From: Nitrospira sp.
GTDB taxonomy: Bacteria; Nitrospirota; Nitrospiria; Nitrospirales; Nitrospiraceae
Length of the DNA stretch: 64,000 nucleotides
Direction of reading: 5' to 3'
Assembly: GCA_005116815.1 (NCBI GenBank)
Contig: SWDR01000002.1
Span: 10,239 to 74,238, forward strand
In this document: piece after piece, positions 1 through 64,000 of the stretch
Position numbering within the stretch: position 1 is the stretch's first letter
How the letters are laid out: the number at the start of each line of letters is the position of its first letter
Notes under the pieces: generated by a model
Seen by the model: the letters and a program-made list of their open reading frames with translations, nothing else
What the model was told of the DNA's origin: nothing
Database searches by the model: none
Made by a program: the position numbers and the translations under genes

Positions 1-1
1 C

Positions 2-1842
<1,841 letters not shown>

Positions 1843-1864
1843 TCTATGCGGCGTTGAATGTGAC

Positions 1865-1893
1865 TTGACACCACGGCGGATGATCACTATAAT
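1865..1893 (+). promoter_or_regulatory. Sigma70-type promoter upstream of rpsL
   Basis: TTGACA (1865-1870), exactly 17 nt spacer, TATAAT (1888-1893). Perfect consensus, about 70 nt upstream of the rpsL ATG. Confidence 0.55.
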
Positions 1894-1962
1894 CCGCGGG
1901 CTTTACACTTGAAGAGTTGAGCAGAGCAGTCAAACTGTGCTGAAGATGAGAGTGACGAACTA

Positions 1963-2334
1963 ATGCCAACGATTAATCAGTTAGTCAGAAAAGGCCGCAA
2001 GCTGGCGCATGCGAAGACGAAGAGCCCGGCGCTCAAGTCCTGCCCGCAGAAGCGCGGCGTTTGTCTCCGTGTCTACACCTCGACCCCGAAGAAGCCGAAC
2101 TCGGCGTTGCGCAAAGTTGCGCGCGTCCGTTTGACGAACGGGATGGAAGTGACGACCTATATCCCCGGTGTCGGCCACAATCTGCAAGAGCACTCCATTG
2201 TGCTCGTGCGTGGTGGCCGCGTAAAGGACTTGCCTGGTGTGCGCTATCACATCGTCAGAGGTGCCCTTGACGCGGTCGGTGTGGCGGATCGTAAGCAGAG
2301 CCGTTCGAAGTATGGGGCGAAGCGTCCTAAGTAG
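1963..2334 (+). CDS. rpsL: 30S ribosomal protein S12
   Basis: [13 protein letters not shown]...[19 protein letters not shown]...GHNLQEHS; 123 aa; follows rpoC as in the str operon. Confidence 0.97.
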
Positions 2335-2379
2335 AAGTAGATAGATTGTTTCAGTTGGTAACGAGAGAGTGAATGACAC

Positions 2380-2850
2380 ATGCCAAGAACTAGATTTTTA
2401 GATCAGCGCGATCCGCTCCCTGATGTGCGATACCGGGATAAGCTCGTCGGGAAGTTTTTGAATATCCTGATGTCCGGTGGCAAGAAGAGTACGGCCGAGC
2501 GCATTTGCTACGGCGCATTCGATGTCATTCAGGAAAAGACCGGTAGCGATCCGCTGAAGGTGTTTCGGACGGCGATCGATAATGTGAAGCCGGTTGTCGA
2601 GGTGAAGTCTCGTCGGGTTGGCGGTGCTTCATATCAGGTGCCGGTAGAAATTCGTCCTGCACGCAGGATGTCGCTGGCTCTCAGGTGGCTGGCGGAATAT
2701 TCGCGGACTCGCGGCGGTAAGAGCATGCGAGAGAAGCTTGCGGCTGAGTTGCTCGATGCGTCGAACAACACGGGTGCGGCGGTGAAGAAGCGGGAAGATG
2801 TGCATCGGATGGCGGAGGCCAATAAGGCGTTCGCGCATTATCGCTGGTAG
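2380..2850 (+). CDS. rpsG: 30S ribosomal protein S7
   Basis: MPRTRF...KKSTAERI...[22 protein letters not shown]...ALRWL; 156 aa. Confidence 0.97.
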
Positions 2851-2960
2851 GATTTTTCTGTGCTGCAGCTGGGCCGTACTGCGATCCGCCTATGCGGGTG
2901 CTTGTAGGTCGCGGTAGTTCATCGGCCATGCTTGCGGCATGTGTATTTTAGGGGATCTTC

Positions 2961-3017
2961 GTGGCACGTCAATCACCATTAGAAAAAACTCGAAACATCG
3001 GCATCATGGCTCATATT
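2961..3017 (+). pseudogene. fusA: Elongation factor G, first 19 codons only
   Basis: GTG start then MARQSPLEKTRNIGIMAHI, the canonical EF-G N-terminus up to the start of the G1 motif. The expected DAGKTT is replaced by IDCRAP-stop (ORF ends at 3038). Confidence 0.8.
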
Positions 3018-3897
3018 ATCGATTGCAGAGCCCCTTGACGAGGTCGAGCGGATCCGATTCAGTCAGAAGAGATTGAGGCGCTGTCGCGTGGGTGTGGGAA
3101 GGGCCCGCCGGCACTGAGGGAGATGGCTGTTGCGCTTCCTGCGCTGGCTTGGCCGTGAGTGTTGGCGGAGCGGCAGCTTCCGGTTCACGTCGTGGCGGCG
3201 GGGTCGGTCTGCTGGCCTCTGGCAAAGCGGCCGGTACGGGCTGCGGAGTCTGTGCCGACAGATGTGAGCCTGCTGGGGCAGCGCTAATTATCGGCTGAGG
3301 TGGCGCAGGCGATGTCGCTGCCTGAATCGGTGCCGGAGGATTCGGCAGCGGTGTGGGCACATTCGGTGCTGCGGTAACTGATGACGGATCGAGATGGGTC
3401 GTCATGGCGACGGACATGATCAGTGGCGGTGACGCGACGGGTGCTGTGTGTAGCATGGTCATCTGGACCGTGGGAATCGAGGCCGGCACGAGCGTCATCT
3501 GTGGGGGCGTGGAAATGGGGGACATGGCCGTGGTGGGTGGGAGTGGCTGGGGAGGCGCTCCTCCCTGTAGCTCATGTTTCTTGTGCTCAATCTTGGCAAT
3601 CAGGGTCTTGATCAGGGCGATGCTTTGTTGCGTCTCCTCAGGACTGTTCATGAGAAGTTTGTGCTGGCGGTGTTCTTGAAATTCCGGGGACTTCTCGCCA
3701 AAGGTGCGGCGAACACATTCACGGAACTGTAACTCTGTCCTTGCCCTGGCTGCATCCATATAGGGGAAGCCTTCTCGTCCGAGGTCTTCCACCTGTGAGA
3801 GGAATTCCTGGAGCTTTCCGGCGCCACGGGTGAGTTCTTCAACCGTGGCAGCTTTTGAGCGAGAGCGGGACTGTTCTGATGTTTTGGCGCGTGGCAT
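3016..3897 (-). CDS. Hypothetical protein with a Pro/Ala/Thr-rich low-complexity C-terminal half (3' end probably truncated at the break)
   Basis: 293-aa ORF. The N-terminal ~110 aa are helical-looking, then a long PA-rich tract. Its TAA stop (3016-3018) straddles the point where fusA homology ends. Confidence 0.5.
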   Translation of the reverse strand: MPRAKTSEQSRSRSKAATVEELTRGAGKLQEFLSQVEDLGREGFPYMDAARARTELQFRECVRRTFGEKSPEFQEHRQHKLLMNSPEETQQSIALIKTLIAKIEHKKHELQGGAPPQPLPPTTAMSPISTPPQMTLVPASIPTVQMTMLHTAPVASPPLIMSVAMTTHLDPSSVTAAPNVPTPLPNPPAPIQAATSPAPPQPIISAAPAGSHLSAQTPQPVPAALPEASRPTPPPRREPEAAAPPTLTAKPAQEAQQPSPSVPAGPSHTHATAPQSLLTESDPLDLVKGLCNR

Positions 3898-4040
3898 GAG
3901 TGTGGAGAAAGTCTAGCCCAGCCTCCACAACTCGGCAAGAAAACATGGGAAAGTGAACAGGTCCGTTGGACGTCTGGTGAGGCAGGAAGTTGGTTCGTTT
4001 CACTGATAGCGATGGTGAGGAGACACTGGCGAGGGTGATT

Positions 4041-4117
<77 letters not shown>

Positions 4118-4253
4118 AACGGGGGCTACGATACTTCAGGAATCGAGGAAAGTCTAGCGGGGAGTACGGTGACAGATGTTTGGCTCCAAGAGGATTCCGT
4201 GAAAATTTATCTGGGTTTGGAGGGTCGCGATTGAGCTGCCACGGAACGAATGG

Positions 4254-4760
4254 TCAGCCATACCATCGAACGTCTTGCTTGGCAATCGACGCGCCGGCGG
4301 ACTCGTCGTATGAAAGCGGTGCCGCTGAGAGCACCTCATGGACCAGTTGCATGAGGGTTTCAACGGAAAATGGTTTTTGGAGAAAAGGGACGTGATCGGT
4401 GGTGATGCGATAGGCCTTGCGATCTGTTTCAGACAAGCTCGACATCAAAATCACCCGGAGCGTCTTCTTCATGGCCAGGGTTCGTTGGATGATTTCGTGA
4501 CCATGGACCCGCGGATAGGGATTTTTGGTGGAGGCAAACTCAAGACCTGGCGGTGGGAGCATCAGATCGGTTACGAGTAAATCGATCGGCTCTGTATGGG
4601 TGGCTAAGATTTTTAAGGATTCTGAGCTGCCCTCCGCTTCGAGGACTGTAAATCCCTCGGTTCGGAGGGTCTTCACGCAGATCAGGCGCATTGATGGGTC
4701 GTCGTCAACGATCAGAATTGTCTTGGCGGTGGATGGGGGCATAGGTGCTTGTTTCTCCAT
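4254..4760 (-). CDS. Single-domain response regulator (CheY-like receiver)
   Basis: ILIVDDDPSMR...DLLVTDLMLP...FLQKPF: acidic pocket, phospho-acceptor Asp and conserved Lys are present; 168 aa. Confidence 0.8.
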   Translation of the reverse strand: MEKQAPMPPSTAKTILIVDDDPSMRLICVKTLRTEGFTVLEAEGSSESLKILATHTEPIDLLVTDLMLPPPGLEFASTKNPYPRVHGHEIIQRTLAMKKTLRVILMSSLSETDRKAYRITTDHVPFLQKPFSVETLMQLVHEVLSAAPLSYDESAGASIAKQDVRWYG

Positions 4761-4995
4761 GAGGGCCTCCGGGCGCGGTCAGCCGCCGAACGGGCTGAGC
4801 CTCCCGTCGTATCTGTAGGCAGTGGATGCTCCACGTCTCTATCGGTCTTGCTCCGGGGAAACTTGAACGGGTAGGCAGGGTGGTCTTCCGAGTAAAGAGA
4901 TCTGGCCCTGGCCTCTTTCTGTGTGATTAGGTGCTGGTAGGTGTGAGACCGCTGGGAGCGGTGGCGTTGAGGGAGAGAGACGTGATCGTCTCCGA

Positions 4996-6369
4996 CTATG
5001 GTGTCGCCGGAGTCTTCCCGATTTTTTGCGCGAAGAGATCGCTCTTTGCCGGAACTTGCGTGAGCAGGTCGGCGCGAATCTGAAAGATGCCAGGGATCCG
5101 TTGTCCCATGGCATAGGCCAATCCGTTGGCATGGCTTCCGATTGAGAGCTTTCCCGCAATCTTTCCATCACGCCCTGTGGCGATGAATTCCGCTGCCGGT
5201 GCCACGAGCCCATAGGGCGCCAACGGTCCGGCTTGTTTAATGACCCGTTCTTCGGCCGGCACATTCGCGACACGGCTGACAAAGAGATCGGTGGCCTGTT
5301 GGTCCAATGGTTCAGGCCGATCTTCCATGACCCATTCTTTTTGTTGATTGATCAAGACATAGTGTTCGGTTGCGGTTTTCACCGAGAGCATGGCGATGTC
5401 CGTGTAATCGATGCCGAGTAGCCGTTTGTCTTGGAACGTAAAGAGTTCCTTGGTCAGATCTTTGATTGCGGTGGGATTGATGCGGTAGAGCGGGCCAGTA
5501 GGGGTCGTCTCCGCAAAGGCTTCGCCGCTGGCTAGGTCCGGTTGGTAGAGCTTGATCGTTTGATCCCCCTCGGCGGTATGGATAGCAACTTTGACTTTAG
5601 GGACGGTGAGTGTATTAGCCAAAGCGTCGCGTTCGGGGCCCGGATCGACGATGCCCAATGCTTTGAGGTCTTCGAGTCTGAACAACAGGGTCCGCACCTC
5701 TGTTTGATCGGCTTCTGCTTCAATCGGGTAACGCAGCCTCCATTTGCTCTTGGGTTTCTCCTGCGTCTGATAGAGCGCGACTTCTGTGGTCGGGTAGGTG
5801 AGGCGGATCTGTTCGACATCGCCTTGTGAGAGGCGTAAGAGGTCTTTGCGTCGAAACGTCATCAAGGTTTTGTTGACGAAGTCTTTGGGGGCCAGATTGG
5901 TGAGCAGGACTTTGCGATCCGATTCCCGCAGGACGTAGAGCGTCGAGGAGAGAGGTCCGCTATCTCCGATGGAGAGTGTCTCCTGTTCGGTGCCGGCCAT
6001 GATGGTAATGGTGGTGATCGGGTCGTCGAGCCCATAGGGGGTCAAATTCGCCGGGCGGTCTTCGACGATACGGCTCACGGCACCGGTGACTAAGGCTCTG
6101 ATGAGATTCTGCAGTTCCCGCTGATCCGCGTCAGTTTTGAGGGGCGCGGTCATCATCCAGCCCTTCTCAGGAGTCCTGGCAAAGACGAGTTCGTGCCGGT
6201 CGGTTTTGACTGTGAGTCCTGTGAGCGTTTGTTGGTCAAGGAGCAGGACTTTCTTGTCGGCGGTCTCTTGCTGCTCGTGCGATTCTTGCTGGGGGAGCTC
6301 GACGGTATAGAGGTAGAGGCCGAGCCCAGCCAATACGAGTGCCATGACGAGTGTGGGCCAGTAACGCAT
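4996..6369 (-). CDS. DUF4340-like membrane-anchored protein (accessory to the GldG-type ABC system)
   Basis: 457 aa with an N-terminal TM helix (MRYWPTLVMALVLAGLGLYLY). Lies immediately downstream of the GldG-like gene, the arrangement typical of DUF4340. Confidence 0.6.
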   Translation of the reverse strand: MRYWPTLVMALVLAGLGLYLYTVELPQQESHEQQETADKKVLLLDQQTLTGLTVKTDRHELVFARTPEKGWMMTAPLKTDADQRELQNLIRALVTGAVSRIVEDRPANLTPYGLDDPITTITIMAGTEQETLSIGDSGPLSSTLYVLRESDRKVLLTNLAPKDFVNKTLMTFRRKDLLRLSQGDVEQIRLTYPTTEVALYQTQEKPKSKWRLRYPIEAEADQTEVRTLLFRLEDLKALGIVDPGPERDALANTLTVPKVKVAIHTAEGDQTIKLYQPDLASGEAFAETTPTGPLYRINPTAIKDLTKELFTFQDKRLLGIDYTDIAMLSVKTATEHYVLINQQKEWVMEDRPEPLDQQATDLFVSRVANVPAEERVIKQAGPLAPYGLVAPAAEFIATGRDGKIAGKLSIGSHANGLAYAMGQRIPGIFQIRADLLTQVPAKSDLFAQKIGKTPATP

Positions 6370-6373
6370 GCGT

Positions 6374-7903
6374 CTATAGGCGTCGGCGTTTGCGCCAGAC
6401 CATGATGCCGGCGATAAACATGGTGGCCGGCAGGAGGATGACTTGCAGGTAGAGTAGGGCTCGTTCCTGTAACGGATTGGGTGTAAACGGTCGAAGCGCG
6501 GAATCTTTCGGGGCGATCGCCATCATGTTCCGTTCTTCAGCCAACCATCCAGCCGTATGGAGGAAAAAATCGCTGTTGCCGGGAAAGTTCACAAAGGCAT
6601 TGGTCGCAAACGTGGAATTGCCGATGACCACGATGGCTGGACGGGGTTTGCCTTCTTCCGGTATGACTTTTGGCGTAAGGGCCGCAGCCATCGGCAGGGG
6701 GCCTTTGATGTCTTCCTTCTCATTGAGGTTGACGACACGGCCCTTCAAGTCGGTTTCTGCCCAACTATTCGGCGATGTGCGGGCGAGCGGCACGTAGTCC
6801 CATGCCGCGCCAACCTGCTCGTCGAACGTGATATGCCGTGCGAGTGGAAAGAGCACGGCTGCGGAGAGGTCCTGCGTAATTTCATGTTCGGTGAACGTGC
6901 GGACTAACAGGGATGTGAGGTCGCCTTGGGCCAATCGATCTTGTAAGTCGACTAGGGATCCAGGGCCGACTCCCATGCCCCACCGTTTGAGCAAGGGGTT
7001 CAGGTCGGCTTGCGTATTCGGATCGAGGAGCAGCAGCAGATGACCGCCTTTCTCCACATAACTATGAATGCGTTCTTGCTCTTCGATGATCACAGGACGA
7101 CGGGGGCCGGCTACGACGAGGATGGCGGTGTGATCCGGGACGGCGGTCTCTTTCAGCAGGCTGACGGTGCCTACGTCGTATCCCTGTTTGACCAGGATTT
7201 CTCTGGCGGCAGACAGCCCGGTTCGCTCCCGATCGTCGAGGCTCGGTTCACCGTGCCCTTCGAGAAAGAGGACGCGCTTCTTACTGTCTTGAGACACGCG
7301 GATAAACGCTCCGGTCAGTTCGACCTCCGAGGGAGAAGTGATACGAACGGTGTGCCCGCCGCTTTCGAATACGGCTGTGTCGGTCCTGGAAATGCCATAG
7401 GTTTGAGCAATTTTCGGCTGCCGTTCCGGGTCGACGAACTCCACGGTAATCTTCGAGCTGGCCTGCCGATAACTATCGAGCCGTTCCTTGTAGGATTGGT
7501 ACCCGGGGTCTTTCTCTCTGGTGAACACGGTGACGAGCACTTCGCGCGGGAGATTTCTGAGCACGCGATGTGTTTGCGGGGAGAGGGAGAAGTTCTGGTT
7601 TTCCGACAGGTCCCAACGGATTGAATGACGGGCCGCAAGAAAGTTCACGATGGCGAGGATGCTGATGAAGAGAAGGATCATCAACAGGCTGTTGGCGCCC
7701 ATGCGTGTCGAACGACGAGTGGAGAAGGCTTTCAGGCTGCCGAAATGGACGGCACCGAAGAGGATGAGACAGAGCAGTGCCGATCCCTCCATGAGGGTGA
7801 CGAGCCAGAGTTTCTCCGGAGCGAGGCTGTAGCCGACCGCGCCGGCCACGGCCAGGGCTATTCCGACTACGCCAAGTGGAATCGTCTTGAGGTTCATTTC
7901 CAT
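6374..7903 (-). CDS. GldG-like ABC-transporter auxiliary protein
   Basis: Start chosen at MEMNLKT (ATG 7903). It overlaps the upstream permease stop by 10 nt. TM-rich N-terminus and a C-terminal TM plus RKRRRL tail. The 618-aa ORF-track version adds an Arg/Pro-rich extension that lies inside the permease gene. Confidence 0.7.
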   Translation of the reverse strand: MEMNLKTIPLGVVGIALAVAGAVGYSLAPEKLWLVTLMEGSALLCLILFGAVHFGSLKAFSTRRSTRMGANSLLMILLFISILAIVNFLAARHSIRWDLSENQNFSLSPQTHRVLRNLPREVLVTVFTREKDPGYQSYKERLDSYRQASSKITVEFVDPERQPKIAQTYGISRTDTAVFESGGHTVRITSPSEVELTGAFIRVSQDSKKRVLFLEGHGEPSLDDRERTGLSAAREILVKQGYDVGTVSLLKETAVPDHTAILVVAGPRRPVIIEEQERIHSYVEKGGHLLLLLDPNTQADLNPLLKRWGMGVGPGSLVDLQDRLAQGDLTSLLVRTFTEHEITQDLSAAVLFPLARHITFDEQVGAAWDYVPLARTSPNSWAETDLKGRVVNLNEKEDIKGPLPMAAALTPKVIPEEGKPRPAIVVIGNSTFATNAFVNFPGNSDFFLHTAGWLAEERNMMAIAPKDSALRPFTPNPLQERALLYLQVILLPATMFIAGIMVWRKRRRL

Positions 7904-8661
7904 CGTGATGAATCCACGACTCGGTGAGACAGAAAGAGCATCAAGGCGAGGCCGCTGAAAAAGTAGACGAGGTCTTTCGTGTCGACCAATCCACGGACTA
8001 AATGGTCGTAATGTTCCATGAATGACAGGTATGAGATGGCCTGCCCGATGGCCGTTTCCCCGAGGAGTGAGCCGACGCCGGCGAGAAGCCAGAGGACCAG
8101 TAACAGGCCAAAGCTCACGAAGGCCGCGACGATCTGGTTTTCGGTCAGGGCCGAGGCCAGGACGCCGACGGAGAGAAAGAGGGCGCCAAGCAAGACCAGA
8201 CCTAGGTAGCCAGTCAGCACGGGGTACCAATCGAAGTCGCAGAAGAGCGCGAGGACAAGTGGCATGAGCCCGGTCAGTCCGAGCAACCCCAAAAAGACAA
8301 GGAAGACACTCATGAACTTGCCGATGACAATTTCGTTGATGCCGATCGGTGAGGTCAATAAGAATTCAAAGGTGCGAAGTTTGCGTTCTTCGGCGAAGAG
8401 CCGCATCGTCAGGATTGGCAGAATAATCAGCAGGATAAATCGCACGCTGGAGAACAGATTCCGGAAGACCAAGTCGTTCAGATTGATTTGGGCTGTTCCC
8501 TGCATTTGCATCAGCTGAATCGCTTGGGCTCCGGCAAAGACAATGTAGAGATAGGCGAGCAGTCCTACAATCAAGAGAAACACCGCCCCCACCACATACA
8601 CGACGGGTGAGACGAAATAGGAGCGCAGCTCTTTGGCGATGATAGCTTGGACTGGTGTCAT
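7894..8661 (-). CDS. ABC-2 family transporter permease (GldF-like)
   Basis: 255 aa with six predicted TM segments. MTPVQAIIAKELRSYFVSPVVYV is a typical ABC-2 N-terminus. Confidence 0.8.
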   Translation of the reverse strand: MTPVQAIIAKELRSYFVSPVVYVVGAVFLLIVGLLAYLYIVFAGAQAIQLMQMQGTAQINLNDLVFRNLFSSVRFILLIILPILTMRLFAEERKLRTFEFLLTSPIGINEIVIGKFMSVFLVFLGLLGLTGLMPLVLALFCDFDWYPVLTGYLGLVLLGALFLSVGVLASALTENQIVAAFVSFGLLLVLWLLAGVGSLLGETAIGQAISYLSFMEHYDHLVRGLVDTKDLVYFFSGLALMLFLSHRVVDSSRWK

Positions 8662-9638
8662 GCTGGCTGGCCTGTCGGTTCTGCTGCGGCAACCACTGCG
8701 CCCTGTGGGAGGCCTGTTTCGTCTCTTGTCAATTGGAGGAAGACGTCTTCCAATGTCATCGAGATGGCTTTCAACTCAAGCAGTCCCCATCCGCTGGTGA
8801 CTGCCAGCCGAGCCACCTCTTCCCTTGCATCTCGGCCCAGTTCGCATTCGAGAAGAAAGGTGCCGGGGATGCCGCTCGCAAACACGTTCTGGACCCCTTG
8901 AACGGCCTTCAGGCGGCTGTCGGTATCCGCAGCGGGAGATTTGAGCGTGAGTGAGATTTTTTCCGACTGGCGTAACCGCGCAGAGAGTTGGTCCGGCGTG
9001 TCTTCAGCCACGATTCGTCCGCCGCTGATGATGACGACGCGCTGGCACACGGCGGTGGCTTCGGGGAGAATGTGGGTGCTGAGAATCACGGAATGAGAGC
9101 CGGCCAGATTCTTGATCAACTCCCTGATCTCGATGATTTGTTTCGGGTCGAGTCCGACGGTTGGCTCGTCCAGGATTAAGACTTGAGGGTCATGGAGCAA
9201 CGCTTGGGCTAAGCCGACGCGCTGTCGATAGCCGCGGGACAGATTGCCGATGAGCCGGTGCTGCACCGTGCCGAGGCCGAGCCGCTCGATTTCGCGTTGC
9301 ATGGATGAGGTGAGCGTTTTTCCGGTCAGACCACGGAGGCGTCCGACAAACTGAAGATATTCAGTGACGGTCAATTCGAGGTAGACCGGGGGGGTCTCCG
9401 GCAAGTAGCCGATCCGGCGTTTCACTTCGAGTGGCTGGTCTGCACAGTCGAACCCTGCCACTCGTGCCGTCCCCTCGGTAGCCGGCATGAAGCAGGTGAG
9501 GATGCGCATGGTGGTCGTTTTTCCTGCCCCATTGGGACCCAGGAACGCCAACACCTCGCCTTTTGCGACAGAAAAACTGACCCGATCGATCGCGGTATGG
9601 TGGCCATACCGCTTCGTGATCTGTTGGACTTCAATCAT
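8658..9638 (-). CDS. ABC transporter ATP-binding protein (GldA-like)
   Basis: Start at MIEVQQITKRYG. Walker A GPNGAGKTT, signature LSRGYRQR, Walker B LILDEPTVGLD. Confidence 0.9.
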   Translation of the reverse strand: MIEVQQITKRYGHHTAIDRVSFSVAKGEVLAFLGPNGAGKTTTMRILTCFMPATEGTARVAGFDCADQPLEVKRRIGYLPETPPVYLELTVTEYLQFVGRLRGLTGKTLTSSMQREIERLGLGTVQHRLIGNLSRGYRQRVGLAQALLHDPQVLILDEPTVGLDPKQIIEIRELIKNLAGSHSVILSTHILPEATAVCQRVVIISGGRIVAEDTPDQLSARLRQSEKISLTLKSPAADTDSRLKAVQGVQNVFASGIPGTFLLECELGRDAREEVARLAVTSGWGLLELKAISMTLEDVFLQLTRDETGLPQGAVVAAAEPTGQPA

Positions 9639-9860
9639 ATGCGCTGACGTGGATCGTGTGAGTTTGGGGCGCACAGCCGGCGGGTTGTGCATTCGCAACC
9701 GAACAGGCAACAGGTCGGCATCTTACTCAGTCGGATTGGGGCAGTCAATATCGGGCTTTGCCGTCTGTAACTTTACAGGTTTTCGCCATCCTGTTAGAGT
9801 CCGCGCGCGTACGAGTCTGTTTGCTAGATGGGATTGAACCATGACCTGGGTGCGATAAGC

Positions 9861-10184
9861 ATGAGGGGACTATTCGCCGTTGTTGCGTTGGTGCTGTTCG
9901 TCTGTCTGCCGGTCGAGAGTCGGGCAGCCGATGGGCGCAGCTATCGGGTTCATGGCCAGGTCGTGGCGGTAAACGTTGTACAGACTCCGCACACGATTGT
10001 CGTCAAGACACCCTTGAGTAAGCACAACGATATGACCGTGGGGGCCCGGGTGACAGGTCAAACCAAGGTGACCCGAAAGGGGAAGCGGGTTGGGCTTCAG
10101 ACCATTCGAGTGGGTGAAGCGGTGTGGTTGACCTATGTGAAGCAGCGGGATGGGGTATTTGCTCAGGTCATCCAGGTTCAATAA
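9861..10184 (+). CDS. Small secreted hypothetical protein
   Basis: MRGLFAVVALVLFVCLPVESRA signal-like N-terminus followed by beta-rich sequence; 107 aa. Confidence 0.45.
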   Translation: MRGLFAVVALVLFVCLPVESRAADGRSYRVHGQVVAVNVVQTPHTIVVKTPLSKHNDMTVGARVTGQTKVTRKGKRVGLQTIRVGEAVWLTYVKQRDGVFAQVIQVQ

Positions 10185-10528
10185 CGTTTTGGGTATACCT
10201 CGCCAGCCAAGCAGCCCGTGATGCCCTGACGGGGGGCAGTCCGAATGGTTCTGTCCGAATCCTAGATACGGTCGCATCTCGTCCATCCTAGTTCGGGCCG
10301 ATGTGGGTTGACTGTTGCACGTATTTTCTTCTATATGGACGGAGTCGTTTAGCCGCCAAAGCTTGGACGTCGGTTCTTTTTTGAACAATCCATCTTCGAT
10401 TTTTCCATCCTTCTTCATCCAAATGTAGGGGGTAGGGGTACGCTCTCGGTATTGTTGGACTGCCGGTTGGACCGTAAGGTGAGGGTACACAGGCGAGGGT
10501 CTGTGGGACAGTTGGTTCAACCTGGTAT

Positions 10529-11209
10529 ATGAGGTCTTCGATGATCGATCACATGAGTGGAAATAGCCGGCAGTTGTTGGGGGCGATGAGTCTTAGCCTG
10601 GGGATGCTTCTGGGAGCTTGCTCGTGGGTTCCTACGGGGGTGTCTCACTTGGACGTGGGGGCTGAAGATCGTGGCGTGGCGTCCTGGTATGGCGAGTCGT
10701 TTCATGGCAAGCAAGCGGCGAACGGGGAACTGTTCGATATGGATGGTCTGACTGCAGCCCATCGGACCCTTCCGCTCGGCAGTGTGGTTCGGGTGGTGAA
10801 CTTAGTGAACGGGAAGCACGTTCATGTCCGTATTACGGACCGTGGCCCCTATGTCAATGGGCGGATCCTCGATCTTTCACGAGGCGCCGCAGCTCGGATA
10901 GGGATGTTGGCAGAGGGTCTCTCCGTGGTCCGGGTGCAGTTGGTTGGAGAACGCCGGCCAGTGGCGTTACTCTCGTCAGAAGCGAGGGAGACGGTCTCGA
11001 CATCGCTTCTTCTTGGACGTGAGCAGCTCGGTCAGGAGGCGCTAGCGTTCCCTGCATTACCGTGGGGGCAGTCGGCCCCTCTTCTCGTCTATCCTGTTCG
11101 GCTCTCTCCTGGCGATATCTGGGTCTCGCGGCGCGCGCGGCGGTTGACGGGGCTACAGGCAGCCGATCATACCGACCATACCGAGGTGGCGACGGTCATC
11201 TTTTCCTAG
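10529..11209 (+). CDS. rlpA: RlpA-like lipoprotein (DPBB domain, septal-ring lytic transglycosylase family)
   Basis: Lipobox LLGAC. GVASWYGESFHGKQAANGELFDMDGLTAAHRTLPLGSVVRVVNLVNGKHVHVRITDRGPY matches the RlpA double-psi beta-barrel signature. Confidence 0.85.
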   Translation: MRSSMIDHMSGNSRQLLGAMSLSLGMLLGACSWVPTGVSHLDVGAEDRGVASWYGESFHGKQAANGELFDMDGLTAAHRTLPLGSVVRVVNLVNGKHVHVRITDRGPYVNGRILDLSRGAAARIGMLAEGLSVVRVQLVGERRPVALLSSEARETVSTSLLLGREQLGQEALAFPALPWGQSAPLLVYPVRLSPGDIWVSRRARRLTGLQAADHTDHTEVATVIFS

Positions 11210-11225
11210 GTCTGTCGCCTGCCGG

Positions 11226-11255
11226 TTGACAGGGCGTGAAGCTCTCCACTAGACT
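11226..11255 (+). promoter_or_regulatory. Sigma70-like promoter
   Basis: TTGACA (11226-11231), 18 nt spacer, TAGACT (11250-11255), upstream of the Lys-rich small ORF. Confidence 0.3.
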
Positions 11256-11322
11256 GCCGACTCCCGGTGGGAACTGGGAAGTAATTTAGATCAATTTGGT
11301 ATACATGGAGGCCCGAATCCGG

Positions 11323-11529
11323 ATGGCGAAGAAAACGGCGACTGAATCGGACGAAACCAGGCTCAAGAAGAAGGTGGCGGAGAAATTAACCGGCCACAAA
11401 AATCCTAAAGAGGACGAAGCGCTTCGTTCGTTGAAGAAGCGGCTGCGGCGGACGCAACGCAAACGGCGCACGGTCACGTTACGCAAAAAGAATTCGGCGA
11501 GCAAGAAAACAGCCGCTCCCGCAAAGTAA
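11323..11529 (+). CDS. Small highly basic (Lys/Arg-rich) hypothetical protein
   Basis: MAKKTATESDETRLKKKVAEKL...RKRRTVTLRKKNSASKK. GGAGG lies 9 nt upstream of the ATG. Confidence 0.4.
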   Translation: MAKKTATESDETRLKKKVAEKLTGHKNPKEDEALRSLKKRLRRTQRKRRTVTLRKKNSASKKTAAPAK

Positions 11530-11579
11530 TATCCTGGCTTGGGCCGGTGATGGGCGAGTGAATTATTAAGGTAGTACCT

Positions 11580-12398
11580 ATGGAACAACCACAGCACAAA
11601 CAAGCATCTGCCAATCCTACTGCCCCGGAGACGGTGAGTGACGAATTCACCGATCAAGTGGCGGCGGATTTGACCGGAGAACTTCCAGTCCCGGTTGTGC
11701 CGACGGCGGAGCTTACCGAGGAAGTGGTCCTTGAAGAAGAGAAGGTCAAGGATGAGATCGAGATCCAGATCGATCTGCTCAAGGACTCCGATTGGGTGGT
11801 CCGTCGCGAAGCCGCGATCACGCTCGGAGAAATGGGTGACGAGCGTTGTGTGGAGCCATTGTGTAATGCGTTGCGTGACGGCGACTGGCAAGTCAGAGAA
11901 GTCGCCATCGAGGGGTTGGGCCAGATCGGTTCTCCCGCTGTCGAACTGTTGATCAAGTTGCTTCGCGATTGGGATGTCAGGAAGTATGTGATCGCGGCAT
12001 TAGGGAAGATTCGCGACGAGCGCGTGCTCGATCCGTTGATGCTGCAGCTGAAAAATGACGAGTTTAAGGACGATGCCACGAATGCCCTTGTTGAACTGGG
12101 TGAGCCGTCAGTCTCTCGCTTGGTCAAAGCGCTCAAGGACAAGGATGAGATGGTTCAGAAGCAGGCGATCATGGCTTTGGGCCGGATCAAGAGCGCCGAG
12201 GCGATCGATCCTCTCATCGTGATGCTCGGTGATAAGGATTGGTTTACTCGGTTGACGTCCGCGGCGGCACTCGAGGCGATCGGCGATGACCGTGGCCGCG
12301 ATGCGATTAAGCCGTTGATGAAAGATTCGGACATGGTGGTCAGGATGCGGGTGGAGCGAATCCTGGCGAAGTGGAAGAAGCAGCCTGCCAATGCGTAG
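11580..12398 (+). CDS. HEAT-repeat (PBS-lyase-type) protein
   Basis: Repeated D.DW.VR..A...LG.IGD..A...L units after an acidic N-terminus; 272 aa. Confidence 0.75.
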
Positions 12399-12401
12399 CG
12401 G

Positions 12402-12857
12402 TTATTGATTCAGTTGCCGGTCGACTTCCCGTTGAATGTCATCGATCTTCTTCAGTGATACCGCTTTCCCCATCGATAACTCTAATCTGATTTCTTGAAT
12501 CGTGCCCGTGAGTGCTCGTACGGCGAGCATCGATTCGTCTTGTTTAGCTCCCTTGGTCGCATTCTCCAACGTCTCGGCCGCAGCACTTAACTGCTTCGCG
12601 GCTTCTCCAACGTTTTTCTCGAACAGTTCTGCTTTCGCCTGCACGACTCTCGATTTACTGTCGAGGAGCGCCTGTCGCCTGCGGAGGTCTCGCTCGATCC
12701 CTCTCGTCGTGTCGTAAATGTTTCGCGACATGTCTGTGATGGAACGTTGGAGATCCGAGATCGTGTGTTGTAACGTGCCGACCGGGCGTTGACCAAAATA
12801 GAACCCGAGTCCGAATGATGTGGCGGCCAGGACGAGGGCTCCGACAAATTTCCACAT
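12402..12857 (-). CDS. Membrane-anchored coiled-coil hypothetical protein
   Basis: N-terminal TM helix (MWKFVGALVLAATSFGLGFYF) followed by heptad-like helical sequence; 151 aa. Confidence 0.5.
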   Translation of the reverse strand: MWKFVGALVLAATSFGLGFYFGQRPVGTLQHTISDLQRSITDMSRNIYDTTRGIERDLRRRQALLDSKSRVVQAKAELFEKNVGEAAKQLSAAAETLENATKGAKQDESMLAVRALTGTIQEIRLELSMGKAVSLKKIDDIQREVDRQLNQ

Positions 12858-12873
12858 GGCGAGATCCTTTCGA

Positions 12874-14286
12874 CTAATGGGCTTTGGGGAATGGCGCGGA
12901 GCGTCGGAGTTGCTGCAGGAGACTTCCGGCGGCTGCGAGACGAATGGCGACGTCTGAGTCCTGCAGCCCTTTCTTGATCAACGGCATCACCGAGGCGGTG
13001 CTCCTTCCCAGGGCTTTCGCGGCCATGAGGCGCGGCTGTGGTTGCTGGTCTTGCAAGAGCATTTGTAAAATAACGGCGGCTTGTTTATCGGGTGCTACGG
13101 CCAATGCGTGGGCCGCAGCGGCGCGTATAGAGGGGTCCTGGTGTCTCGCCAAGTCTGCTGCGAGCAAGATGGCCGATGTGTCGCCCAATCGAAGCAGCCC
13201 TTCTGCAGCACTGGCTCGCGCCTGCATGTTGGCATCTCGCGTGAGGGCTTGCAGCAACGGCCGGTTCTCCCGTATTCCCAACCGCCCAAGGCTCGTGGCA
13301 GCGATGGCGCGTACGCGCGCGTTGTCATCGCCCAGCGCATGGGTTAAGGGTGCGACCCCACCGGATTGTCCAAAATCACCCAATGCCCCTGCGGCGAATG
13401 CGCGGACCGATGGCTCGGGATCGTAGACTCCCTGGCTGAGGACCGACAGACTTGATGGGCGCTTCAGTTGTCCCAGCACTCCCAAGGCTGCCATGCGAAC
13501 CTCGGGGTCAGGAAGTGTTGCCGCGCCGGTAATGTCAGTCAGCATATCCAGTTTGCCGAGCCGATAGAGTGCGGCATACGCGAACACGGCTTCAGGTCCG
13601 TCGTCCGTCCTGGCAACCGCAATGAGTTGGGGCATGATGGCCGTGACCTTGGCCTCGCTCAGCGCGTTCATGGCGGCAATACGGACGGCCGGCATGGCAT
13701 CGTTCATCGCCCGTTGTAGGGGGCCGGACTTTCCTGCGAGGCCGGCCTTTCCGATCGCTTCGGCGGCGCGGGCTCGGACGAGGACCGATGTGTCGAGGAG
13801 CCCGTCTTCCAGCACAGCTTGTGTCTCTGCGAGGCCGAGTTCGGCTAAGACTGTGTAGGCAGCAATCCGGACATATTCCTGCGAATCGCGGACATGGCTG
13901 GTTACGAAGCTGAGGGCCAATGGCCGTAAGAGGATTCGATCGTCTGGCGCGTCAGGTGGGACCAACCGGTGGTAGAGGGTGAGGGCCTCTTCCGGCCGTC
14001 CAAGCTTGAGGGCACTCTGGAAGGCGAGCCGGATGAGTGACTTCGATGGGGTGGCTTCTGGCGGGATCGATTGCCAGAGTTTCATCACCTGGTCGTACTC
14101 AGCATGGTTGAACGCGTTCGTGGCCTCGCGTTCAAGGGCAGCTCCTATCGGGGATTGTGCGGTGCCTGCTTCGGCTACGGGTAGACGTAGCACGCTTGTT
14201 CCAAGACAGAGCAGCAGCAGTAACTGCAGCCATATGGCGGCGGTGTGACGGTCTGGTATAGGGCTAGGTTGAAGGTCGTTTACCAT
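12874..14286 (-). CDS. HEAT-repeat protein with an N-terminal signal/anchor
   Basis: 470 aa with multiple D....VR..AA.ALG repeats. Its start overlaps the glgP stop by 7 nt. Confidence 0.7.
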   Translation of the reverse strand: MVNDLQPSPIPDRHTAAIWLQLLLLLCLGTSVLRLPVAEAGTAQSPIGAALEREATNAFNHAEYDQVMKLWQSIPPEATPSKSLIRLAFQSALKLGRPEEALTLYHRLVPPDAPDDRILLRPLALSFVTSHVRDSQEYVRIAAYTVLAELGLAETQAVLEDGLLDTSVLVRARAAEAIGKAGLAGKSGPLQRAMNDAMPAVRIAAMNALSEAKVTAIMPQLIAVARTDDGPEAVFAYAALYRLGKLDMLTDITGAATLPDPEVRMAALGVLGQLKRPSSLSVLSQGVYDPEPSVRAFAAGALGDFGQSGGVAPLTHALGDDNARVRAIAATSLGRLGIRENRPLLQALTRDANMQARASAAEGLLRLGDTSAILLAADLARHQDPSIRAAAAHALAVAPDKQAAVILQMLLQDQQPQPRLMAAKALGRSTASVMPLIKKGLQDSDVAIRLAAAGSLLQQLRRSAPFPKAH

Positions 14287-16439
14287 GTCGAGGGTGTGCG
14301 AACCATAGCCGGTGCGTAGAGCTTGTCGACGTATTCCTTGACCATTCGTTTGGTGCAGAATCTGGGAGCATTGGTCCGAAGGTTTTCTTTCATGAGCTGC
14401 ACCCAGCCTCGGGGTATCCCGTCAAGGTCTCGTTGATAGTAGAGGGGGATGGCCTCTTGCTCCAGCATGCGATAGAGCTGTTGGGCATCGTGCTCGTCCT
14501 GGGCCTGAATATCCTGGTTTTCAAGTAATGGCTCAATGCCCCATCCATTGGCTCCGTTGTAGCCTTCTTTCCACCAGCCATCAAGGACGCTGAGATTGAT
14601 GACGCCGTTGAGTGCGGCCTTTTGCCCGCTCGTTCCGCTCGCTTCCAAGGGGAACCGTGGCGTATTGAGCCAAATGTCGACCCCTTGGACGAGAAATTTC
14701 GCCATGTGCATATCGTAGTTCTCGATGAAGGCCACGTGTCCGCCCAATTTATGGTCGTCGCAAAAACTCAATACTTCATGGATGAAATAGCGACCAGGTT
14801 CATCGGCTGGATGGGCCTTGCCGGCAAAGATCAATTGGACGGGACGCCATTGGTTATGGAGCAACTGTTTCAGCCGTTCGAGGTCTCGGAACAGCAGGGT
14901 TGCCCGCTTATAGGTGGCAAAACGCCTGGCGAAGCCGATGGTGAGCGCTTCAGGGTCAAGCAGCGTGCCTCGGGTTAAGACTTGCGAGGCTTGGAGATGG
15001 CCCTGCATCCAGCCGCTTCTGGCACGTTCCCGGATGAAGCCCATCAGTTTGCGTTTCCTGGTTTGGCGCACCGCCCAGAGTTCCTGATCTGGAATATCCA
15101 GGACCCGTTGCCACATCGCCGTGTCGTCGCATTTGTCCGCCCATTCCGGGCCCAGATATTTGGCATAGAGTTGGTTGAGTTCCGGTGCGATCCAGGTCGG
15201 GGCGTGGATGCCATTGGTCACGCTACGGATGGGGACCTGCTCGATGGCCAGTCCCGGCCACATATGGTGCCACATCTCACGCGAGACCCGTCCATGTTCA
15301 CGGCTGACTCCGTTCACATGGGCGGCCATCCGGATCGCGAGTGCCGTCATGTTGAACCCTTGTCCCTGGGACTCGGGTGTGTCGCCCAATCGAAGGAAGT
15401 CTTCACGCGAGAGACCCAGTTGATCCCAATAGCCGGTAAAGTATCGGTCCATGAGGTGATGGGGGAACACGTCGTGGCCGGCTGGCACCGGGGTATGGGT
15501 CGTAAAGACGGTGCTCTGGCGGACCGTTTCGCAGGCGTCTGCGTGGGTCGACCCTTTTTGGATCAATTCGCGAATGCGTTCAAGTGTGAGGAAGGCAGAG
15601 TGGCCTTCATTGGCATGCCAGACTGTCGGTGTGATGCCCAAGGCTCGAAGCATTCGGACGCCGCCGATACCCAACAGATATTCCTGACAGAGGCGCATCT
15701 CTTGATCGCCGCCATACAGTCGAGCTGAAAGAGCCCGGTTCTCAGGGCTGTTCTCGGGGACGTCTGTATCGATGAGGTAGAGGGGCACCCGTCCGGCAAG
15801 CACTTTCCAGACTGCTGCCGTGACGACTCGACTGCCGATCTCGACCGTAATTCTGCAGGGCTCTCCCGATGGAGTGAGGGCAGGATGAATCGGTGACTCT
15901 GCTTGTTTGAATGGAGCATAGGCCGCTTCTTGCCATCCTTCCGGCGTGATCCGTTGTCGAAAATATCCTTGTGGATACATGAATCCGATTCCCACCAGGG
16001 GCACGCCCAGGTCGCTGGCTTCCTTACAATGGTCCCCGGCAAGAATGCCCAGGCCACCACTGTAAATCGGGATGGACCTATGGAGACCAAACTCGGCAGA
16101 GAAGTAGGCGATGGTGGGGGCTTTCAAGTCGCCGTGTTGTGTTTTAAACCAACTTTGTTTGTTCTGCAGATACTCGTCAAATATCTTGAGGGCGGCAGAG
16201 TACAACCGCATATACGAGGGATCTTGGGTGAGGTGCATGAGTCGGTCTGGTCTGACCTTTGCCAGTAACTCGACGGGGTTGTGGTGGGTCAGTACCCAGA
16301 GGGTTGGATCGATGTGTTCAAACAGTCGACGAGTCTCCGGGGTCCAACTCCACCAGAGGTTATGGGCCAATTCCATGAGACGTGAGAGGCCGGATGGAAT
16401 GCCATTCGAGACACTGGTTGCTGTTTGCGAAGTATCCAC
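14280..16439 (-). CDS. glgP: Alpha-glucan (glycogen/maltodextrin) phosphorylase, GT35 short form
   Basis: AYFSAEFG...YSGGLGILAGDH...; EASGTSGQKAALNG (the pyridoxal-phosphate Lys region); 719 aa. Confidence 0.88.
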   Translation of the reverse strand: MDTSQTATSVSNGIPSGLSRLMELAHNLWWSWTPETRRLFEHIDPTLWVLTHHNPVELLAKVRPDRLMHLTQDPSYMRLYSAALKIFDEYLQNKQSWFKTQHGDLKAPTIAYFSAEFGLHRSIPIYSGGLGILAGDHCKEASDLGVPLVGIGFMYPQGYFRQRITPEGWQEAAYAPFKQAESPIHPALTPSGEPCRITVEIGSRVVTAAVWKVLAGRVPLYLIDTDVPENSPENRALSARLYGGDQEMRLCQEYLLGIGGVRMLRALGITPTVWHANEGHSAFLTLERIRELIQKGSTHADACETVRQSTVFTTHTPVPAGHDVFPHHLMDRYFTGYWDQLGLSREDFLRLGDTPESQGQGFNMTALAIRMAAHVNGVSREHGRVSREMWHHMWPGLAIEQVPIRSVTNGIHAPTWIAPELNQLYAKYLGPEWADKCDDTAMWQRVLDIPDQELWAVRQTRKRKLMGFIRERARSGWMQGHLQASQVLTRGTLLDPEALTIGFARRFATYKRATLLFRDLERLKQLLHNQWRPVQLIFAGKAHPADEPGRYFIHEVLSFCDDHKLGGHVAFIENYDMHMAKFLVQGVDIWLNTPRFPLEASGTSGQKAALNGVINLSVLDGWWKEGYNGANGWGIEPLLENQDIQAQDEHDAQQLYRMLEQEAIPLYYQRDLDGIPRGWVQLMKENLRTNAPRFCTKRMVKEYVDKLYAPAMVRTPSTW

Positions 16440-16525
16440 TGCACCTCCTGGTTCTCGTATCGAAGTCTGTGTGCACGCCGGACTTCGCTAGTCTGTACGT
16501 GTGGGGAAAAAGGAAAATACTCCCG

Positions 16526-16684
16526 CAGGATGCTCGAAAAGGCCGTTCAGCAAGGCCGCAGGCGAATCGAAACCGGAGGCGTACCCTCGGGGGTACGTTG
16601 AGGATTTCGATGAGTCGACCTGCCTGCGCGAAGCCGCTTCGGCGAAGGCAGGGAACGAAGCTGGCGGACTTTTTCGGCATCCTG
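16526..16684. repeat. Dispersed palindromic intergenic repeat, copy A (MITE/REP-like)
   Basis: Termini CAGGATGCTCGAAAAGGCCG...CGGACTTTTTCGGCATCCTG are inverted repeats. Central palindrome CGTACCC-TCGG-GGGTACG. Aligns along its length with 56130-56252 but carries an extra hairpin insert of about 38 nt. Confidence 0.75.
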
Positions 16685-16693
16685 CTAAAGCGG

Positions 16694-17548
16694 TCAGGCG
16701 TGACCGGCTTTATGCCATGACGTCCATTCGTCGGAGAATGCCACAGAGGCATAACGTTCGCCAAGGATTTTTGCCACTCGGTTCATCAGCCTGGTGACTT
16801 GTTGCATGTCTTCAGGAGGAAGATCTTGCCGGAATCGTGGGTGCAGTCCCCAGCGAGTTTCGACCTCTTCTCCTTCGACGGTTGACATCACGCTGACCAA
16901 TTTGATTTCGGTTCCTGTTGGCCCCTGAGGTTCAGGTGTCGCAGGGGGCGGTGGCAGGGTGGATGCGGTCGCTGGAGCGGCGGTATTGACGGCGGAGACA
17001 GGCGGCGCGTCTCCGGCTAAGACTGCTTTGATGGCTGGAATGACGGCGCTCGCGCAGAGGGTTGCCGCCGAGGATACGTGCTCGTTCCCTGCGATGCCCA
17101 TCGCATCGGCGACTCGTCCGCCAAAGTCTTTCAGCATCTCGTTTTTTTCGGAGGTGTCCTCGGTGACCAGGAACCGGTATCGCTCATAGGTTTGCCGGCT
17201 TTCTGCCACCGCCGCACCGACGGTGAGCATGATTTCCGTTTGGTCGGCGCCAGTGCCGAATGCCGGTTCAAGCACACTTTTTAATTGCAGTGTCACCGCG
17301 TCTTCGAGACTGTCCATAAACAGGGGCTGGTCTTTGATCGGCAAGTAGAGAATGGAGAGCCGGTCCGTGAGGTTGAACATGACTTTGAGGAATTCAAGGT
17401 AGATGCCCCATTCATCGTGCCGTTTCAATTTCAAGGCTCGTTCCGGGGCGTTCCGTTTCATGACGCTCACGGATTCGCCGGCGACGGCGAGTATCAATTC
17501 GGCGATCCCGCGGAGTTGTTCGCTATAAGGATTTTTGGACGTTCCCAC
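16694..17548 (-). CDS. Hypothetical protein with an Ala/Pro-rich internal linker
   Basis: 284-aa ORF with good coding appearance. No motif I recognise. Confidence 0.5.
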   Translation of the reverse strand: MGTSKNPYSEQLRGIAELILAVAGESVSVMKRNAPERALKLKRHDEWGIYLEFLKVMFNLTDRLSILYLPIKDQPLFMDSLEDAVTLQLKSVLEPAFGTGADQTEIMLTVGAAVAESRQTYERYRFLVTEDTSEKNEMLKDFGGRVADAMGIAGNEHVSSAATLCASAVIPAIKAVLAGDAPPVSAVNTAAPATASTLPPPPATPEPQGPTGTEIKLVSVMSTVEGEEVETRWGLHPRFRQDLPPEDMQQVTRLMNRVAKILGERYASVAFSDEWTSWHKAGHA

Positions 17549-17719
17549 AATGACCTCACATAAAAAGAGGGGCCATTATATACAGGTTACGGCTCGGTCT
17601 CCAAGGGCCGTCTCTCTGGTGCGTTTTTTGATCGATCAAGCATGGGCCGGGATCAGTGGGTCCATTTGAAAGGGCCACCCCAGTATGCTATAGAGCGCGA
17701 CCACCTCACGAGCTGCTAC

Positions 17720-19747
17720 ATGAACCGAGACAGTACCCCGTATGTGTTGAAGCGGTCGCCGGACCAAGGGCCGGCCTCCGTGCTCTCGCTTAACTATGCC
17801 GCAGCGTTGAATGCCCAGCAGCTTGCGGCGGTAACCGCCGGCGAGGGGCCAGCCTTGGTCATTGCCGGCGCCGGCAGCGGCAAGACGCGAACGCTGGTCT
17901 ATCGCGTGGCCTATTTGATCGACTCGGGAGTCGATCCGTCTCACATTCTGCTGCTCACCTTTACGAGAAAATCGTCGCAGGAGATGCTCGAACGTGCGGG
18001 CGAGTTGATCGGCGTGCGCAGCGAGCGGGTGCGTGGCGGCACGTTCCATTCCGTGGCCAATATGTTGCTCCGGCGTTATGGCCGAGCGATCGGCCTGGAG
18101 CCCGGCTTTACCATTCTGGATCGGGGTGATGCAGAAGACTTGATCGCTCTGGTTCGTGTGCAGCTCGGTTTGAACGAAAAAGACAAGCGCTTTCCCCGGA
18201 AGGGTACGATTGCGGAGATGTTCAGCAAATCCGAAAATACCCTGCGTCCGCTCGACGAGATTGTCGTCGAAGAGTTCAATCATTTCGCGGACCATCTGGA
18301 GGCGCTGGGTCAGTTGCAGCAGGGCTATCAGGCGTCGAAACGCCAGCGCCAGCTGGTGGATTATGACGACTTACTGGTGCTGCTGCGGCGGCTCTTGATG
18401 GAAGATGAGGCGGTCAGGCGGACGATTTCATCGCTGTATCGGTATATTCTGGTGGATGAGTATCAGGACACCAATCGCTTGCAGGCGGATGTCATTCGGC
18501 ACCTTGCGTCCACTCATCGGAACGTCATGGTCGTCGGGGACGACTCGCAATCCATCTACGCGTTTCGTGGTGCGACGTTCAAAAACATCATGGAGTTTCC
18601 GTCGCTCTTTCCCGGCACCACGATTTATAAGCTTGAAGAGAACTACCGCAGTACCCAGCCGATCCTGAATCTCGCGAATGCCGTGATCGACGTGGCAACT
18701 GAGAAATATACCAAGCGGCTCTTTACCCGGAAGTTGGACGGGCCATTGCCGACGTTGGTGGAAGCGGCAGGGGAAAATGCTCAATCGCGCTTCATCGCGC
18801 AGAAGATTTTGGAGCTGCGGGAGGAAGGGGTCCCGCTCAGCGAAATGGCGGTGCTGTTTCGGTCGAGTTTCCATTCCTTCGATCTGGAAATTGAGCTGTC
18901 ACGTCACGGACTGCCATTTATCAAGCGTGGCGGGGTCAAATTTATCGAGACCGCACATGTCAAGGATCTGTTGGCCCATTTGCGAGTGGTGGCGAACCCG
19001 CTGGATCTCGTCAGCTGGCATCGCGTGCTCATGCTCATCGAAGGTGTCGGGCCGAAAAAAGCGCAGGATGTCATGGCGGCGCTCGTGAAGTCTGACAATC
19101 CCTACCATGCCCTTTCTGCGATGACTGGGCGAACGGGGCAGGGGCTGAAGGATTTGGGGCTGACTCTCGAAAGTCTTGCGGGAGGCGAAGAGTTGCGGCC
19201 CGCGCATTTGGTTAGCCAGATCTATGAGTATTACCTGCCGATTTTCAAGGAGCAGTACGACGACTATCCCAAGCGTGCGCGGGATCTGGACCATTTGCAG
19301 ACGATCGCGGAGCGGTATCAAGAGCTTGAAGCTTTTCTGTCGGATCTGGCGCTAGAGCCACCGGATGGGAGCGCCGCCGGCAACGAGGCCCCCGATCGCG
19401 ATGACGAGAGGCTCGTGCTGTCCACCATCCATTCGGCTAAGGGGCTTGAGTGGCAATCGGTATTCGTCATGTGGGTTGTGGATGGACGGTTTCCCTCGGT
19501 CTATGCGTTCGGTGAGGACGAGGAGCTCGAGGAGGAGCGTCGTCTGTTCTATGTTGCCGTGACGAGAGCCAAGCGGTATCTGTACCTCACCTATCCGATC
19601 AATGTGTTCGATCGGGGCAGTGGCATGGTGCTCTCGAACCCCTCTCGTTTCCTGGACCCTGTATCGCCTGCGTTACTGAATCAGCTGACCCTCATGGAGG
19701 AAGGGGGGCGGCCTGACTGGTATGCCCGTGATGACCATGAGATGTGA
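17720..19747 (+). CDS. UvrD/PcrA/Rep-family ATP-dependent DNA helicase
   Basis: LNAQQLAAV...VIAGAGSGKTRTLVYRV (motif I), ILVDEYQDTN (motif II), VVGDDSQSIYAFRGA, NYRST, TIHSAKGLEW, LFYVAVTRAK. Confidence 0.9.
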   Translation: MNRDSTPYVLKRSPDQGPASVLSLNYAAALNAQQLAAVTAGEGPALVIAGAGSGKTRTLVYRVAYLIDSGVDPSHILLLTFTRKSSQEMLERAGELIGVRSERVRGGTFHSVANMLLRRYGRAIGLEPGFTILDRGDAEDLIALVRVQLGLNEKDKRFPRKGTIAEMFSKSENTLRPLDEIVVEEFNHFADHLEALGQLQQGYQASKRQRQLVDYDDLLVLLRRLLMEDEAVRRTISSLYRYILVDEYQDTNRLQADVIRHLASTHRNVMVVGDDSQSIYAFRGATFKNIMEFPSLFPGTTIYKLEENYRSTQPILNLANAVIDVATEKYTKRLFTRKLDGPLPTLVEAAGENAQSRFIAQKILELREEGVPLSEMAVLFRSSFHSFDLEIELSRHGLPFIKRGGVKFIETAHVKDLLAHLRVVANPLDLVSWHRVLMLIEGVGPKKAQDVMAALVKSDNPYHALSAMTGRTGQGLKDLGLTLESLAGGEELRPAHLVSQIYEYYLPIFKEQYDDYPKRARDLDHLQTIAERYQELEAFLSDLALEPPDGSAAGNEAPDRDDERLVLSTIHSAKGLEWQSVFVMWVVDGRFPSVYAFGEDEELEEERRLFYVAVTRAKRYLYLTYPINVFDRGSGMVLSNPSRFLDPVSPALLNQLTLMEEGGRPDWYARDDHEM

Positions 19748-19789
19748 TCGGTCCTTCCTGAGATAGCTTTTCCATCCACGAGTTGATCA

Positions 19790-20707
19790 ATGTCGATGGT
19801 GTCTGCGTTGCGTAGAGTGGCCTTGATAGGCCTCCTGTTAGGCTGCCTCTCTTCCCTGCCGAATGCGGGGTTGTCGGAGGAGCGTCCCTCGTTGGCGAAC
19901 CGGATGTGGAGTCAGCTGCTCAGTGAGGCGCAGGGGCTGGGTCTTCCGACGAAGTTCCTCAAGGCGATCCCGCCAAGCTTCATCCAGTTTGAGTTCGACG
20001 ATTTGCGCACCTATGCCGCTGAGTATCATCTCGGCGAGCATCGGATGGTGCTCAATCGCGTGTTGTCCTTCAATGGGGCCGGCGCCACGTTGCGCCCGCT
20101 TGGACGGCTTACGCATACCGAAATCGAGACGCTCTACCATGAACTGTTTCACGCCTATGTCGATTATCTGGCCACGGCGGCGGCTGAGGCGTTGCCGGAT
20201 CCAGTGCTCGTTTTTGCGAGGGCGCAACAGGGCTGTCGCTATGGAGCGGTTCTGATCACGCCGGTGGTGCAGCGGAAGGGTGAAACGGAGGAGAGGTTCC
20301 TGTCTGAACGCGAATCGTGGGAAGCCCTCAACGAAACCTGGGCGGTGTTTGTCGGGTGGATGGTGTGGAATCAGTTGGAATTGACGAAGGACGCAGGGCA
20401 GTCGATCCAAAAGTCCGGGAGGATTCAGGACGAATGGGTGCGTCGTCTTAGGACTGCCGATCGAGAAGGGGCCCTCCGTGGGTATTACGAGCCTGAAGAC
20501 CCTGCTGAGAGGGTCGTGACTCACAAGCGATACTTGGCGGCTGCCTCGCGCTTGTCATCAGAGGAAGCGGCGGTGCTGATGAGAGATGTGATGGGGGCCT
20601 CCCCTGGTCTTCTCACTCGCTCGATTGGTGTATTGGCTGGATCGGAAGAACCGGGCGAGCGACAAGGGCAATGTAGCGGCAAGCGCTCGGGCTCCGTCAT
20701 GCCATGA
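19790..20707 (+). CDS. Secreted hypothetical protein
   Basis: Signal-like MSMVSALRRVALIGLLLGCLSSLPNAG; 305 aa; no recognised domain. Confidence 0.5.
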   Translation: MSMVSALRRVALIGLLLGCLSSLPNAGLSEERPSLANRMWSQLLSEAQGLGLPTKFLKAIPPSFIQFEFDDLRTYAAEYHLGEHRMVLNRVLSFNGAGATLRPLGRLTHTEIETLYHELFHAYVDYLATAAAEALPDPVLVFARAQQGCRYGAVLITPVVQRKGETEERFLSERESWEALNETWAVFVGWMVWNQLELTKDAGQSIQKSGRIQDEWVRRLRTADREGALRGYYEPEDPAERVVTHKRYLAAASRLSSEEAAVLMRDVMGASPGLLTRSIGVLAGSEEPGERQGQCSGKRSGSVMP

Positions 20708-20834
20708 GTTGTATCCGGGATAGATATAAGAGGAGAGGTAGGGGCGGTGGTGCCGAAAGTCGTGAATGGAGGGTCTTTCGACAGGGTAATGCGTGGGTGC
20801 TCTGAGAAAAACAAGACAATTCTGATTTTGGGTC

Positions 20835-20863
20835 TTGACTTCGCCATACCTCATCAATAGAAT
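20835..20863 (+). promoter_or_regulatory. Sigma70-type promoter of the tRNA cluster
   Basis: TTGACT (20835-20840), 17 nt spacer, TAGAAT (20858-20863), about 160 nt upstream of tRNA-Tyr. Confidence 0.4.
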
Positions 20864-21025
20864 CGAGCGTTTCCTGAACAAGGCTGTGTCCGCATTTCGC
20901 CGCAATTGCCCTTATTTATAAGGACAGGGGGAGATGTGCGTGGACCAGCTTACTCTTCTTTCCTCATCATGCGATGAAAAAGAAGCTGAGATTGATGTCT
21001 GTAGATTTGTCGTGTGGGGCGTTTT

Positions 21026-21110
21026 GGGCAGGTACCCAAGTGGCCAAAGGGGGCAGACTGTAAATCTGTTGCCATCGGCTTCCAAGGTTCGAATCCTTGC
21101 CTGCCCACCA
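21026..21110 (+). tRNA. tRNA-Tyr (anticodon GTA)
   Basis: GGGCAGG...CAGACTGTAAATCTG...long variable arm...GGTTCGAATCC...CCTGCCCACCA. Confidence 0.9.
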
Positions 21111-21202
21111 TCATCTGGCTTGTGGGCTGTAGGGGTTTGGGGCCTAATCGAGGGCGGTTGTGGAGTGTGCAGCAGCGGTTTGAGACTGTGGAGAGAAGAC
21201 GG

Positions 21203-21277
21203 GCGGGCGTAGCTCAGTGGTAGAGTTCCAGCCTTCCAAGCTGGCTGTCGTGGGTTCAAATCCCATCGCCCGCTCCA
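21203..21277 (+). tRNA. tRNA-Gly (anticodon TCC)
   Basis: GCGGGCGTAGCTCAGTGGTAGAGT TCCAGC-CTTCCAA-GCTGG...GGTTCAAATCC...CGCCCGCTCCA. Confidence 0.9.
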
Positions 21278-21341
21278 AACCGAGCTTGCTCGACCCGGAG
21301 CGAATACGATGGGCGCGACGGGAAAAGGCGTGAAAGTGATG

Positions 21342-21417
21342 GCCCACGTAGCTCAGTTGGTAGAGCACGTCCTTGGTAAGGACGAGGTCACGCGTTCGAT
21401 CCGCGTCGTGGGCTCCA
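21342..21417 (+). tRNA. tRNA-Thr (anticodon GGT)
   Basis: GCCCACGTAGCTCAGTTGGTAGAGC ACGTCC-TTGGTAA-GGACG...GGTTCGATCC...CGTGGGCTCCA. Confidence 0.9.
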
Positions 21418-21450
21418 TGCAGGACCGTGACGACCGAAGGGTGGCGAGTG

Positions 21451-21771
21451 ATGAAGGCCGAGGTTTCTGATCCGGCGTTGAAGGCGGGTCTCCATAGCAT
21501 TCTGCTGCAGCCCTTGCTGACGGAAAAAATTACGGCGATGCGGGAAGCCAATAACACCGTAGCCTTTCTCGTTCACCCTGATGCCAACCGTGTCCAGATC
21601 AAGCAAGCGGTCGAAACGCTCTTGAAGGTAAAGGTTGAGCGGGTGAATGTGATGAACGTGCGCGGGAAGGTGAAGCGCTTAGGGCGGTTCTCCGGCAAGA
21701 GATCAGATTGGAAGAAGGCCTTCGTCAAGCTCAAGCAAGGCGAAAAATTGGAGCTCTACGAGAGCGCATAG
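21451..21771 (+). CDS. rplW: 50S ribosomal protein L23
   Basis: MKAEVSDP...ILLQPLLTEKITAMREANNTVAFLVHPDANRVQIKQAVE..VKV..VNV. Start taken at the internal ATG of ORF 21373. Confidence 0.93.
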   Translation: MKAEVSDPALKAGLHSILLQPLLTEKITAMREANNTVAFLVHPDANRVQIKQAVETLLKVKVERVNVMNVRGKVKRLGRFSGKRSDWKKAFVKLKQGEKLELYESA

Positions 21772-21821
21772 CGTGACGCTGCACCGGGATTAACTCGGTG
21801 TCTTGGAAGGACGACTGTAGC

Positions 21822-22646
21822 ATGGGAATCAAAGTATTCAAGCCGAGAACCCCGGGGCGCCGCGGAATGACCGCGGTGACGACCGAGGATCTCTCGAAGA
21901 AGCGGCCAGAGAAATCGCTGACGTCGTTCCGTCGCAGCACCGGTGCGCGAAACAACGAAGGTCGGACAACCGTGCGATTCCGTGGGGGTGGACATAAGCG
22001 CCTCTATCGGAAGATTGATTTTCGTCGTGATAAGAGCGGAATCCCGGGCACCATTGCCGCGCTTGAGTACGACCCGAATCGTTCTGCACGTATTGCCTTG
22101 GTGCATTACAAGGATGGAGAGAAGCGGTATATCCTTGCGCCGGTAGGGCTGAAGGTCGGGGATGTCGTGCAGGCCGGTCTTGGCACTGAGGTTCGAGTTG
22201 GAAATGCCCTGCCATTGTCCAGTATGCCCTTGGGTACCACGATCCATAATATCGAGTTGAAGCCGGGCAGGGGCGGGCAGCTGATTCGGAGTGCGGGTGG
22301 CTCTGCTCAGGTCATGGGTCGCGATGGCGAGTATATTCAAGTGCGACTCAGGTCTGGCGAAATGCGTCGGATTCTTGCGACCTGCATGGCGACGGTCGGG
22401 CAGGTTGGCAATACGGACCATGAGAATGTTAGTGTTGGCAAGGCCGGTCGAACAAGGTGGAAGGGGCGACGCCCTCATGTGCGCGGTGTCGTCATGAATC
22501 CTGTCGACCACCCGCATGGTGGCGGTGAAGGAAAGTCTGGACAGGGTAATCCCCATCCAGTCTCCCCATGGGGTCTCCCGACAAAGGGATATAAGACCAG
22601 GAACAATAAGGCGACGGACAAGTTCATTATTTCCCGCCGCAAGTAG
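21822..22646 (+). CDS. rplB: 50S ribosomal protein L2
   Basis: [15 protein letters not shown]...[13 protein letters not shown]...[18 protein letters not shown]. Confidence 0.97.
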
Positions 22647-22655
22647 GAGTACGCG

Positions 22656-22943
22656 ATGCCGAGGTCTGTAAGTAAGGGCGCATTCGTCGACGATCATCTG
22701 CTTGAAAAAGTAGAGCGGATGAATCAGAACAAGGATCGGAAGATCATTAAAACCTGGTCACGACGCTCCACCGTCATTCCAGACATGATCGGACATACCT
22801 TCGCGGTTCATAACGGGAAGAAATTTATTCCTGTGTTTGTGACGGAGAATATGGTGGGACACAAGCTCGGTGAGTTTGCTCCGACCAGATTTTTCAAAGG
22901 GCATGGGCATGCCAGAACAGAGAAGTCAGTCGCCCTTAAATAG
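22656..22943 (+). CDS. rpsS: 30S ribosomal protein S19
   Basis: [16 protein letters not shown]...[48 protein letters not shown]. Confidence 0.97.
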
Positions 22944-22987
22944 GTGTCAGACCGCGGTCTCGGCAAACTCGATTGGATTGGAATGTT

Positions 22988-23341
22988 ATGGCTGAAGCAC
23001 AAGCAGTTTTAAAATTTGTCCGTGTCTCTCCGAGAAAAGCTCGCCCGGTGATCGACTTGATCCGAGGGCAACAGGTTCCGATGGCATTGGCCCTCCTTCG
23101 TAATACGCCACGCCAGGCCTGTAAAGTCGTCGAAAAGCTTCTGCGGTCTGCCGTCGCCAATGCGGAGCAAAAAGAGATGGGCGACAGTGAGTCCATGGTC
23201 GTGTCGAGAGCGTTTGTCGATTGTGGGCCGACGTTGAAGCGCTTTCGTGCCCGCTCGCAAGGGCGCGCGAATGCCATTCAGAAGCGCATGAGCCATATTA
23301 CTGTCATCGTATCGACGGTAGATGTTAAAGAGAAACAATAG
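22988..23341 (+). CDS. rplV: 50S ribosomal protein L22
   Basis: [27 protein letters not shown]....AL.LL. Confidence 0.95.
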
Positions 23342-23397
23342 GTAGCGACGGCTAGCGGAGCCGATTCATTTCCTGGCTGAGTGAGGCATAAGGAGTT

Positions 23398-24069
23398 ATG
23401 GGTCATAAAACACATCCAATCGGGTATCGACTGGGATACAACGTCAACTGGAGCTCTCGGTGGTATGCCAGCAAGGACTACGCGAAGCTGCTCCATCAGG
23501 ATATCAAGATTCGGAAAATGGTCAAGCAGCGTCTCTTCCATGCCGGTGTGGCTAAGATCGAGATCGAGCGATCGGGAGACCAGACCCGTGTGATCATTTC
23601 TACCGCGCGTCCTGGTATTATCATCGGTCGCAAGGGTGCTGAGGTTGACAAGCTCAAGGCTGAGTTGGAGAAGATGTATTCCGGTCAGGTCTACATTACC
23701 GTCAAGGAAATTAAGAAGCCTGAGTTGGATGCCCAGTTGGTTTGTGAGAATGTTGCCACTCAGTTAGAGAAGCGTGTGGCTTTCCGCCGGGCGATGAAGC
23801 GCAGTGTGCAGTCCGCGCTTCGTCTTGGCGCTCAGGGTATTAAGATTATGGTTGGCGGTCGTCTCGGTGGAGCTGAAATTGCGCGATCTGAATGGTACCG
23901 CGAGGGCCGCGTGCCGCTTCATACGCTCAGGGCTGACATCGATTACGGATTCGCCGAAGCTCACACGACGATGGGGCAGATCGGGATCAAGACTTGGATC
24001 TATAAGGGTGAAGTCCTTCCGCTACAGCCCATTAAAAAAGAATCGCCATTTGAACGCAGAATTGGCTAA
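23398..24069 (+). CDS. rpsC: 30S ribosomal protein S3
   Basis: [24 protein letters not shown]...[31 protein letters not shown]. Confidence 0.97.
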
Positions 24070-24083
24070 TTGATGAGGGTATT

Positions 24084-24497
24084 GTGTTAGCACCAAAGAA
24101 AGTTAAGTTCCGCAAAATGATGAAGGGGCGTATGACGGGCAAGGCCTATCGTGGCGGCCAGATTACGCTCGGGGAGTTCGGATTGAAGGCGCTCGAGCCT
24201 GGTTGGATCACCAGCCGACAGATTGAGGCGGCGCGTATCGCGATTACTCGTTGCGTGAAGCGCGGTGGTCAGGTCTGGACGAGAATATTCCCCGACAAGC
24301 CGATTACCAAGAAGCCGGCTGAAACTCGAATGGGTAAGGGAAAGGGTAACCCGGAGTATTGGGTTGCCGTCGTAAAGCCTGGCCGTATTATGTATGAGAT
24401 GGACGGTGTGACGCCGGAAGTTGCCAAGGAGGCCTTCCGCTTGGCTTCTCATAAGTTGCCAATTGCCACGAAATACGTCGTTCGTGGTGAGTTTTAA
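24084..24497 (+). CDS. rplP: 50S ribosomal protein L16
   Basis: GTG start; [21 protein letters not shown]....FG.FGL.A. Confidence 0.96.
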
Positions 24498-24539
24498 TAT
24501 CGACTGAGTCGGACACAAGGGTAGGGAGCGAGCGCATCC

Positions 24540-24761
24540 ATGGATCTGAAGGAATTACGACAACTAACGGCACCTGAGCTTGCGGAAAAATCGCAGCAGC
24601 TAACGCAGGAACTTTTCAATCTTCGTTTTCAGATGGGGACCGGGCGATTGGAGAACCCCATGCAGCTGCGAAAGACAAAGCGGTCCATCGCGCAGGTCAA
24701 GACGATTCAGCGTGAGCTCGCGCAGGTCGAATCAACTTCTACCACGGCGAAAGGGGCCTGA
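24540..24761 (+). CDS. rpmC: 50S ribosomal protein L29
   Basis: [40 protein letters not shown]; position between rplP and rpsQ. Confidence 0.93.
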
Positions 24762-24763
24762 GG

Positions 24764-25030
24764 ATGGCGGAGTCAGTAAACAAGCGGCGCGAGTGGGTTG
24801 GCCGTGTGGTCAGCAATAAAATGGATAAAACCGTCGTGGTTGAGATCGAACGGTCGGTTATACACCCACTCTATCGGAAGGTGTTGCGTAGGGTCACGAA
24901 ATTCAAGGCCCACGATGAAGCGAACGCATGTAAGGTCGGCGATCGTGTGCGCATGGTTGAGACGCGCCCCATCAGCAAAGATAAGCACATGCGTGTGATC
25001 GAAGTCGTGGAAAAGGGACAGGGCAGCTAG
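24764..25030 (+). CDS. rpsQ: 30S ribosomal protein S17
   Basis: [28 protein letters not shown]...R..KF.AHD. Confidence 0.95.
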
Positions 25031-25066
25031 GCTGAGATCGTTTGAAGAGTAGAGGGAATAGGCACT

Positions 25067-25435
25067 ATGATTCAAAGTTATACATACATGGACGTGGCCG
25101 ACAACTCTGGCGCGAAGCAGGCCATGTGTTTTCATGTGCTCGGCGGCACCAGGCGCCGATATGCGTCTCTCGGAGACATTGTCGTGGTGGCGGTCAAGGA
25201 GGCCATCCCTGCGGCAACGGTGAAGAAGGGCGATGTCAGCCGCGCGGTGGTCGTCAGGACGACGAAAGAAGTGCGCCGTGAGGATGGTTCCTACATCAAG
25301 TTCGATCGGAATGCCTGCGTGCTGATCAACAAAGATGGGGATCCGGTTGGCACGCGTATCTTCGGGCCGATCGCGCGTGAGCTGCGCTGGAAGAAGTTCA
25401 TGAAGATTATTTCTCTTGCTCCTGAAGTGCTTTAA
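25067..25435 (+). CDS. rplN: 50S ribosomal protein L14
   Basis: [27 protein letters not shown]. Confidence 0.97.
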
Positions 25436-25454
25436 CGAGGGTGGTGACGGCCGG

Positions 25455-25790
25455 ATGAATAAGCAGGCGTTGGCAAAAAGTCGAATTCGTAAGGGCGATG
25501 TGGTTGTCGTGATCTCAGGACGCGACCGCGGCAAGTCCGGCAAGGTGCTCTCGGTCGATCCGGGGGTGGGTAAGGTCGTGGTTGAGAAGCTCAACATGAT
25601 CAAGCGCCACACCAAGCCGAATCAGAAAGTCAAGCAAGGCGGCATTCTCGAACGGGAAGCGCCTCTTGCGATCTCCAATGTGATGTATCTGTGTCCTGTG
25701 ACACAGAAACCAACCCGACTGGGCGTACGTACGCTCGAAGATGGCAAGCGGGTCCGGTTCAGCAAAAAATCGAACGACTCAGTCGAGTAG
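25455..25790 (+). CDS. rplX: 50S ribosomal protein L24
   Basis: IRKGDVVVVISGRDRGKSGKVLSV......VVVEKLNMIKRHTKP (KOW motif). Start at MNKQ. Confidence 0.93.
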   Translation: MNKQALAKSRIRKGDVVVVISGRDRGKSGKVLSVDPGVGKVVVEKLNMIKRHTKPNQKVKQGGILEREAPLAISNVMYLCPVTQKPTRLGVRTLEDGKRVRFSKKSNDSVE

Positions 25791-25805
25791 GAGTGAGGAC
25801 GCCAG

Positions 25806-26462
25806 ATGGCGAAGGTTGAATCAGGAAAAGGCAGTAAGACGTCGGAGAAGCGGCCACCCAAGAAAAAAGAAGGGTCGGCGGCCCCTCAGGTGATGGACGA
25901 GGGCAGTGAAGAGTCCAAGTTTAACCCGCGGATGCGCGAGACGTACTTGCAGAAAGTTGTACCCGCACTCATGAAAGAGTTCGGTTATAAAAATATCATG
26001 CAGGTGCCGAAGGTTGAGCGGATTGTGCTGAACGTCGGAATGGGTGAAGCCATTCAGAACGTGAAGCTCTTGGAAAGTGCCGCTGCCGAGTTAGGCTTGA
26101 TCACCGGTCAGAAGGCTCTCATTACGAAGGCGAAGAAAGCCATTGCGACTTTCAAGCTGCGCCAGGGGATGCCGATCGGCACCAAAGTGACGCTGCGGAG
26201 CCGACGGATGTGGGAGTTCCTCGATCGGCTTGTCACCCTCTCGTTGCCGAGAATCAGGGATTTCAGGGGTGTGTCGCCCAAGTCCTTCGACGGACGGGGC
26301 AATTATACCCTTGGGCTGAAAGAGCAGCTCATATTCCCCGAGATTCAGTATGACGAGGTCGCGTCGATCCACGGGATGGACATCACGATCGTCACGACCG
26401 CCAAGACGAATGACGAGGGTCGGGCACTATTGAAGCATTTGGGGATGCCATTCCGGACGTAA
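25806..26462 (+). CDS. rplE: 50S ribosomal protein L5 with a Lys-rich N-terminal extension of ~40 aa
   Basis: Core is [41 protein letters not shown]...; the ATG at 25806 has an AGGAGTGAGG RBS. An internal start at M30 (25893) cannot be excluded. Confidence 0.9.
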
Positions 26463-26483
26463 CGTCAAACGAAGGAGCTGTAG

Positions 26484-26669
26484 GTGTCGAGATTAGCGCT
26501 GAGAAATAAATCGTCCGTTAAGGCGAAATTCCCCGTCAGGGACTATCACCGGTGCGGGATCTGCGGCCGCGTACGAGGGTTTTTGCGCCGGTTTAGCATG
26601 TGCAGAATTTGTTTTCGATTGCTGAGCCTGAAGGGTGAGATTCCTGGGGTTCGGAAGTCGAGTTGGTAG
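26484..26669 (+). CDS. rpsN: 30S ribosomal protein S14, type Z (zinc-binding)
   Basis: 61 aa with CGICGR...CRICFR (two CxxC pairs). Confidence 0.95.
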
Positions 26670-26743
26670 ATTATCTGCCTTCCGTGTCGCTGGGCGGTTG
26701 ATAGCCGTCTCGATGCACGAAGAGCGTTGGTGAAAGGGTTGGT

Positions 26744-27136
26744 ATGGTTACAGATCCCATTAGCGATCTATTGGTGAGAATTCAAAACGGACTTCGGCGT
26801 CGGCACGAGTCTGTAAGTATGCCGGCTTCCCGTCTCAAGCGAGAGCTCCTTCGTGTGCTCCAGAACGAAGGTTATATTCAGAGCGTCCAGGCGGATATGG
26901 CTGATGGTCATCCTGTCCTGAAGGTGCAGCTGCGGTATGTCGATGAAGTGCCTGTCGTCACGGGCATGCAACGAGTCAGCAAGCCTGGCCGCCGTGTCTA
27001 CGTGGGAATCAAGGATATCCCGCGAGTGAAGAACGGCATTGGTGTAGCCATTTTGTCGACGTCCAAGGGGTTGATGACGGATCAGGAGTCTCGCCGCGCC
27101 GGTCTTGGCGGTGAGGTATTGTGCTCGGTGTGGTAA
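26744..27136 (+). CDS. rpsH: 30S ribosomal protein S8
   Basis: MVTDPISDLLVRIQNG......V..P.S.LK..L..VL..EGYI. Confidence 0.96.
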   Translation: MVTDPISDLLVRIQNGLRRRHESVSMPASRLKRELLRVLQNEGYIQSVQADMADGHPVLKVQLRYVDEVPVVTGMQRVSKPGRRVYVGIKDIPRVKNGIGVAILSTSKGLMTDQESRRAGLGGEVLCSVW

Positions 27137-27192
27137 TGGTGAGCGCCAGCCAGATTGTCATTGTAGCCGGTTGCTAGAATAACGAGGAATCG

Positions 27193-27729
27193 ATGTCACG
27201 CATAGGAATAAAACCAATCCAGATTCCAGCAGGAGTGGATGTTAAAGTTGCCGGCCCTGTCGTCTCCGTCAAGGGGCCACTCGGGAAGCTCGATTGGTCG
27301 CTGTCTCCAGGTCTTGGGGTCACGATTACGGACGGAGTGCTTACGGTCAATCGCCAGAACGAAGACCGCCATGTCCGTGCAATGCATGGACTGACCCGCG
27401 CAGAACTGAGTAACATCGTCCAGGGAGTGACAAAAGGTTACGAGCGTAATCTGGAAATCACGGGAGTTGGTTACAAGGTTGCTGTGCAGGGACGGACGAT
27501 GAGCTTTAACGTCGGCTATATCAATCCGGTCACATATCCGATACCCGTTGGCATCGATGTGAAGGTGGATAAGCAGACGCTGATTAATGTGAAGGGAACC
27601 GATAAGCGATTGGTGGGCCAGGTTGCTGCAAACTTAAGAGCGATCAAGCCGCCCGACGTCTATAAGCAAAAGGGCGTTCGCTATGCCGGGGAAGTGTTAC
27701 GTAAGAAGGCTGGAAAGACAGGGAAGTAA
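27193..27729 (+). CDS. rplF: 50S ribosomal protein L6
   Basis: MSRIGIKPIQIPAGVDVKV....V.VKGP.G.L; 178 aa. Confidence 0.96.
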   Translation: MSRIGIKPIQIPAGVDVKVAGPVVSVKGPLGKLDWSLSPGLGVTITDGVLTVNRQNEDRHVRAMHGLTRAELSNIVQGVTKGYERNLEITGVGYKVAVQGRTMSFNVGYINPVTYPIPVGIDVKVDKQTLINVKGTDKRLVGQVAANLRAIKPPDVYKQKGVRYAGEVLRKKAGKTGK

Positions 27730-27737
27730 GGTGATTC

Positions 27738-28103
27738 ATGAATAGTGCAGATAAAGCAGATCAGTTAACACGTCGGAAGCAGCGGGTGCGCAAACGTGTC
27801 GTTGGAACGGCCGAGAGGCCTCGTCTCAACGTATTTCGTAGTAGCTCACATATCTATGCCCAGATCATTGACGATCTTAAGGGAGCGACATTGGCCGCAG
27901 CATCTTCCTTGGATAAGTCTCTGCGCACGTCGGTGAAATCCACTGGCAGCATCGATGGAGCAAAAGCAGTTGGAAAGTTGTTGGCCGAACGGGCGAAGGC
28001 TGCCAAGGTTCAAGCGGTGGTATTCGATCGTGGCGGTCGAATGTACCACGGACGTGTGAAGGCATTGGCTGAAGCATCGCGCGAAGGCGGTCTGCAGTTC
28101 TAG
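27738..28103 (+). CDS. rplR: 50S ribosomal protein L18
   Basis: [31 protein letters not shown]...TLAAASS...[23 protein letters not shown]. Confidence 0.96.
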
Positions 28104-28162
28104 GTCGTACCTCGATTCCATGACGGTACCGGAGCGAGGGGAACAAAGAGGAGAGACGTTAC

Positions 28163-28672
28163 GTGCGAGTTAATCCAGATGAATTAAGCCTGAAAGATAA
28201 AGTCGTCTTTATCAACCGCGTCGCGAAAGTCGTTAAGGGTGGAAAGCGATTTAACTTTTGCGCACTGGTTGTTGTTGGAGATGGACAGGGGTGGGTGGGC
28301 ATCGGAAAAGGGAAAGCTGCTGAAGTGCCTGTCGCGATCGCGAAGGCAGTTGAGCAGGCCAAGAAGAATCTGGTGCATGTCGCCCTCGCGTCTGGAACGA
28401 TCGCGCATGAGGTGCACGGGCTCTTCGGCGCCGAACATGTTCTTCTGAAGCCCGCGAAGAAGGGGACGGGAATCATTGCCGGTGGCGCAGTCAGAGCGGT
28501 GGTTGAGGTCGTCGGCGTGCATAATGTCATCGCCAAGACGCTTGGCCGAGGAAATCCATTTAATGTGGTTCGTGCTACCCTCAACGGGCTCTGTCAGCTG
28601 AGAAATGCTGAAGACGTGTTGAAGCTGCGCCGCGGTGCGGTGAGTGATGCCCAGAACAGAGTGAGTGCATAA
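28163..28672 (+). CDS. rpsE: 30S ribosomal protein S5
   Basis: [47 protein letters not shown]. Confidence 0.96.
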
Positions 28673-28881
28673 TGCCTACACCGAAGATTCCCAAGGTCAC
28701 GAAAAAAGGGTTTGTGATTACCTTGCGGCGAAGCCCAATCGGCACCCCGCAAAAGCATCGACTTGTGTTGAGCGGCCTCGGTTTGAGAAAGATTAGACAG
28801 ACCGTTACTCGTCCCAATACGCCACAAGTGCGAGGGATGATTGACAAAGTTGGATATCTATTGGAAGTGCAGCCACAATGA
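28672..28881 (+). CDS. rpmD: 50S ribosomal protein L30
   Basis: ITLRRSPIGTPQKHRLVLSGLGLRKIRQTV. The ATG overlaps the rpsE stop by 1 nt. Confidence 0.93.
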   Translation: MPTPKIPKVTKKGFVITLRRSPIGTPQKHRLVLSGLGLRKIRQTVTRPNTPQVRGMIDKVGYLLEVQPQ

Positions 28882-29333
28882 ACTTACATGAGCTCGGTCC
28901 TGCAAAAGGATCCAGGAAAAAACGCAAGCGTATTGGACGTGGTCCCGGTTCAGGTCATGGGAAAACTGCAGGTAAAGGCCACAAGGGTCTGTTAGCCAGA
29001 TCGGGCGGTCGAGGTCGGCAGGCTGTTGGTTTCGAGGGCGGTCAAATGTCCTTGATTCGCCGGGTGCCGAAGCATGGCTTCACGAACATCTTCCGAAAAG
29101 AGTTTTCAATCGTGAATCTCAAGAGCTTAGCCGAGATGACGGTGTTGGGCACTATCACGCCGCAAGCGCTGGTCGATGCCGGCTTGGTCAAGCGCAAGTC
29201 GTTGCCAATCAAGATTCTTGGGAACGGCGACCTCACGAAGGCGATTGTCGTGCAGGCGCATAAGTTCAGTAAGTCAGCAGAAGCAAAGATTCAAGCAGCT
29301 GGAGGGAGAGTCGAGGTCATCCCCGGTGTTTGA
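28878..29333 (+). CDS. rplO: 50S ribosomal protein L15
   Basis: MNLHELGPAKGSRKKRKRIGRGPGSGHGKTAGKGHKG. Confidence 0.96.
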   Translation: MNLHELGPAKGSRKKRKRIGRGPGSGHGKTAGKGHKGLLARSGGRGRQAVGFEGGQMSLIRRVPKHGFTNIFRKEFSIVNLKSLAEMTVLGTITPQALVDAGLVKRKSLPIKILGNGDLTKAIVVQAHKFSKSAEAKIQAAGGRVEVIPGV

Positions 29334-30645
29334 GAGACTCCTGACCAGTTTTCAGAATATCTTCAAAATTCCCGAGCTGCGCACCCGGATCCTCTTTACC
29401 ATGGGGATGTTGGTGGTGTATCGGATAGGGGCGCATATTCCTACGCCTGGAATTAACGGCGACGCCCTCTCGGACTTCTTGCAAAAGCAAGGCGGAGCGT
29501 TGCTTGGATTTTTAGATATTTTCTCCGGCGGTTCTCTGTCACGCCTCACGATCCTTGCCCTGGGCATCATGCCCTACATCAGCGCATCGATTATTCTTCA
29601 GCTGCTGACGGTGGTCGTCCCGCACCTTTCCAAGTTAGCGAAGGAGGGCGAGCGCGGACGTAAGAAGATCATTCAATACACTCGATTCGGCACAATCGGC
29701 ATTGCCGTGATTCAGGGCTTCGGAATCGCGGTGGGGCTTGAGCAGATGAATCAAGGCGCATTCGTGATGACCGCTGGGTGGGGTTTCCGCCTGATGACCG
29801 TCATCACCTTGACCGCTGGTACCGGCTTCCTGATGTGGCTTGGTGAGCAGATTACCGAGCGGGGCATCGGAAACGGTATCTCATTGATTATTTTTGCCGG
29901 TATCGTCGCAAGGCTGCCGGCGGCAGTCGCTCAGACATTTGATTTATATAAGGTCGGTCAGTTAAGCTTCGTCCTCTTGGTCGCCTTGGCCCTCTTGATG
30001 GTGGTGGTGGTCGCGGCGATTGTATTTTTGGAAAGTGGACGGCGAAAAGTTCCGGTTCAGTATGCGAAACGTGTTATTGGGCGAAGGGTTTTTGGCGGAC
30101 AAAGTACGCACATTCCTCTGAAAATCAACACGGCAGGGGTTATCCCTCCTATTTTTGCGTCATCGATCATTGCGTTTCCAGCAACCATTGCTGGATTCTT
30201 TGAGACACCATGGGTGAAAGCATTTGGAGCGCAACTCGCACCTGGGTCGTTGCTCTATACGTTAATGTATGTCGGACTTATTTTATTTTTCTGCTTCTTT
30301 TATACTGCCGTCGTGTTGAACCCTGTGGATATGGCAGATAATATGAAAAAGTATGGTGGCTTTATTCCAGGAATTCGTCCAGGAACGAGAACGTCAGATT
30401 ATATTTATAAGGTGTTGACTCGTATCACTTTTGCTGGGTCAATTTACCTTGCAATTGTATGCGTAATCCCTGAATTTCTGATCTACAAGCTGAACGTGCC
30501 GTTTTACTTTGGCGGTACATCGTTGTTGATTGTGATCGGTGTCGGCCTCGATACGGCACAGCAGATTGAATCTCACATGTTGATGCGGAATTACGACGGA
30601 TTTCTCGGTAAGGGTATGGCCCCTCTCCGTGGAAGAAATGGTTAA
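29326..30645 (+). CDS. secY: Preprotein translocase subunit SecY
   Basis: GTG at 29326 gives (M)FERLLTSFQNIFKIPELRTRILFTMGMLVVYRIGAHIPTPGI. 10 TM segments, 439 aa. The longer ORF-track version overlaps rplO. Confidence 0.95.
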   Translation: MFERLLTSFQNIFKIPELRTRILFTMGMLVVYRIGAHIPTPGINGDALSDFLQKQGGALLGFLDIFSGGSLSRLTILALGIMPYISASIILQLLTVVVPHLSKLAKEGERGRKKIIQYTRFGTIGIAVIQGFGIAVGLEQMNQGAFVMTAGWGFRLMTVITLTAGTGFLMWLGEQITERGIGNGISLIIFAGIVARLPAAVAQTFDLYKVGQLSFVLLVALALLMVVVVAAIVFLESGRRKVPVQYAKRVIGRRVFGGQSTHIPLKINTAGVIPPIFASSIIAFPATIAGFFETPWVKAFGAQLAPGSLLYTLMYVGLILFFCFFYTAVVLNPVDMADNMKKYGGFIPGIRPGTRTSDYIYKVLTRITFAGSIYLAIVCVIPEFLIYKLNVPFYFGGTSLLIVIGVGLDTAQQIESHMLMRNYDGFLGKGMAPLRGRNG

Positions 30646-30651
30646 GGGGAA

Positions 30652-31311
30652 GTGATGCGGGTGGTGTTTCTCGGTGCGCCTGGCGTAGGAAAAGGGACTC
30701 AGGCGGAGCGTATCGCATCGCAATACCGGGTGGCGAAAATATCGACAGGGGATCTACTCAGGGAAGCCGTTCGCAATCAAACGAAACTGGGTCTCGAAGC
30801 GAAGAGTTTTATGGATCAGGGACAATTGGTTCCTGATTCTGTCGTGATCGGATTGGTCAGGGAAAAGCTAGGAGATTCTAGCTGCGCGAACGGATTTGTT
30901 CTGGATGGGTTTCCCAGGACTGTCCCGCAAGCGGAAGAGTTGGGTAAGGCGCTTTCCGTGAAATCCACAGCGCTTGACCTCGTTGTGAACTTTCAGGTCT
31001 CTCGTGAAGATGTGGTTCGTCGGTTGAGCGGTCGCCGGAGCTGTCCAAAGTGCCAAGCGACGTACCATGTTGATTTTGCGAAGCCTAAAGTGGATGAGGT
31101 GTGCGACCGCTGTGGCGACTCGCTTGTGCAGCGCAACGATGACCGCCGGGATGCAATCGAGACGCGTCTGAAAGTGTACGACGAGCAGACGGCACCACTT
31201 GTCCGTTATTACGATGAACGGCGGCTCTTGTCCTCAGTCGATGCGTCTGGCTCGGTAGACGTTGTCTTTGAGCATCTTGCAAAGGTGCTGACGCCTTTTC
31301 TGGCGCGATGA
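30652..31311 (+). CDS. adk: Adenylate kinase (Cys4 zinc-lid type)
   Basis: FLGAPGVGKGTQ P-loop, GFVLDGFPRT, lid CPKC...CDRCG. Confidence 0.96.
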   Translation: MMRVVFLGAPGVGKGTQAERIASQYRVAKISTGDLLREAVRNQTKLGLEAKSFMDQGQLVPDSVVIGLVREKLGDSSCANGFVLDGFPRTVPQAEELGKALSVKSTALDLVVNFQVSREDVVRRLSGRRSCPKCQATYHVDFAKPKVDEVCDRCGDSLVQRNDDRRDAIETRLKVYDEQTAPLVRYYDERRLLSSVDASGSVDVVFEHLAKVLTPFLAR

Positions 31312-32057
31312 TCATCCTCAAGACGCAGGATGAGATTGCCGTGATGGCCCAGGCGTCACAAGTGGTGGCTGAGGTACTCGCGGTTCTGAAGAAAGCGGTG
31401 AGGCCAGGCATCACGACCGATGAACTGGACCGATTGGCTGAAGAAGAGATTCGATCGCGTGGTGCGCGCCCGGCTTTTAAAGGGTATCGAAGTTATCCCA
31501 AGACCCTTTGTGCGTCAGTGAACGAGCAGGTTGTTCACGGGATTCCCTCCAAGCGAGTGCTGAAGGAGGGGGACATTATCGGGCTGGATCTTGGGGCGAT
31601 CGTTGACGGGTTTTACGGTGACTCTGCGGTCACAGTCGCGGTGGGGCAGACGAACGAACGAATCTCCCACCTTGTTCGAGTGACCGAAGAGGCGATGTAC
31701 CTCGGAATCAAGCAAGCGGTCGTGGGGCATCGGCTGTCAGAAATTTCACATGTGATCCAGCGGCATGTGGAATCAGCTGGCTTCTCGGTCGTCACAGAGT
31801 TCGTCGGTCATGGCATCGGTCGACAGTTGCATGAAGAACCGCAGGTGCCGAACTACGGGAAGCCAGGACAGGGTCCGCGGTTACAGGCAGGGATGGTTTT
31901 GGCGATCGAACCGATGGTCAATATGGGTAAGGCCGCCGTCAAGGTGCTTGAGGATCGATGGACAGCGGTGACGGTTGATGGGAGTCTTTCGGCGCATTTT
32001 GAGCATACCATTGCGATTCAGCCGAGCGGTCCTCCTCGCATTTTAAGTCAGTTATGA
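31308..32057 (+). CDS. map: Type I methionine aminopeptidase
   Basis: VVHGIP....L..GDI...D......G..GD...T...G; EFVGHGIG..LHE.P; A.FEHT. Confidence 0.95.
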   Translation: MIILKTQDEIAVMAQASQVVAEVLAVLKKAVRPGITTDELDRLAEEEIRSRGARPAFKGYRSYPKTLCASVNEQVVHGIPSKRVLKEGDIIGLDLGAIVDGFYGDSAVTVAVGQTNERISHLVRVTEEAMYLGIKQAVVGHRLSEISHVIQRHVESAGFSVVTEFVGHGIGRQLHEEPQVPNYGKPGQGPRLQAGMVLAIEPMVNMGKAAVKVLEDRWTAVTVDGSLSAHFEHTIAIQPSGPPRILSQL

Positions 32058-32087
32058 CTCCGGTTTGGGCAGAAAGGATAGAGATAC

Positions 32088-32306
32088 GTGCCGAAAGAAG
32101 ATGTTATTGAAATACAAGGCACGGTGAACGAAACGTTACCGAACGCGATGTTTCGAGTGTCGTTAGATAATGGCCATAAAATTCTTGCACATATATCAGG
32201 AAAAATGCGCATGCATTTTATCCGTATTCTTCCTGGCGATAAGGTGACTGTCGAACTCTCGCCGTACGACTTGACGCGCGGGCGCATCACCTATCGGTTT
32301 AAGTAG
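32088..32306 (+). CDS. infA: Translation initiation factor IF-1
   Basis: [72 protein letters not shown]. Confidence 0.98.
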
Positions 32307-32321
32307 GAGCGTGTAACAGAC

Positions 32322-32435
32322 ATGAAAGTGAAATCATCCGTCAAGCCGATTTGTGCCAAATGTAAGGTAGTTCGACGCAAGGGCGTGGTGAGAATTCTCT
32401 GTGAGAATCCACGTCATAAGCAGCGACAAGGGTAA
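32322..32435 (+). CDS. rpmJ: 50S ribosomal protein L36
   Basis: Hand translation gives [37 protein letters not shown]-stop. It is below the ORF-track length cutoff. Canonical position between infA and rpsM. Confidence 0.93.
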
Positions 32436-32572
32436 GGAGCGCCGCAGGGGGACTGAACCGGGCACCTGCTCGCGCCGCGTGGGCCGTTAAGGCTTTCGCA
32501 GGGTGCGCGCATCAGAGCTTGATCAGGTACTCAGCGACGAAGAGTGGAAAGCAGTAATCGTAAGGGGGACGT

Positions 32573-32953
32573 ATGGCACGTATTGCCGGAGTAGATTTAC
32601 CAAAAGACAAGCGGGCGGACATCGGCCTGACCTATGTCTATGGCATCGGGCGGGCGGCCGCAGTCGACATCCTGGGTAAGGCGGGGATCGATGGAGCGAT
32701 TCGAGTGAAGGATTTGAGCGAAGAGCATATCGTCAAGATTCGTGAAATCATTCAGGAGAGTTATCAAGTCGAAGGCGACTTGAGGAAAACCTTCTCGATG
32801 AACATCAAACGATTGATTGATAGCGGTACATACCGGGGGCTGCGCCATCGCAAAGGGTTGCCAGTCCGTGGCCAGCGGACCAAGACGAATGCGCGGACGA
32901 GAAAAGGCCGTCGCTCCGGTGTGGGAAGCAAACCGAAACCGCCTACGCGTTAG
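32573..32953 (+). CDS. rpsM: 30S ribosomal protein S13
   Basis: [24 protein letters not shown]...A..IL......[26 protein letters not shown]. Confidence 0.97.
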
Positions 32954-32990
32954 GCGTAGCGCGTGACCGTTACCTGAGTAGGGAGCCTGT

Positions 32991-33374
32991 ATGAGCGTCA
33001 AAAAAGGGAAGAAGAAAGAGCGGCGGATCGTGACGAGCGGAGTGGCCCATGTCCAGGCCTCGTTCAATAACACGATCGTCACCATCACCGACATGAGCGG
33101 AAACACCATCGTGTGGGCCAGCTCAGGAAACCAAGGCTTCAAGGGGTCGCGCAAGAGTACGCCCTTTGCGGCTCAGCGGGCTGGCGAGGCTGCTGCGCGT
33201 AAGGCGATGGAGTGCGGAATGCGGCAAGTGGACGTCTATGTGAATGGGCCGGGGTCCGGACGTGAATCGGCGATTCGGTCTATTCAAGCGGCTGGAATGC
33301 GGATCAATATGATTCGTGATGTGACCCCGATTCCTCACAACGGTTGCCGTCCTCCGAAGCGGCGGCGCGTTTAG
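32991..33374 (+). CDS. rpsK: 30S ribosomal protein S11
   Basis: [47 protein letters not shown]...A. Confidence 0.97.
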
Positions 33375-33455
33375 TGAGGAATGTCGGAAGAATCGAATAC
33401 ACGAGAATTGTTGGGCGCACCCACGTGGTGATGTCCGGTAACCGGAGGTAGAGCA

Positions 33456-34082
33456 GTGGCAAAGTATCGCGGTCCCGTCTGTCGGTTGTGTCGTCGAGAG
33501 GGTGAGAAGCTGTTTCTGAAAGGCTCACGCTGTATGACGGAAAAATGCGCCATCGAGCGTCGCGCCTATCCTCCAGGACAACATGGGCAAAAGCGTCCGA
33601 GGAACTCGGAGTACAGCACCCAGCTCAGAGAAAAACAGAAGTTGCGCAGAATTTATGGTCTGATGGAATGCCAATTCCGCGGTGTCTTTGAGAAGGCGGA
33701 ACGCCAAACTGGCATTACCGGTGAAGTGCTGTTGCGATTGCTGGAGTGCCGCTTGGACAATGTGGCCTATCGATTAGGGTTTGGCGCTTCGCGAAAAGAA
33801 GCCAGACAACTCGTGAGCCACGGGCATTTAACCATGAATGGCCGGAAAATCAATGTGCCAGGCGCTCAGGTTAAGGCTGGCGATATCATCAGCATTCGCG
33901 AGCGAAGCCGCACGCTGATCTCGATCCAGGCTGCCTTAGAGGCGGTAGATGGCCGAGGCATTCCAGAGTGGTTAGAGCTCGACAAGACGGCATTTAAAGG
34001 TGTGGTCCGTGCGTTGCCGTCCAAGGATCAGATTACACTGCCGGTCAACGAACAGATGGTGGTGGAGTTGTATTCCAGGTAG
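33456..34082 (+). CDS. rpsD: 30S ribosomal protein S4
   Basis: GTG start; MAKYRGPVCRLCRREGEKLFLKG.RC; S4 domain LDNVAYRLGF..SR.EARQLV.HGH. Confidence 0.97.
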   Translation: MAKYRGPVCRLCRREGEKLFLKGSRCMTEKCAIERRAYPPGQHGQKRPRNSEYSTQLREKQKLRRIYGLMECQFRGVFEKAERQTGITGEVLLRLLECRLDNVAYRLGFGASRKEARQLVSHGHLTMNGRKINVPGAQVKAGDIISIRERSRTLISIQAALEAVDGRGIPEWLELDKTAFKGVVRALPSKDQITLPVNEQMVVELYSR

Positions 34083-34167
34083 GTGCGGATTTGTGGACGG
34101 GTTTAGCTCTCTGCGGTGCGCTGGTGCCGTTCAGTGGCTGTCTACTCGATGAGATGAAGGGGGAGTC

Positions 34168-35169
34168 ATGATTAAAGCGATGAAGGACTTTCAGATCCCG
34201 ATGCGGGTGGAAGTCGACAAGGATACTCAGACCCAAACGTTCGGCAGGTTTACGACCGAGGCCTATGAGCGCGGGTTTGGCACGACTGTGGGTAATGCCT
34301 TGCGACGTGTGCTGTTATCGTCGCTGACCGGTGCGGCGGTGACCACTGTGAAGATCGAAGGGGTGTTGCACGAGTTCTCCACGATCCCTGGTATTACAGA
34401 GGATGTGACCTCTATTATTCTGAACGTCAAAGGGTTGCGGCTTGCGGTGCATACCGATAAGCCTAAGACATTGCGTCTCAAGAAAAAGGGTCCAGGAGAA
34501 GCCAAAGGATCTGACATTATTCATGATGCAGATGTGACCATCTTGACCCCGAATCTGCATATTGCAACTTTGGACAAAGATGCTGTGTTCGATATGGAGA
34601 TGACGGTCAAGCATGGCCGTGGGTACGTGCCTGCTGAGCGAAACAAGGAAGAGGGATTGCCCATCGGTGTCATCGCCATCGACTCCGTGTTTTCGCCCAT
34701 CAAACGCGTGAACTTTCATGTGGAAAATGCTCGTGTCGGTCGCATGACCGATTATGATAAGCTGACTCTGGAAATCTGGACTGACGGAACGATCTCTCCT
34801 CGTGATGCGTTATCCACTGCGGCCGGCATCATGCGCGATCACGTCGATATCTTTATCAATCCCGATGAGCGAGTCGAAGGGCGCGCTGATTTAGGGAGCG
34901 ATGAAGCTCAACGTGAAGTGAATAAGCATCTCTTCCGCAGTGTGAACGAGCTGGAGTTGTCGGTTCGTGCCGCGAATTGCTTGAAGAACGCGAACATCAA
35001 GACTATCGCCGATTTGGTCCAGAAGAGCGAAGGGGAGATGTTGCGTACGAAGAACTTCGGCAAGAAGTCACTCAATGAAATTAAGGAAATCCTGACGGAA
35101 ATGGGCTTGGGGCTCGGCGTCAAGCTGGATGCGGTGCAGCCCATTAGCGGTAATCCGAAGAGCGAGTAA
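34168..35169 (+). CDS. rpoA: RNA polymerase alpha subunit
   Basis: [34 protein letters not shown]; C-terminal domain [22 protein letters not shown]. Confidence 0.97.
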
Positions 35170-35187
35170 CGAAACAAGAGGCAACCC

Positions 35188-35610
35188 GTGCGTCATAGAA
35201 AAAATGGCAGACAGCTTGGACGTAAGACGAAACATCGATGGGCCCTGTTCCGGAGTCTCGTAACGTCGCTCCTTGAACATGAACGTATCGAGACGACTGA
35301 GGCGAAGGCGAAGGAAATTCGAGGGTTCACGGACCGGATGATTACCCTCGGCAAGGAAGGGTCATTGCCGGCTCGTCGGCAAGCGCTGGCCTTTATTCGC
35401 AGCAAGGACGTCGTGTCAAAATTGTTCAGCGATGTTGCGGTTCGGTTTAAGGACCGTACCGGCGGCTATACGAGGACGATCAAGACGAGACGGCGCATTG
35501 GCGATGCGGCCAAGATGGTTGCGATCGAACTTGTCACACGTCTAGAAGTATCGACCGTGAAGAGTGAAGTGCCTGCAGTTGCAGCTCCTGCGAGTCCCAC
35601 TGCCGACTAG
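35188..35610 (+). CDS. rplQ: 50S ribosomal protein L17
   Basis: GTG start; [43 protein letters not shown]. Confidence 0.96.
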
Positions 35611-35706
35611 GTCTCCAGTCGAGGAGATCTAGTCGCGCGTGCGACGTCGCCCTGTTGTTTCAACGAATCTCCTCTCCCGCTATCCTCATCTTTACCAAGT
35701 GAACTT

Positions 35707-35741
35707 ATGCCGCGGTGGCGGCATGAGTTTACTTGGTTTTT
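35707..35741 (+). terminator. Possible intrinsic terminator of the alpha operon
   Basis: ATGCCGC-GGTG-GCGGCAT (7-bp stem) followed by an interrupted T-rich run (GAGTTTACTTGGTTTTT). Confidence 0.3.
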
Positions 35742-35801
35742 CTCCCATGCTACTATCGTGCCAGTCGAATCTTTGTGAGTTAAGAAGGAAGCACATAAAA
35801 A

Positions 35802-36374
35802 GTGTGGCAACGTGTAATACGGCGCGGTTTGTTAGCGCTGAGTGGGGTGCTGGCCTGTTTTCTGGTCTATCTGCTCATGACGCATTCGACCGCAGTATCG
35901 ACCCCGACGGCAACGGCGCCTGGTTCCATGGACGCTGCTGATGCAACGATCTCCAATTTTACCTTTACTCAAACAAAAGGCGATGCGGTGCAGTGGCAGG
36001 TGCAGGCGCACGAGGCTCGGCTGTTTGAGCGAGACAGGCGGGCGATGCTTCAGGTCGTCGCCGTCACGCTATTTGGCCGGCTGGGGAAGGAATTGACGGT
36101 GACGGGAGATGAAGGGGTTCTGAATACGGAGACGAAGAATTTTCTGCTCTCTAACCGCTCAGAGCCACTTGTGATTCATACCGAGAGCGGGTATGTGATC
36201 TATACCAATCATCTTGCTTGGACGGATGAGACCAGAGAAATACATACGCAGGACGCGGTTCGTATCGTGGGGCATGGCTTAGAGGTCACTGGACGAGGGT
36301 TGATTGGACATTTGGACAGAGAAGAGTTTGACGTACTTGAGGACGTACATGTGGATTTGGCTCCTGCTTCTTAA
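35802..36374 (+). CDS. lptC: LPS export protein LptC-like
   Basis: N-terminal TM anchor then a beta-jellyroll-like sequence. Immediately precedes lptA-lptB-rpoN, the conserved order. Confidence 0.65.
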   Translation: MWQRVIRRGLLALSGVLACFLVYLLMTHSTAVSTPTATAPGSMDAADATISNFTFTQTKGDAVQWQVQAHEARLFERDRRAMLQVVAVTLFGRLGKELTVTGDEGVLNTETKNFLLSNRSEPLVIHTESGYVIYTNHLAWTDETREIHTQDAVRIVGHGLEVTGRGLIGHLDREEFDVLEDVHVDLAPAS

Positions 36375-36930
36375 TGTGTGCCTGTTTGGCATCGCTTCGG
36401 TGAGAGGGTCGGCTGATGCCGCTCTGCCTCACGGCGGCGCCGAGCAGGCGGTTAGTACGACTATTACGGCTAAGAAAATGACCGTGAAAAATCAGGATAG
36501 CCAAGCGGTCTTTGAGGGATCGGTTGTGCTGACTCGTGGGTCGCTGGTTGTCTATTCCGATCGTATGGTGGTGATGTTTCGCGCGCAGGAGGCTCCCGCG
36601 AGTGATGACCGGAAGGGGCGTGAAGCGGTAAAGGGCGCTGTGTCTTCAAAAGGGCCCGATGCTGTACCGGCCGTGTCGAATCGTTCGGTCAATCAGATTG
36701 AGGCGACTGGACGGGTCAAAATCGAAAAGGATTCAGGGAGTGCGACCTGTGAGAAAGCGATCTATTATCATGATGGAGATAAGATCGTGCTGACTGGCAA
36801 CCCGGTGGCTTGGGAGAAGGGGACGCGAGTCAGTGGTAAGCAAATCACGATGTTTTTAGCGGAAGATCGGAGTGTGGTGGAAGGTGGGTCGCATGTGCGG
36901 ATCGAGCCGGATGAGGGGGGCGCCAAGTGA
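36349..36930 (+). CDS. lptA: LPS transport periplasmic protein LptA (OstA-like)
   Basis: Signal MWIWLLLLNVCLFGIASVRGSADA. TITAKKMTV......AVFEGSVVLT...IEATGRVKI......A.CEKAIYY....KIVLTGNP (OstA_N pattern). Confidence 0.75.
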   Translation: MWIWLLLLNVCLFGIASVRGSADAALPHGGAEQAVSTTITAKKMTVKNQDSQAVFEGSVVLTRGSLVVYSDRMVVMFRAQEAPASDDRKGREAVKGAVSSKGPDAVPAVSNRSVNQIEATGRVKIEKDSGSATCEKAIYYHDGDKIVLTGNPVAWEKGTRVSGKQITMFLAEDRSVVEGGSHVRIEPDEGGAK

Positions 36931-37709
36931 TGGAGTTGGCGCAGGGGAATGCGGCATCAGCCGACTCATCGGTGAGCGGCATGAACATTATGGGTTTGCG
37001 CGCAAGAGGGCTGGTGAAGAGCTTTCGGGCACGCAAAGTCGTGAAAGGCGTCTCGATTGAAGTGCTTGCAGGGGAAGTTGTGGGGTTACTTGGCCCTAAC
37101 GGAGCCGGCAAGACGACCATTTTCGATATGATTGTGGGTTTGGGGCAGCCAGATGAAGGAACGATTTCACTTGGCGATGAGGTGATCACCGACCTGCCCA
37201 TGTATAGACGTGCCAGAAAGGGAATTGGGTACCTTCCTCAAGAGTCGTCGGTGTTCCGGCGCTTGTCGGTTGAGGATAATATTCTGGCAATTCTTGAGAT
37301 GCTGGACTACTCTCGGGCAGAGCGTCGTGAACGGGTCGATGCCCTACTGAAAGAATTGGACCTGGGCCATATCAGAACCAGCATGGCCTATGCCTTGTCC
37401 GGTGGTGAACGTCGACGGTTGGAAATTACCAGGGCGCTTGCGACGAACCCTTTATTTATGTTGCTGGATGAGCCCTTTGCAGGGATCGACCCGATTGCCG
37501 TGGCGGATATCCAACAAATTATTACCCGCTTGAAAGAAAAAGGCATCGGCATTTTGATTACCGATCATAATGTCCAAGAGACGCTGTCTATTACTGACCG
37601 GGCCTACATCATCAATGAAGGGCTGATCCTCGAAGCCGGGTCTCCAGAGACCATCGTGAAAAGTGAGAGGGCGCGGGCCATCTATTTAGGTGATCGATTC
37701 AAGTTGTAA
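36927..37709 (+). CDS. lptB: LPS export ABC transporter ATPase LptB
   Basis: GLLGPNGAGKTT, LSGGERRRLEITRAL, LLDEPFAGIDP. The start may instead be the ATG at 36981. Confidence 0.9.
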   Translation: MMELAQGNAASADSSVSGMNIMGLRARGLVKSFRARKVVKGVSIEVLAGEVVGLLGPNGAGKTTIFDMIVGLGQPDEGTISLGDEVITDLPMYRRARKGIGYLPQESSVFRRLSVEDNILAILEMLDYSRAERRERVDALLKELDLGHIRTSMAYALSGGERRRLEITRALATNPLFMLLDEPFAGIDPIAVADIQQIITRLKEKGIGILITDHNVQETLSITDRAYIINEGLILEAGSPETIVKSERARAIYLGDRFKL

Positions 37710-37728
37710 CGAGTGAGAGTGTGTCTCT

Positions 37729-39240
37729 ATGAAGCTCAGGCTCGATCTTAGGCTTAGTCAAAAGCTCATCATGACCCCGCAGTTGCAGCAAGCTATTAAA
37801 CTGCTGCAACTGTCTCGTCTTGAGCTCCAGCAGAGCTTGACTCAACATTTGATGGAAAACCCTCTTCTGGAGGAGCTCCCAACCGAGGCGGATGACAGCG
37901 AGGCTGGGACTGCTGAGGAAAAGACAGAAGATGCGGCGGTGGCAGCAAATAGCGAATCGCCGGATGCAGAGCAGTCGAGCGTAGAGGAGCGCGATACGCC
38001 GGATGAGGCCTCGGCAGCTGGGTGGGAAGAATACTTTGGTAGTGATCGTAGGATCGGAGGGTCTGAGTCCCAGTCGCCCTCTCAGGATGAGTTCCCATCC
38101 TATGAGCAAACCATGGCGAAAGCGACTTCCTTGGAGGACCATCTCCTGTGGCAGCTGTCTTTTTCAGGGTTGTCGGATCGTGACAAAGCGATCGGACGGT
38201 CCATCATCGGAAATCTTGACGATGATGGCTACTTGCGTATGTCGCTGGACGAAATGGTCAGCGGGACCGACTTCACTCCGGTCGAAGCGGAATCAGTTCT
38301 AAAAGATATTCAGAGTTTCGATCCGACTGGTGTGGCAGCCAGAGATCTGTCGGAATGCCTGCTTTTGCAAATCGGACATTTGGGAAAGAGTCCCATGGGA
38401 TCGTTGGGAGCTCGGCCTGGCGCACTGAAGGGGTCGATTGTAGAAGCCATTGTCCAGCACCATCTCAAAGATCTGGAGAAACGGCAGTATGCGAGGATCG
38501 CAAAAGCGTTAGACGTTACGGTGGAAGAGGTCTTTCAGGCGACGAAGGTCATCGAAGTGCTTGAGCCGAAGCCGGGTCGTCCCTTTATCAATACCCAAAA
38601 TTATGTGATTGTCCCGGATGTATTCGTCGTCAAAAATGAAGGGGAGTGGGTGGTGGTCCTCAATGATGATGGACTGCCTCGCATGCGGATCAGTCCCTAC
38701 TATAAGCAGTTGATGGGGGCGGGTGAGAGTGGGTCGGCAGAGACAAAAGCCTATCTGGATGAGAAACTGCGAGCGGCACAATGGGTCATTCGGAGTATCG
38801 AACAGCGGAATAAGACGATTGTGAAGGTCGTGTCGAGTATCGTAAAGTTTCAGGAGCAATTCTTTGAAAAAGGCGTGCAGTATCTTAAGCCGCTGGTACT
38901 TAAGCAGGTGGCTGAGGATATTGGGATGCACGAATCGACGATCAGCCGTGTGACGGCGAACAAATATATGTATTGTCCGCAGGGCATGCTGGAGCTGAAG
39001 TTTTTCTTCAATGCGGGCCTGCAGCGAGCGGATCAGCCGTCCGACATGATGTCGTCCGTCACGGTGAGAGAGATGATCAGGGTCATGGTGGCGGAGGAAG
39101 ATCCAGGTCACCCCCTCAAAGATGAAGAGATCGCGGCCAGGCTGCTCACGAAGCAAGTGGTGATCGCACGACGGACGGTGGCGAAGTACCGGGCGGAAGA
39201 ACATATTCCCTCGGCAACCCAGCGTAAGCGGTTTTTTTAA
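37729..39240 (+). CDS. rpoN: RNA polymerase sigma-54 factor
   Basis: MKLRLDLRLSQKLIMTPQLQQAIKLLQLSRLEL (region I), acidic region II, and an RpoN box ARRTVAKYR near the C-terminus. Confidence 0.96.
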   Translation: MKLRLDLRLSQKLIMTPQLQQAIKLLQLSRLELQQSLTQHLMENPLLEELPTEADDSEAGTAEEKTEDAAVAANSESPDAEQSSVEERDTPDEASAAGWEEYFGSDRRIGGSESQSPSQDEFPSYEQTMAKATSLEDHLLWQLSFSGLSDRDKAIGRSIIGNLDDDGYLRMSLDEMVSGTDFTPVEAESVLKDIQSFDPTGVAARDLSECLLLQIGHLGKSPMGSLGARPGALKGSIVEAIVQHHLKDLEKRQYARIAKALDVTVEEVFQATKVIEVLEPKPGRPFINTQNYVIVPDVFVVKNEGEWVVVLNDDGLPRMRISPYYKQLMGAGESGSAETKAYLDEKLRAAQWVIRSIEQRNKTIVKVVSSIVKFQEQFFEKGVQYLKPLVLKQVAEDIGMHESTISRVTANKYMYCPQGMLELKFFFNAGLQRADQPSDMMSSVTVREMIRVMVAEEDPGHPLKDEEIAARLLTKQVVIARRTVAKYRAEEHIPSATQRKRFF

Positions 39241-39376
39241 GCCTATTGTGTTCAGCCTCGAGCGCGTTCCCACCGCGTATCTGTTATTCCCTCTGATGTG
39301 ATGGCGGTTTGCGTTTATCCATATCTTTGAGTGCCAGCGCTGGCCGAGGCCAGTGAGAATGAAAGGATCCATGCCG

Positions 39377-39895
39377 ATGAAAATTACAGGTCGACATCTC
39401 GTGGTGACGGCAGCTCTCAGGGCGCATGTAGAAAGCCGGTTTGAGCGGCTGGAGCGATATGACCTGAAGCTGAGCCATCTGGAAGTGATTCTGAGTGTGA
39501 GCAAGCTTCAGCATGCAGCGGAGGTGGTCTGTACGGTGCAGGGGCGGCGGATTCAGGCAAAAGCTTCGACGTCAGAAATGTATGCAACGATCGATCAACT
39601 GGTGGATCGGCTGGATGTGCAGCTTCGAAAGCTCAAGGAGCGTCAGGTCGATCATAAGGCGCCGACCAAGAAGTCGGCGCGGAAAATTCTACGGCCGGCG
39701 CTGCCCAAGGAGGAGCCCGGGCCTGAAATTGAGGTGGTTCGTCCGGCTCGGATTGTGATCACCTTGAAAGAGGCGACGCGCCGGCTGGATCCTCTGCCTG
39801 GTTCGTTGCTGGTGTTCACCGAACGATCCTCAGGGAAGTTACAGATTCTTCAGCGTGTTGGTCGCGATCAAGTCGTGCTCATCGATCTTTCGTAA
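39377..39895 (+). CDS. hpf: Ribosome hibernation-promoting factor (long form)
   Basis: MKITGRHLVVTAALRAHVESRFERLERY plus a C-terminal dimerisation-like domain. The start may be one of the upstream in-frame ATGs (39353-39371). Confidence 0.88.
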   Translation: MKITGRHLVVTAALRAHVESRFERLERYDLKLSHLEVILSVSKLQHAAEVVCTVQGRRIQAKASTSEMYATIDQLVDRLDVQLRKLKERQVDHKAPTKKSARKILRPALPKEEPGPEIEVVRPARIVITLKEATRRLDPLPGSLLVFTERSSGKLQILQRVGRDQVVLIDLS

Positions 39896-39908
39896 GGGGT
39901 AGGTCTGT

Positions 39909-40775
39909 ATGGCCGGACTCAAATTAGTGGTGGTCAGCGGTCTTTCTGGCTCAGGGAAGTCGCACGCCCTCAAGTGTTTCGAAGATGTCGGGTACTTTTG
40001 CGTCGATAATTTACCTCCGGCGCTTCTGCCGACGTTTGTCGAGTTGTGCCATCAGCAGGGGGGGGAGATTAAGAACGTCGCGCTCGGCATCGATGTTAGG
40101 GAGCGCGTGTTTTTCTCCGATCTCGTCGGTATTCTTGAGCGGGTCAAAGTACTTGGCCATTCGGTTGAGCTCATGTTTTTTGAGGCACGCGAAGAGGTGC
40201 TGGTGCGGCGTTTCTCAGAGTCCAGACGGCCCCATCCACTCCTGCCGCATCTTCCGGTGTTGGAAGGTGTTCGTTTTGAAAAAGAACGACTCGCGGAGCT
40301 GCGCCGCCATGCCGACCGCATTATTGATACCTCCGATTTGACGGTGCATGAACTGCGAGAGCTACTGGCCAGGCGGTTCGGACAGGAGGGGACGCCGCGC
40401 CGGCTGACGATTTCGCTGGTGACGTTCGGCTTCAAGTTCGGTGTGCCCTACGACATTGATCTTTTGTTCGATGTCCGGTTCTTGCGGAATCCGTTTTTTG
40501 TTCCTGACCTCAAGCCATTGACCGGGGAAGATCCTCGCGTGCGGAACTATGTACTGACCGATCCGGACGCTGTTGCGTTCATCGGGCAGCTTGAAGGCCT
40601 CTTTAAGTTTCTGATCCCCCTCTTCGAGCGAGAACGTCGCAGCTATGTGAACGTTGGGATTGGTTGCACTGGCGGCCGTCATCGGTCTGTGGCTATTGCC
40701 GGACGGCTGCAGGAAAGCTTTGCCGCATTTGGATATCAAGTGACCATTGCCCACCGCGATCTCAATAAGCAGTAA
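39909..40775 (+). CDS. rapZ: RNase adapter protein RapZ (P-loop NTPase YhbJ family)
   Basis: VVSGLSGSGKSHALKCFEDVGYFCVDNLP...GCTGGRHRSVA. Confidence 0.93.
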   Translation: MAGLKLVVVSGLSGSGKSHALKCFEDVGYFCVDNLPPALLPTFVELCHQQGGEIKNVALGIDVRERVFFSDLVGILERVKVLGHSVELMFFEAREEVLVRRFSESRRPHPLLPHLPVLEGVRFEKERLAELRRHADRIIDTSDLTVHELRELLARRFGQEGTPRRLTISLVTFGFKFGVPYDIDLLFDVRFLRNPFFVPDLKPLTGEDPRVRNYVLTDPDAVAFIGQLEGLFKFLIPLFERERRSYVNVGIGCTGGRHRSVAIAGRLQESFAAFGYQVTIAHRDLNKQ

Positions 40776-40855
40776 CCCTCTCCAGCATTATTAGACCTCA
40801 CTTCCAAGCTTCCACGGGTGCTTTTTCTACTCTCATGTCTCTAAAAGTCATTTGC

Positions 40856-40883
40856 TTGACAGGTAGAGCATATGGACTATACT
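40856..40883 (+). promoter_or_regulatory. Strong sigma70-type promoter, 240 nt upstream of pilM
   Basis: TTGACA (40856-40861), 16 nt spacer, TATACT (40878-40883), in a low-GC spacer. Confidence 0.4.
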
Positions 40884-41123
40884 TAGCCTGTGCCCGAAGA
40901 GAATCACCAGTAGGCAGGCATGGATCGGGCATTAGGTGAAGAGGCCGTTGCTGTCCAGTAAGTAGCCATAACGTGCAGCTGTCATATGTTTGACAGTCAC
41001 GATTGCTAGAGAGAGTCACGTTATGCGATGTCCTGAGCCATGTTCGAATATGAATGATGGTCGATACAATCCCTGCATGAGTATGTGTTTTTCAGGGGTA
41101 GCCCTATACATTCAGAGGCATCA

Positions 41124-42242
41124 ATGTTGAGTTCATTTACATCATTCAAGGGTCTTGCGGAAACCGATCTGTTCACGATGTTCACCCCCAAGCGGCAGCT
41201 TGTGGGCCTGGATATTGGGTCGAGCGGTATCAAGCTCGTTCAATTGAAGGAAAGCCGAGGACGCTTCATTCTCCAGAAGTTTGGGTTTAAAGCGCTTGAA
41301 CCGGAAGTGATTGTCGATGGTACGGTGATGGACGAGGGGCGGGTGGTATCGGCGATCAAGGAATTGTTCGAGGAAACGAATGTCAAGGTAAAGCAGGTTG
41401 CGGTGTCAATTTCAGGCCATGCCGTCATCATTAAAAAGATCAGTCTTCCTCCAATGCCCGATGAGGAGCTGGAGGGACAGGTGAGACTGGCGGCGGAACA
41501 ATATATTCCGTTCGATATCAATGAGGTGAACATCGATTTCAGTGTGTTGCCTTCTCCTGAGGCTTCTGGCGATGCGCAAGGCGAGATGTCGATCATTCTT
41601 GTTGCAGCCAAGAAGGATAAGATCAATGAATTGACCGAACTTGTCAAAGGGGCCGGGTTGTTTCCTCTGGTCATGGATGTGGATGCTTTTGCGATCGAAA
41701 ACATGCATGGGATCAACTATCCCGTTTCGCAGGAGGATACGACGGCGCTCGTGAATATTGGCGCGAGCGTCATGAATATCAACATTGTTCGAGGCGGTAC
41801 GTCGTTATTTACACGTGATATTCCCATCGGAGGGAATCGTTATACGGAAGCGATTCAACGAGAAATGGGTATGTCCTACGAAGAGGCAGAAGAAACGAAA
41901 AAAGGTGAGCGCTCGGCTGGGAGTAATCAGGCTGCCGTGACCACGGTTATCGATAGTGTGAATGCTGAGGTTGCATCTGAGATCGCCCGAACCATCGACT
42001 ATTTCAAGTCGACCTTGGCAGATGCGGATGTACAGCATGTCCTCTTGTGTGGAGGGGGCGCTCAGGTCAAGGGTTTGGTCGTACAACTGAAAGATCGTAT
42101 GCAGGCCGATGTCGAGGTCGCCAATCCGTTTAGTGAAATCGATACCTCGGGAAGCGATTTTGATCAGGACGCGTTGGCTGCACTGGCACCGTTAGCTGCT
42201 GTGGGGGTTGGCTTGGCCCTTAGATCGGTAGGCGACCGATGA
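41124..42242 (+). CDS. pilM: Type IV pilus assembly protein PilM
   Basis: LVGLDIGSSGIKLVQL (actin-like ATPase fold), ~372 aa. Stop overlaps the pilN start (ATGA). Confidence 0.9.
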   Translation: MLSSFTSFKGLAETDLFTMFTPKRQLVGLDIGSSGIKLVQLKESRGRFILQKFGFKALEPEVIVDGTVMDEGRVVSAIKELFEETNVKVKQVAVSISGHAVIIKKISLPPMPDEELEGQVRLAAEQYIPFDINEVNIDFSVLPSPEASGDAQGEMSIILVAAKKDKINELTELVKGAGLFPLVMDVDAFAIENMHGINYPVSQEDTTALVNIGASVMNINIVRGGTSLFTRDIPIGGNRYTEAIQREMGMSYEEAEETKKGERSAGSNQAAVTTVIDSVNAEVASEIARTIDYFKSTLADADVQHVLLCGGGAQVKGLVVQLKDRMQADVEVANPFSEIDTSGSDFDQDALAALAPLAAVGVGLALRSVGDR

Positions 42243-43753
42243 TTCGTATTAACTTATTGCCAGAGCTGAAGGGGCGCAAGGCCAAGCCTCAGTATGATGT
42301 CAGAGCCCAGGCCCTGTTGGGTGTGGGATTGGTGCTCATCACGTTGGCTGGCTGTTGGTGGTATTCGGCGTCGCTTGATGAAGAAATAAGTGCGCAGCAG
42401 GCCAAAAAGTCAGACTTGGAGAAGCAGGTCGTGCAGTTGAAGGAGCAAGTCAAGCAGGTTTCCGACTTTGAAAGCCGGAAGAAGGTGCTGGAAGACAAAA
42501 ATCATATTATTGACGAGCTGGAGAAGTCACGTGTTGGCCCTGTCAGGGTGCTTGACCATGTCAGTCAGAGCTTGGAGCCGCTCAAGGTCTGGCTGGTACG
42601 AGTCGCAGTCACGGGGAAAGAGATTGACCTTGAGGGCCGTGCAGCGACCAATGATGATGTGGTGGAATTCGTCAACATGTCAGATGGCCAGGATGAGCTC
42701 ATTCTGAGAGCCTCAAAAAACCCTCACCCGAAATTGATTGGCCGGATTACGATCGGGTTGGGAGAGGGGATTACCGGGTGGGTCGCCCAGGAACGAACGC
42801 GCGTCGTGATTCCGAGCAACGCCAGCGACGACTCGCGGTTTAAATTTTTCCACAACCTTCCGGAAGATCGCCATCAAGCCTTCGTCTCCGTGCCGATCAT
42901 GGCGAAGAAGGAAGTGGTCGGTGTGATCAATGTCCAACATAAACGGCCGAAGCGCTATCGGCCTGACGAGATCGCGCTGCTTTCGACCATTGCCAATCAG
43001 GTCGGAGGCGCGATCGAGAACGCGCGGCTCTACGATCAGATGAAACGCAAAGCCCTTCAAGTGGAAACATTGTCGCTGGTTTCAGAAACGGTGGCTTCCA
43101 ATCGATTGATCGAAGACGTGTTGCAGCTCCTGGTGACCATGACCGCCCAAATGATGAGTTCCAAGATCTGCTCGATCATGTTATTGGACGAAACCAGCGG
43201 AGAGCTGCGGATCGAGGCGACACAAAGCCTCAGCGAGCAATATCGCCGTAAGCCAAATCTCAAGGTCGGTCAGAGCATCAGCGGTCGTGCGGTGAAAGAC
43301 CGTCGGCCGATTATCGTGGCTGATGTCACCAAAGAGCAGGACTATATGTATCCGGACATGGCCAAGAAAGAAGGGTTATGCTCCATGGTGTCGGTGCCCA
43401 TGATGGTGAGGGAGAAGGCGGTGGGTGTGATTAATAGCTATACGTCTGTCCCGCACGTGTTTACCAGTGAAGAGGTGAAGCTGCTTCAGGCTATCGCTAA
43501 TCAAGCCGCCATCGCCATCGAGCATACGACCCTGATTGAGAAGTCTTTTGAGATGCAGGAAGCGCTGGCGGTTCGAAAGCTGATGGAGCGGGCTAAGGGC
43601 TACCTGATGCGCTCGAAGAAGCTGACAGAAGAAGAGGCCTTCAAGCTCATTCAGCGGCAAAGTATGGATCTGCGGAAGTCGATGCGCGAGATCGCCGAGG
43701 CCGTGTTGCTGGCAGGGGAAATCGACGGACGGGTGGATAGGCAGCGGGGCTAA
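42239..43753 (+). CDS. Composite ORF: PilN N-terminal ~146 aa joined in frame to a 5'-truncated GAF-GAF-ANTAR regulator
   Basis: Residues 1-146: MIRINLLPE, TM helix, coiled coil, VWLVRVAVTGKEIDLEGRAATNDDVVEFVN (PilN). From about nt 42677: two GAF domains (GEGITGWVAQ..., VGVINVQH / GQSISGRAV..., VGVINSY), then ANTAR (AVRKLMERAKGYLM....LTEEEAFKLIQRQSMDLRKSMREIAEAVL). Confidence 0.85.
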   Translation: MIRINLLPELKGRKAKPQYDVRAQALLGVGLVLITLAGCWWYSASLDEEISAQQAKKSDLEKQVVQLKEQVKQVSDFESRKKVLEDKNHIIDELEKSRVGPVRVLDHVSQSLEPLKVWLVRVAVTGKEIDLEGRAATNDDVVEFVNMSDGQDELILRASKNPHPKLIGRITIGLGEGITGWVAQERTRVVIPSNASDDSRFKFFHNLPEDRHQAFVSVPIMAKKEVVGVINVQHKRPKRYRPDEIALLSTIANQVGGAIENARLYDQMKRKALQVETLSLVSETVASNRLIEDVLQLLVTMTAQMMSSKICSIMLLDETSGELRIEATQSLSEQYRRKPNLKVGQSISGRAVKDRRPIIVADVTKEQDYMYPDMAKKEGLCSMVSVPMMVREKAVGVINSYTSVPHVFTSEEVKLLQAIANQAAIAIEHTTLIEKSFEMQEALAVRKLMERAKGYLMRSKKLTEEEAFKLIQRQSMDLRKSMREIAEAVLLAGEIDGRVDRQRG

Positions 43754-43861
43754 CAGGATGCCGAAACGTCTGTCTTTCTCACCCGCCTAATCAGGGCACG
43801 CTGATCCCGCATTGTTGCCCTCGCTTGTTGCTGTAACTGTGAAATGTCGTTGGTGGTCGTT

Positions 43862-45640
43862 ATGCGAACGTTTCGAATCGCCATGGTGCAGATGAATCCG
43901 ACGGTCGGGGATCTGGAGGGCAATGTCCGCCGGATTACTGGTTGGTTGCGCGAGGCGAGGAAGGCGAAGGCCGATTTGGTGGCCTTCCCGGAGCTGGCGA
44001 TCACCGGCTACCCACCTGAAGATCTGTTATTGAAACCACGTTTTGTCGCGGATAATCGCCGCGCGCTCCAGGAAATAGTCCGTCATTGCCGGGGTCTTGC
44101 CGCAGTGGTGGGCTACGTCAGCCAGAGCGATGGTCTCGATCCAAAGCCGGCTCGCTCGTCGGTCGTGCCGGCTGGTGCGCACGAACTCTACAATGCCGCG
44201 GCGGTAATCGCCGATCAGACACTTGTCACGACCTATTGTAAGTGGTACTTGCCGAACTACGGGGTGTTCGACGAGAGCCGGTATTTTTATCCGGGCAGAC
44301 GGCTGCCGCTCATTCGCTTGCGCGGCACGGTGGTCGGGGTCAATATTTGCGAAGATGTCTGGTTGCCGGAAGGGCCCACTCGTTTCCAGGCGGCTGCGGG
44401 CGCCGAAGTGATCGTGAATATCAATGCATCGCCGTTTCATCTGGGCAAGAGTCGGATACGCGAGCAGATGCTGGCAACCCGCGCGCGGGAAAACGGGGTG
44501 GTGCTCACCTATACCAATATCGTTGGCGGGCAAGATGAACTGGTGTTCGACGGGAATAGTGTGATCCTCGATCACCGGGGTGAGGTCATTGCGCGGGGAA
44601 AAGCGTTCGAGGAAGATTTGATCGTTGCGGATCTCAATATGGAGGCAGTCGTGCGAGAGCGGCGCACTCAGGGGAGAAAAAAAGTTTTGCCGAAACAGGT
44701 GGCCGCTGCGGTGGAGATGTGCAGTGCCTCGCTTCCCGCCATTTCAAAGATTCGGGTGCGCGCAGTTCCCGATATGCTAGCAGTCCTGGATCCGCTTGAG
44801 GAGGTCTATCTGGCACTCACCTTGGGGGTGCGAGATTACGTGAGGAAGAATGGATTCGCCCGAGCTGTGATCGGCTTGAGCGGGGGGGTGGACTCGGCAT
44901 TGACCGCCGTGCTTGCCGTCGATGCGCTCGGTGCCGAGAACGTCAAGGGGCTGTTCATGCCGTCGCCCTATACGTCTCAAGATAGTTATGAAGATGTCGC
45001 AGAGCTGGGGGCACGACTCGGGATTTCTGTCAGGACCCTCCCGATCACGAAGCTGTTCAATACGTACCGGGATGCGCTTACGAAGACGTTTGAGGGGCGG
45101 GCGCCCGATACGACGGAAGAGAATCTCCAAGCCCGCATTCGGGGCAATCTCCTCATGGCCTTCTCCAATAAGTTCGGCCATCTGGTGCTCACCACGGGCA
45201 ACAAGAGCGAGATGAGTGTCGGATACGCCACGTTGTACGGTGATATGGCCGGCGGATTTGCCGTGATCAAAGACGTCCCCAAGACGATGGTGTACGATCT
45301 GGCGAGGCTCCGCAATCTCAGAGGCTCGGCCCCGGCCATTCCCAAACGGACGTTAAGCCGGCCCCCGACCGCCGAGTTGAGGCCCGACCAGAAGGATGAA
45401 GATTCGTTGCCGCCCTATGAGGTCCTCGATCCCATTCTTCAGGCCTATGTGGAAGAAGACCGGTCTCTCGAAGAAATCGTCATCGCAGGGTACGACCGCG
45501 CGACGGTGGCACGAGTGATGGCGATGGTCGATGGCAGCGAGTACAAGCGCCGGCAGGCGCCGGTCGGCATCAAAATCACGCATCGGGCCTTGGGGAAAGA
45601 TCGCCGGATGCCGATTACGAACGGCTATCGTAATCGATAG
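43862..45640 (+). CDS. nadE: Glutamine-dependent NAD+ synthetase (nitrilase domain + NadE domain)
   Basis: MRTFRIAMVQMNPTVGD, FPELAITGYPPEDL, VNICED (CN-hydrolase triad); GLSGGVDSAL (PP-loop). Confidence 0.93.
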   Translation: MRTFRIAMVQMNPTVGDLEGNVRRITGWLREARKAKADLVAFPELAITGYPPEDLLLKPRFVADNRRALQEIVRHCRGLAAVVGYVSQSDGLDPKPARSSVVPAGAHELYNAAAVIADQTLVTTYCKWYLPNYGVFDESRYFYPGRRLPLIRLRGTVVGVNICEDVWLPEGPTRFQAAAGAEVIVNINASPFHLGKSRIREQMLATRARENGVVLTYTNIVGGQDELVFDGNSVILDHRGEVIARGKAFEEDLIVADLNMEAVVRERRTQGRKKVLPKQVAAAVEMCSASLPAISKIRVRAVPDMLAVLDPLEEVYLALTLGVRDYVRKNGFARAVIGLSGGVDSALTAVLAVDALGAENVKGLFMPSPYTSQDSYEDVAELGARLGISVRTLPITKLFNTYRDALTKTFEGRAPDTTEENLQARIRGNLLMAFSNKFGHLVLTTGNKSEMSVGYATLYGDMAGGFAVIKDVPKTMVYDLARLRNLRGSAPAIPKRTLSRPPTAELRPDQKDEDSLPPYEVLDPILQAYVEEDRSLEEIVIAGYDRATVARVMAMVDGSEYKRRQAPVGIKITHRALGKDRRMPITNGYRNR

Positions 45641-45645
45641 GCTGG

Positions 45646-46611
45646 TTACGGGGCTGTTTGCAGTGGCTTTGAGGGGAGCGTGGGTTTTCGCTTCTGGCTG
45701 TCGAGTTGTTTCCGAACCGATTGCAGTTCCTTCCTGAGAACTTCCAACTCCAAGTCTTTCTTGATGACGAGATCCTTCAACGTATGGATCTCTGCTTCGC
45801 GTTGAGCGGGCGAGTCCAACTGGGCGTCGGATGGCCTGGCCCCTGCAAGTTGCTCTCGAGTCGGAGCTGCCACGTGTTCGACGGGAGGCGTCGTTCGTTC
45901 GATAGCTGGTGCTAATAGCGAGGCCTGTTGCAGCAGCTGATAATCGATGGCGAGAAACCTGTCAGTGGAGCTTCCACCTGTCGGAGGGCGAAAACTATCG
46001 GACCGTTGGGCCGCACTCGGCGTGAAGAGCAGGGTTCGGTTCGAGAGGCCAGAGGGATCTGGTAGACGCCGGTGGGCTGGGTCGTTGGTGTGAAGCTGGC
46101 CCGGTGCATATCGGTATTGCGAGAGAGTGACGTAGAGCGAGAGGCCATAGGCGTAGAGGGAGCCGGCTGTAGTCTCTGTAACGGAGTGCTCCAAGCGCCC
46201 TGTGCCTTGGCGAGGACTGGTGACCTGAAATGATACGGCCTCTCCCGTTCCCGCAGCCGTCAGGGCTTTGGCAATTCTTGGAGTGAGGAACTGAACTTCT
46301 TCCGGCGAAAAAACCGGGACAGGAGAAGCCGACCCTGCCAGTAGGTCTTGGAGTCCTCTCTGCTGTTCCTGGACCTGCATCCCGCTCAAGACGCGGGCGA
46401 TGAGGGCTGGCTCCAGATGGATCGGGTGACTGGCCTGAATCGACCGATCAGCCATTGGTTGAAGGGATACTATACCGCGAGGATCTTCGGAGAGGGCTCT
46501 GCCGGTTTGGCCGGTTGCGCTACAGGCTGTGCCGCTCACACAGGCTAACACGAGTAGTAACAATGCCTTGCGAAGGCGACTAAATCTCGAAGAGGGGAAT
46601 AAGAGAGCCAT
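45646..46611 (-). CDS. Hypothetical lipoprotein with a C-terminal coiled coil
   Basis: Lipobox-like LLLVLACVSGTAC; 321 aa; no recognised domain. Confidence 0.5.
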   Translation of the reverse strand: MALLFPSSRFSRLRKALLLLVLACVSGTACSATGQTGRALSEDPRGIVSLQPMADRSIQASHPIHLEPALIARVLSGMQVQEQQRGLQDLLAGSASPVPVFSPEEVQFLTPRIAKALTAAGTGEAVSFQVTSPRQGTGRLEHSVTETTAGSLYAYGLSLYVTLSQYRYAPGQLHTNDPAHRRLPDPSGLSNRTLLFTPSAAQRSDSFRPPTGGSSTDRFLAIDYQLLQQASLLAPAIERTTPPVEHVAAPTREQLAGARPSDAQLDSPAQREAEIHTLKDLVIKKDLELEVLRKELQSVRKQLDSQKRKPTLPSKPLQTAP

Positions 46612-46736
46612 AGGTGCGGCAAATCTAGCATAGATGACAGATCACCGCCAGGATGGATGCGTCGTGCGGCCATCCCCTGAGATGCCAGCCTAGGGAGATG
46701 CGCCGTTCCCCTCTTTCGTATAAGGCCGCAAGGGCG

Positions 46737-46766
46737 TTGACAGATTTTCAGAGAGCATGTTACAAG
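46737..46766 (+). promoter_or_regulatory. Candidate promoter of the porin-amtB leader
   Basis: TTGACA (46737-46742), 18-nt spacer ending in TGT (extended -10), TACAAG (46761-46766). Confidence 0.35.
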
Positions 46767-46782
46767 AGTCCCCATCGGATAG

Positions 46783-46873
46783 GGGAACAACGGCGTTTCC
46801 CACCGGCCTCAAGATAGTACGGCATGGACAATGGCGTCCTCCGGCCCCAACGGGCTAGAGGGCGTTTTTTTTT
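46783..46873 (+). promoter_or_regulatory. Dual-hexaloop + terminator leader (ANTAR-target-like attenuator) upstream of porin-amtB-amtB-glnB-glnD-glnA
   Basis: P1 GGGAAC-AACGGC-GTTTCCC (46783-46801, one bulge), 24-nt linker, P2 GGAC-AATGGC-GTCC (46826-46839). The terminator CGTCCTC-CG-GCCC caac GGGC-TA-GAGGGCG (46835-46864) followed by T9 (46865-46873) shares the GTCC arm with P2. Confidence 0.6.
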
Positions 46874-47074
46874 GGCTGCATGCGAACAGGCTGAGTGACA
46901 GAGAAGATGAGAAGCGAGATGCATACATTGGCCGGTGGGAATCGATGTGGAGATGAGAATCGAATGGGCTTGGAGGGTGCGCACAATGGCGTGCGTGGCG
47001 ACGACGTCGTCGAGGTGAGCGAGAGTAGGTCTGTGAATCACAACATCACCAATCGGACGAGGGAGGCCGTCATT

Positions 47075-48388
47075 ATGTCAGTACGCAGTCTCATGGGGAT
47101 AGGAATGTGCGCATTAGTTTCGCTGCTTGGTAGCCAGGCAGCATTGGCTCAAGTGGTTCCGCCGACGCCCGCGCCGACCGTGCAAGAGCGGTTGGAGGCA
47201 TTGGAGAAGAAGTCGGATGCGCCGTCGTTGTGGAAGACTCTGGGGTTTAAGGCCTCCGGGTTTCTCGATGTGGCCTATACGCAGAACTTCAACAATCCGA
47301 ACACCAACCTCAATCAACTGCATATCTTCGACACCAACGCCAATTCGTTCATGCCGCACCTGGCGCAGCTCATGTTTGAACGGCCCGCTGATGGAGGAGG
47401 GAGCGAGCTGGACCGGCTTGGCTTCCGAGCAAGGCTGAACTTCGGGATGGATGCCCGGGTGACGAGGGCGCGAACAAATTTTGCGCCTGGTACTAGCAAC
47501 AACGAACTCGACTTCCAGGAGCTCTATGGCGAGTACATCGTCCCGGTCGGCAATGGGTTGAAAATTCAAGCCGGCAAGATCAACACTTTGATCGGTTATG
47601 AAGTGATCAACAGTTTCGAAAACCCGAACTTCTCGCGCAGCTTCATGTTCGGATTGGGCCAAGCCTTTACGACGACGGGTGTGCGCATGACGTATACCTT
47701 CAATCCGATCGTGACCGCGTCGATCGGTGTGATCAATGGTTGGGACAACGTCGTTGACAATAACAGGGGGAAATCGTTTGAATGGTTGGTCGCCATTACC
47801 CCCCACGAGAAGATCGGCGTGAGTTTCTACGGGTCCTATGGCGCGGAGCAATCGAACGGGCAAGGGGCTGCTTCTTTCACAACCCAGGCCGATCCGACGG
47901 CTAAGCGGACGGTGGTGGGGTCGATCATTAGCTTGAAGCCCACCGACAAGGACACCATCATTCTTGAGCCCTACTACGCCAATGAGGGGAATGCTAGCAC
48001 AGTAAGCCGATCGCAGAATGCCCGATGGAACGGGTTTGCCGGCTATCTGATTCATGATTTCTCCGATCAATGGAGCGCCAGATTCCGGGGAGAGATCTTC
48101 GAGGATGCGGGTGGCGCCAGGACCTGTACGGGGGGAATCAGTTTCGCCGGAGGGACTAATACCTGTGCCAGCGGCAGCTCGCCGATTGGCTCTAGTGTCG
48201 CGGGAGCGGGAGGGATCGCCCAGACACTATGGGAGAACACCTTTACACTCCAATACAAACCCTTTCCCTCGCTGATCACGCGGACCGAGTTTCGGTACGA
48301 CAAGTCCGATAAGAACGTCTTTCTCTATGGCAGCCGACCGGCAAACAATCAAGAAACCCTGTCATTCCAAGTCATCTATATGTTCTGA
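47075..48388 (+). CDS. Outer-membrane beta-barrel porin (OmpL-like/bbp2-type by composition)
   Basis: Start at MSVRSLMGIGMCALVSLLGSQAALAQ (signal peptide, GGGAGG RBS). Alternating beta-strand pattern, C-terminal ...FQVIYMF. Confidence 0.65.
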   Translation: MSVRSLMGIGMCALVSLLGSQAALAQVVPPTPAPTVQERLEALEKKSDAPSLWKTLGFKASGFLDVAYTQNFNNPNTNLNQLHIFDTNANSFMPHLAQLMFERPADGGGSELDRLGFRARLNFGMDARVTRARTNFAPGTSNNELDFQELYGEYIVPVGNGLKIQAGKINTLIGYEVINSFENPNFSRSFMFGLGQAFTTTGVRMTYTFNPIVTASIGVINGWDNVVDNNRGKSFEWLVAITPHEKIGVSFYGSYGAEQSNGQGAASFTTQADPTAKRTVVGSIISLKPTDKDTIILEPYYANEGNASTVSRSQNARWNGFAGYLIHDFSDQWSARFRGEIFEDAGGARTCTGGISFAGGTNTCASGSSPIGSSVAGAGGIAQTLWENTFTLQYKPFPSLITRTEFRYDKSDKNVFLYGSRPANNQETLSFQVIYMF

Positions 48389-48411
48389 GCAGGGGAGGAG
48401 ATGAACTCATT

Positions 48412-49794
48412 ATGAACCGATATCTTCGTATCATGACATCGATGCTTCCCGTCCTAGCCTGCGCCATCTTGGTGGGGACGACGGGTCTCTATGCACAAGA
48501 CGCGGGGGCGCCGGCTCCCGCAGCCCCGGTGGTCGCAGCTCCGGAAGCGGCGGCCATGCCAGCCGCACCGAAGATCGACACCGGAGACACCACCTGGGTC
48601 TTGGTCTCCACGGCGATGGTGCTCGCGATGACGGCGCCGGGCCTTGCGCTGTTCTACGGAGGCATGGTGCGTTCGAAAAATGCGCTGGGGACGATCATGC
48701 AGAGTTTTGTGATCCTCTGTCTGATCAGCATCCAGTGGGTCTTGTGGGGCTACAGTTTGGCCTTCGGGCCGGATAAGGGGCACCTGATCGGGGGGCTCGA
48801 ATGGATCGGGCTCAACGGGGTTGGTTTAGAGCCGAACGCCGATTATGCGGCGACGATTCCGCATCAAGCCTTCATGATCTTTCAGATGATGTTTGCGGTG
48901 ATCACGCCCGCGCTCATCACGGGGGCAGTGGCCGAACGGATGAAGTTCAGCGCCTTTCTTGTCTTTACCTTGCTTTGGGCAACCTTCATCTACGATCCCT
49001 TGGCCCATTGGGTGTGGGCGGTTGGGGGCTGGGTCCGAAACCTGGGAGCCCTGGACTTTGCCGGTGGAACGGTAGTCCACATTAGCTCCGGTGCTGCGGC
49101 CTTGGCCTGTGCCATCGTGTTGAAGAAGCGGTTGGGTTACGGCAGGGAACATATGGTCCCGCATAATTTGCCAATGACGGTCTTGGGAGCGTCCTTGCTC
49201 TGGTTCGGGTGGTTCGGGTTTAACTCCGGCAGCGCCGTCGCCTCCGGGGCGTTGGCGGTCAGTGCCTTTGTCGTCACCAATACGGCGGCTGCTGCTGCGG
49301 CCTTGGCTTGGATGGTCGTCGAGTGGATGTATCGAGGCAAACCGACGGTGTTGGGCGCCGCGAGCGGCGCGGTCGCGGGATTAGTGGCGATTACGCCGGC
49401 CTCCGGATTTGTTGGTCCTGTGGCGTCGATTGTGATCGGGCTAGGGGCGGGAGTCCTCTGTTATTTAGCGGTGTTGTGGAAGTCGAAGTTGGGCTATGAT
49501 GACGCCCTCGATGTGGTCGGTATCCATGGTGTCGGAGGTGTCTGGGGTGCGTTGGCAACAGGTCTCTTTGCCTCGAAGGCAATCAACGCGGCTGGCGGTG
49601 ACGGGTTGTTTTATGGCAATCCGGCACAATTGGGTATTCAGGCGCTGGCGGTGCTCATCTCCGTGGTGTTTGTGTTTGTTGGAACCTATGCCATTCTGAA
49701 GTTGGTCGACGGATTGATCGGGCTGCGTGTGAGTGAAGAAGATGAGCGAAAGGGCCTCGATCTCAGTCAACATGATGAACGGGCCTATTCGTAA
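48412..49794 (+). CDS. amtB: Ammonium transporter AmtB (copy 1)
   Basis: DTGDTTWVLVSTAMVLAMT.PGLALFYGG; DFAGGTVVHISSG; GFNSGSA; VVGIHGVGGVWG. Confidence 0.95.
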   Translation: MNRYLRIMTSMLPVLACAILVGTTGLYAQDAGAPAPAAPVVAAPEAAAMPAAPKIDTGDTTWVLVSTAMVLAMTAPGLALFYGGMVRSKNALGTIMQSFVILCLISIQWVLWGYSLAFGPDKGHLIGGLEWIGLNGVGLEPNADYAATIPHQAFMIFQMMFAVITPALITGAVAERMKFSAFLVFTLLWATFIYDPLAHWVWAVGGWVRNLGALDFAGGTVVHISSGAAALACAIVLKKRLGYGREHMVPHNLPMTVLGASLLWFGWFGFNSGSAVASGALAVSAFVVTNTAAAAAALAWMVVEWMYRGKPTVLGAASGAVAGLVAITPASGFVGPVASIVIGLGAGVLCYLAVLWKSKLGYDDALDVVGIHGVGGVWGALATGLFASKAINAAGGDGLFYGNPAQLGIQALAVLISVVFVFVGTYAILKLVDGLIGLRVSEEDERKGLDLSQHDERAYS

Positions 49795-49824
49795 GGCAAC
49801 GGGTGACCGAAGGCAAGGAGGACG

Positions 49825-51225
49825 ATGGTGATTGACCCTGCACGAATCCACATTCGCAAGCGTAGGCGCCAAGGGGCGCTCAGTGTCATAGGCCTGACTA
49901 TCGCGGTCGTGATGCTGGGAACCTTGGCGGTCTTCACAGGGTCAGTCGCGGCGCAGGATACAGCGGCCGCACCGGCGCAAGCCGTCGCCGCAACTCCTGT
50001 GCTGAAGATCGATACGGGGGACACAGCATGGGTCCTCACCTCCACGGCGCTGGTGCTGGCGATGACGATGCCTGGATTGGCCCTGTTCTATGGAGGTCTC
50101 GTCCGGGGGAAGAATGTCCTGGGGACGATCATGCAGAGCATCGTCATTCTCTGCATGGTCAGCCTGCTCTGGATTGTTGTCGGGTACAGCTTGGCCTTCG
50201 GCCCTGACAAGGGGGGGCTCATCGGGGGGCTGGACTGGATCGGGTTGAGCGGGGTAGGAAGCGAGCCGCATCCCGTCTACGGTCCCACGATTCCTCACCA
50301 AGTGTTCATGTTATTCCAGCTCATGTTTGCGGCAATCACGCCGGCTCTGATTACGGGGGCGGTGGCTGAGCGGATGAAGTTTTCCGCCCTACTGCTGTTC
50401 GCGGCTTTGTGGTCCCTGGTGATTTATACGCCGGTGGCCCATTGGATCTGGGGCGGTGGATGGTTGGGAAAGATGGGCGCGTTGGATTTCGCCGGAGGCG
50501 CAGTGGTGCATATCAGCTCCGGCGTGAGCGCCTTGGTCTGTGCCATTGTATTGGGGAAGCGCAAGGGACATGGCGCCGATTATATGGCGCCGCATAACCT
50601 GCCGTTCACGTTGTTAGGGACCGGCCTGCTCTGGTTTGGCTGGTTCGGATTCAACGCGGGTAGCGCATTGGGCGCGAATGGGTTGGCCGCGAGTACCTTC
50701 TTGGCGACCCATGCAGCCGCGGCCGCTGGGGCGCTGGTGTGGATGGGAGTGGAGTGGGCGCATCGTGGTAGGCCGACCGTCCTGGGTCTGGCCAGTGGCG
50801 CGGTAGCCGGACTGGCCACCGTGACCCCGGCCTCCGGCTATATCGGACCACTATCCGCGATCGTAATTGGCGTATTTGCAGGGATTCTGTGCTATTTCGC
50901 CGTTGTTTGGAAGGGGAGGATGGGCTATGATGACTCGCTCGATGTCGTGGGTATCCACGGTGTGGGCGGCGTCTTCGGCATCCTCGCGACGGGTGTCTTC
51001 GCCTCCAAGGCCATTAATGCCGCCGGGGCAGACGGGCTCTTGTTCGGGAATGCCGGTCAACTCGGAATTCAGGCGATCATGGTCGCAGCGGTCGCGCTGT
51101 TTTCCGTGATCGGGACCTGGTTGATCTTGAAGGTCGTCGATGCAGCGGTTGGGCTGCGGGTCACTCCGGAAGACGAATCGACGGGGTTGGACCTGAGTCA
51201 GCACAACGAGCGGGCCTATTCATAA
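49825..51225 (+). CDS. amtB: Ammonium transporter AmtB (copy 2, tandem paralog)
   Basis: Same Amt signatures. Roughly 70% identical by eye to copy 1 across the whole core. Confidence 0.95.
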   Translation: MVIDPARIHIRKRRRQGALSVIGLTIAVVMLGTLAVFTGSVAAQDTAAAPAQAVAATPVLKIDTGDTAWVLTSTALVLAMTMPGLALFYGGLVRGKNVLGTIMQSIVILCMVSLLWIVVGYSLAFGPDKGGLIGGLDWIGLSGVGSEPHPVYGPTIPHQVFMLFQLMFAAITPALITGAVAERMKFSALLLFAALWSLVIYTPVAHWIWGGGWLGKMGALDFAGGAVVHISSGVSALVCAIVLGKRKGHGADYMAPHNLPFTLLGTGLLWFGWFGFNAGSALGANGLAASTFLATHAAAAAGALVWMGVEWAHRGRPTVLGLASGAVAGLATVTPASGYIGPLSAIVIGVFAGILCYFAVVWKGRMGYDDSLDVVGIHGVGGVFGILATGVFASKAINAAGADGLLFGNAGQLGIQAIMVAAVALFSVIGTWLILKVVDAAVGLRVTPEDESTGLDLSQHNERAYS

Positions 51226-51310
51226 ACAGTCCATGACACTATTGACCATGCAATCATGCCGGCGATCCTTGCGACGATGAATGGTCAGCGTCCTCGGGTC
51301 TGCCAGGTAA

Positions 51311-54348
<3,038 letters not shown>

Positions 54349-54394
54349 CAGAGGCGGCGCAGTCTCATTCAGCGTCATTTGAAAGGAGAAGGGG

Positions 54395-55804
54395 ATGAAC
54401 GTACGTGAAGTGTTGGAGTATGTGAAGAAACATAAAGTCCAGATCGTCGACTTGAAGTTTGTCGATCTCATCGGGACCTGGCAGCATTTCAGTATTCCGA
54501 CGAATGAATTGACGGAAGACCTCTTCAAGGATGGGTCCGGACTGGACGGCTCCTCCATTCGTGGCTGGAAGGCCATCAATAACAGCGACATGTTGGTCGT
54601 GCCGGATCCGTCGACGGCCTGTCTCGATCCGTTTTGTGCGGTCCCGACGCTGAGCCTCATCGGCAACGTGGTCGATCCGATCACGCGCGAGACCTACGAT
54701 CGCGATCCGCGCTATGTCGCCCAGAAGGCGGAGAAATACCTCCAGAGCACGAAGATCGGCGATACCTCCTACTGGGGTCCCGAAGCCGAGTTCTTCATTT
54801 TCGATCAAGCCCGGTACGATCAGAATGGCCATAGCGGCTACTACTTCATCGACTCCGAAGAAGGCGTCTGGAACATGGGGCAGGAAGGCCACAACCTGGG
54901 CGGCAAGATCCGCCAGAAGGAAGGCTATTTCCCTGTCGCCCCGACCGATACGCAACAGGACATCCGCAGCGAGATGATCCTGGAGATGGAGAAAGCCGGT
55001 ATCCAGATCGAGAAGCATCACCACGAAGTCGCCACGGCCGGTCAGGCGGAAATCGATATCCGCTTCGACTCGCTGGTCAGGACGGCAGACAAAATGATGA
55101 TGTACAAGTACATCGTCAAGAACGTGGCTCGCCGGCATGGCAAGACCGCGACCTTCATGCCGAAGCCGATTTTCGGCGATAACGGATCGGGCATGCATAG
55201 TCACCAGAGCATCTGGAAGGACGGCAAGCCCCTGTTCGCCGGGAAGGAATATGCGGGCGTGTCGCAGATGTGCCTGCACTACATCGGCGGGATTCTGAAA
55301 CATGCGCCGGCGCTGGCCGCCTTTACCAATCCGACGACGAACTCCTACAAGCGTTTGACGCCAGGGTTCGAAGCTCCGGTGTTGTTGGCCTATTCCAGCC
55401 GGAATCGGTCGGCCGGCATCCGGATTCCCATGTATTCACCGAGCCCCAAGGCGAAGCGGATCGAGGTGCGGTTCCCGGACCCGGCCGCGAACCCGTATCT
55501 CGCCTTCTCTGCCATGCTCATGGCCGGGTTGGATGGTATCCAGAACAAGATCAACCCGGGTGAACCGGCCGAGCAGGATCTCTACGATCTCGAAGCGAAG
55601 GCAGCGGCGAAGATTCGCACCATGCCGGGCAGCCTCGACGAAGCGTTGAACAACCTTGAGAAGGACCATGAGTTCCTGCTCAAAGGCGGGGTCTTCAGCA
55701 AGGACCTGATCGAAGCCTGGATCGGGTACAAGCGGACCAAGGAAGTCGATACCATGCGGTTGCGCCCGCATCCGTATGAGTTCTACCTCTATTACGACGT
55801 CTAG
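54395..55804 (+). CDS. glnA: Glutamine synthetase type I
   Basis: FDGSSIRGW; [16 protein letters not shown]; NSYKRL; adenylylation-loop-like NLYDL variant; 469 aa. Confidence 0.97.
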
Positions 55805-55877
55805 AGTACAGGACCCATCTTAGGTATGGGTTGACCTGGTCGAAGAGGCATGGTACATATCTCTTTATGAGCGGAGT

Positions 55878-55970
55878 CGAGGCAACGGCGCCTCGGTAAG
55901 GCTTTCGACATACGGCACACGGACAACGGCGTCCGTCATTCTGGAAAGAGTGGCGGACGCCGTGTTGTTT
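55878..55970 (+). promoter_or_regulatory. Dual-hexaloop + terminator-like element (ANTAR-target-like), unit 1 of the glnA-FNT spacer
   Basis: P1 CGAGGC-AACGGC-GCCTCG (55878-55895), 23-nt linker, P2 ACGGAC-AACGGC-GTCCGT (55919-55936). ACAACGGCGTCCG can alternatively pair with CGGACGCCGTGTTGT (55954-55968), followed by TTGCC (weak U tract). Confidence 0.5.
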
Positions 55971-56028
55971 GCCGACAGATTCCTGGACGATGAAGTCTTG
56001 GATCGGGGTGGCAGAGCCACCTCCACGT

Positions 56029-56079
56029 AGGACAATGGCGTCCTCATTCTGGCAGCAGAGTGAGGACGTTTTCGTTTTT
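56029..56079 (+). terminator. Hexaloop hairpin overlapping an intrinsic terminator, unit 2 of the glnA-FNT spacer
   Basis: AGGAC-AATGGC-GTCCT (56029-56044). Terminator CGTCCTC (56039-56045) / GAGGACG (56062-56068) followed by TTTTCGTTTTT. The preceding hairpin GGTGGC-AGA-GCCACC (56007-56021) is not a hexaloop. Confidence 0.55.
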
Positions 56080-56129
56080 AAGGGATGCGGACGAACGGCG
56101 GTCTGGGAGAAGAAGACAACCACCTCCCA

Positions 56130-56252
56130 CAGGATGCTCAAAAAGACCGTCCAGCAAGGCCGCAGCGAGTGAAGGGCCGAGGCGTACCCGGAGGGTACGT
56201 TGAGGGTCTGAACGATGCGAGAACGAAGCTGGCGGGATTTTTCAGCATCCTG
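56130..56252. repeat. Dispersed palindromic intergenic repeat, copy B (MITE/REP-like)
   Basis: CAGGATGCTCAAAAAGACCGTCCAGCAAGGCCGCAG...GAGGCGTACCCGGAGGGTACGTTGAGG...GAACGAAGCTGGCGGGATTTTTCAGCATCCTG. Aligns with 16526-16684. Ends 26 nt before the FNT start codon. Confidence 0.75.
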
Positions 56253-56277
56253 TTGAGGAGCAACGAAGGAGGGCGTC

Positions 56278-57108
56278 ATGCATACAGCAGATCATGAACG
56301 GATTGCAGGCCTCGCGAAAAAGAAGTTTGGATTCATGGATAGCTCGCTCGGCGGGTATCTCTTGTTGTCGGCGATGGCCGGGGTCTACCTCGGCTTTGGC
56401 ATCGCGCTGATATTCAGTCTAGGGGCACCCTTGATGGCAGCCGGATCGCCGGTGGTGAAACTCGTCATGGGGACCTCGTTCGGGATCGCGTTGACGTTGG
56501 TCATCTTCGCCGGATCGGAACTGTTTACGGGCAACAACATGGTGGGGGCGATCGGCGGACTCTCTAAGAGCGTGACCTGGGGGCAAGTCGCGCAATTCAA
56601 TTTCTGGTCATGGGTCGGGAACTTGGTCGGCTCGCTGGCGCTGGCCTGGCTCGTCGTAGAATCAGGCGTCTTTTCGAAGGGGCCTACGGCGGAGTTTCTG
56701 GGGAAGGTGGCGGCGGTAAAAATGTCCCTGCCGGCCTGGGAACTGTTCGTGCGGGGCATTCTCTGTAATTGGCTGATCTGCCTGGCGGTCTGGACCGCGG
56801 GGCGGACCACGAACGATGCGGCAAAAATTCTGCTGATCTTCTGGTGCCTGTTCGCCTTCATCGGCACGGGATTCGAGCATAGCATTGCCAATCAATCGTT
56901 GCTGGGTATGGCGCTCTTCCTCCCGCATGAGGCGGCCGTGAACTGGGCGGGCTTCTGGTACAACCAAATCTTCGTCGTGCTGGGCAATGTCGTGGGGGGC
57001 GGTCTGTTTGTCGGGGGACTCTATTGGATGGTGAGTCCCTATCGGGTGGTGGAAGAGCCGGTCGTGGTAGAGGCAGCGTCCATATCGTCGGTTCCGCTCC
57101 GGTTCTAA
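56278..57108 (+). CDS. Formate/nitrite transporter family (FNT) channel
   Basis: 276 aa with six TM segments. FAGSELFTGN and GFEHSIAN match the two FNT signature regions. Confidence 0.9.
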   Translation: MHTADHERIAGLAKKKFGFMDSSLGGYLLLSAMAGVYLGFGIALIFSLGAPLMAAGSPVVKLVMGTSFGIALTLVIFAGSELFTGNNMVGAIGGLSKSVTWGQVAQFNFWSWVGNLVGSLALAWLVVESGVFSKGPTAEFLGKVAAVKMSLPAWELFVRGILCNWLICLAVWTAGRTTNDAAKILLIFWCLFAFIGTGFEHSIANQSLLGMALFLPHEAAVNWAGFWYNQIFVVLGNVVGGGLFVGGLYWMVSPYRVVEEPVVVEAASISSVPLRF

Positions 57109-57169
57109 GCAGAGTAGAGGCGGTCGGTCGTTGGATAGTCATTCGGTCATAATCTAAAGGAGTACACAC

Positions 57170-57610
57170 ATGGAGAAGGATACGGTTCGAAAGGCGATCA
57201 AGGCGAAGCGGTTGGCAAAGAATGTCACGATTGCGGAGGTGGCGAAGACCGTGGGCAAGAATCCCACGTTCGTGGCGGCGGCATTGAACGGGAACCATCG
57301 ATTCTCTCCGGATGAGGCGAAGAAGATCGGGCATCTGCTTGAACTGGATGCGCCATTGACGGCGGCGCTGAGCGCCTTTCCGGTCCGGACGGATTTCCCT
57401 AACGCGACGGACCCGTTCAAATACCGGCTGCTGGAGATCATCGGGGTCTACGGCGATTCGATGCGGGAGCAGGCTAACGAAATGTTTGGCGACGGCATCA
57501 TGAGCGCGATCGATTTTACGCTCGATATGGAAAAGGTAACGGGGAGCCAGGGCGAAGCGCGGTGCAAGATCACGTTGAACGGCAAGTGGCTCGAATACAA
57601 GACGTTCTAA
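57170..57610 (+). CDS. cynS: Cyanase (cyanate hydratase)
   Basis: 146 aa. N-terminal HTH-like part (KAKRLAKNVTIAEVAK.VG.NPTFVAAAL.G) and catalytic C-terminus (FGDGIMSAIDF...). AAAGGAG RBS. Confidence 0.93.
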   Translation: MEKDTVRKAIKAKRLAKNVTIAEVAKTVGKNPTFVAAALNGNHRFSPDEAKKIGHLLELDAPLTAALSAFPVRTDFPNATDPFKYRLLEIIGVYGDSMREQANEMFGDGIMSAIDFTLDMEKVTGSQGEARCKITLNGKWLEYKTF

Positions 57611-57625
57611 GGTAGGGTTGGCGTG

Positions 57626-57723
57626 CCGGCAATGGAGCCGGTGCAACGAATTGTCGGCTGGCAATGGCGCCAGCTTCTGGGGTTCCTTCGCGGAATCATG
57701 CTGGAAGCTGGCGCCATTGTTTT
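57626..57723 (+). promoter_or_regulatory. Dual-hexaloop + terminator leader (ANTAR-target-like attenuator) between cynS and the wHTH-nirA pair
   Basis: P1 CCGGC-AATGGA-GCCGG (57626-57641), 16-nt linker, P2 CTGGC-AATGGC-GCCAG (57658-57673). A perfect 16-bp terminator stem CAATGGCGCCAGCTTC (57662-57677) / GAAGCTGGCGCCATTG (57704-57719) followed by TTTT consumes the loop and 3' arm of P2. Confidence 0.65.
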
Positions 57724-57750
57724 AAAGAGGGTACAGGAAGGGAGGCGGCA

Positions 57751-59864
<2,114 letters not shown>

Positions 59865-59897
59865 TTAAAAAGTATCGTCGTAATGTGTCGTGGTGAA

Positions 59898-60206
59898 TTA
59901 GCTGTTGAAGACGCCGAGGATGTCTTCTTCCTTCAGGATGAGACATTCTTCGTCTTCGATGCGGAGCTTGCTGCCTGAGTACTTGTCGAAGAGGACCTGA
60001 TCGCCGACTTTGACGCTCTCGACCTTCTTGCCGATGCCCTGGATGATGCCCCGTTGTGGCTTCTCTTTCGCGCTATCCGGCACGTAGATGCCGCCCGCGG
60101 TCCGGTCCAATTCCTCGGTGTAGGTGACGAATACCCGGTCACCCAAAGGCTGGAACCCCTTGGTCAGGTCTTTCTTCTCCGTCTTTTCCTTGGCTGCAGT
60201 GCTCAT
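59898..60206 (-). CDS. groES: Co-chaperonin GroES
   Basis: FQPLGDRVFV........TAGGIYVPDSAKEKPQRG.I..IG.......VKVGD.VLF.KY.G; 102 aa. Confidence 0.96.
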   Translation of the reverse strand: MSTAAKEKTEKKDLTKGFQPLGDRVFVTYTEELDRTAGGIYVPDSAKEKPQRGIIQGIGKKVESVKVGDQVLFDKYSGSKLRIEDEECLILKEEDILGVFNS

Positions 60207-60466
60207 AACGATACCCTCCTCCTAAAGTTAACCCAGTGAAAATAAACGATGTAGAACAGGTGCGAACTCGATGGCGTAATCGTGGTACTCCCGACGAGCA
60301 GAAGCCCTGGTCTGCCGAACACGGGAGTAGAGATAGCCTCGGGTTCGTCCAAGTCAAGGGGGAGAAATGGGGAAATTCTTCCACGCCCTCAGAACAGGGA
60401 CGGGGGCATCATAACCTATTGAGAACGGGGTATTCTAGACCTTCTTTCGATGGGGCTCGGACGAGG

Positions 60467-61483
60467 TCAGATCCGCAAGCGGTCGAAATCTTTGATGTCT
60501 TTCTTGATATAGTCACGCAGCCGTTTGATAATGCGGGCCTCCAGCTGTCTCGTTCGCTCTTTGGTGATGGAGTATTTGCCGCCGAGGTCTTCAAGCGTGA
60601 GAGGAGTCTCAGAGAGAATCCGGTTTCGCAGAATATCTTCGTCCCGTTCGTCGAGCGTCTTAATGAATTCGGCGAGCTTGGTGCGGAAGAGTGTCTGCAG
60701 TTGGGTCTGTGCCAGTTGCTCGTCCGCCGGTACCTGTTGCGAGGGCAGCACATCCAACAGGCTGCCTTCCTGGTCTTCGCCCAGCGGTTGGTCCAGCGAT
60801 AGCTCCCAGTTGCCCAGCCGCTGACCCATTTCGATGACGTCTCGTTCCCGTACATTCAAACGGTCAGCGAGCAGCTTCGTGTCCGGGGCAAAGCCTTCGC
60901 GCTCAAGCTTCGCCTTCTCTTTTTTCAGGTTATAGAACAGCTTGCGTTGATCTTGGGTCGTCCCGATCTTGACCAGCCGGTACGTGTTCAGTAAATACCG
61001 AAGGATATAGGCCCGGGACCACCAGGCGGCATAGGCGTAAAAACGCACGTTTTTCGAGGGGTCGAACTTCTTGATGGCATGCATCAAGCCGACGTTGCCC
61101 TCTTGAATGAGGTCCATGTGGTCGGCGCCGGTGTGGAGATATTCAGCGGCAATCGAGAGGGAGACCCGCAAGTTAGCCATGATGAGCTTCACGGCAGCCT
61201 CGCGGTCCCCGTTATTCCGGTATTCATGAAACAGGCGCAGCTCTTCTTCTTTGGTGAGGTAGGGATAGCGCCGGACTTCGGCCAGATATTGCTGGAGTGC
61301 GGTAATCGGCGCCACGGCCGTTGTGTCGGCGGCATGAGGCGCCTCCGGGGCTGGGCTGTGAGCATCTTCGGGAGGAGGGCTGATCTCGGCGATCTCCTCC
61401 TCGGACGGCTCCAGGACCTCGGGTTCGAGCGGTTCTTCGTCTAGATCTTTGTCGCGCGGACTCATAAGGGGCGAGATTATCAT
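60467..61483 (-). CDS. rpoH: Heat-shock sigma factor RpoH (sigma-32 family) with an acidic/Pro-rich N-terminal extension
   Basis: Sigma70 regions 2-4 (DLIQEGNVGLMHAIKKFDP, YAAWWSRAYI) plus an RpoH-box-like TQDQRKLFYNLKKEK. Directly upstream of groES-groEL on the same strand. Confidence 0.8.
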   Translation of the reverse strand: MIISPLMSPRDKDLDEEPLEPEVLEPSEEEIAEISPPPEDAHSPAPEAPHAADTTAVAPITALQQYLAEVRRYPYLTKEEELRLFHEYRNNGDREAAVKLIMANLRVSLSIAAEYLHTGADHMDLIQEGNVGLMHAIKKFDPSKNVRFYAYAAWWSRAYILRYLLNTYRLVKIGTTQDQRKLFYNLKKEKAKLEREGFAPDTKLLADRLNVRERDVIEMGQRLGNWELSLDQPLGEDQEGSLLDVLPSQQVPADEQLAQTQLQTLFRTKLAEFIKTLDERDEDILRNRILSETPLTLEDLGGKYSITKERTRQLEARIIKRLRDYIKKDIKDFDRLRI

Positions 61484-61594
61484 AAAGAGCCGTCGGCGGA
61501 CTGCTGAAAAAGCCTCCGAGCTCCTTCGCTTGCGCGAATGAAAGGTGGTCCCATATAGTGGACGGCTCTATAGATTGGGAGAGAGTCGATTGCG

Positions 61595-62821
61595 ATGACG
61601 GACATGTTTCTCGCCCTCACTCGTGGCCATTGGCCCACATTGATTGGATCGTGGCTGCATCTTGCGGTCAGCTTCATGGTGTGGCTGCTGCTTGGCGCTC
61701 TGAGCATTGTGCTTGCGGACAGTCTGCAGTTGACCGGAACGCAGACGGCAGTGATCGTTGCGCTCCCGATGTTGGGCGGTGCGTTGCTCCGGGTGCTGGC
61801 CGGTTGGAGCAGCGATTGGTACGGGGCGAAGCCGACGGGAATATTCATTCTGGTGGGCGAGTTGGCGGTCGTCCTCTGGGGATGGTTGGGCGTTCATAGT
61901 TATGTCGAGTTGCTCGCGGTCGCGTTTTTGCTCGGTATCGCGGGGGCGAGCTTTGCGGTGACCTTGCCGTTGGCGGGCCGGACCTATCCGCCCGCCCATC
62001 AAGGGTTAGTGTTGGGCATCGTGGCGTCGGGGAATGTCGGCACTGTGCTGATTCTCTATTGTGCGCCACGGATTGCGGCGACGAGCGGATGGCATGCGGT
62101 ATTTGGATGGATGGTGCTGCCGATTCTTCTCAGTCTGGCCCTATTCGTATTTTTCGTGCGTGACGATCGGCAGAGCCGGCGGGCCGAGCGCGATACCCAT
62201 TGGTGGCACAATGTGGCCCTGATGGTTCGGCACCCGAAAGCCTATTGGCTCTGCGGGCTGTATGCCGTGACGTTCGGTGGGTTTGTCGGGTTTTGCAGCA
62301 TACTGCCACTCTTCTTCCACGAGCAGTACCAGGTGGATGGCATTGCCGCCGGCTCGATTGCTGCCTTGTGCGGATTGGTGGGCAGTCTCATCCGTCCGCT
62401 TGGCGGTCATGCCGCTGACCGGATCGGAGGGTTGCGAACACTCGTATTGGCCTTGCCCTTCGTCGCGGGCTTGGTCGCGATGCTGGGTCACGTCACGGAT
62501 GTCACGGTTGCCGTCGGGCTGATCGTCGCAGCCGTGGGAGCGATGGGGGTCGGCAACGGAGTGGTTCTTCAGTTGGCCTCGGAATGGTTTCCCAAACAGA
62601 TCGGTCTTGCCTCTGGGATCGTCGGGGCGGCTGGCGGGATTGGAGGGTTTCTCCTGCCTCTCTGGCTGGGAACGCTGAAAGAGGTCACCGGCTCCTATCG
62701 AGCAGGTTTGTGGCTCTTTGCCGCCGCTGCTGCTTGCGCCTGGGGCACCGTGCTGTTGGCCGAACGACGGGCGCAGCAACTGACCAGGCCTCTGGATGCA
62801 GATGGCCGTTTTTCCCCTTGA
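61595..62821 (+). CDS. narK: MFS transporter, NarK/NasA-type nitrate/nitrite porter
   Basis: 12 TM segments. GWSSDWYGAK (GxxxDxxGxK/R loop), GIVASGNVG and GIVGAAGGIGGFLLP resemble the NNP-family Gly-rich signatures. Confidence 0.6.
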   Translation: MTDMFLALTRGHWPTLIGSWLHLAVSFMVWLLLGALSIVLADSLQLTGTQTAVIVALPMLGGALLRVLAGWSSDWYGAKPTGIFILVGELAVVLWGWLGVHSYVELLAVAFLLGIAGASFAVTLPLAGRTYPPAHQGLVLGIVASGNVGTVLILYCAPRIAATSGWHAVFGWMVLPILLSLALFVFFVRDDRQSRRAERDTHWWHNVALMVRHPKAYWLCGLYAVTFGGFVGFCSILPLFFHEQYQVDGIAAGSIAALCGLVGSLIRPLGGHAADRIGGLRTLVLALPFVAGLVAMLGHVTDVTVAVGLIVAAVGAMGVGNGVVLQLASEWFPKQIGLASGIVGAAGGIGGFLLPLWLGTLKEVTGSYRAGLWLFAAAAACAWGTVLLAERRAQQLTRPLDADGRFSP

Positions 62822-62921
62822 CCATGAGGGGCCAAAAAAACCATGTCAAATGTGCAATGTGAAATGATAAATTGATCCTCCCGTACAACGTGCCCCCCAT
62901 TGGATAGCGACCAGCAACATT

Positions 62922-64000
62922 ATGGCCACTCCATTTCACAGTATCGAAGACGCGATTAAAGACATTAAGAAGGGGAAGTTCATCATCCTCGTCGATGACG
63001 AAGATCGAGAGAACGAAGGCGATCTCGTGATTGCCGCCGAGCATGTCACGCCCCAGGCCGTCAATTTCATGGCCAAACATGCCCGTGGGTTGATCTGCCT
63101 CGCGCTGACTCCCCAGCGGGTCGAAGAACTGCAGCTGCCGCAGCAGGCGGCAGAGAATACCGCCACGTTCGGGACGGCCTTTACCGTGTCCATCGATGCG
63201 CGGAAAGATATTACGACGGGGATTTCTGCGGCTGATCGGGCGACGACGATTCATGTCGCCATCGACCCCAAGGCGAAGCCAAGCGATCTGGCGAAGCCCG
63301 GTCATATTTTCCCGTTGAAGGCGCAGCAAGGGGGCGTGCTGAGGCGCGCGGGGCAGACCGAAGGCTCCGTGGATCTGGCGCGGTTGGCCGGGCTGAATCC
63401 ATCCGGTGTGATCTGCGAAATTATGAACGAGGACGGCACCATGGCGCGGGTGCCGGAGCTGACGAAGTTTGCCAAGTCACACAAGCTGAAGATGGTCACG
63501 ATTAAGGCGCTCATCGAATACCGCATGCAGCGCGAGACCTTTGTGCGGCGCATGGCCAGCGCGCGGATGCCAACGACGTTCGGCGATTTCGAGGCGGTGG
63601 CCTTCGAAAATGAAGTGGATGGCATCACGCACATTGCGCTGGTGAAAGGGCGCGTCGATAGCGGGGAGCCGACATTGGTCCGGGTGCATTCCGGTTGTTT
63701 GACGGCCGATGCGTTGGGCTCCATCCGTTGCGACTGTCGAGACCAGCTCCATAAGGCGATGGAGGTGATCCAAAAGGAAGGGCGCGGAGTCCTGCTCTAT
63801 CTCAATCAAGAGGGCCGCGGGATCGGTCTGCTCAATAAGATCAGAGCCTACGGGTTGCAAGATCAGGGCTGCGATACCGTTGAGGCGAATCTCCAGTTAG
63901 GGTTCAAGGCGGACCTGCGCGATTACGGTGTGGGGGCGCAGATCCTCGTGAATCTCGGGCTGCACCAGATCCGGCTCATCACGAACAATCCTCGCAAGAT
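62922..64000 (+). CDS. ribBA: Bifunctional 3,4-dihydroxy-2-butanone-4-phosphate synthase / GTP cyclohydrolase II (3' end beyond the window)
   Basis: Hand translation: [40 protein letters not shown]...[27 protein letters not shown]...[22 protein letters not shown]...[10 protein letters not shown]. Absent from the ORF track because there is no stop before the window end. Confidence 0.93.

Follow-up and report, generated by a model that had tools for sequence, protein, structure and literature searches.

The leader of a porin-amtB-amtB-glnB-glnD-glnA operon, contained in a 64-kb stretch of Nitrospira DNA (the window, meaning the whole of the DNA analyzed), probably acts as an ANTAR-type transcription attenuator of a nitrogen-assimilation regulon, judging by its sequence and predicted folding. 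Nitrospira dominate nitrite oxidation in soils, waters, and wastewater plants, where some lineages also carry out complete ammonia oxidation. In the literature searched, we found neither a paper tying ANTAR domains or antitermination to Nitrospira nor an account of how these bacteria regulate their own nitrogen assimilation, and Nitrospira are missing from the main text and the searched supplements of a 2012 survey of ANTAR targets (Ramesh 2012, PMC3369931). The mechanism itself is not new, given that ANTAR control of nitrogen genes, amtB and PII leaders included, is already established; the leader adds a new instance to a known type of switch and offers a first indication of how Nitrospira control nitrogen assimilation. 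Together with its sister leaders, it defines a testable regulon that joins PII, GlnD, and glutamine synthetase to the uptake or assimilation of ammonium, urea, cyanate, and nitrite, and it points to a candidate regulator of GAF-GAF-ANTAR architecture. For RNA biology, the predicted targets form a well-populated and strongly conserved ANTAR-target set with an unusually long linker and extended conservation of the loop and its closing pairs.

Architecture of the leader

The leader, all elements of which are on the plus strand, opens with a -35-like hexamer, TTGACA (46737-46742), that is invariant in 17/17 aligned orthologous or paralogous leaders (alignment A3). The downstream element TG-n-TACAAG (46758-46766), reported together with the hexamer in a preliminary description of this DNA, is present as described and is best read as an extended -10-like element; its TG, TA, and AA are invariant in the 17 leaders of A3, and the ‘n’ position is variable. 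The -10 hexamer has no T at position 6. As a strict sigma-70 scan did not call the promoter at 46758-46766, the argument for a promoter here is one of conservation. In one related locus (L008), the DNA homology to the window is broken upstream, back from 46728. Transcription is predicted to start near 46772-46774.

Two hairpins follow. P1 (46782-46801) has a hexaloop, AACGGC (46789-46794), with A at position 1 and G at position 4 (A1 and G4), on a stem of GGGGAAC paired with GUUUCCC. A bulged U had been proposed for this stem, but none is needed, as the stem comprises 7 bp including one G-U pair; its position stands. P1 is predicted to be stable (-10.1 kcal/mol), with only 1/200 shuffled sequences folding as well. 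After a linker of 24 nt (46802-46825), the 3´ part of which (UAGUACGGCAU) is kept among orthologues, comes P2 (46826-46839), with a 4-bp stem (GGAC/GUCC) and the hexaloop AAUGGC (46830-46835), again with A1 and G4. P2 is weak (-5.2 kcal/mol), and 23/200 shuffles are as stable. The linker, P2, and the run of nine T were all found in the sequence where the preliminary description had placed them, as was the shared AAYGGC form of the two loops.

The third structure has the hallmarks of a Rho-independent terminator: a 12-bp GC-rich hairpin and, directly after it, a U9 tract (nine T in the DNA, 46865-46873; 8-9 T in orthologues). The core of the stem-loop spans 46835-46864, and G-U pairs lengthen the stem to 46833-46866. 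It consists of 7 bp, a 1x1 C/A mismatch, and 5 bp (one of them G-U) capped by a CAAC loop, and it folds with -23.6 kcal/mol (z = -3.6; 0/200 shuffles as stable). The earlier placement of the terminator was correct, and its description as an 11-bp stem with a 2x2 internal loop arises from counting G-U as unpaired. A simple terminator scanner did not call the element at 46835-46864, due to the internal mismatch in the stem. Since the 5´ arm of the terminator (from 46833 or 46835 to 46841) includes the last bases of the P2 loop and the entire P2 3´ arm, with 46833-46839 common to both, P2 and the terminator are mutually exclusive, in agreement with the competition suggested previously. The minimum free energy (MFE) structure of the whole leader consists of P1 and the terminator.

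The distance from the U tract to the ATG of the porin gene (47075) is 201 nt, as against the ~200 nt first estimated. As also noted before, there is no plus-strand gene ending just upstream of the terminator; an ORF on the minus strand (45646-46611) stands between the leader and nadE, which ends at 45640. This layout bears on the possibility that the terminator is unregulated, serving as an insulator or constitutive terminator, and that the hexaloop hairpins are there by chance. The terminator is indeed strong alone, and P2 does no better than shuffles (the 23/200 above). We nevertheless give this explanation almost no credence, as no co-oriented upstream gene is in need of termination, an operon separated from its conserved promoter by a constitutive terminator would be silent, and the element, besides being conserved and recurrent, is detected at E ~1e-6 by an independent model (below).

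A leader with two alternative structures ahead of a glutamine synthetase and amtB operon could also be a metabolite-binding riboswitch, for glutamine for example, or a leader-peptide attenuator, in either case working through no protein factor, and a 24-codon ORF does begin at an ATG at 46823. This ATG is conserved only within the flank of P2, and a leader peptide was rejected because the ATG lacks a Shine-Dalgarno sequence. As for a riboswitch, Rfam gave nothing at gathering score near the leader and nothing relevant at E <=10 within 46500-47200. Conservation is found in two small hairpin loops, with no structured ligand pocket, and the recurrence of the same loops across numerous unrelated leaders is what a common protein factor would predict. 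We therefore regard regulation without a protein as highly improbable.

Conservation, covariation, and sister leaders

In 14 further species of Nitrospira, the unit that we interpret as an attenuator is kept in full, -35 hexamer through U tract, upstream of porin-amtB-amtB-glnB-glnD(-glnA). We searched with a covariance model, R2, trained solely on non-orthologous leaders from other species, with the window and its orthologues left out. Across both strands of the window, the top match of R2 was 46781-46843 (28 bits, E ~1e-6). This top rank, together with the conservation and recurrence of the leader, indicates more than chance. R2 and a second covariance model, R1, also matched 2186-2270 on the minus strand (R2 E 7e-4), antisense inside rpsL, which we take to be a chance match; it indicates that weak matches to the models are not fully specific.

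Across 62 distinct leaders, A1 and G4 of the loops are invariant, and the P2 core, (G)GAC-AAYGGC-GUC(C), is nearly so. In the same set, 90.7% of cells are paired, double changes are seen at 9/12 pairs, and 0/500 shuffles reach the observed score, a covariation signal that derives from paralogous leaders chosen for stems of >=4 bp. The outer pairs of P1 covary, with AU, GC, UA, and CG all represented. Among orthologous leaders, no significant covariation was detected for P2 or the terminator, as the leaders there are almost invariant; terminator pairing is 98.5% over 17 leaders, and compensatory changes there are few. Bases 46775-46778 and 46803-46806 could form an outer helix, P0, for which pairing is 91% but not significant. 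The comparative alignment across Nitrospira called for in the preliminary description thus shows the unit kept before amtB operons and P1 covarying in paralogues, while the covariation of stems sought among orthologues did not reach significance. Linker length varies from 11 to 32 nt across the Nitrospira leader family. For 48/74 family matches, a strong hairpin with a T tract begins within the P2 loop or 3´ arm, compared to 15/600 random positions (2.5%).

Downstream of the terminator is another conserved element, a solitary hairpin with the same loop as P2 (UGCGCAC-AAUGGC-GUGCGUG, 46978-46997, plus strand) followed by a palindromic hairpin, CGACGACGUCGUCG (46999-47012). Together (46978-47012) they form a module that is invariant in 23 loci, without covariation among them, and that is found before both amtB-linked and urea-linked porin genes. 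The covariance models gave only weak single-hairpin matches to the solitary hairpin (E 0.05 to 0.17). The hairpin is thus present as first described, but it is part of a separate porin 5´-UTR module, outside the attenuator proper. Inspection by eye of the interval from the terminator to the porin gene gave no match to the canonical sigma-54 promoter, GG-N10-GC; a conserved block in this region, TGGCYGGTGGGAATCG, is without the -12 GC.

The invariance of this module and of the P2 core, both without covariation, resembles that of an operator, and the stems are by nature inverted repeats. One could therefore suppose that a dimeric transcription factor recognizes them as operators in the DNA of a nitrogen-regulated promoter, with the hairpins incidental. 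The matches are strand-specific, however: 71/71 matches to R1 share the orientation of the genes that follow (1.23 Mb, 80 related loci), and dual A1/G4 hexaloops with a T run number 43 on the plus strand vs 3 on the minus strand (80 loci and the window). Moreover, the conserved ‘spacer’ AAYGGC is asymmetric, the arms of P1 vary in sequence yet stay paired, and the sites are downstream of the promoter and overlapped by a terminator hairpin and T tract (the 48/74 matches above). An operator function appears very unlikely on these grounds.

The dual-hexaloop/terminator architecture has three further copies in the window, before focA/nirC and after cynS, all on the plus strand. The first of these sister attenuators (55876-55971), after glnA and before focA/nirC, comprises P1 (55876-55897), P2 (55919-55936), and a terminator (55926-55963) with a T-rich tail, and scores 44.9 bits with R1 and E 1.6e-6 with R2. 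A second attenuator is in tandem before focA/nirC (55984-56079), with a degenerate P1 (55984-55998; loop GAUGAA), P2 (56029-56044), and a terminator (56039-56068) followed by UUUUCGUUUUU (R1 E 1e-4, R2 E 1e-5). The third (57623-57723), supported by folding, R1, and R2, is after cynS and before a small ORF and a nirA fragment; P1 (57623-57644) and P2 (57656-57675) precede a terminator (57662-57719) and UUUU, and the whole leader folds with -62 kcal/mol.

The genes presumably controlled by the ammonium-operon leader (47075-55804, plus strand) were assigned by Pfam, which bears out the gene order proposed initially: porin (47075-48388; BBP2), two amtB genes (48412-49794 and 49825-51225; both Ammonium_transp), glnB (51323-51661; P-II), glnD (51658-54348; GlnD_UR_UTase), and glnA (54395-55804; Gln-synt). 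The cluster has short intergenic gaps, and its synteny is kept in related loci. In other species, dual-hexaloop leaders precede urea-transporter (urtA), nadE, and histidine kinase/response regulator genes. The genes downstream of the leaders are all nitrogen-related: amtB/glnB/glnD/glnA, focA/nirC-cynS, the nirA fragment, urtA, nadE, and the histidine kinase/response regulator pair. We also considered sequestration of the Shine-Dalgarno sequence by the arm of the last hexaloop in urtA leaders with tandem repeats, which MFE folds do not support.

A candidate GAF-GAF-ANTAR regulator

A candidate for the cognate regulator is encoded 3 kb upstream of the ammonium-operon leader (42678-43753, plus strand). 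Its product has two GAF domains and an ANTAR domain (Pfam, ANTAR 1.8e-18) and, according to Pfam and other domain matches, no receiver domain. The ANTAR domain aligns full-length to those of Rv1626, EutV, and NasR, and the conserved Arg, the ERAKG motif, and the aromatic position are kept. The first GAF domain (GAF1) best resembles the GAF domains of PtsP (PDB 3ci6, 1.7e-19; NCBIfam PRK11061, 3e-38) and NifA (4.4e-30), and the PtsP GAF domain binds glutamine (PMC4848567). By this resemblance, GAF1 probably reads nitrogen status as glutamine and/or 2-oxoglutarate, in which case readthrough would occur under nitrogen limitation. In the literature searched, no experimental study of the GAF-GAF-ANTAR architecture was found.

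The Nitrospira homologues of this protein are 421 aa. The copy in the window is without the first ~64 codons and is joined in frame to pilN (ORF 42239-43753), either by deletion or through an assembly artefact. The junction with pilN is at 42677/42678; a second junction, of nirA with groEL near 58400, could likewise be either a genuine deletion or a chimera of assembly. Neither the fusion protein nor the porin had an exact match among recorded proteins. If the truncation and the fusion to pilN are real, the regulator may be defective in the source organism.

We infer that the neighboring GAF-GAF-ANTAR protein is the regulator of the leader. The same hexaloop antitermination could be exerted by another effector, be it a different ANTAR regulator (for example a REC-ANTAR protein like NasT or GnfR) or an RNA-binding protein of unrelated type with its gene elsewhere in the genome. 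The truncation and fusion of the local gene would fit this alternative, as would the binding of an AANGGC-loop site in Geobacter by a REC-ANTAR protein, and the view of the genome here covers 64 kb. Yet most loci with enough downstream sequence have a dual-hexaloop leader 1-8 kb downstream of a GAF-GAF-ANTAR gene and in the same orientation, and a GAF1 of the PtsP/NifA nitrogen-sensing type fits the regulon. We thus consider a different effector unlikely.

The suggestion in the preliminary description that the leader is a regulated attenuator finds support in the layout of the sequence, the conservation in 14 species, the recurrence of the unit, and the ANTAR gene 3 kb upstream. In the mechanism we propose for such control by an ANTAR protein, the sigma-70-like, extended -10 promoter would start transcription near 46773. 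Left to itself, the emerging RNA would fold into P1 and the strong terminator (-23.6 kcal/mol, U9), and a leader RNA of ~100 nt would be released. When active, the ANTAR-domain protein would bind the A1/G4 hexaloops, first that of P1 and then that of the weak P2 (-5.2 kcal/mol). With P2 held closed, the terminator 5´ arm would lose its initial bases, GGCGUCC, to this hairpin, and RNA polymerase would then transcribe through into the genes for ammonium uptake, PII, GlnD, and glutamine synthetase.

A broader reading is possible, though we lean slightly against all of its parts holding together. The master nitrogen regulator of Nitrospira, comammox lineages included, would be a one-component GAF-GAF-ANTAR protein whose GAF1 senses glutamine and/or 2-oxoglutarate directly, and the entire nitrogen-assimilation regulon would be switched on purely by RNA antitermination. 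Its members would include the genes for ammonium, urea (ABC-type), and nitrite transport, for PII, GlnD, and glutamine synthetase, and for cyanase, nitrite reductase, and NAD synthetase. Recognition would follow an extended AC-AAYGGC-GU code, including variants with a single hexaloop or with 3-4x tandem hexaloops, both of which would operate with no terminator.

Relation to known ANTAR systems

ANTAR targets are defined by a dual hexaloop with A1 and G4 and by a P2 that is overlapped by the terminator (PMC8934654; PMC3369931). As for these targets, the Nitrospira leader has two stems with six-nt loops, A1 and G4 in both, a terminator overlap, and an ANTAR gene in the genome. Like the eut leaders controlled by EutV (Ramesh 2012; Walshe 2022, PMC8934654), the Nitrospira leaders combine two A1/G4 hexaloops with an overlap between P2 and the terminator, and several attenuators occur per gene cluster. 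For EutV and eut in E. faecalis, linkers of 5-12 nt work whereas those of 3 and 14 nt fail, the 14-nt linker abolishing induction (PMC3369931). The Nitrospira linker, at 24 nt (11-32 in the family), is outside this range, and the constraint on linker length may be system-specific. The closing pairs and loop, AC-AAYGGC-GU, are also far more conserved in Nitrospira than A1 and G4 alone, the input to the regulator is GAF-GAF rather than REC, and a different pathway is controlled.

By analogy, the leader may also be compared to the NasR/nasF system of Klebsiella and the NasS-NasT systems of Paracoccus and Pseudomonas, where ANTAR antitermination acts in nitrogen-assimilation leaders. NasR, like the Nitrospira candidate, is a one-component sensor-ANTAR protein. 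The sensory part of NasR and NasT is a NIT domain (nitrate/nitrite) or the partner NasS, in contrast to a PtsP/NifA-like GAF domain in Nitrospira, and their targets are nas/nir operons only. A wider regulon, with 13 attenuators in six units, has been predicted for Desulfotomaculum acetoxidans, and matches in the same survey precede genes for PII, ammonium and urea transporters, nitrite reductase, and glutamine synthetase (Ramesh 2012, PMC3369931). This multi-operon regulon of dual-hexaloop attenuators resembles that of Nitrospira, in a different phylum and with a regulator that is uncharacterized there.

The closest studied analogue is the GnfK/GnfR system of Geobacter sulfurreducens. The ANTAR protein GnfR binds CAGGCAANGGCGCC, which overlaps the leader terminators of nifH, glnK, and amtB (Ueki & Lovley 2010, PMC2995071). 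In both bacteria, the hairpins precede nitrogen genes, amtB and a PII gene among them, and overlap the intrinsic terminators that follow. The GnfR site CAGGCAANGGCGCC corresponds to a GGC/GCC stem with an AANGGC hexaloop, and the Nitrospira loops are AAYGGC with the same flanking C/G. Most Nitrospira stems are GGAC/GUCC, not GGC/GCC, and one copy in the window, GGCAAUGGCGCC (57660-57671), agrees with GGCAANGGCGCC, the last 12 bases at the 3´ end of the consensus from Geobacter. The two systems differ in that GnfR is a phosphorylated REC-ANTAR protein acting at sigma-54 promoters, whereas the adjacent Nitrospira candidate, with two GAF domains and no receiver, is of the one-component type and the promoter is sigma-70-like. 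They also differ in what is controlled, the Nitrospira regulon being one of ammonium, urea, cyanate, and nitrite assimilation and not of nitrogenase.

Structure of the amtB operon leader

The preliminary description proposed a regulated attenuator, with two hexaloop hairpins (P1 and P2) and a terminator, on the plus strand at 46737-46873, upstream of the porin-amtB-amtB-glnB-glnD-glnA operon. Direct reading of the sequence revealed all of these elements. A -35-like TTGACA (46737-46742) and TG-n-TACAAG (46758-46766) are followed by P1 (GGGGAAC-AACGGC-GUUUCCC, 46782-46801), which does not need the bulged U originally drawn, forming a clean 7-bp stem with one G-U pair that folds at -10.1 kcal/mol (equalled by 1 of 200 shuffles). 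After a 24-nt linker, P2 (GGAC-AAUGGC-GUCC, 46826-46839) folds at -5.2 kcal/mol, by itself no better than shuffled sequence. The terminator core (46835-46864; 7 bp, a C/A mismatch, 5 bp and loop CAAC), directly followed by nine T residues (46865-46873), folds at -23.6 kcal/mol (z = -3.6; equalled by 0 of 200 shuffles), and in its minimum-energy fold the entire leader forms P1 and the terminator. Because the final loop bases and complete 3´ arm of P2 also serve as part of the terminator 5´ arm, the two structures are mutually exclusive, in line with the competition already postulated. With P2 weak and the terminator strong, termination would be the default, and readthrough would require a protein that clamps the hexaloops.

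The porin start codon, ATG at 47075, lies 201 nt beyond the T run. Since the closest plus-strand gene upstream, nadE, stops at 45640 and a minus-strand ORF intervenes, the terminator does not end an upstream transcript, as was initially argued. A generic promoter/terminator scanner called neither the leader promoter nor the leader terminator; the -10 lacks a T at position 6 and the terminator stem has a mismatch.

A solitary plus-strand hairpin with hexaloop AAUGGC (46978-46997) lies outside the terminator switch and is followed by a palindrome, CGACGACGUCGUCG (46999-47012), and AGGUGAG. This 5´-UTR module (GCGCAC-AAUGGC-GUGCG..CGACGAYGYCGUCG-AGGUGAG; 46978-47020 in the window, 15597-15640 in the Nitrospira locus L018, and 21 other loci) is invariant in the 23 loci, with no covariation among them, and precedes porin genes of two classes, those linked to amtB and those linked to urea-transporter genes. 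The hairpin may be a single-hexaloop site for ANTAR, the RNA-binding antiterminator domain, which would suit the revised minimal motif of Walshe et al. (PMC8934654). Between the terminator and this module (46874-46960), amtB-type orthologues also conserve two blocks, CTGCATKCGARC and TGGCYGGTGGGAATCG. The latter looks like a sigma-54 -24 box, although the -12 GC is missing.

Recurrence and conservation of the dual-hexaloop unit

A scan of the window for hairpins with AAYGGN hexaloops gave eight plus-strand copies (46782, 46826, 46978, 55876, 55919, 56029, 57623 and 57656), all C-AAYGG(C/A)-G and all within intergenic leaders. Three more plus-strand attenuators share the layout of the amtB leader, and in each the terminator 5´ arm starts within the P2 loop. 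Those at 55876-55971, directly 3´ of glnA behind a promoter-like TTGACC...TGgTACATA, and at 55984-56079, where P1 is degenerate (loop GAUGAA), form a tandem pair in the gap from glnA to the formate/nitrite transporter gene; the third (57623-57723) comes after cynS, ahead of a small ORF and then a nirA fragment.

We compared 80 loci around ANTAR-gene homologues from different Nitrospira species. The order nadE, divergent ORF, leader and porin-amtB is common to 14 loci, of which one (L027) retains the leader only. Between the -35 hexamer and the U tract the 14 orthologues are nearly identical in sequence, with few or no differences in TTGACA, TG, TA-AA, the two loops, the P2 stem or the arms of the terminator; the L008 match to the window is broken upstream of the leader and picks up again at 46728, just 5´ of the -35. 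These leaders are so conserved (98-99% paired, almost no compensatory change) that they are statistically uninformative for covariation. The predicted stem covariation around a fixed loop was thus not seen among the near-invariant orthologues but was evident across 62 distinct P1-linker-P2 units, chosen by a rule demanding only 4 bp. In that alignment, C-AA-G-G never varies in either loop with its closing pair, pairing is 90.7%, and 9 of 12 pairs have changes on both sides, a level of covariation reached by 0 of 500 shuffles. The signal comes mostly from outer P1 pairs, which the 4-bp rule does not force; the P2 core GGAC/GUCC is invariant.

Searches were carried out with two covariance models of P1-linker-P2 leaders. 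The first, R1, applied to 1.23 Mb of loci, gave 71 matches at E < 0.01, every one co-oriented with the ANTAR gene and the genes downstream; several came from loci outside the training set. For R2, trained only on non-orthologous leaders of other species, excluding the window and every amtB-type orthologue, the top match in the window was 46781-46843 (28 bits, E about 1e-6), with 55876, 55981 and 57624 next in rank. Its sole other match at E < 0.01, due to a hairpin (GAGCAC-AAUGGA-GUGCUC) and located antisense within the rpsL coding sequence (2186-2270, minus strand; E 0.04 with R1, 7e-4 with R2), was taken as chance. A strong hairpin plus T tract beginning in the P2 loop or 3´ arm accompanied 48 of 74 matches versus 15 of 600 random positions. 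No Rfam family matched the leader.

In other species, the dual-hexaloop and terminator unit follows closely after the ANTAR gene, and the genes behind it are a porin/UrtA urea-transporter operon, a sensor kinase/NarL-type regulator pair, or nadE. Separately, three loci carry 3-4 tandem hexaloop hairpins with a ~40-nt repeat unit directly 5´ of urtA (L042 14912-15056; L051 14970-15074; L067 9164-9269); these leaders have no recognisable terminator, and their MFE folds show no Shine-Dalgarno sequestration.

Gene context and a candidate regulator

Pfam assignments (BBP2-type porin, two AmtB, PII (glnB), GlnD and glutamine synthetase) bore out the operon content first described. On the 3´ side of glnA lie genes for a formate/nitrite transporter and cyanase, then a small ORF and a fragment encoding the N-terminal part of a ferredoxin-nitrite/sulfite reductase. 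In most related loci, the leader is separated from the ANTAR gene (or nadE) by a counterpart of the minus-strand ORF 45646-46611 (321 aa). This ORF has no match in Pfam or NCBIfam and is 28-41% identical to copies in distant related loci; a divergent control region may serve both it and the leader promoter.

A candidate regulator is encoded 3 kb upstream of the leader by ORF 42239-43753, which has two GAF domains and a C-terminal ANTAR domain (Pfam, 1.8e-18, full profile length). Its homologues are 421-aa "GAF and ANTAR domain-containing" Nitrospira proteins (79-93% identity among the alignments listed), which places the window in a Nitrospira. The ANTAR domain aligns full-length with Rv1626, EutV and NasR and retains the Arg, ERAKG and aromatic positions whose importance was demonstrated in NasR (PMC7496416). 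The families most similar to GAF1 are the N-terminal GAFs of PtsP/EI-Ntr (PDB 3ci6, 1.7e-19; NCBIfam, 3e-38) and NifA (4.4e-30). The NifA GAF binds 2-oxoglutarate. Glutamine binding is documented for the PtsP GAF (PMC4848567). Given these resemblances, we infer that the regulator could sense cellular nitrogen status, allowing readthrough when nitrogen is limiting.

At 42677/42678, the first 146 codons of pilN are fused in frame to regulator codon ~65. All relatives with enough sequence have ~5.2 kb extra at this point (the remaining pilN, further genes and the regulator 5´ end), and the exact pilN-ANTAR fusion protein has no record in the public gene index. A second odd junction was observed at ~58330-58420, where the nirA fragment (ORF 57984-58571, plus strand, ferredoxin-like half domain only) meets a C-terminally truncated, inverted Cpn60/GroEL-like gene (ORF 57948-59849, minus strand); this candidate breakpoint or chimeric join at ~58400 is within 16 kb of the first. 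Each junction may reflect a true deletion or a chimeric assembly. The leader itself is untouched, as 42678-47100 is one unbroken match to two related loci, L002 and L004 (90-91% identity).

Comparison with known ANTAR systems

Collectively, these features support the original reading of a regulated attenuator and place the putative ANTAR-dependent leader in a known mechanism class. The target RNA established by experiment for EutV has two hexaloop hairpins with A at position 1 and G at position 4, P2 being overlapped by a terminator (PMC8934654; PMC3369931), and the leader has the same anatomy. However, the eut linker is 5-12 nt, a defining feature, compared to 24 nt here and 11-32 nt across Nitrospira leaders. 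In diverse bacteria, predicted ANTAR targets cluster before PII, ammonium/urea transporter, nitrite reductase and glutamine synthetase genes (PMC3369931). The same study, by Ramesh et al., remarked that GAF- and PAS-ANTAR proteins still awaited characterisation, and Nitrospira is not mentioned in its main text or in the supplements searched. Our literature search found no paper joining ANTAR, antitermination and Nitrospira. The leader is of note mainly as an entry to a Nitrospira nitrogen-assimilation regulon for which we found no published description, and also leads to a so far uncharacterised GAF-GAF-ANTAR regulator. Among studied systems, Geobacter GnfR comes closest: its site has the same loop consensus as the Nitrospira leaders, and one window copy fits the 3´ 12 bases of that site, although its regulator input domain and promoter type are unlike those here.

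Follow-up and report, generated by a model that had tools for sequence, protein, structure and literature searches.

Members of the genus Nitrospira are the main nitrite oxidisers of soils, waters and wastewater plants, and to our knowledge the regulation of nitrogen assimilation in these bacteria has been little studied. In work attributed to Palatinszky et al. in 2015, the cyanase of Nitrospira is said to let the cells feed ammonia oxidisers from cyanate. A locus in a metagenome-assembled genome of Nitrospira (1.97 Mb over 81 contigs, with 57% GC and a completeness of 72%) raises the question of how genes of this kind are controlled. In the window, that is, the whole stretch of 64,000 nucleotides that was analysed, Pfam matches give the plus-strand gene order pilM, GAF-GAF-ANTAR, nadE, porin, amt, amt, glnB, glnD, glnA, formate/nitrite transporter (FNT), cynS, a 78-codon open reading frame and the start of nirA. 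A spacer of 473 nt separates glnA from FNT and houses two units, each composed of small hairpins and a terminator-like stem. Are these units merely the ends of the glnA transcript, sites for a DNA-binding protein, or switches that decide whether the genes behind them are transcribed? The analysis described below leads, with high confidence, to the reading that they are two ANTAR-type antitermination switches arranged in series in one leader RNA.

The RNA targets of ANTAR proteins consist of two hexaloop hairpins, P1 and P2, whose loops begin with A and have G as the fourth nucleotide (A1 and G4), and P2 overlaps an intrinsic terminator (PMC3369931; PMC8934654). Two adjacent small stem-loops are found in both units of the spacer (Table 1). 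Both A1 and G4 are present in the two loops of unit 1 (AACGGC in each) and in the P2 loop of unit 2 (AAUGGC), whereas the upstream loop of unit 2, here called P1* (GAUGAA), retains G4 but has G at position 1. In both units some bases of P2 also belong to the 5' arm of the terminator, making the two folds mutually exclusive: the loop and 3' arm of the unit 1 P2 constitute the 5' arm of its 17-bp terminator stem, and the unit 2 P2 overlaps its own terminator stem. Both units are more stable than shuffled sequences, with a folding z-score of -5.9 in each case. Sequence reading and a hairpin scan thereby bore out the initial annotation as to the positions of the hairpins, loops and terminators of both units, the competition between the unit 1 P2 and a longer stem with a weak U tract, and the inclusion of the unit 2 P2 arm in a terminator.

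Table 1. Features of the locus, in window coordinates; RNA elements of the glnA-FNT leader are listed with their predicted structures and folding energies
Feature	Position	Strand	Sequence or structure	Basis, energy or setting
GAF-GAF-ANTAR, candidate cognate regulator	42677-43753 (fused ORF 42239-43753)	+		Pfam GAF x2 + ANTAR
Unit of like design	46782-46875	+		before porin-amt-amt-glnB-glnD-glnA
porin	probable start 47075	+
glnB	51323-51661	+
glnA	54395-55804	+
Putative promoter-like boxes	55831-55836; 55851-52; 55854-59	+	TTGACC, 17-nt spacer, TG, n, TACATA	conservation
Unit 1 P1, core	55878-55895	+	CGAGGC-AACGGC-GCCTCG	sequence reading and hairpin scan
Unit 1 P1, extended with G-U pairs	55876-55897 (hexaloop 55884-55889)	+	GUCGAGGC-AACGGC-GCCUCGGU	-11.3 kcal/mol
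Unit 1 P2 (antiterminator)	55919-55936 (hexaloop 55925-55930)	+	ACGGAC-AACGGC-GUCCGU	-8.1 kcal/mol
Unit 1 terminator	stem 55926-55963; to 55972	+	17-bp stem, loop GGAA, tail GUGUUGUUUG	-32 kcal/mol
Unit 2 P1*	55982-56001	+	CCUGGAC-GAUGAA-GUCUUGG, loop G at positions 1 and 4	covariance model search
Unit 2 spacer hairpin	56005-56023	+	GGGGUGGC-AGA-GCCACCUC	in linker; -12.8 kcal/mol
Unit 2 P2 (antiterminator)	56029-56044	+	AGGAC-AAUGGC-GUCCU	hairpin scan; -5.6 kcal/mol
Unit 2 intrinsic terminator	stem 56037-56070; to 56079	+	14-15-bp stem, then UUUUCGUUUUU	-24.8 kcal/mol
Formate/nitrite transporter (FNT)	56278-57108	+		Pfam; candidate controlled gene
Cyanase cynS	57170-57610	+		Pfam; candidate controlled gene
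Unit of like design	57625-57718	+		between cynS and nirA

The association of this hairpin type with the locus is far from random. Hairpins with an AAYGGC loop and a stem of at least 4 bp occur 66 times in the genome (both strands, 1.97 Mb), and seven of the 66 lie on the plus strand of a single 10.9-kb stretch, where 0.18 would be expected (Poisson P = 1.1e-9); the loop is closed by a C-G pair in all seven. A covariance model, R1, was built from three units, unit 1 among them. The short-linker unit between cynS and nirA, which MAFFT had misaligned, was left out of the seed alignment and was nevertheless recovered by the model search at 17.1 bits; for the two units of the spacer, R1 gives 68.7 bits (unit 1) and 16.6 bits with E 0.035 (unit 2). 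When applied to 80 Nitrospira loci fetched through their ANTAR gene, R1 yielded 68 matches, all on the strand of the regulator, with the motif present in 64 of the 80 loci. In the alignment of these matches 95% of cells are paired, and 90 cells are changed on both sides of a pair, compared to 26 in shuffles. At the outer positions of the P1 stem GC, AU, UA, CG and GU pairs all occur, the pairs that close the two hexaloops are fixed, as are the loops themselves (A-A-N-G-R-N), and the P2 sequence GGACAAYGGCGUCC is nearly invariant across 66 distinct Nitrospira leaders. A second model, R2, trained only on R1 matches from other Nitrospira loci, still assigns unit 1 a score of 42 bits (E ~1e-10).

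Comparison of the glnA-FNT spacer among relatives, one of the checks suggested at the outset, was feasible for six alignable congeners and revealed that the hairpins are conserved, with different kinds of evidence from the two units. Unit 1 hardly varies: P1 is unchanged across the six genomes save for loop position 3 (C or U), and the terminator stem is 100% paired in all of them, so that this invariance provides no covariation evidence of its own. P1 and P2 are separated by a linker of 21-23 nt. The terminator stem can be extended to 55913-55974, with an energy of -43.4 kcal/mol when extended, and the extended stem swallows the tail. In the source genome the U tract GUGUUGUUUG is weak and can be drawn into the extended stem, so that termination at unit 1 may be inefficient there; stronger U tracts are found in relatives, for example GUUUUGUUUU in G017 and G005.

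Unit 2 varies more, and its terminator, P1* and spacer hairpin have undergone compensatory changes. P2 is 100% paired in the six genomes, with the loop changed to AACGAC in G008 while A1 and G4 are retained, and the terminator, whose tail in the source genome is TTTTCGTTTTT at 56069-56079, is likewise 100% paired, with both sides changed in 5 of its 14 pairs. The upstream hairpin P1* has 88% of cells paired in relatives and both sides changed in four of seven pairs: stems read CCGAGAC/GUCUCGG or CCGAGAC/GUCUUGG, around the loops GAGGGA, GACGGA or GAGGAA. G-first loops also prevail in leaders adjoining the orthologous regulator in other families, namely GAGGAA in sister family f2 and GACGGC and GAUGAC in f3. 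An 8-bp spacer hairpin occupies the linker between P1* and P2; three of its eight pairs are changed on both sides, and since the stem is kept while the loop varies (AGA, or CUCUU/CUCUG), it probably shortens the effective linker. A unit 2, in either of two sequence versions, stands ~100 nt downstream of unit 1 in all seven congeners that possess unit 1. The compensatory changes in P1* and the G-first loops in sister families make it most likely that unit 2 is a full switch whose P1 is of a variant type. The earlier suggestion that unit 2 is a plain terminator did not hold up against this G-first upstream hexaloop, which the initial annotation had missed, and the joint occurrence of the two units. 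Whether P1* works in the source genome itself is an even question: its stem there carries a U-U mismatch, which weakens it, and mutation of loop position 1 (A1) in eutP, the position at which P1* has G, lowered induction (PMC3369931). An octaloop hairpin past the second terminator (56086-56105, CGGAC-GAACGGCG-GUCUG) was also considered as part of the leader and was dropped, being unconserved in relatives.

A leader of this type would be expected to have a protein partner, and a candidate is encoded in the same cluster, 12 kb upstream of the units. The genome contains a single match to the ANTAR domain (PF03861; 70.6 bits, window 43553-43708), located in a gene that also encodes two GAF domains and that is 5'-truncated and fused to pilN in the source assembly. 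There, 146 codons from the start of pilN (42239-42676) continue in frame into the regulator sequence, which is without ~62 N-terminal residues; at the junction, 42676/42677, the sequence ...VEFVN is followed by MSDGQDELILRAS, and the regulator resumes from about residue 64. Intact orthologues are 421 aa long and share 87-99% identity within the genus and ~70% in two sister families. In relatives aroB lies upstream of the regulator, and pilO/P/Q, aroK and aroB are missing in the source assembly; the junction is probably an assembly mosaic or chimera, or a deletion.

The distribution of the motif is in line with such a partnership. R2 finds between one and seven matches per genome in 17 of the 19 genomes of the genus, and no match in the four genomes of family f4, a family without the ANTAR gene. 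Sister family f3 is an exception to this co-occurrence: it has the regulator, yet the genus-trained model gives no match there at E <= 0.01, and only weak G-first hairpins are seen near the gene. Metagenome-assembled genomes labelled N. lenta possess both the regulator and the motif of leader A, the leader before porin and amt. As for the signal, the GAF domain of EI-Ntr responds to glutamine and 2-oxoglutarate. The structures most similar to the first GAF domain of the regulator (GAF1) are 3e0y, a GAF from Geobacter, and 3ci6 (E 9e-24), the GAF domain of PtsP/EI-Ntr, and because of the latter similarity the protein may respond to nitrogen status, in the form of glutamine or 2-oxoglutarate. 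Its ANTAR domain resembles those of Rv1626, EutV and NasR (NasR structure 4akk, E 1.4e-4).

How transcripts enter the leader is a separate matter. Just past the glnA stop codon, the sequences ATGGGTTGAC and GAGGCATGGTACAT are invariant in six genomes, and the spacer between them is fixed in length and variable in sequence. Read as -35 and -10 boxes, they would place a transcript start near 55866, ~10 nt upstream of P1. A similar TTGAC...GCATGnTACA layout lies at 46738-46767, at the same distance from P1, in the leader before porin and amt (leader A), where the arrangement reads TTGACA...GCATGnTACAAG; the gene upstream of leader A is on the other strand, so that this leader needs a promoter of its own. 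Clean TTGACA-17-TATAAG promoters are present in other Nitrospira leaders. The candidate -10 box of the glnA-FNT leader is poor and lacks the final T. A scan of 46.5-58.2 kb with the sigma-70 consensus found no promoter, so the proposal rests on conservation, and no sigma-54 -24/-12 pattern (GG-N10-GC) was found by eye in either leader. On balance, these patterns favour a promoter belonging to the glnA-FNT leader itself.

Readthrough from glnA into the switches is likely as well, because glnA has no convincing terminator of its own. A CCCAU...AUGGG hairpin right after the glnA stop codon was considered for this role and rejected, as it lacks a U tract and shares sequence with the -35 box. The initial proposal of conditional readthrough from glnA thus stands in so far as nothing evident stops glnA transcripts, and needs amending in that the invariant boxes suggest an additional, local start. 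It was also observed that the putative -10 region (55840-55863) can itself fold as a hairpin, AAGAG...CUCUU in the source genome and GGGAG...CUCCC in G017, which amounts to an A-U to G-C change; if glnA transcripts cross this region, the hairpin would be an RNA element instead of, or besides, a promoter.

The genes downstream of the leader differ among genomes. In the source genome and in G016 the leader is followed by FNT-cynS, another switch and nirA, and in G001 by a cynABD-like ABC transporter, cynS, a switch, FNT and nirA. Since all of these variants serve cyanate or nitrite assimilation, the leader appears tied to that pathway rather than to any single gene. In G016 the FNT start lies 45 nt past the unit 2 terminator, a gap with no room for a promoter, so that FNT expression there must cross both terminators.

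Several other features of the region were noted along the way. A palindromic element of ~125 bp (window 56124-56252) occupies the space between the second terminator and the FNT start codon. It is multi-copy genus-wide: 19 genomes each contain at least 21 copies (87-96% identity), and some copies are present in a few sister-family genomes too; its presence in G000 and G008 and absence from G016 indicate a recent insertion into the FNT 5' untranslated region (UTR). The open reading frames that cross the spacer, one on the minus strand (55695-56279) and two on the plus strand (55969-56172 and 56085-56297), were rejected as coding because the spacer indels are not multiples of three and the frames are crossed by the mobile repeat. 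The 78-codon open reading frame (window 57751-57987), located after the cynS-nirA switch and before nirA, is one which has no Pfam match and whose stop overlaps the nirA start (ATGA), so that translational coupling is apparent.

Taken together, these features suggest the following course of events. By default, each switch would fold its long terminator hairpin, and RNA polymerase would halt before FNT and cynS; in the source genome the first terminator is predicted to be leaky and the second strong. Transcripts would enter probably from the promoter just past the glnA stop, and maybe also from glnA. The active GAF-GAF-ANTAR protein, presumably as a dimer, would bind both hexaloops of a unit, recognising loops of the form A/G-A-N-G-R-N closed by a C-G pair. 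By holding P2, whose loop and 3' arm double as the 5' arm of the terminator, it would block the terminator and let transcription proceed. P2 is far weaker than the terminator in both units (-8.1 vs -32 and -5.6 vs -24.8 kcal/mol) and would therefore need the protein in order to win. The layout of the units, their competing folds, their conservation with covariation, their shared occurrence with the ANTAR gene and their agreement with ANTAR sites defined by experiment are shown directly; from sequence we infer the binding of the leader RNA by the GAF-GAF-ANTAR protein, as well as the promoter, the use of P1* and the signal. A more far-reaching proposal, to which a low probability is given, is that the two switches are non-redundant, unit 1 combining A-first loops of canonical type with a leaky terminator and unit 2 joining a G-first recruitment loop and a spacer hairpin to a tight terminator, and constitute a two-threshold gate, the protein sensing glutamine/2-oxoglutarate directly via its PtsP-like GAF domain. 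If this were true, cyanate and nitrite assimilation would be turned on only under sustained nitrogen limitation, and the system would be the first instance of a characterised GAF-ANTAR regulator and also of a described nitrogen-assimilation regulator in nitrite oxidisers.

Other explanations account for part of these observations. That the units are plain tandem Rho-independent terminators of the amt-glnB-glnD-glnA operon, with hexaloops that are incidental or relics, would agree with the terminator-like nature of both long stems and with their position just past glnA, which has no other terminator. However, mere terminators would not call for small hairpins, loops and closing pairs that are invariant in congeners and are shared with the leaders ahead of the operon and behind cynS, nor for co-occurrence of the motif with an ANTAR gene, and in G016 FNT can be expressed only by readthrough; this explanation is considered very unlikely. 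Even less credible is the idea that a dimeric transcription factor uses the GGAC-N6-GTCC repeats as DNA operators. The stems are indeed inverted repeats in DNA, and several copies lie near promoter-like boxes, but the asymmetric AAYGGC loop is on the coding strand in 68 of 68 matches and in 7 of 7 cases in the window, every unit is interlocked with a terminator stem, and the outer P1 pairs covary via G-U intermediates, which are meaningful in RNA only. With loops and closing pairs fixed as these outer pairs change, the initial view that the element is a structured RNA recognised by its loops, rather than a DNA operator, is upheld.

The terminated leader (~100-210 nt) might instead act mainly as a stable small RNA, either as a decoy that draws the ANTAR protein away from other leaders or in trans. 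In favour of such a role, P11/NalA, the closest Rfam family, accumulates as a small RNA, unit 1 combines a perfect ANTAR site with a weak terminator in the source genome, and two units per leader offer four potential binding hairpins. The position directly before assimilation genes is nevertheless more simply explained by control in cis, and a small-RNA role, improbable as the main function, would be compatible with antitermination in cis. The preferred reading remains that of two cis-acting antitermination switches in series.

The two sibling units of the window, one before the porin-amt-amt-glnB-glnD-glnA genes and one between cynS and nirA, are of like design. In addition, a lone hexaloop hairpin, UGCGCAC-AAUGGC-GUGCGUG, is found in the porin 5' UTR (window 46978-46997). 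This hairpin lies ~100 nt beyond the terminator of leader A, precedes the palindrome CGACGACGUCGUCG, has neither a partner hairpin nor a terminator, and is kept in G001 with the loop AAGGGC (L134 15182-15214). Elsewhere in the genus, a leader in another Nitrospira metagenome-assembled genome (L092 9159-9270) comprises three 40-nt repeats, each with a GGAC-AAGGGC/AACGGC-GUCC hexaloop, the last hairpin of which is immediately followed by a U tract (GUCUUUUUC) and lacks a terminator stem of its own. A similar tandem of two matches (L067 14922-15066) also has its second match end in GUCUUUUUC. These two leaders represent a different wiring of the same hexaloop motif.

The two units of the glnA-FNT leader and their two siblings point to a compact regulon acting after transcription initiation, which would include porin-amt-glnB-glnD-glnA, FNT/cynABD-cynS and nirA under one uncharacterised GAF-GAF-ANTAR protein. 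No pertinent paper came from a full-text literature search that combined Nitrospira and ANTAR. GAF-coupled ANTAR proteins had not been characterised as of Ramesh 2012 (PMC3369931), and the locus offers a natural case for their study. Because the mechanism itself is textbook, the gain lies in physiology and in extension of the family, not in a new principle: the locus is a new example of the known ANTAR mechanism in nitrifiers, and the tandem layout and the GAF-coupled regulator are the points that deserve experiment.

Among known RNA families, P11/NalA is the nearest. At gathering thresholds, a search of the window against Rfam yields tRNAs only, and at E <= 10 the only meaningful match is P11/NalA (RF00625), with 25.3 bits (E 0.0019) and confined to the hairpin/terminator part. 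This score against a family threshold of 70 indicates that the leader is not a member of P11/NalA, though it would work in a P11-like way. The P11/NalA leader of Pseudomonas nirBD, bound by NasT (PMC11387622, PMC10783516), likewise stands before nitrite-assimilation genes and has a GGACAAAGGCGUCC-type hexaloop hairpin interlocked with a terminator, but NasT is controlled by the nitrate sensor NasS via partner switching.

Among the closest counterparts in architecture is the eut system of Enterococcus faecalis with EutV (PMC3369931; PMC8934654), which shares the dual hexaloops with A1 and G4, the overlap of P2 with the terminator and the presence of several switches per cluster. It differs in its REC sensor, as opposed to GAF-GAF, and in its pathway and loop sequences. 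The linkers of Nitrospira, at 23-28 nt, are longer than those of EutV targets, in which a 20-nt linker extension abolished antitermination (PMC8934654), and unit 2 adds a G-first loop and a spacer hairpin in the linker. NasR of Klebsiella, acting at nasF, is alike in the kind of regulator: it is a one-component ANTAR protein with a fused sensor that acts on a nitrogen-assimilation operon through an A1/G4 hexaloop (PMC3369931), although its sensor is a NIT domain instead of GAF-GAF and the ANTAR domains are only distantly alike.

The closest resemblance in the sites themselves is to GnfK/GnfR of Geobacter sulfurreducens, which controls antitermination at the nifH, glnK and amtB leaders (Ueki & Lovley 2010, PMC2995071). 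The GnfR site CAGGCAANGGCGCC and unit 1 P1 (GAGGCAACGGCGCC) agree in 13 of 14 positions, and one loop and closing pair are common to the GnfR site, to P1 and to the P2 hairpins (GGACAAYGGCGUCC). As in Nitrospira, the GnfR site lies in leaders of nitrogen genes, operons of the amtB/glnK type among them, and overlaps a terminator hairpin there. GnfR, however, is a response regulator of the receiver-ANTAR type activated by a kinase, whereas in Nitrospira the putative partner is a GAF-GAF-ANTAR protein of the one-component type, for which no kinase is evident, so that the resemblance is one of sites and not of orthology. The targets differ too: those of Geobacter include nif, and those proposed for Nitrospira include, instead, the cyanase and nitrite-assimilation genes, with two switches per leader.

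Follow-up and report, generated by a model that had tools for sequence, protein, structure and literature searches.

ANTAR proteins are well known to control nitrogen genes in other phyla, among them those for nitrite reductase, amt, and PII as well as glutamine synthetase, and the premise of a preliminary description of the present locus, that nitrite/nitrate assimilation genes are classic ANTAR targets, agreed with the literature. In the GnfK/GnfR system of Geobacter sulfurreducens, GnfR is a phosphorylated REC-ANTAR protein with a partner kinase, its regulon comprises nifH, nifEN, nifX, and glnK together with amtB, and it binds in gel shifts the RNA CAGGCAANGGCGCC, which overlaps a terminator (Ueki and Lovley, 2010, PMC2995071). 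In Klebsiella oxytoca, the nasF leader of a nitrate/nitrite-assimilation operon carries two hairpins whose hexaloops start with A and have G as the fourth base (A1/G4), and the ANTAR protein NasR senses nitrate or nitrite via a NIT domain. The model-defining system is that of EutV/EutW in Enterococcus faecalis, where the eut leaders for ethanolamine catabolism combine dual hexaloops with an overlap of the second hairpin (P2) and the terminator, a dimer of the response regulator reads the loops plus the closing pair, and linkers of 5-12 nt mark the range tolerated by EutV (Ramesh et al., 2012, PMC3369931). The published ANTAR loop consensus is AAHGRH/AAHGDV with a C-G closing pair, and the structure of an ANTAR-RNA complex has been solved (Walshaw et al., 2022, PMC8934654). 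Actinobacterial targets, finally, are high-GC, are missed by Firmicute-trained models, and mostly overlap start sites (Mehta and Ramesh, 2021, PMC8164766).

The element analyzed herein lies between cynS and orf78-nirA in a 64,000-nt stretch of Nitrospira sp. DNA (hereafter the window, meaning the whole stretch), and is probably an ANTAR-class attenuator of transcription that depends on a protein, with a GAF-GAF-ANTAR protein as its most likely regulator. It resembles the Geobacter system in its ANTAR protein, nitrogen genes, and leader terminators, and the GnfR-bound sequence differs little from P2 here (CUGGCAAUGGCGCC) or from many of the Nitrospira P1s (CAGGCAAYGRCGCCUG). The candidate regulator here, however, is a one-component protein, and the genes concerned are nirA, cynS, focA, amt, glnA, and nadE of a nitrite oxidizer, whereas the GnfR targets include nitrogenase genes. 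With nasF the locus shares a nitrite-assimilation context, an ANTAR protein, and two A1/G4 hairpins in the leader, and the nasF P2 (GGAU-AAAGGC-GUCC) and the P2 that is common in Nitrospira (GGAC-AAAGGC-GUCC) are nearly identical. Unlike NasR, the GAF-GAF-ANTAR protein is without a NIT domain, and its predicted regulon reaches far beyond nitrite reduction, a breadth that speaks for a general nitrogen-status signal and not for induction by the substrate. The eut system likewise has several attenuators across one gene cluster, but its stems are AT-rich whereas those of the Nitrospira family are GC-rich, with a median linker (23 nt) above the EutV-tolerated range; a model including eut-type RNAs scores the Nitrospira element weakly, and a GAF protein and nitrogen assimilation would stand here in place of a response regulator and ethanolamine catabolism. 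The actinobacterial targets are similar in their high GC content and in escaping Firmicute-trained models, whereas the cynS-nirA element is of the terminator/antiterminator type. Some actinobacterial targets cover the RBS and act on translation (PMC8164766), as the nadE>porin leader of lineage II also seems to do.

Alternative structures of the cynS-orf78 spacer

The features of the spacer and its flanking genes are as follows.
57170..57610, + strand: cynS (cyanase), upstream of the predicted switch; Pfam Cyanate_lyase and CYNS_N
57623..57644, + strand: first hairpin (P1), 8-bp stem with 5-bp core 57626-57641
57631-57636, + strand: P1 hexaloop AAUGGA, with C-G closing pair
57645..57655, + strand: P1-P2 linker, 11 nt between the extended stems and 16 nt between the 5-bp cores
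57656..57675, + strand: second hairpin (P2), 7-bp stem with core 57658-57673, proposed antiterminator
57663-57668, + strand: P2 hexaloop AAUGGC, read from the sequence
57660..57723, + strand: intrinsic-terminator-like hairpin, 16 perfect bp followed by UUUU (57720-57723)
57751..57987, + strand: orf78, conserved 78-aa protein, RBS GGGAGG
57984..58412, + strand: nirA (ferredoxin-nitrite reductase), 5' fragment; Pfam NIR_SIR_ferr

Reading the sequence directly, we recovered the anatomy given in the preliminary description, namely P1 (CCGGC-AATGGA-GCCGG), the 16-nt linker between the cores (57642-57657), P2 (CTGGC-AATGGC-GCCAG), and a 16/16-bp stem in which 57662-57677 (CAATGGCGCCAGCTTC) and 57704-57719 are perfect reverse complements of each other, with TTTT thereafter. 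In the 5' arm of the terminator, the final base of the P2 5' arm is followed by the complete P2 loop, the complete P2 3' arm, and 4 more bases. Because P2 bases are reused in this way, P2 and the terminator cannot coexist, as had been claimed. Folding of the region yielded both conformers: P2 (-12.0 kcal/mol) forms early, in transcripts cut off ahead of the 3' arm of the terminator, whereas the minimum free energy (MFE) structure contains P1 (-13.2 kcal/mol alone) and the terminator. Beyond its 16 bp the terminator is extended by G-U and G-C pairs to ~20 bp and carries an apical 6-bp helix, giving -43.6 kcal/mol. Shuffled versions of the whole region fold less well than the region itself (z = -5.4; 0/200 as good). 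The U tract is just 4 U long here and is interrupted in orthologues (e.g., UUGUGUUUGAA), and the termination efficiency is thus uncertain.

The preliminary description had placed a small wHTH ORF and nirA downstream of the element. The ORF is indeed present as the conserved orf78, the stop codon of which overlaps the nirA start (ATGA), while its winged-helix character is a hint: a Pfam search of the product gave no match, and a low-confidence structure model of three helices (pLDDT 62.6) had winged-helix DNA-binding domains as its best fold matches, all weak (E = 0.13 or worse). The nirA gene, recognized by its Pfam domain, is present in the window only as a 5' fragment, since an assembly junction cuts it at about 58412 and the translation becomes antisense groEL after about 143 codons. 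Alignment to the near-identical contigs L001 and L002, in which nirA is full length (519-520 aa), stops at 58411-58413. It is this gene that the switch is predicted to control. With only 27 nt from the U tract to the start codon of orf78, there is no room for a separate promoter, and nirA expression would therefore need readthrough. The unit is most likely fed by a conserved promoter farther upstream.
55831..55859, + strand: sigma-70-like promoter (TTGACC, 17 nt, TGg-TACATA) of the focA-cynS-orf78-nirA unit

Its TTGAC and TGGTA.A are nearly invariant columns of a 48-species alignment (A5, described below); a simple promoter scan of 42680-58412 called none, this promoter being visible only in the alignment. 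A further candidate in the 3' end of cynS (TTGAAC-15 nt-TACAAG, 57575-57601) was rejected as unsupported, having a poor spacer and lying inside conserved coding sequence.

Agreement with the ANTAR target definition

At the level of sequence, the ANTAR-target form attributed to the element was found in every part. Where the definition of Ramesh et al. (2012) asks for two tandem stem-loops of at least 3 bp, P1 has 5-8 bp and P2 5-7 bp, and both hexaloops (AAUGGA and AAUGGC) carry A1 and G4 along with A2 and the C-G closing pair, in agreement with the AAHGRH/AAHGDV consensus. The linker of 11-16 nt falls within the range of 2-25 nt used for ANTAR targets (Mehta and Ramesh, 2021, PMC8164766), which some family members exceed. 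The overlap of P2 with the terminator covaries in the family, with only 4 U following here. The same organism encodes, 14 kb upstream of the element, an ANTAR-domain protein (PF03861, E = 1.8e-18) with the layout of sensor domains followed by a C-terminal ANTAR domain.

A covariance model built from Nitrospira copies (R1) matched the element at 57623-57674 with 44.4 bits, the sequence itself being a member of the R1 seed. A second model (R2), built from 29 published hits among Firmicute and proteobacterial ANTAR targets only, gave the element 12.8 bits (E about 0.14), the fifth-ranked match in the window and within the window background of unrelated matches; the cut-offs used in published work were 10 bits for initial and 14 bits for high-confidence assignment (Mehta and Ramesh, 2021, PMC8164766). 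Rfam 15, at gathering and permissive thresholds, returned only tRNAs in the window and chance-level matches in 57400-57950. The bare motif, for which two hairpins with stems of 5 bp or more, A..G.. hexaloops, and a linker not exceeding 40 nt were required, occurred twice against 1.2 times per window in dinucleotide shuffles, and is thus neither rare nor significant alone. With AA.GR. loops the corresponding figures were 2 observed and 0.01 expected, under a definition picked after seeing the data. The significance of the element comes from its loop sequence, terminator overlap, and conservation rather than from the bare motif.

Predicted sister switches in the window

Scanning the window with R1 gave further matches at 55876, about 56005, and 46783, all on the + strand and in the nitrogen cluster only, and nothing else below E = 0.2. 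At least three further copies of the same design, i.e., dual C-AANGGC-G hexaloop hairpins with P2-terminator overlap, could be delineated on the + strand.
55876..55970, + strand: sister switch 1, glnA-focA spacer (R1 68.5 bits; seed sequence)
55982..56080, + strand: sister switch 2, in tandem with sister switch 1 (R1 21.8 bits; terminator scan)
46737..46873, + strand: sister switch 3, leader of porin-amt-amt-PII-glnD-glnA (R1 33.1 bits, E = 8e-6)

In sister switch 1, P1 (55876-55897) and P2 (55919-55936) both have AACGGC loops, and the terminator (55926-55963, then GUUGUUUG) was picked up by the terminator scan and covaries in A5. Sister switch 2 has a weak P1 (CCUGGAC-GAUGAA-GUCUUGG, 55982-56001), a P2 of AGGAC-AAUGGC-GUCCU at 56029-56044, and a terminator at 56037-56070, then UUCGUUUUU. 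Sister switch 3, which lies outside the R1 seed and whose element was also found in L091, begins with a promoter-like TTGACA, 18 nt, TGu-TACAAG (46737-46766), followed by P1 (46782-46801, loop AACGGC), P2 (46826-46839, loop AAUGGC), and a terminator (46833-46866) whose U tract counts 9 U and ends at 46873. In the window, unlike in L074, no motif was found in the gap that separates nadE from the ANTAR gene. Together with the cynS-orf78 element, these amount to at least four predicted ANTAR-type switches in this Nitrospira nitrogen-assimilation cluster.

Conservation and covariation across Nitrospirales

At E <= 0.1, R1 matched 100 sites in 80 Nitrospirales nirA loci. Every one of these lies on the sense strand and falls between annotated genes, in the contexts glnA>focA or ABC transporter, cynS>focA, cynS>orf78-nirA, and nadE>porin/amt. 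Among the loci without a match were ones from marine Nitrospirales and Nitrospinaceae. A dual-hairpin scan of the same loci found 116 sense versus 8 antisense candidates, and P2 re-pairs with a downstream arm ahead of a T-rich tail in 74/118 sense cases (80 loci and the window) versus 0/8 antisense cases. Across 103 copies, loop 2 has A1, A2, and G4 at 100% each and a C-G closing pair at 100%, which equals the published consensus; the family linker ranges from 1 to 33 nt. Two cultured-strain assemblies were sampled: the Nitrospira sp. KM1 locus has an element upstream of a urea-transporter operon, and the Nitrospira sp. NS4 locus (L034) has 3 matches.

Pair counts in the seed alignment A1 (99.7% paired) suffer from circularity, the seed having been chosen for its pairing, and the unselected alignments A4 and A5 were used instead. 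In A5, which covers 180 nt downstream of glnA in 48 species not preselected for pairing, P1 and P2 are 91.5% paired versus 82.3% in shuffles (0/500 as high) and 27-42% in slid registers, with both sides changing in 8/13 pairs. The A5 terminator is 99.2% paired, with both sides changing in 8/16 pairs, and position 3 of the P2 loop covaries with its partner in the 3' arm of the terminator (AU 29, CG 9, GU 3, GC 2, UG 2). The element is a member of a strand-specific, intergenic, covarying family spread over Nitrospira nitrogen-assimilation genes.

At the cynS-orf78 site itself, covariation is thin among true orthologues, and the element has been lost in some relatives. P2 is unchanged in 6 orthologues but for one wobble, the terminator is kept in L009, L027, and L034-36 with wobble-only changes, and the 2 compensatory pairs found lie in P1. 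Three of the 4 more distant orthologues have G, not A, at position 1 of loop 1; GAUGAA-type loops occur among published ANTAR targets too. The switch is deleted in L019 and decayed in L021, both close relatives, and absent in short-spacer lineages, and is thus dispensable at this site. The L019 deletion resembles recombination between repeated GCTGGC segments.

Candidate regulator

The nitrogen cluster is headed, on the same natural contig piece as the element, by the gene of the candidate regulator.
42680..43753, + strand: GAF-GAF-ANTAR gene (ANTAR E = 1.8e-18; two GAF domains)

The first 64 codons of this ORF were lost to an assembly junction in the window, and the full protein of 421 aa is encoded in L091:4077-5342. 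Its ANTAR part aligns to Rv1626 (1s8n, 7e-9), 6wsh (6e-6; a PDB entry titled only 'Response regulator'), and NasR (4akk, 4e-4), and GAF1 matches the EI-Ntr (PtsP) GAF domain at E = 1e-23. The EI-Ntr GAF domain has been reported to bind glutamine (PMC4848567), and the sensor domain of the regulator points to glutamine as a putative signal. The protein is 86-96% identical across Nitrospira versus 77% for NirA between the same groups, and the order GAF-ANTAR, nadE, porin/amt and onwards is syntenic in many lineages. An exact-sequence look-up of the window amt gave matching loci, and that of the window nadE gave none. A weak 'GAF-ANTAR' tblastn match in L076 proved to be a GAF/sigma-54 activator and not an ANTAR protein. 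According to Ramesh et al. (2012, PMC3369931), none of the GAF-ANTAR proteins had been characterized, and none was described in the later literature examined.

Proposed mechanism and alternative explanations

In the proposed mechanism, transcripts would most likely start at the conserved promoter (55831-59), would already have passed the two tandem switches of the same kind, and on entering from cynS would form P1 and P2 first. Once the 3' arm (57704-57719) emerges, the terminator (-43.6 kcal/mol) would displace P2 (-12), and RNA polymerase would stop at the short U tract, ahead of the orf78-nirA RBS. An active ANTAR regulator, most likely the 421-aa protein of the cluster head, would instead grip both C-AAUGGN-G hexaloops as a dimer and hold P2 closed, so that no terminator would form and orf78-nirA would be transcribed. 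We infer that this protein reports nitrogen status and would switch on porin-amt-PII-glnD-glnA, focA-cynS, and orf78-nirA together under nitrogen limitation. More tentatively, and with somewhat less than even probability, this one protein may set the whole nitrogen-assimilation program after initiation, in place of an NtrC-/NtcA-type activator, through attenuators before porin-amt-PII-glnD-glnA, nadE, urea or nitrate/cyanate ABC transporters, focA-cynS, and orf78-nirA, sensing glutamine and/or 2-oxoglutarate directly via its EI-Ntr-like GAF domain.

A constitutive intrinsic terminator of cynS, with P1 and P2 as incidental GC-rich hairpins and nirA under its own promoter, would be compatible with the chance occurrence of the bare dual-hairpin motif about once per window, with the dominance of the terminator in the MFE structure, and with the relatives that manage without the element at this site. 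We consider it quite improbable, however, as no promoter was found and only 27 nt separate the U tract from orf78, a terminator of such stability would silence nirA if constitutive, both hairpins share their C-AAUGGN-G loops with about 100 family members, and the P2/terminator overlap is conserved and covarying. Nor do the near-identical P2 and terminator sequences at several sites, or the recombination-like L019 deletion, lend more than a negligible probability to a dispersed REP-like palindromic repeat devoid of a specific regulatory role, given that the matches within 64 kb are confined to 11 kb of nitrogen-gene leaders and invariably precede genes for nitrogen uptake or assimilation.

The palindromic half-site arrangement of CTGGC-N6-GCCAG and the small, possibly winged-helix protein encoded just downstream (a weak match) might also recall DNA operators, i.e., inverted repeats for a dimeric transcription factor such as the orf78 product. 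All 100 of the 100 R1 matches, however, have one orientation relative to the genes, the stems covary rather than keep their sequence while the non-palindromic loops are conserved, and P2 covaries with a third, distal arm, a pattern for which only an alternative structure in RNA accounts; operators thus appear extremely unlikely. A real switch with another reader, be it a REC-ANTAR (NasT/GnfR-like) or NIT-ANTAR (NasR-like) protein, an RNA-binding protein outside the ANTAR class, or, in a riboswitch, a small ligand directly, has a small probability. The link to the regulator is one of gene neighborhood, and in the classical nitrite/nitrate systems the reader is NasR or NasT; against this, the GAF-ANTAR gene shows synteny with the regulon and unusual conservation, the loops are an exact match to ANTAR targets, and a riboswitch is disfavored by the lack of a ligand pocket in two 5-8-bp hexaloop hairpins and of any Rfam riboswitch match.

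Significance

Nitrospira are the dominant nitrite oxidizers in soils, waters, and wastewater plants, and nitrite serves them both as an energy source and, through NirA, as a nitrogen source. In the literature searched, nothing was found on how their decision to assimilate nitrite is made; the same literature links ANTAR to neither Nitrospira nor nitrifiers, and within it the novelty claimed at the outset was upheld. What is new here is the lineage, the phylum Nitrospirota, and the GAF-type candidate regulator. The number of switches, the presence of the regulator gene in the window, and the lineage-limited occurrence at the cynS-orf78 site go beyond the preliminary description.

The ANTAR-class attenuator proposed herein offers a concrete circuit, consisting of an RNA motif with known rules, a predicted regulon with four or more attenuators in one cluster and conservation across Nitrospira lineages, and one highly conserved candidate regulator. 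It would extend ANTAR regulons to the phylum Nitrospirota and provide a natural entry point for the study of GAF-ANTAR proteins. In the annotation of genomes, the covariance model picks out operon boundaries and conditional terminators, which are passed over by gene callers. Should the tentative program-wide reading prove true, the protein would be the first characterized GAF-sensor ANTAR regulator, and the circuit would be the first nitrogen-control circuit described for nitrite oxidizers.

Predicted structure and folding of the cynS-nirA element

The tandem hexaloop hairpins and overlapping terminator that a preliminary description had placed between cynS and nirA were found to match the window base for base, and their location directly upstream of a small ORF and nirA was likewise borne out. 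The features of the element and the adjoining ORF are as follows.

57626-57641, + strand: hairpin P1, CCGGC-AATGGA-GCCGG
between P1 and P2, + strand: linker of 16 nt, counted between the 5-bp cores
57658-57673, + strand: hairpin P2, CTGGC-AATGGC-GCCAG
57662-57677 and 57704-57719, + strand: terminator arms, perfect reverse complements, followed by TTTT
57751-57987, + strand: orf78, 78 codons, with its ATG 27 nt past the terminator end and its stop overlapping the nirA start

When extended by folding, P1 comprised 8 bp (57623-57644, -13.2 kcal/mol), P2 comprised 7 bp (57656-57675, -12.0 kcal/mol), and the terminator stem grew to approximately 20 bp, topped by an apical helix (-43.6 kcal/mol). 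Both of the anticipated conformers were recovered: in the folding of truncated transcripts, those cut before 57704 folded as P1 and P2, the terminator taking over once its 3' arm was present, and the minimum-energy fold of the full-length region combined P1 with the terminator (z = -5.4 relative to shuffled sequences). Forcing the P1+P2 conformer gave -46.2 versus -63.2 kcal/mol, a penalty of 17 kcal/mol.

Comparison with known ANTAR targets

As defined by Ramesh et al. 2012 (PMC3369931), the ANTAR substrate consists of two hairpins, each with a stem of at least 3 bp and an A1/G4 hexaloop, a variable linker, and a P2 overlapping a terminator; in many bacteria such motifs were reported to lie upstream of genes for PII, amt, nitrite reductase and glutamine synthetase, and the consensus in their alignments is SYAC-AAHGRH-GUDB and RRGY-AAHGDV-GCYY. 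The P2 of K. oxytoca nasF is GGAU-AAAGGC-GUCC, and loops with an initial G are also present among the published targets. In 103 Nitrospira copies, the P2 loop read A (100%), A (100%), N, G (100%), G (98%), C (99%) and was closed by a C-G pair in every copy, and the P1 loop was similar at 81-92%. The REC-ANTAR protein GnfR of Geobacter binds CAGGCAANGGCGCC at the leader terminators of nifH, glnK and amtB (PMC2995071), and this sequence is almost the same as P2 of the cynS-nirA element.

A covariance model built solely from 29 published, AT-rich targets (R2) scored the element at 12.8 bits (E ~0.14), a value no better than those of some background matches; the same weakness has been reported for high-GC genomes (PMC8164766). 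No Rfam family matched the element, and the sole Rfam matches in the window were four tRNA genes, located at 4044-4117 (-) and in a cluster of three at 21026-21414 (+).

Recurrence within the window and across Nitrospirales

In its bare form (two hairpins, each of at least 5 bp and with an A..G.. hexaloop, joined by no more than 40 nt of linker), the motif showed no excess over chance in the window (2 observed, 1.2 in shuffled windows). What did go beyond chance was the make-up of the second match and the outcome of a model search. The second match lay 1.7 kb upstream of the element in the glnA-focA spacer and shared its design: the loops were AACGGC twice, and a 17-bp terminator with GUUGUUUG behind it reused the P2 loop and 3' arm; immediately behind it was a weaker additional copy (56029-56080). 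A covariance model built from 68 Nitrospira copies (R1), run unfiltered on both strands, recovered the cynS-nirA element and the glnA-focA copies, which were part of its seed or related to it. It also gave a new match at 46783-46839 (33.1 bits, E = 8e-6), just upstream of porin-amt-amt-PII-glnD-glnA, with a clean terminator and nine U behind, and no further match with E < 0.2 in the 128 kb of both window strands. A single hairpin with the family loop, GCGCAC-AAUGGC-GUGCGU, was seen at 46941-47008, less than ~30 codons into the porin ORF; its scores were weak (R1 12.4 bits, R2 15.2 bits), and it may represent a remnant or else the porin leader's third hairpin.

A NirA-based scan yielded 80 loci from different Nitrospirales species (NirA identity 59-94%). 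There the pattern scanner found 116 dual hairpins on the sense strand versus 8 on the antisense strand, the latter being about the chance expectation from shuffles. With the window included, 74 of 118 sense but 0 of 8 antisense cases had a downstream arm, trailed by a T-rich stretch, with which the P2 loop and 3' arm re-pair. R1 gave 100 matches at E <= 0.1 in the 80 loci, every one on the sense strand and none inside annotated genes.

Locations of the 100 R1 matches
27: glnA-focA spacer
26: after glnA, before other genes (in L011, the one locus examined, an NrtA/CynA-type ABC transporter)
23: cynS-focA spacer
8: nadE-porin/amt spacer
4: cynS-orf78 spacer, the position of the window element
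remainder: mostly between amt genes

The cultured Nitrospira sp. KM1 carries a family copy (L095:13395-13452, 32.3 bits) before a 472-aa protein without a Pfam match and then a urea-type ABC transporter operon, and the regulon may thus include urea uptake in this strain. The nadE>porin leaders of lineage II (L068:1125-1250; similar in L032, L034, L065, L067, L071, L073 and L084) have a 7-nt linker. Their P2, CUGGC-AAUGGC-GCCAG, is identical to that of the cynS-nirA element, and its loop and 3' arm pair alternatively with UCUCUCUUUGGAGGCGUCAUG, the stretch that forms the following gene's ribosome-binding site and start codon, with no terminator; judging from this pairing, these leaders are probably a translational version of the switch.

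Covariation and promoter downstream of glnA

Pair counts from the seed were biased by its choice and were therefore replaced by an alignment picked by position only, covering the 180 nt downstream of glnA in 48 species. P1+P2 pairing amounted to 91.5% versus 82.3% in shuffles (0 of 500 as high) and 27-42% in slid registers, with both-sided changes in 8 of 13 pairs; the terminator was 99.2% paired, with both-sided changes in 8 of 16. The third base of the P2 loop covaried with its partner in the terminator 3' arm (AU 29, CG 9, GU 3, GC 2, UG 2), and in the deep-branching loci L074, L076 and L077, where P2 had changed from GGAC/GUCC to UGGC/GCCA, the distal terminator arm had changed in step. 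A three-way constraint of this kind is expected of a switch that alternates between two structures.

A nearly invariant promoter (TTGACn, 17 nt, TGgTAnAnA; alignment columns ~36-65) was located ~20 nt upstream of P1. In the window, sigma-70-like promoters with an extended -10 (TTGACn, 17-18 nt, TGn-TAcAnA) were observed at 55831-55859 in the focA leader and at 46737-46766 in the porin leader, likewise ~20 nt ahead of P1; a simple promoter scan did not call these two.

Gene cluster, assembly junctions and candidate regulator

The window is a stitched sequence, in which 42680-58412 forms one natural piece bounded at both ends by assembly junctions and includes one unknown gene on the opposite strand.

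42680-58412, + strand: GAF-GAF-ANTAR gene (5'-truncated), nadE, porin, two amt, PII, glnD, glnA, focA/nirC, cynS, orf78, nirA (3'-truncated)

At the left junction, the ORF at 42239-43753 (504 codons) is a chimera in which an N-terminal PilN fragment continues in frame into the ANTAR gene at codon 65. Relative to L091, a related contig, and the KM1 locus L095, ~4.4 kb is missing there, namely the rest of pilN, pilO, pilP, pilQ, aroB and the ANTAR-gene start. Since the two sides are natural neighbours, a collapsed assembly gap looks likely rather than a random join; were it a real deletion, aroB would be gone. At ~58412-58440, nirA (+) loses sense after ~143 codons and abuts groEL (-) lacking its last ~70 codons; near-identical contigs have a nirA of 519-520 aa and, behind it, a ParE/Phd toxin-antitoxin pair. 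The junction is a contig join or misassembly. The distal glnA-focA spacer (56084-56277) could not be aligned to the otherwise 94-99% identical L001 and L002, and L091 matches the window through to its own end at 56190; this segment, which lies downstream of the tandem switches, is a variable insert.

Homologues of orf78 (72-78 aa, invariant motif FLTxDRLSREG) were observed in many loci, in each case immediately upstream of nirA, their stop codon overlapping its start; no Pfam family was found for it, and a low-confidence three-helix model gave its best but weak matches to the winged-helix domains of LexA, MarR and Lrp.

The ORF ending at 43753 encodes a pair of GAF domains together with an ANTAR domain (E = 1.8e-18), the latter related to Rv1626, PDB 6wsh ('Response regulator') and NasR; the intact protein has 421 aa (L091). 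Its homologues, named 'signal transduction protein with GAF and PtsI domain' by JGI, are 86-96% identical across Nitrospira, a conservation above that of NirA, and in several lineages they open the nitrogen cluster. EI-Ntr's GAF domain has been reported to bind glutamine (PMC4848567). According to Ramesh et al. 2012 (PMC3369931), none of the GAF-ANTAR proteins had by then been characterised, and a 2025 review lists only the architecture. A deep-branching Nitrospirales locus encodes a GAF/sigma-54-activator/HTH_8 protein (NifA/NtrC-like) between PII and focA-nirA (L076:7185-8828), so that the same cluster contains a different kind of nitrogen regulator there.

Evolution and significance of the proposed switch

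The element was unchanged in near-identical contigs. Four more distant species (L027, L034-36) retained P2 as GGCUGGC-AAUGGC-GCCrGC together with the terminator, with only wobble changes, and preserved the P1 stem by two compensatory pairs; the P1 loop read AGUGCU in a single species, the other three having GAUGUU or GAUGAU. In L019 (5766-5876), P1 was kept and the P2 loop and whole terminator were lost by deletion between two GCUGGC segments, and in L021 (9681-9775) the element had decayed to a P1 loop AAUAGA without P2 or terminator. Both are natural losses of the predicted checkpoint, and in lineages with a 60-nt cynS-orf spacer the predicted switch was never present at that position. These losses and absences indicate that the switch at the cynS-orf78 site would be an extra, lineage-restricted checkpoint in a unit already switched at its start.

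That the cynS-nirA element acts as an ANTAR-type attenuator is, on the sequence evidence, probable; the case is weakest at the 4-U tract and at the long linkers that a large part of the family has. Given such an attenuator, the GAF-GAF-ANTAR protein of the cluster would be its likely factor, and we propose only tentatively, and with some doubt, that the signal could be glutamine or 2-oxoglutarate, with activation under nitrogen limitation. The literature searched held no account of ANTAR in Nitrospira or nitrifiers, in agreement with the earlier claim that such control is undescribed in Nitrospira-like nitrite oxidisers. This kind of element is already well known; the novelty lies in the lineage, in how large and coherent the regulon is, and in the sensor type.
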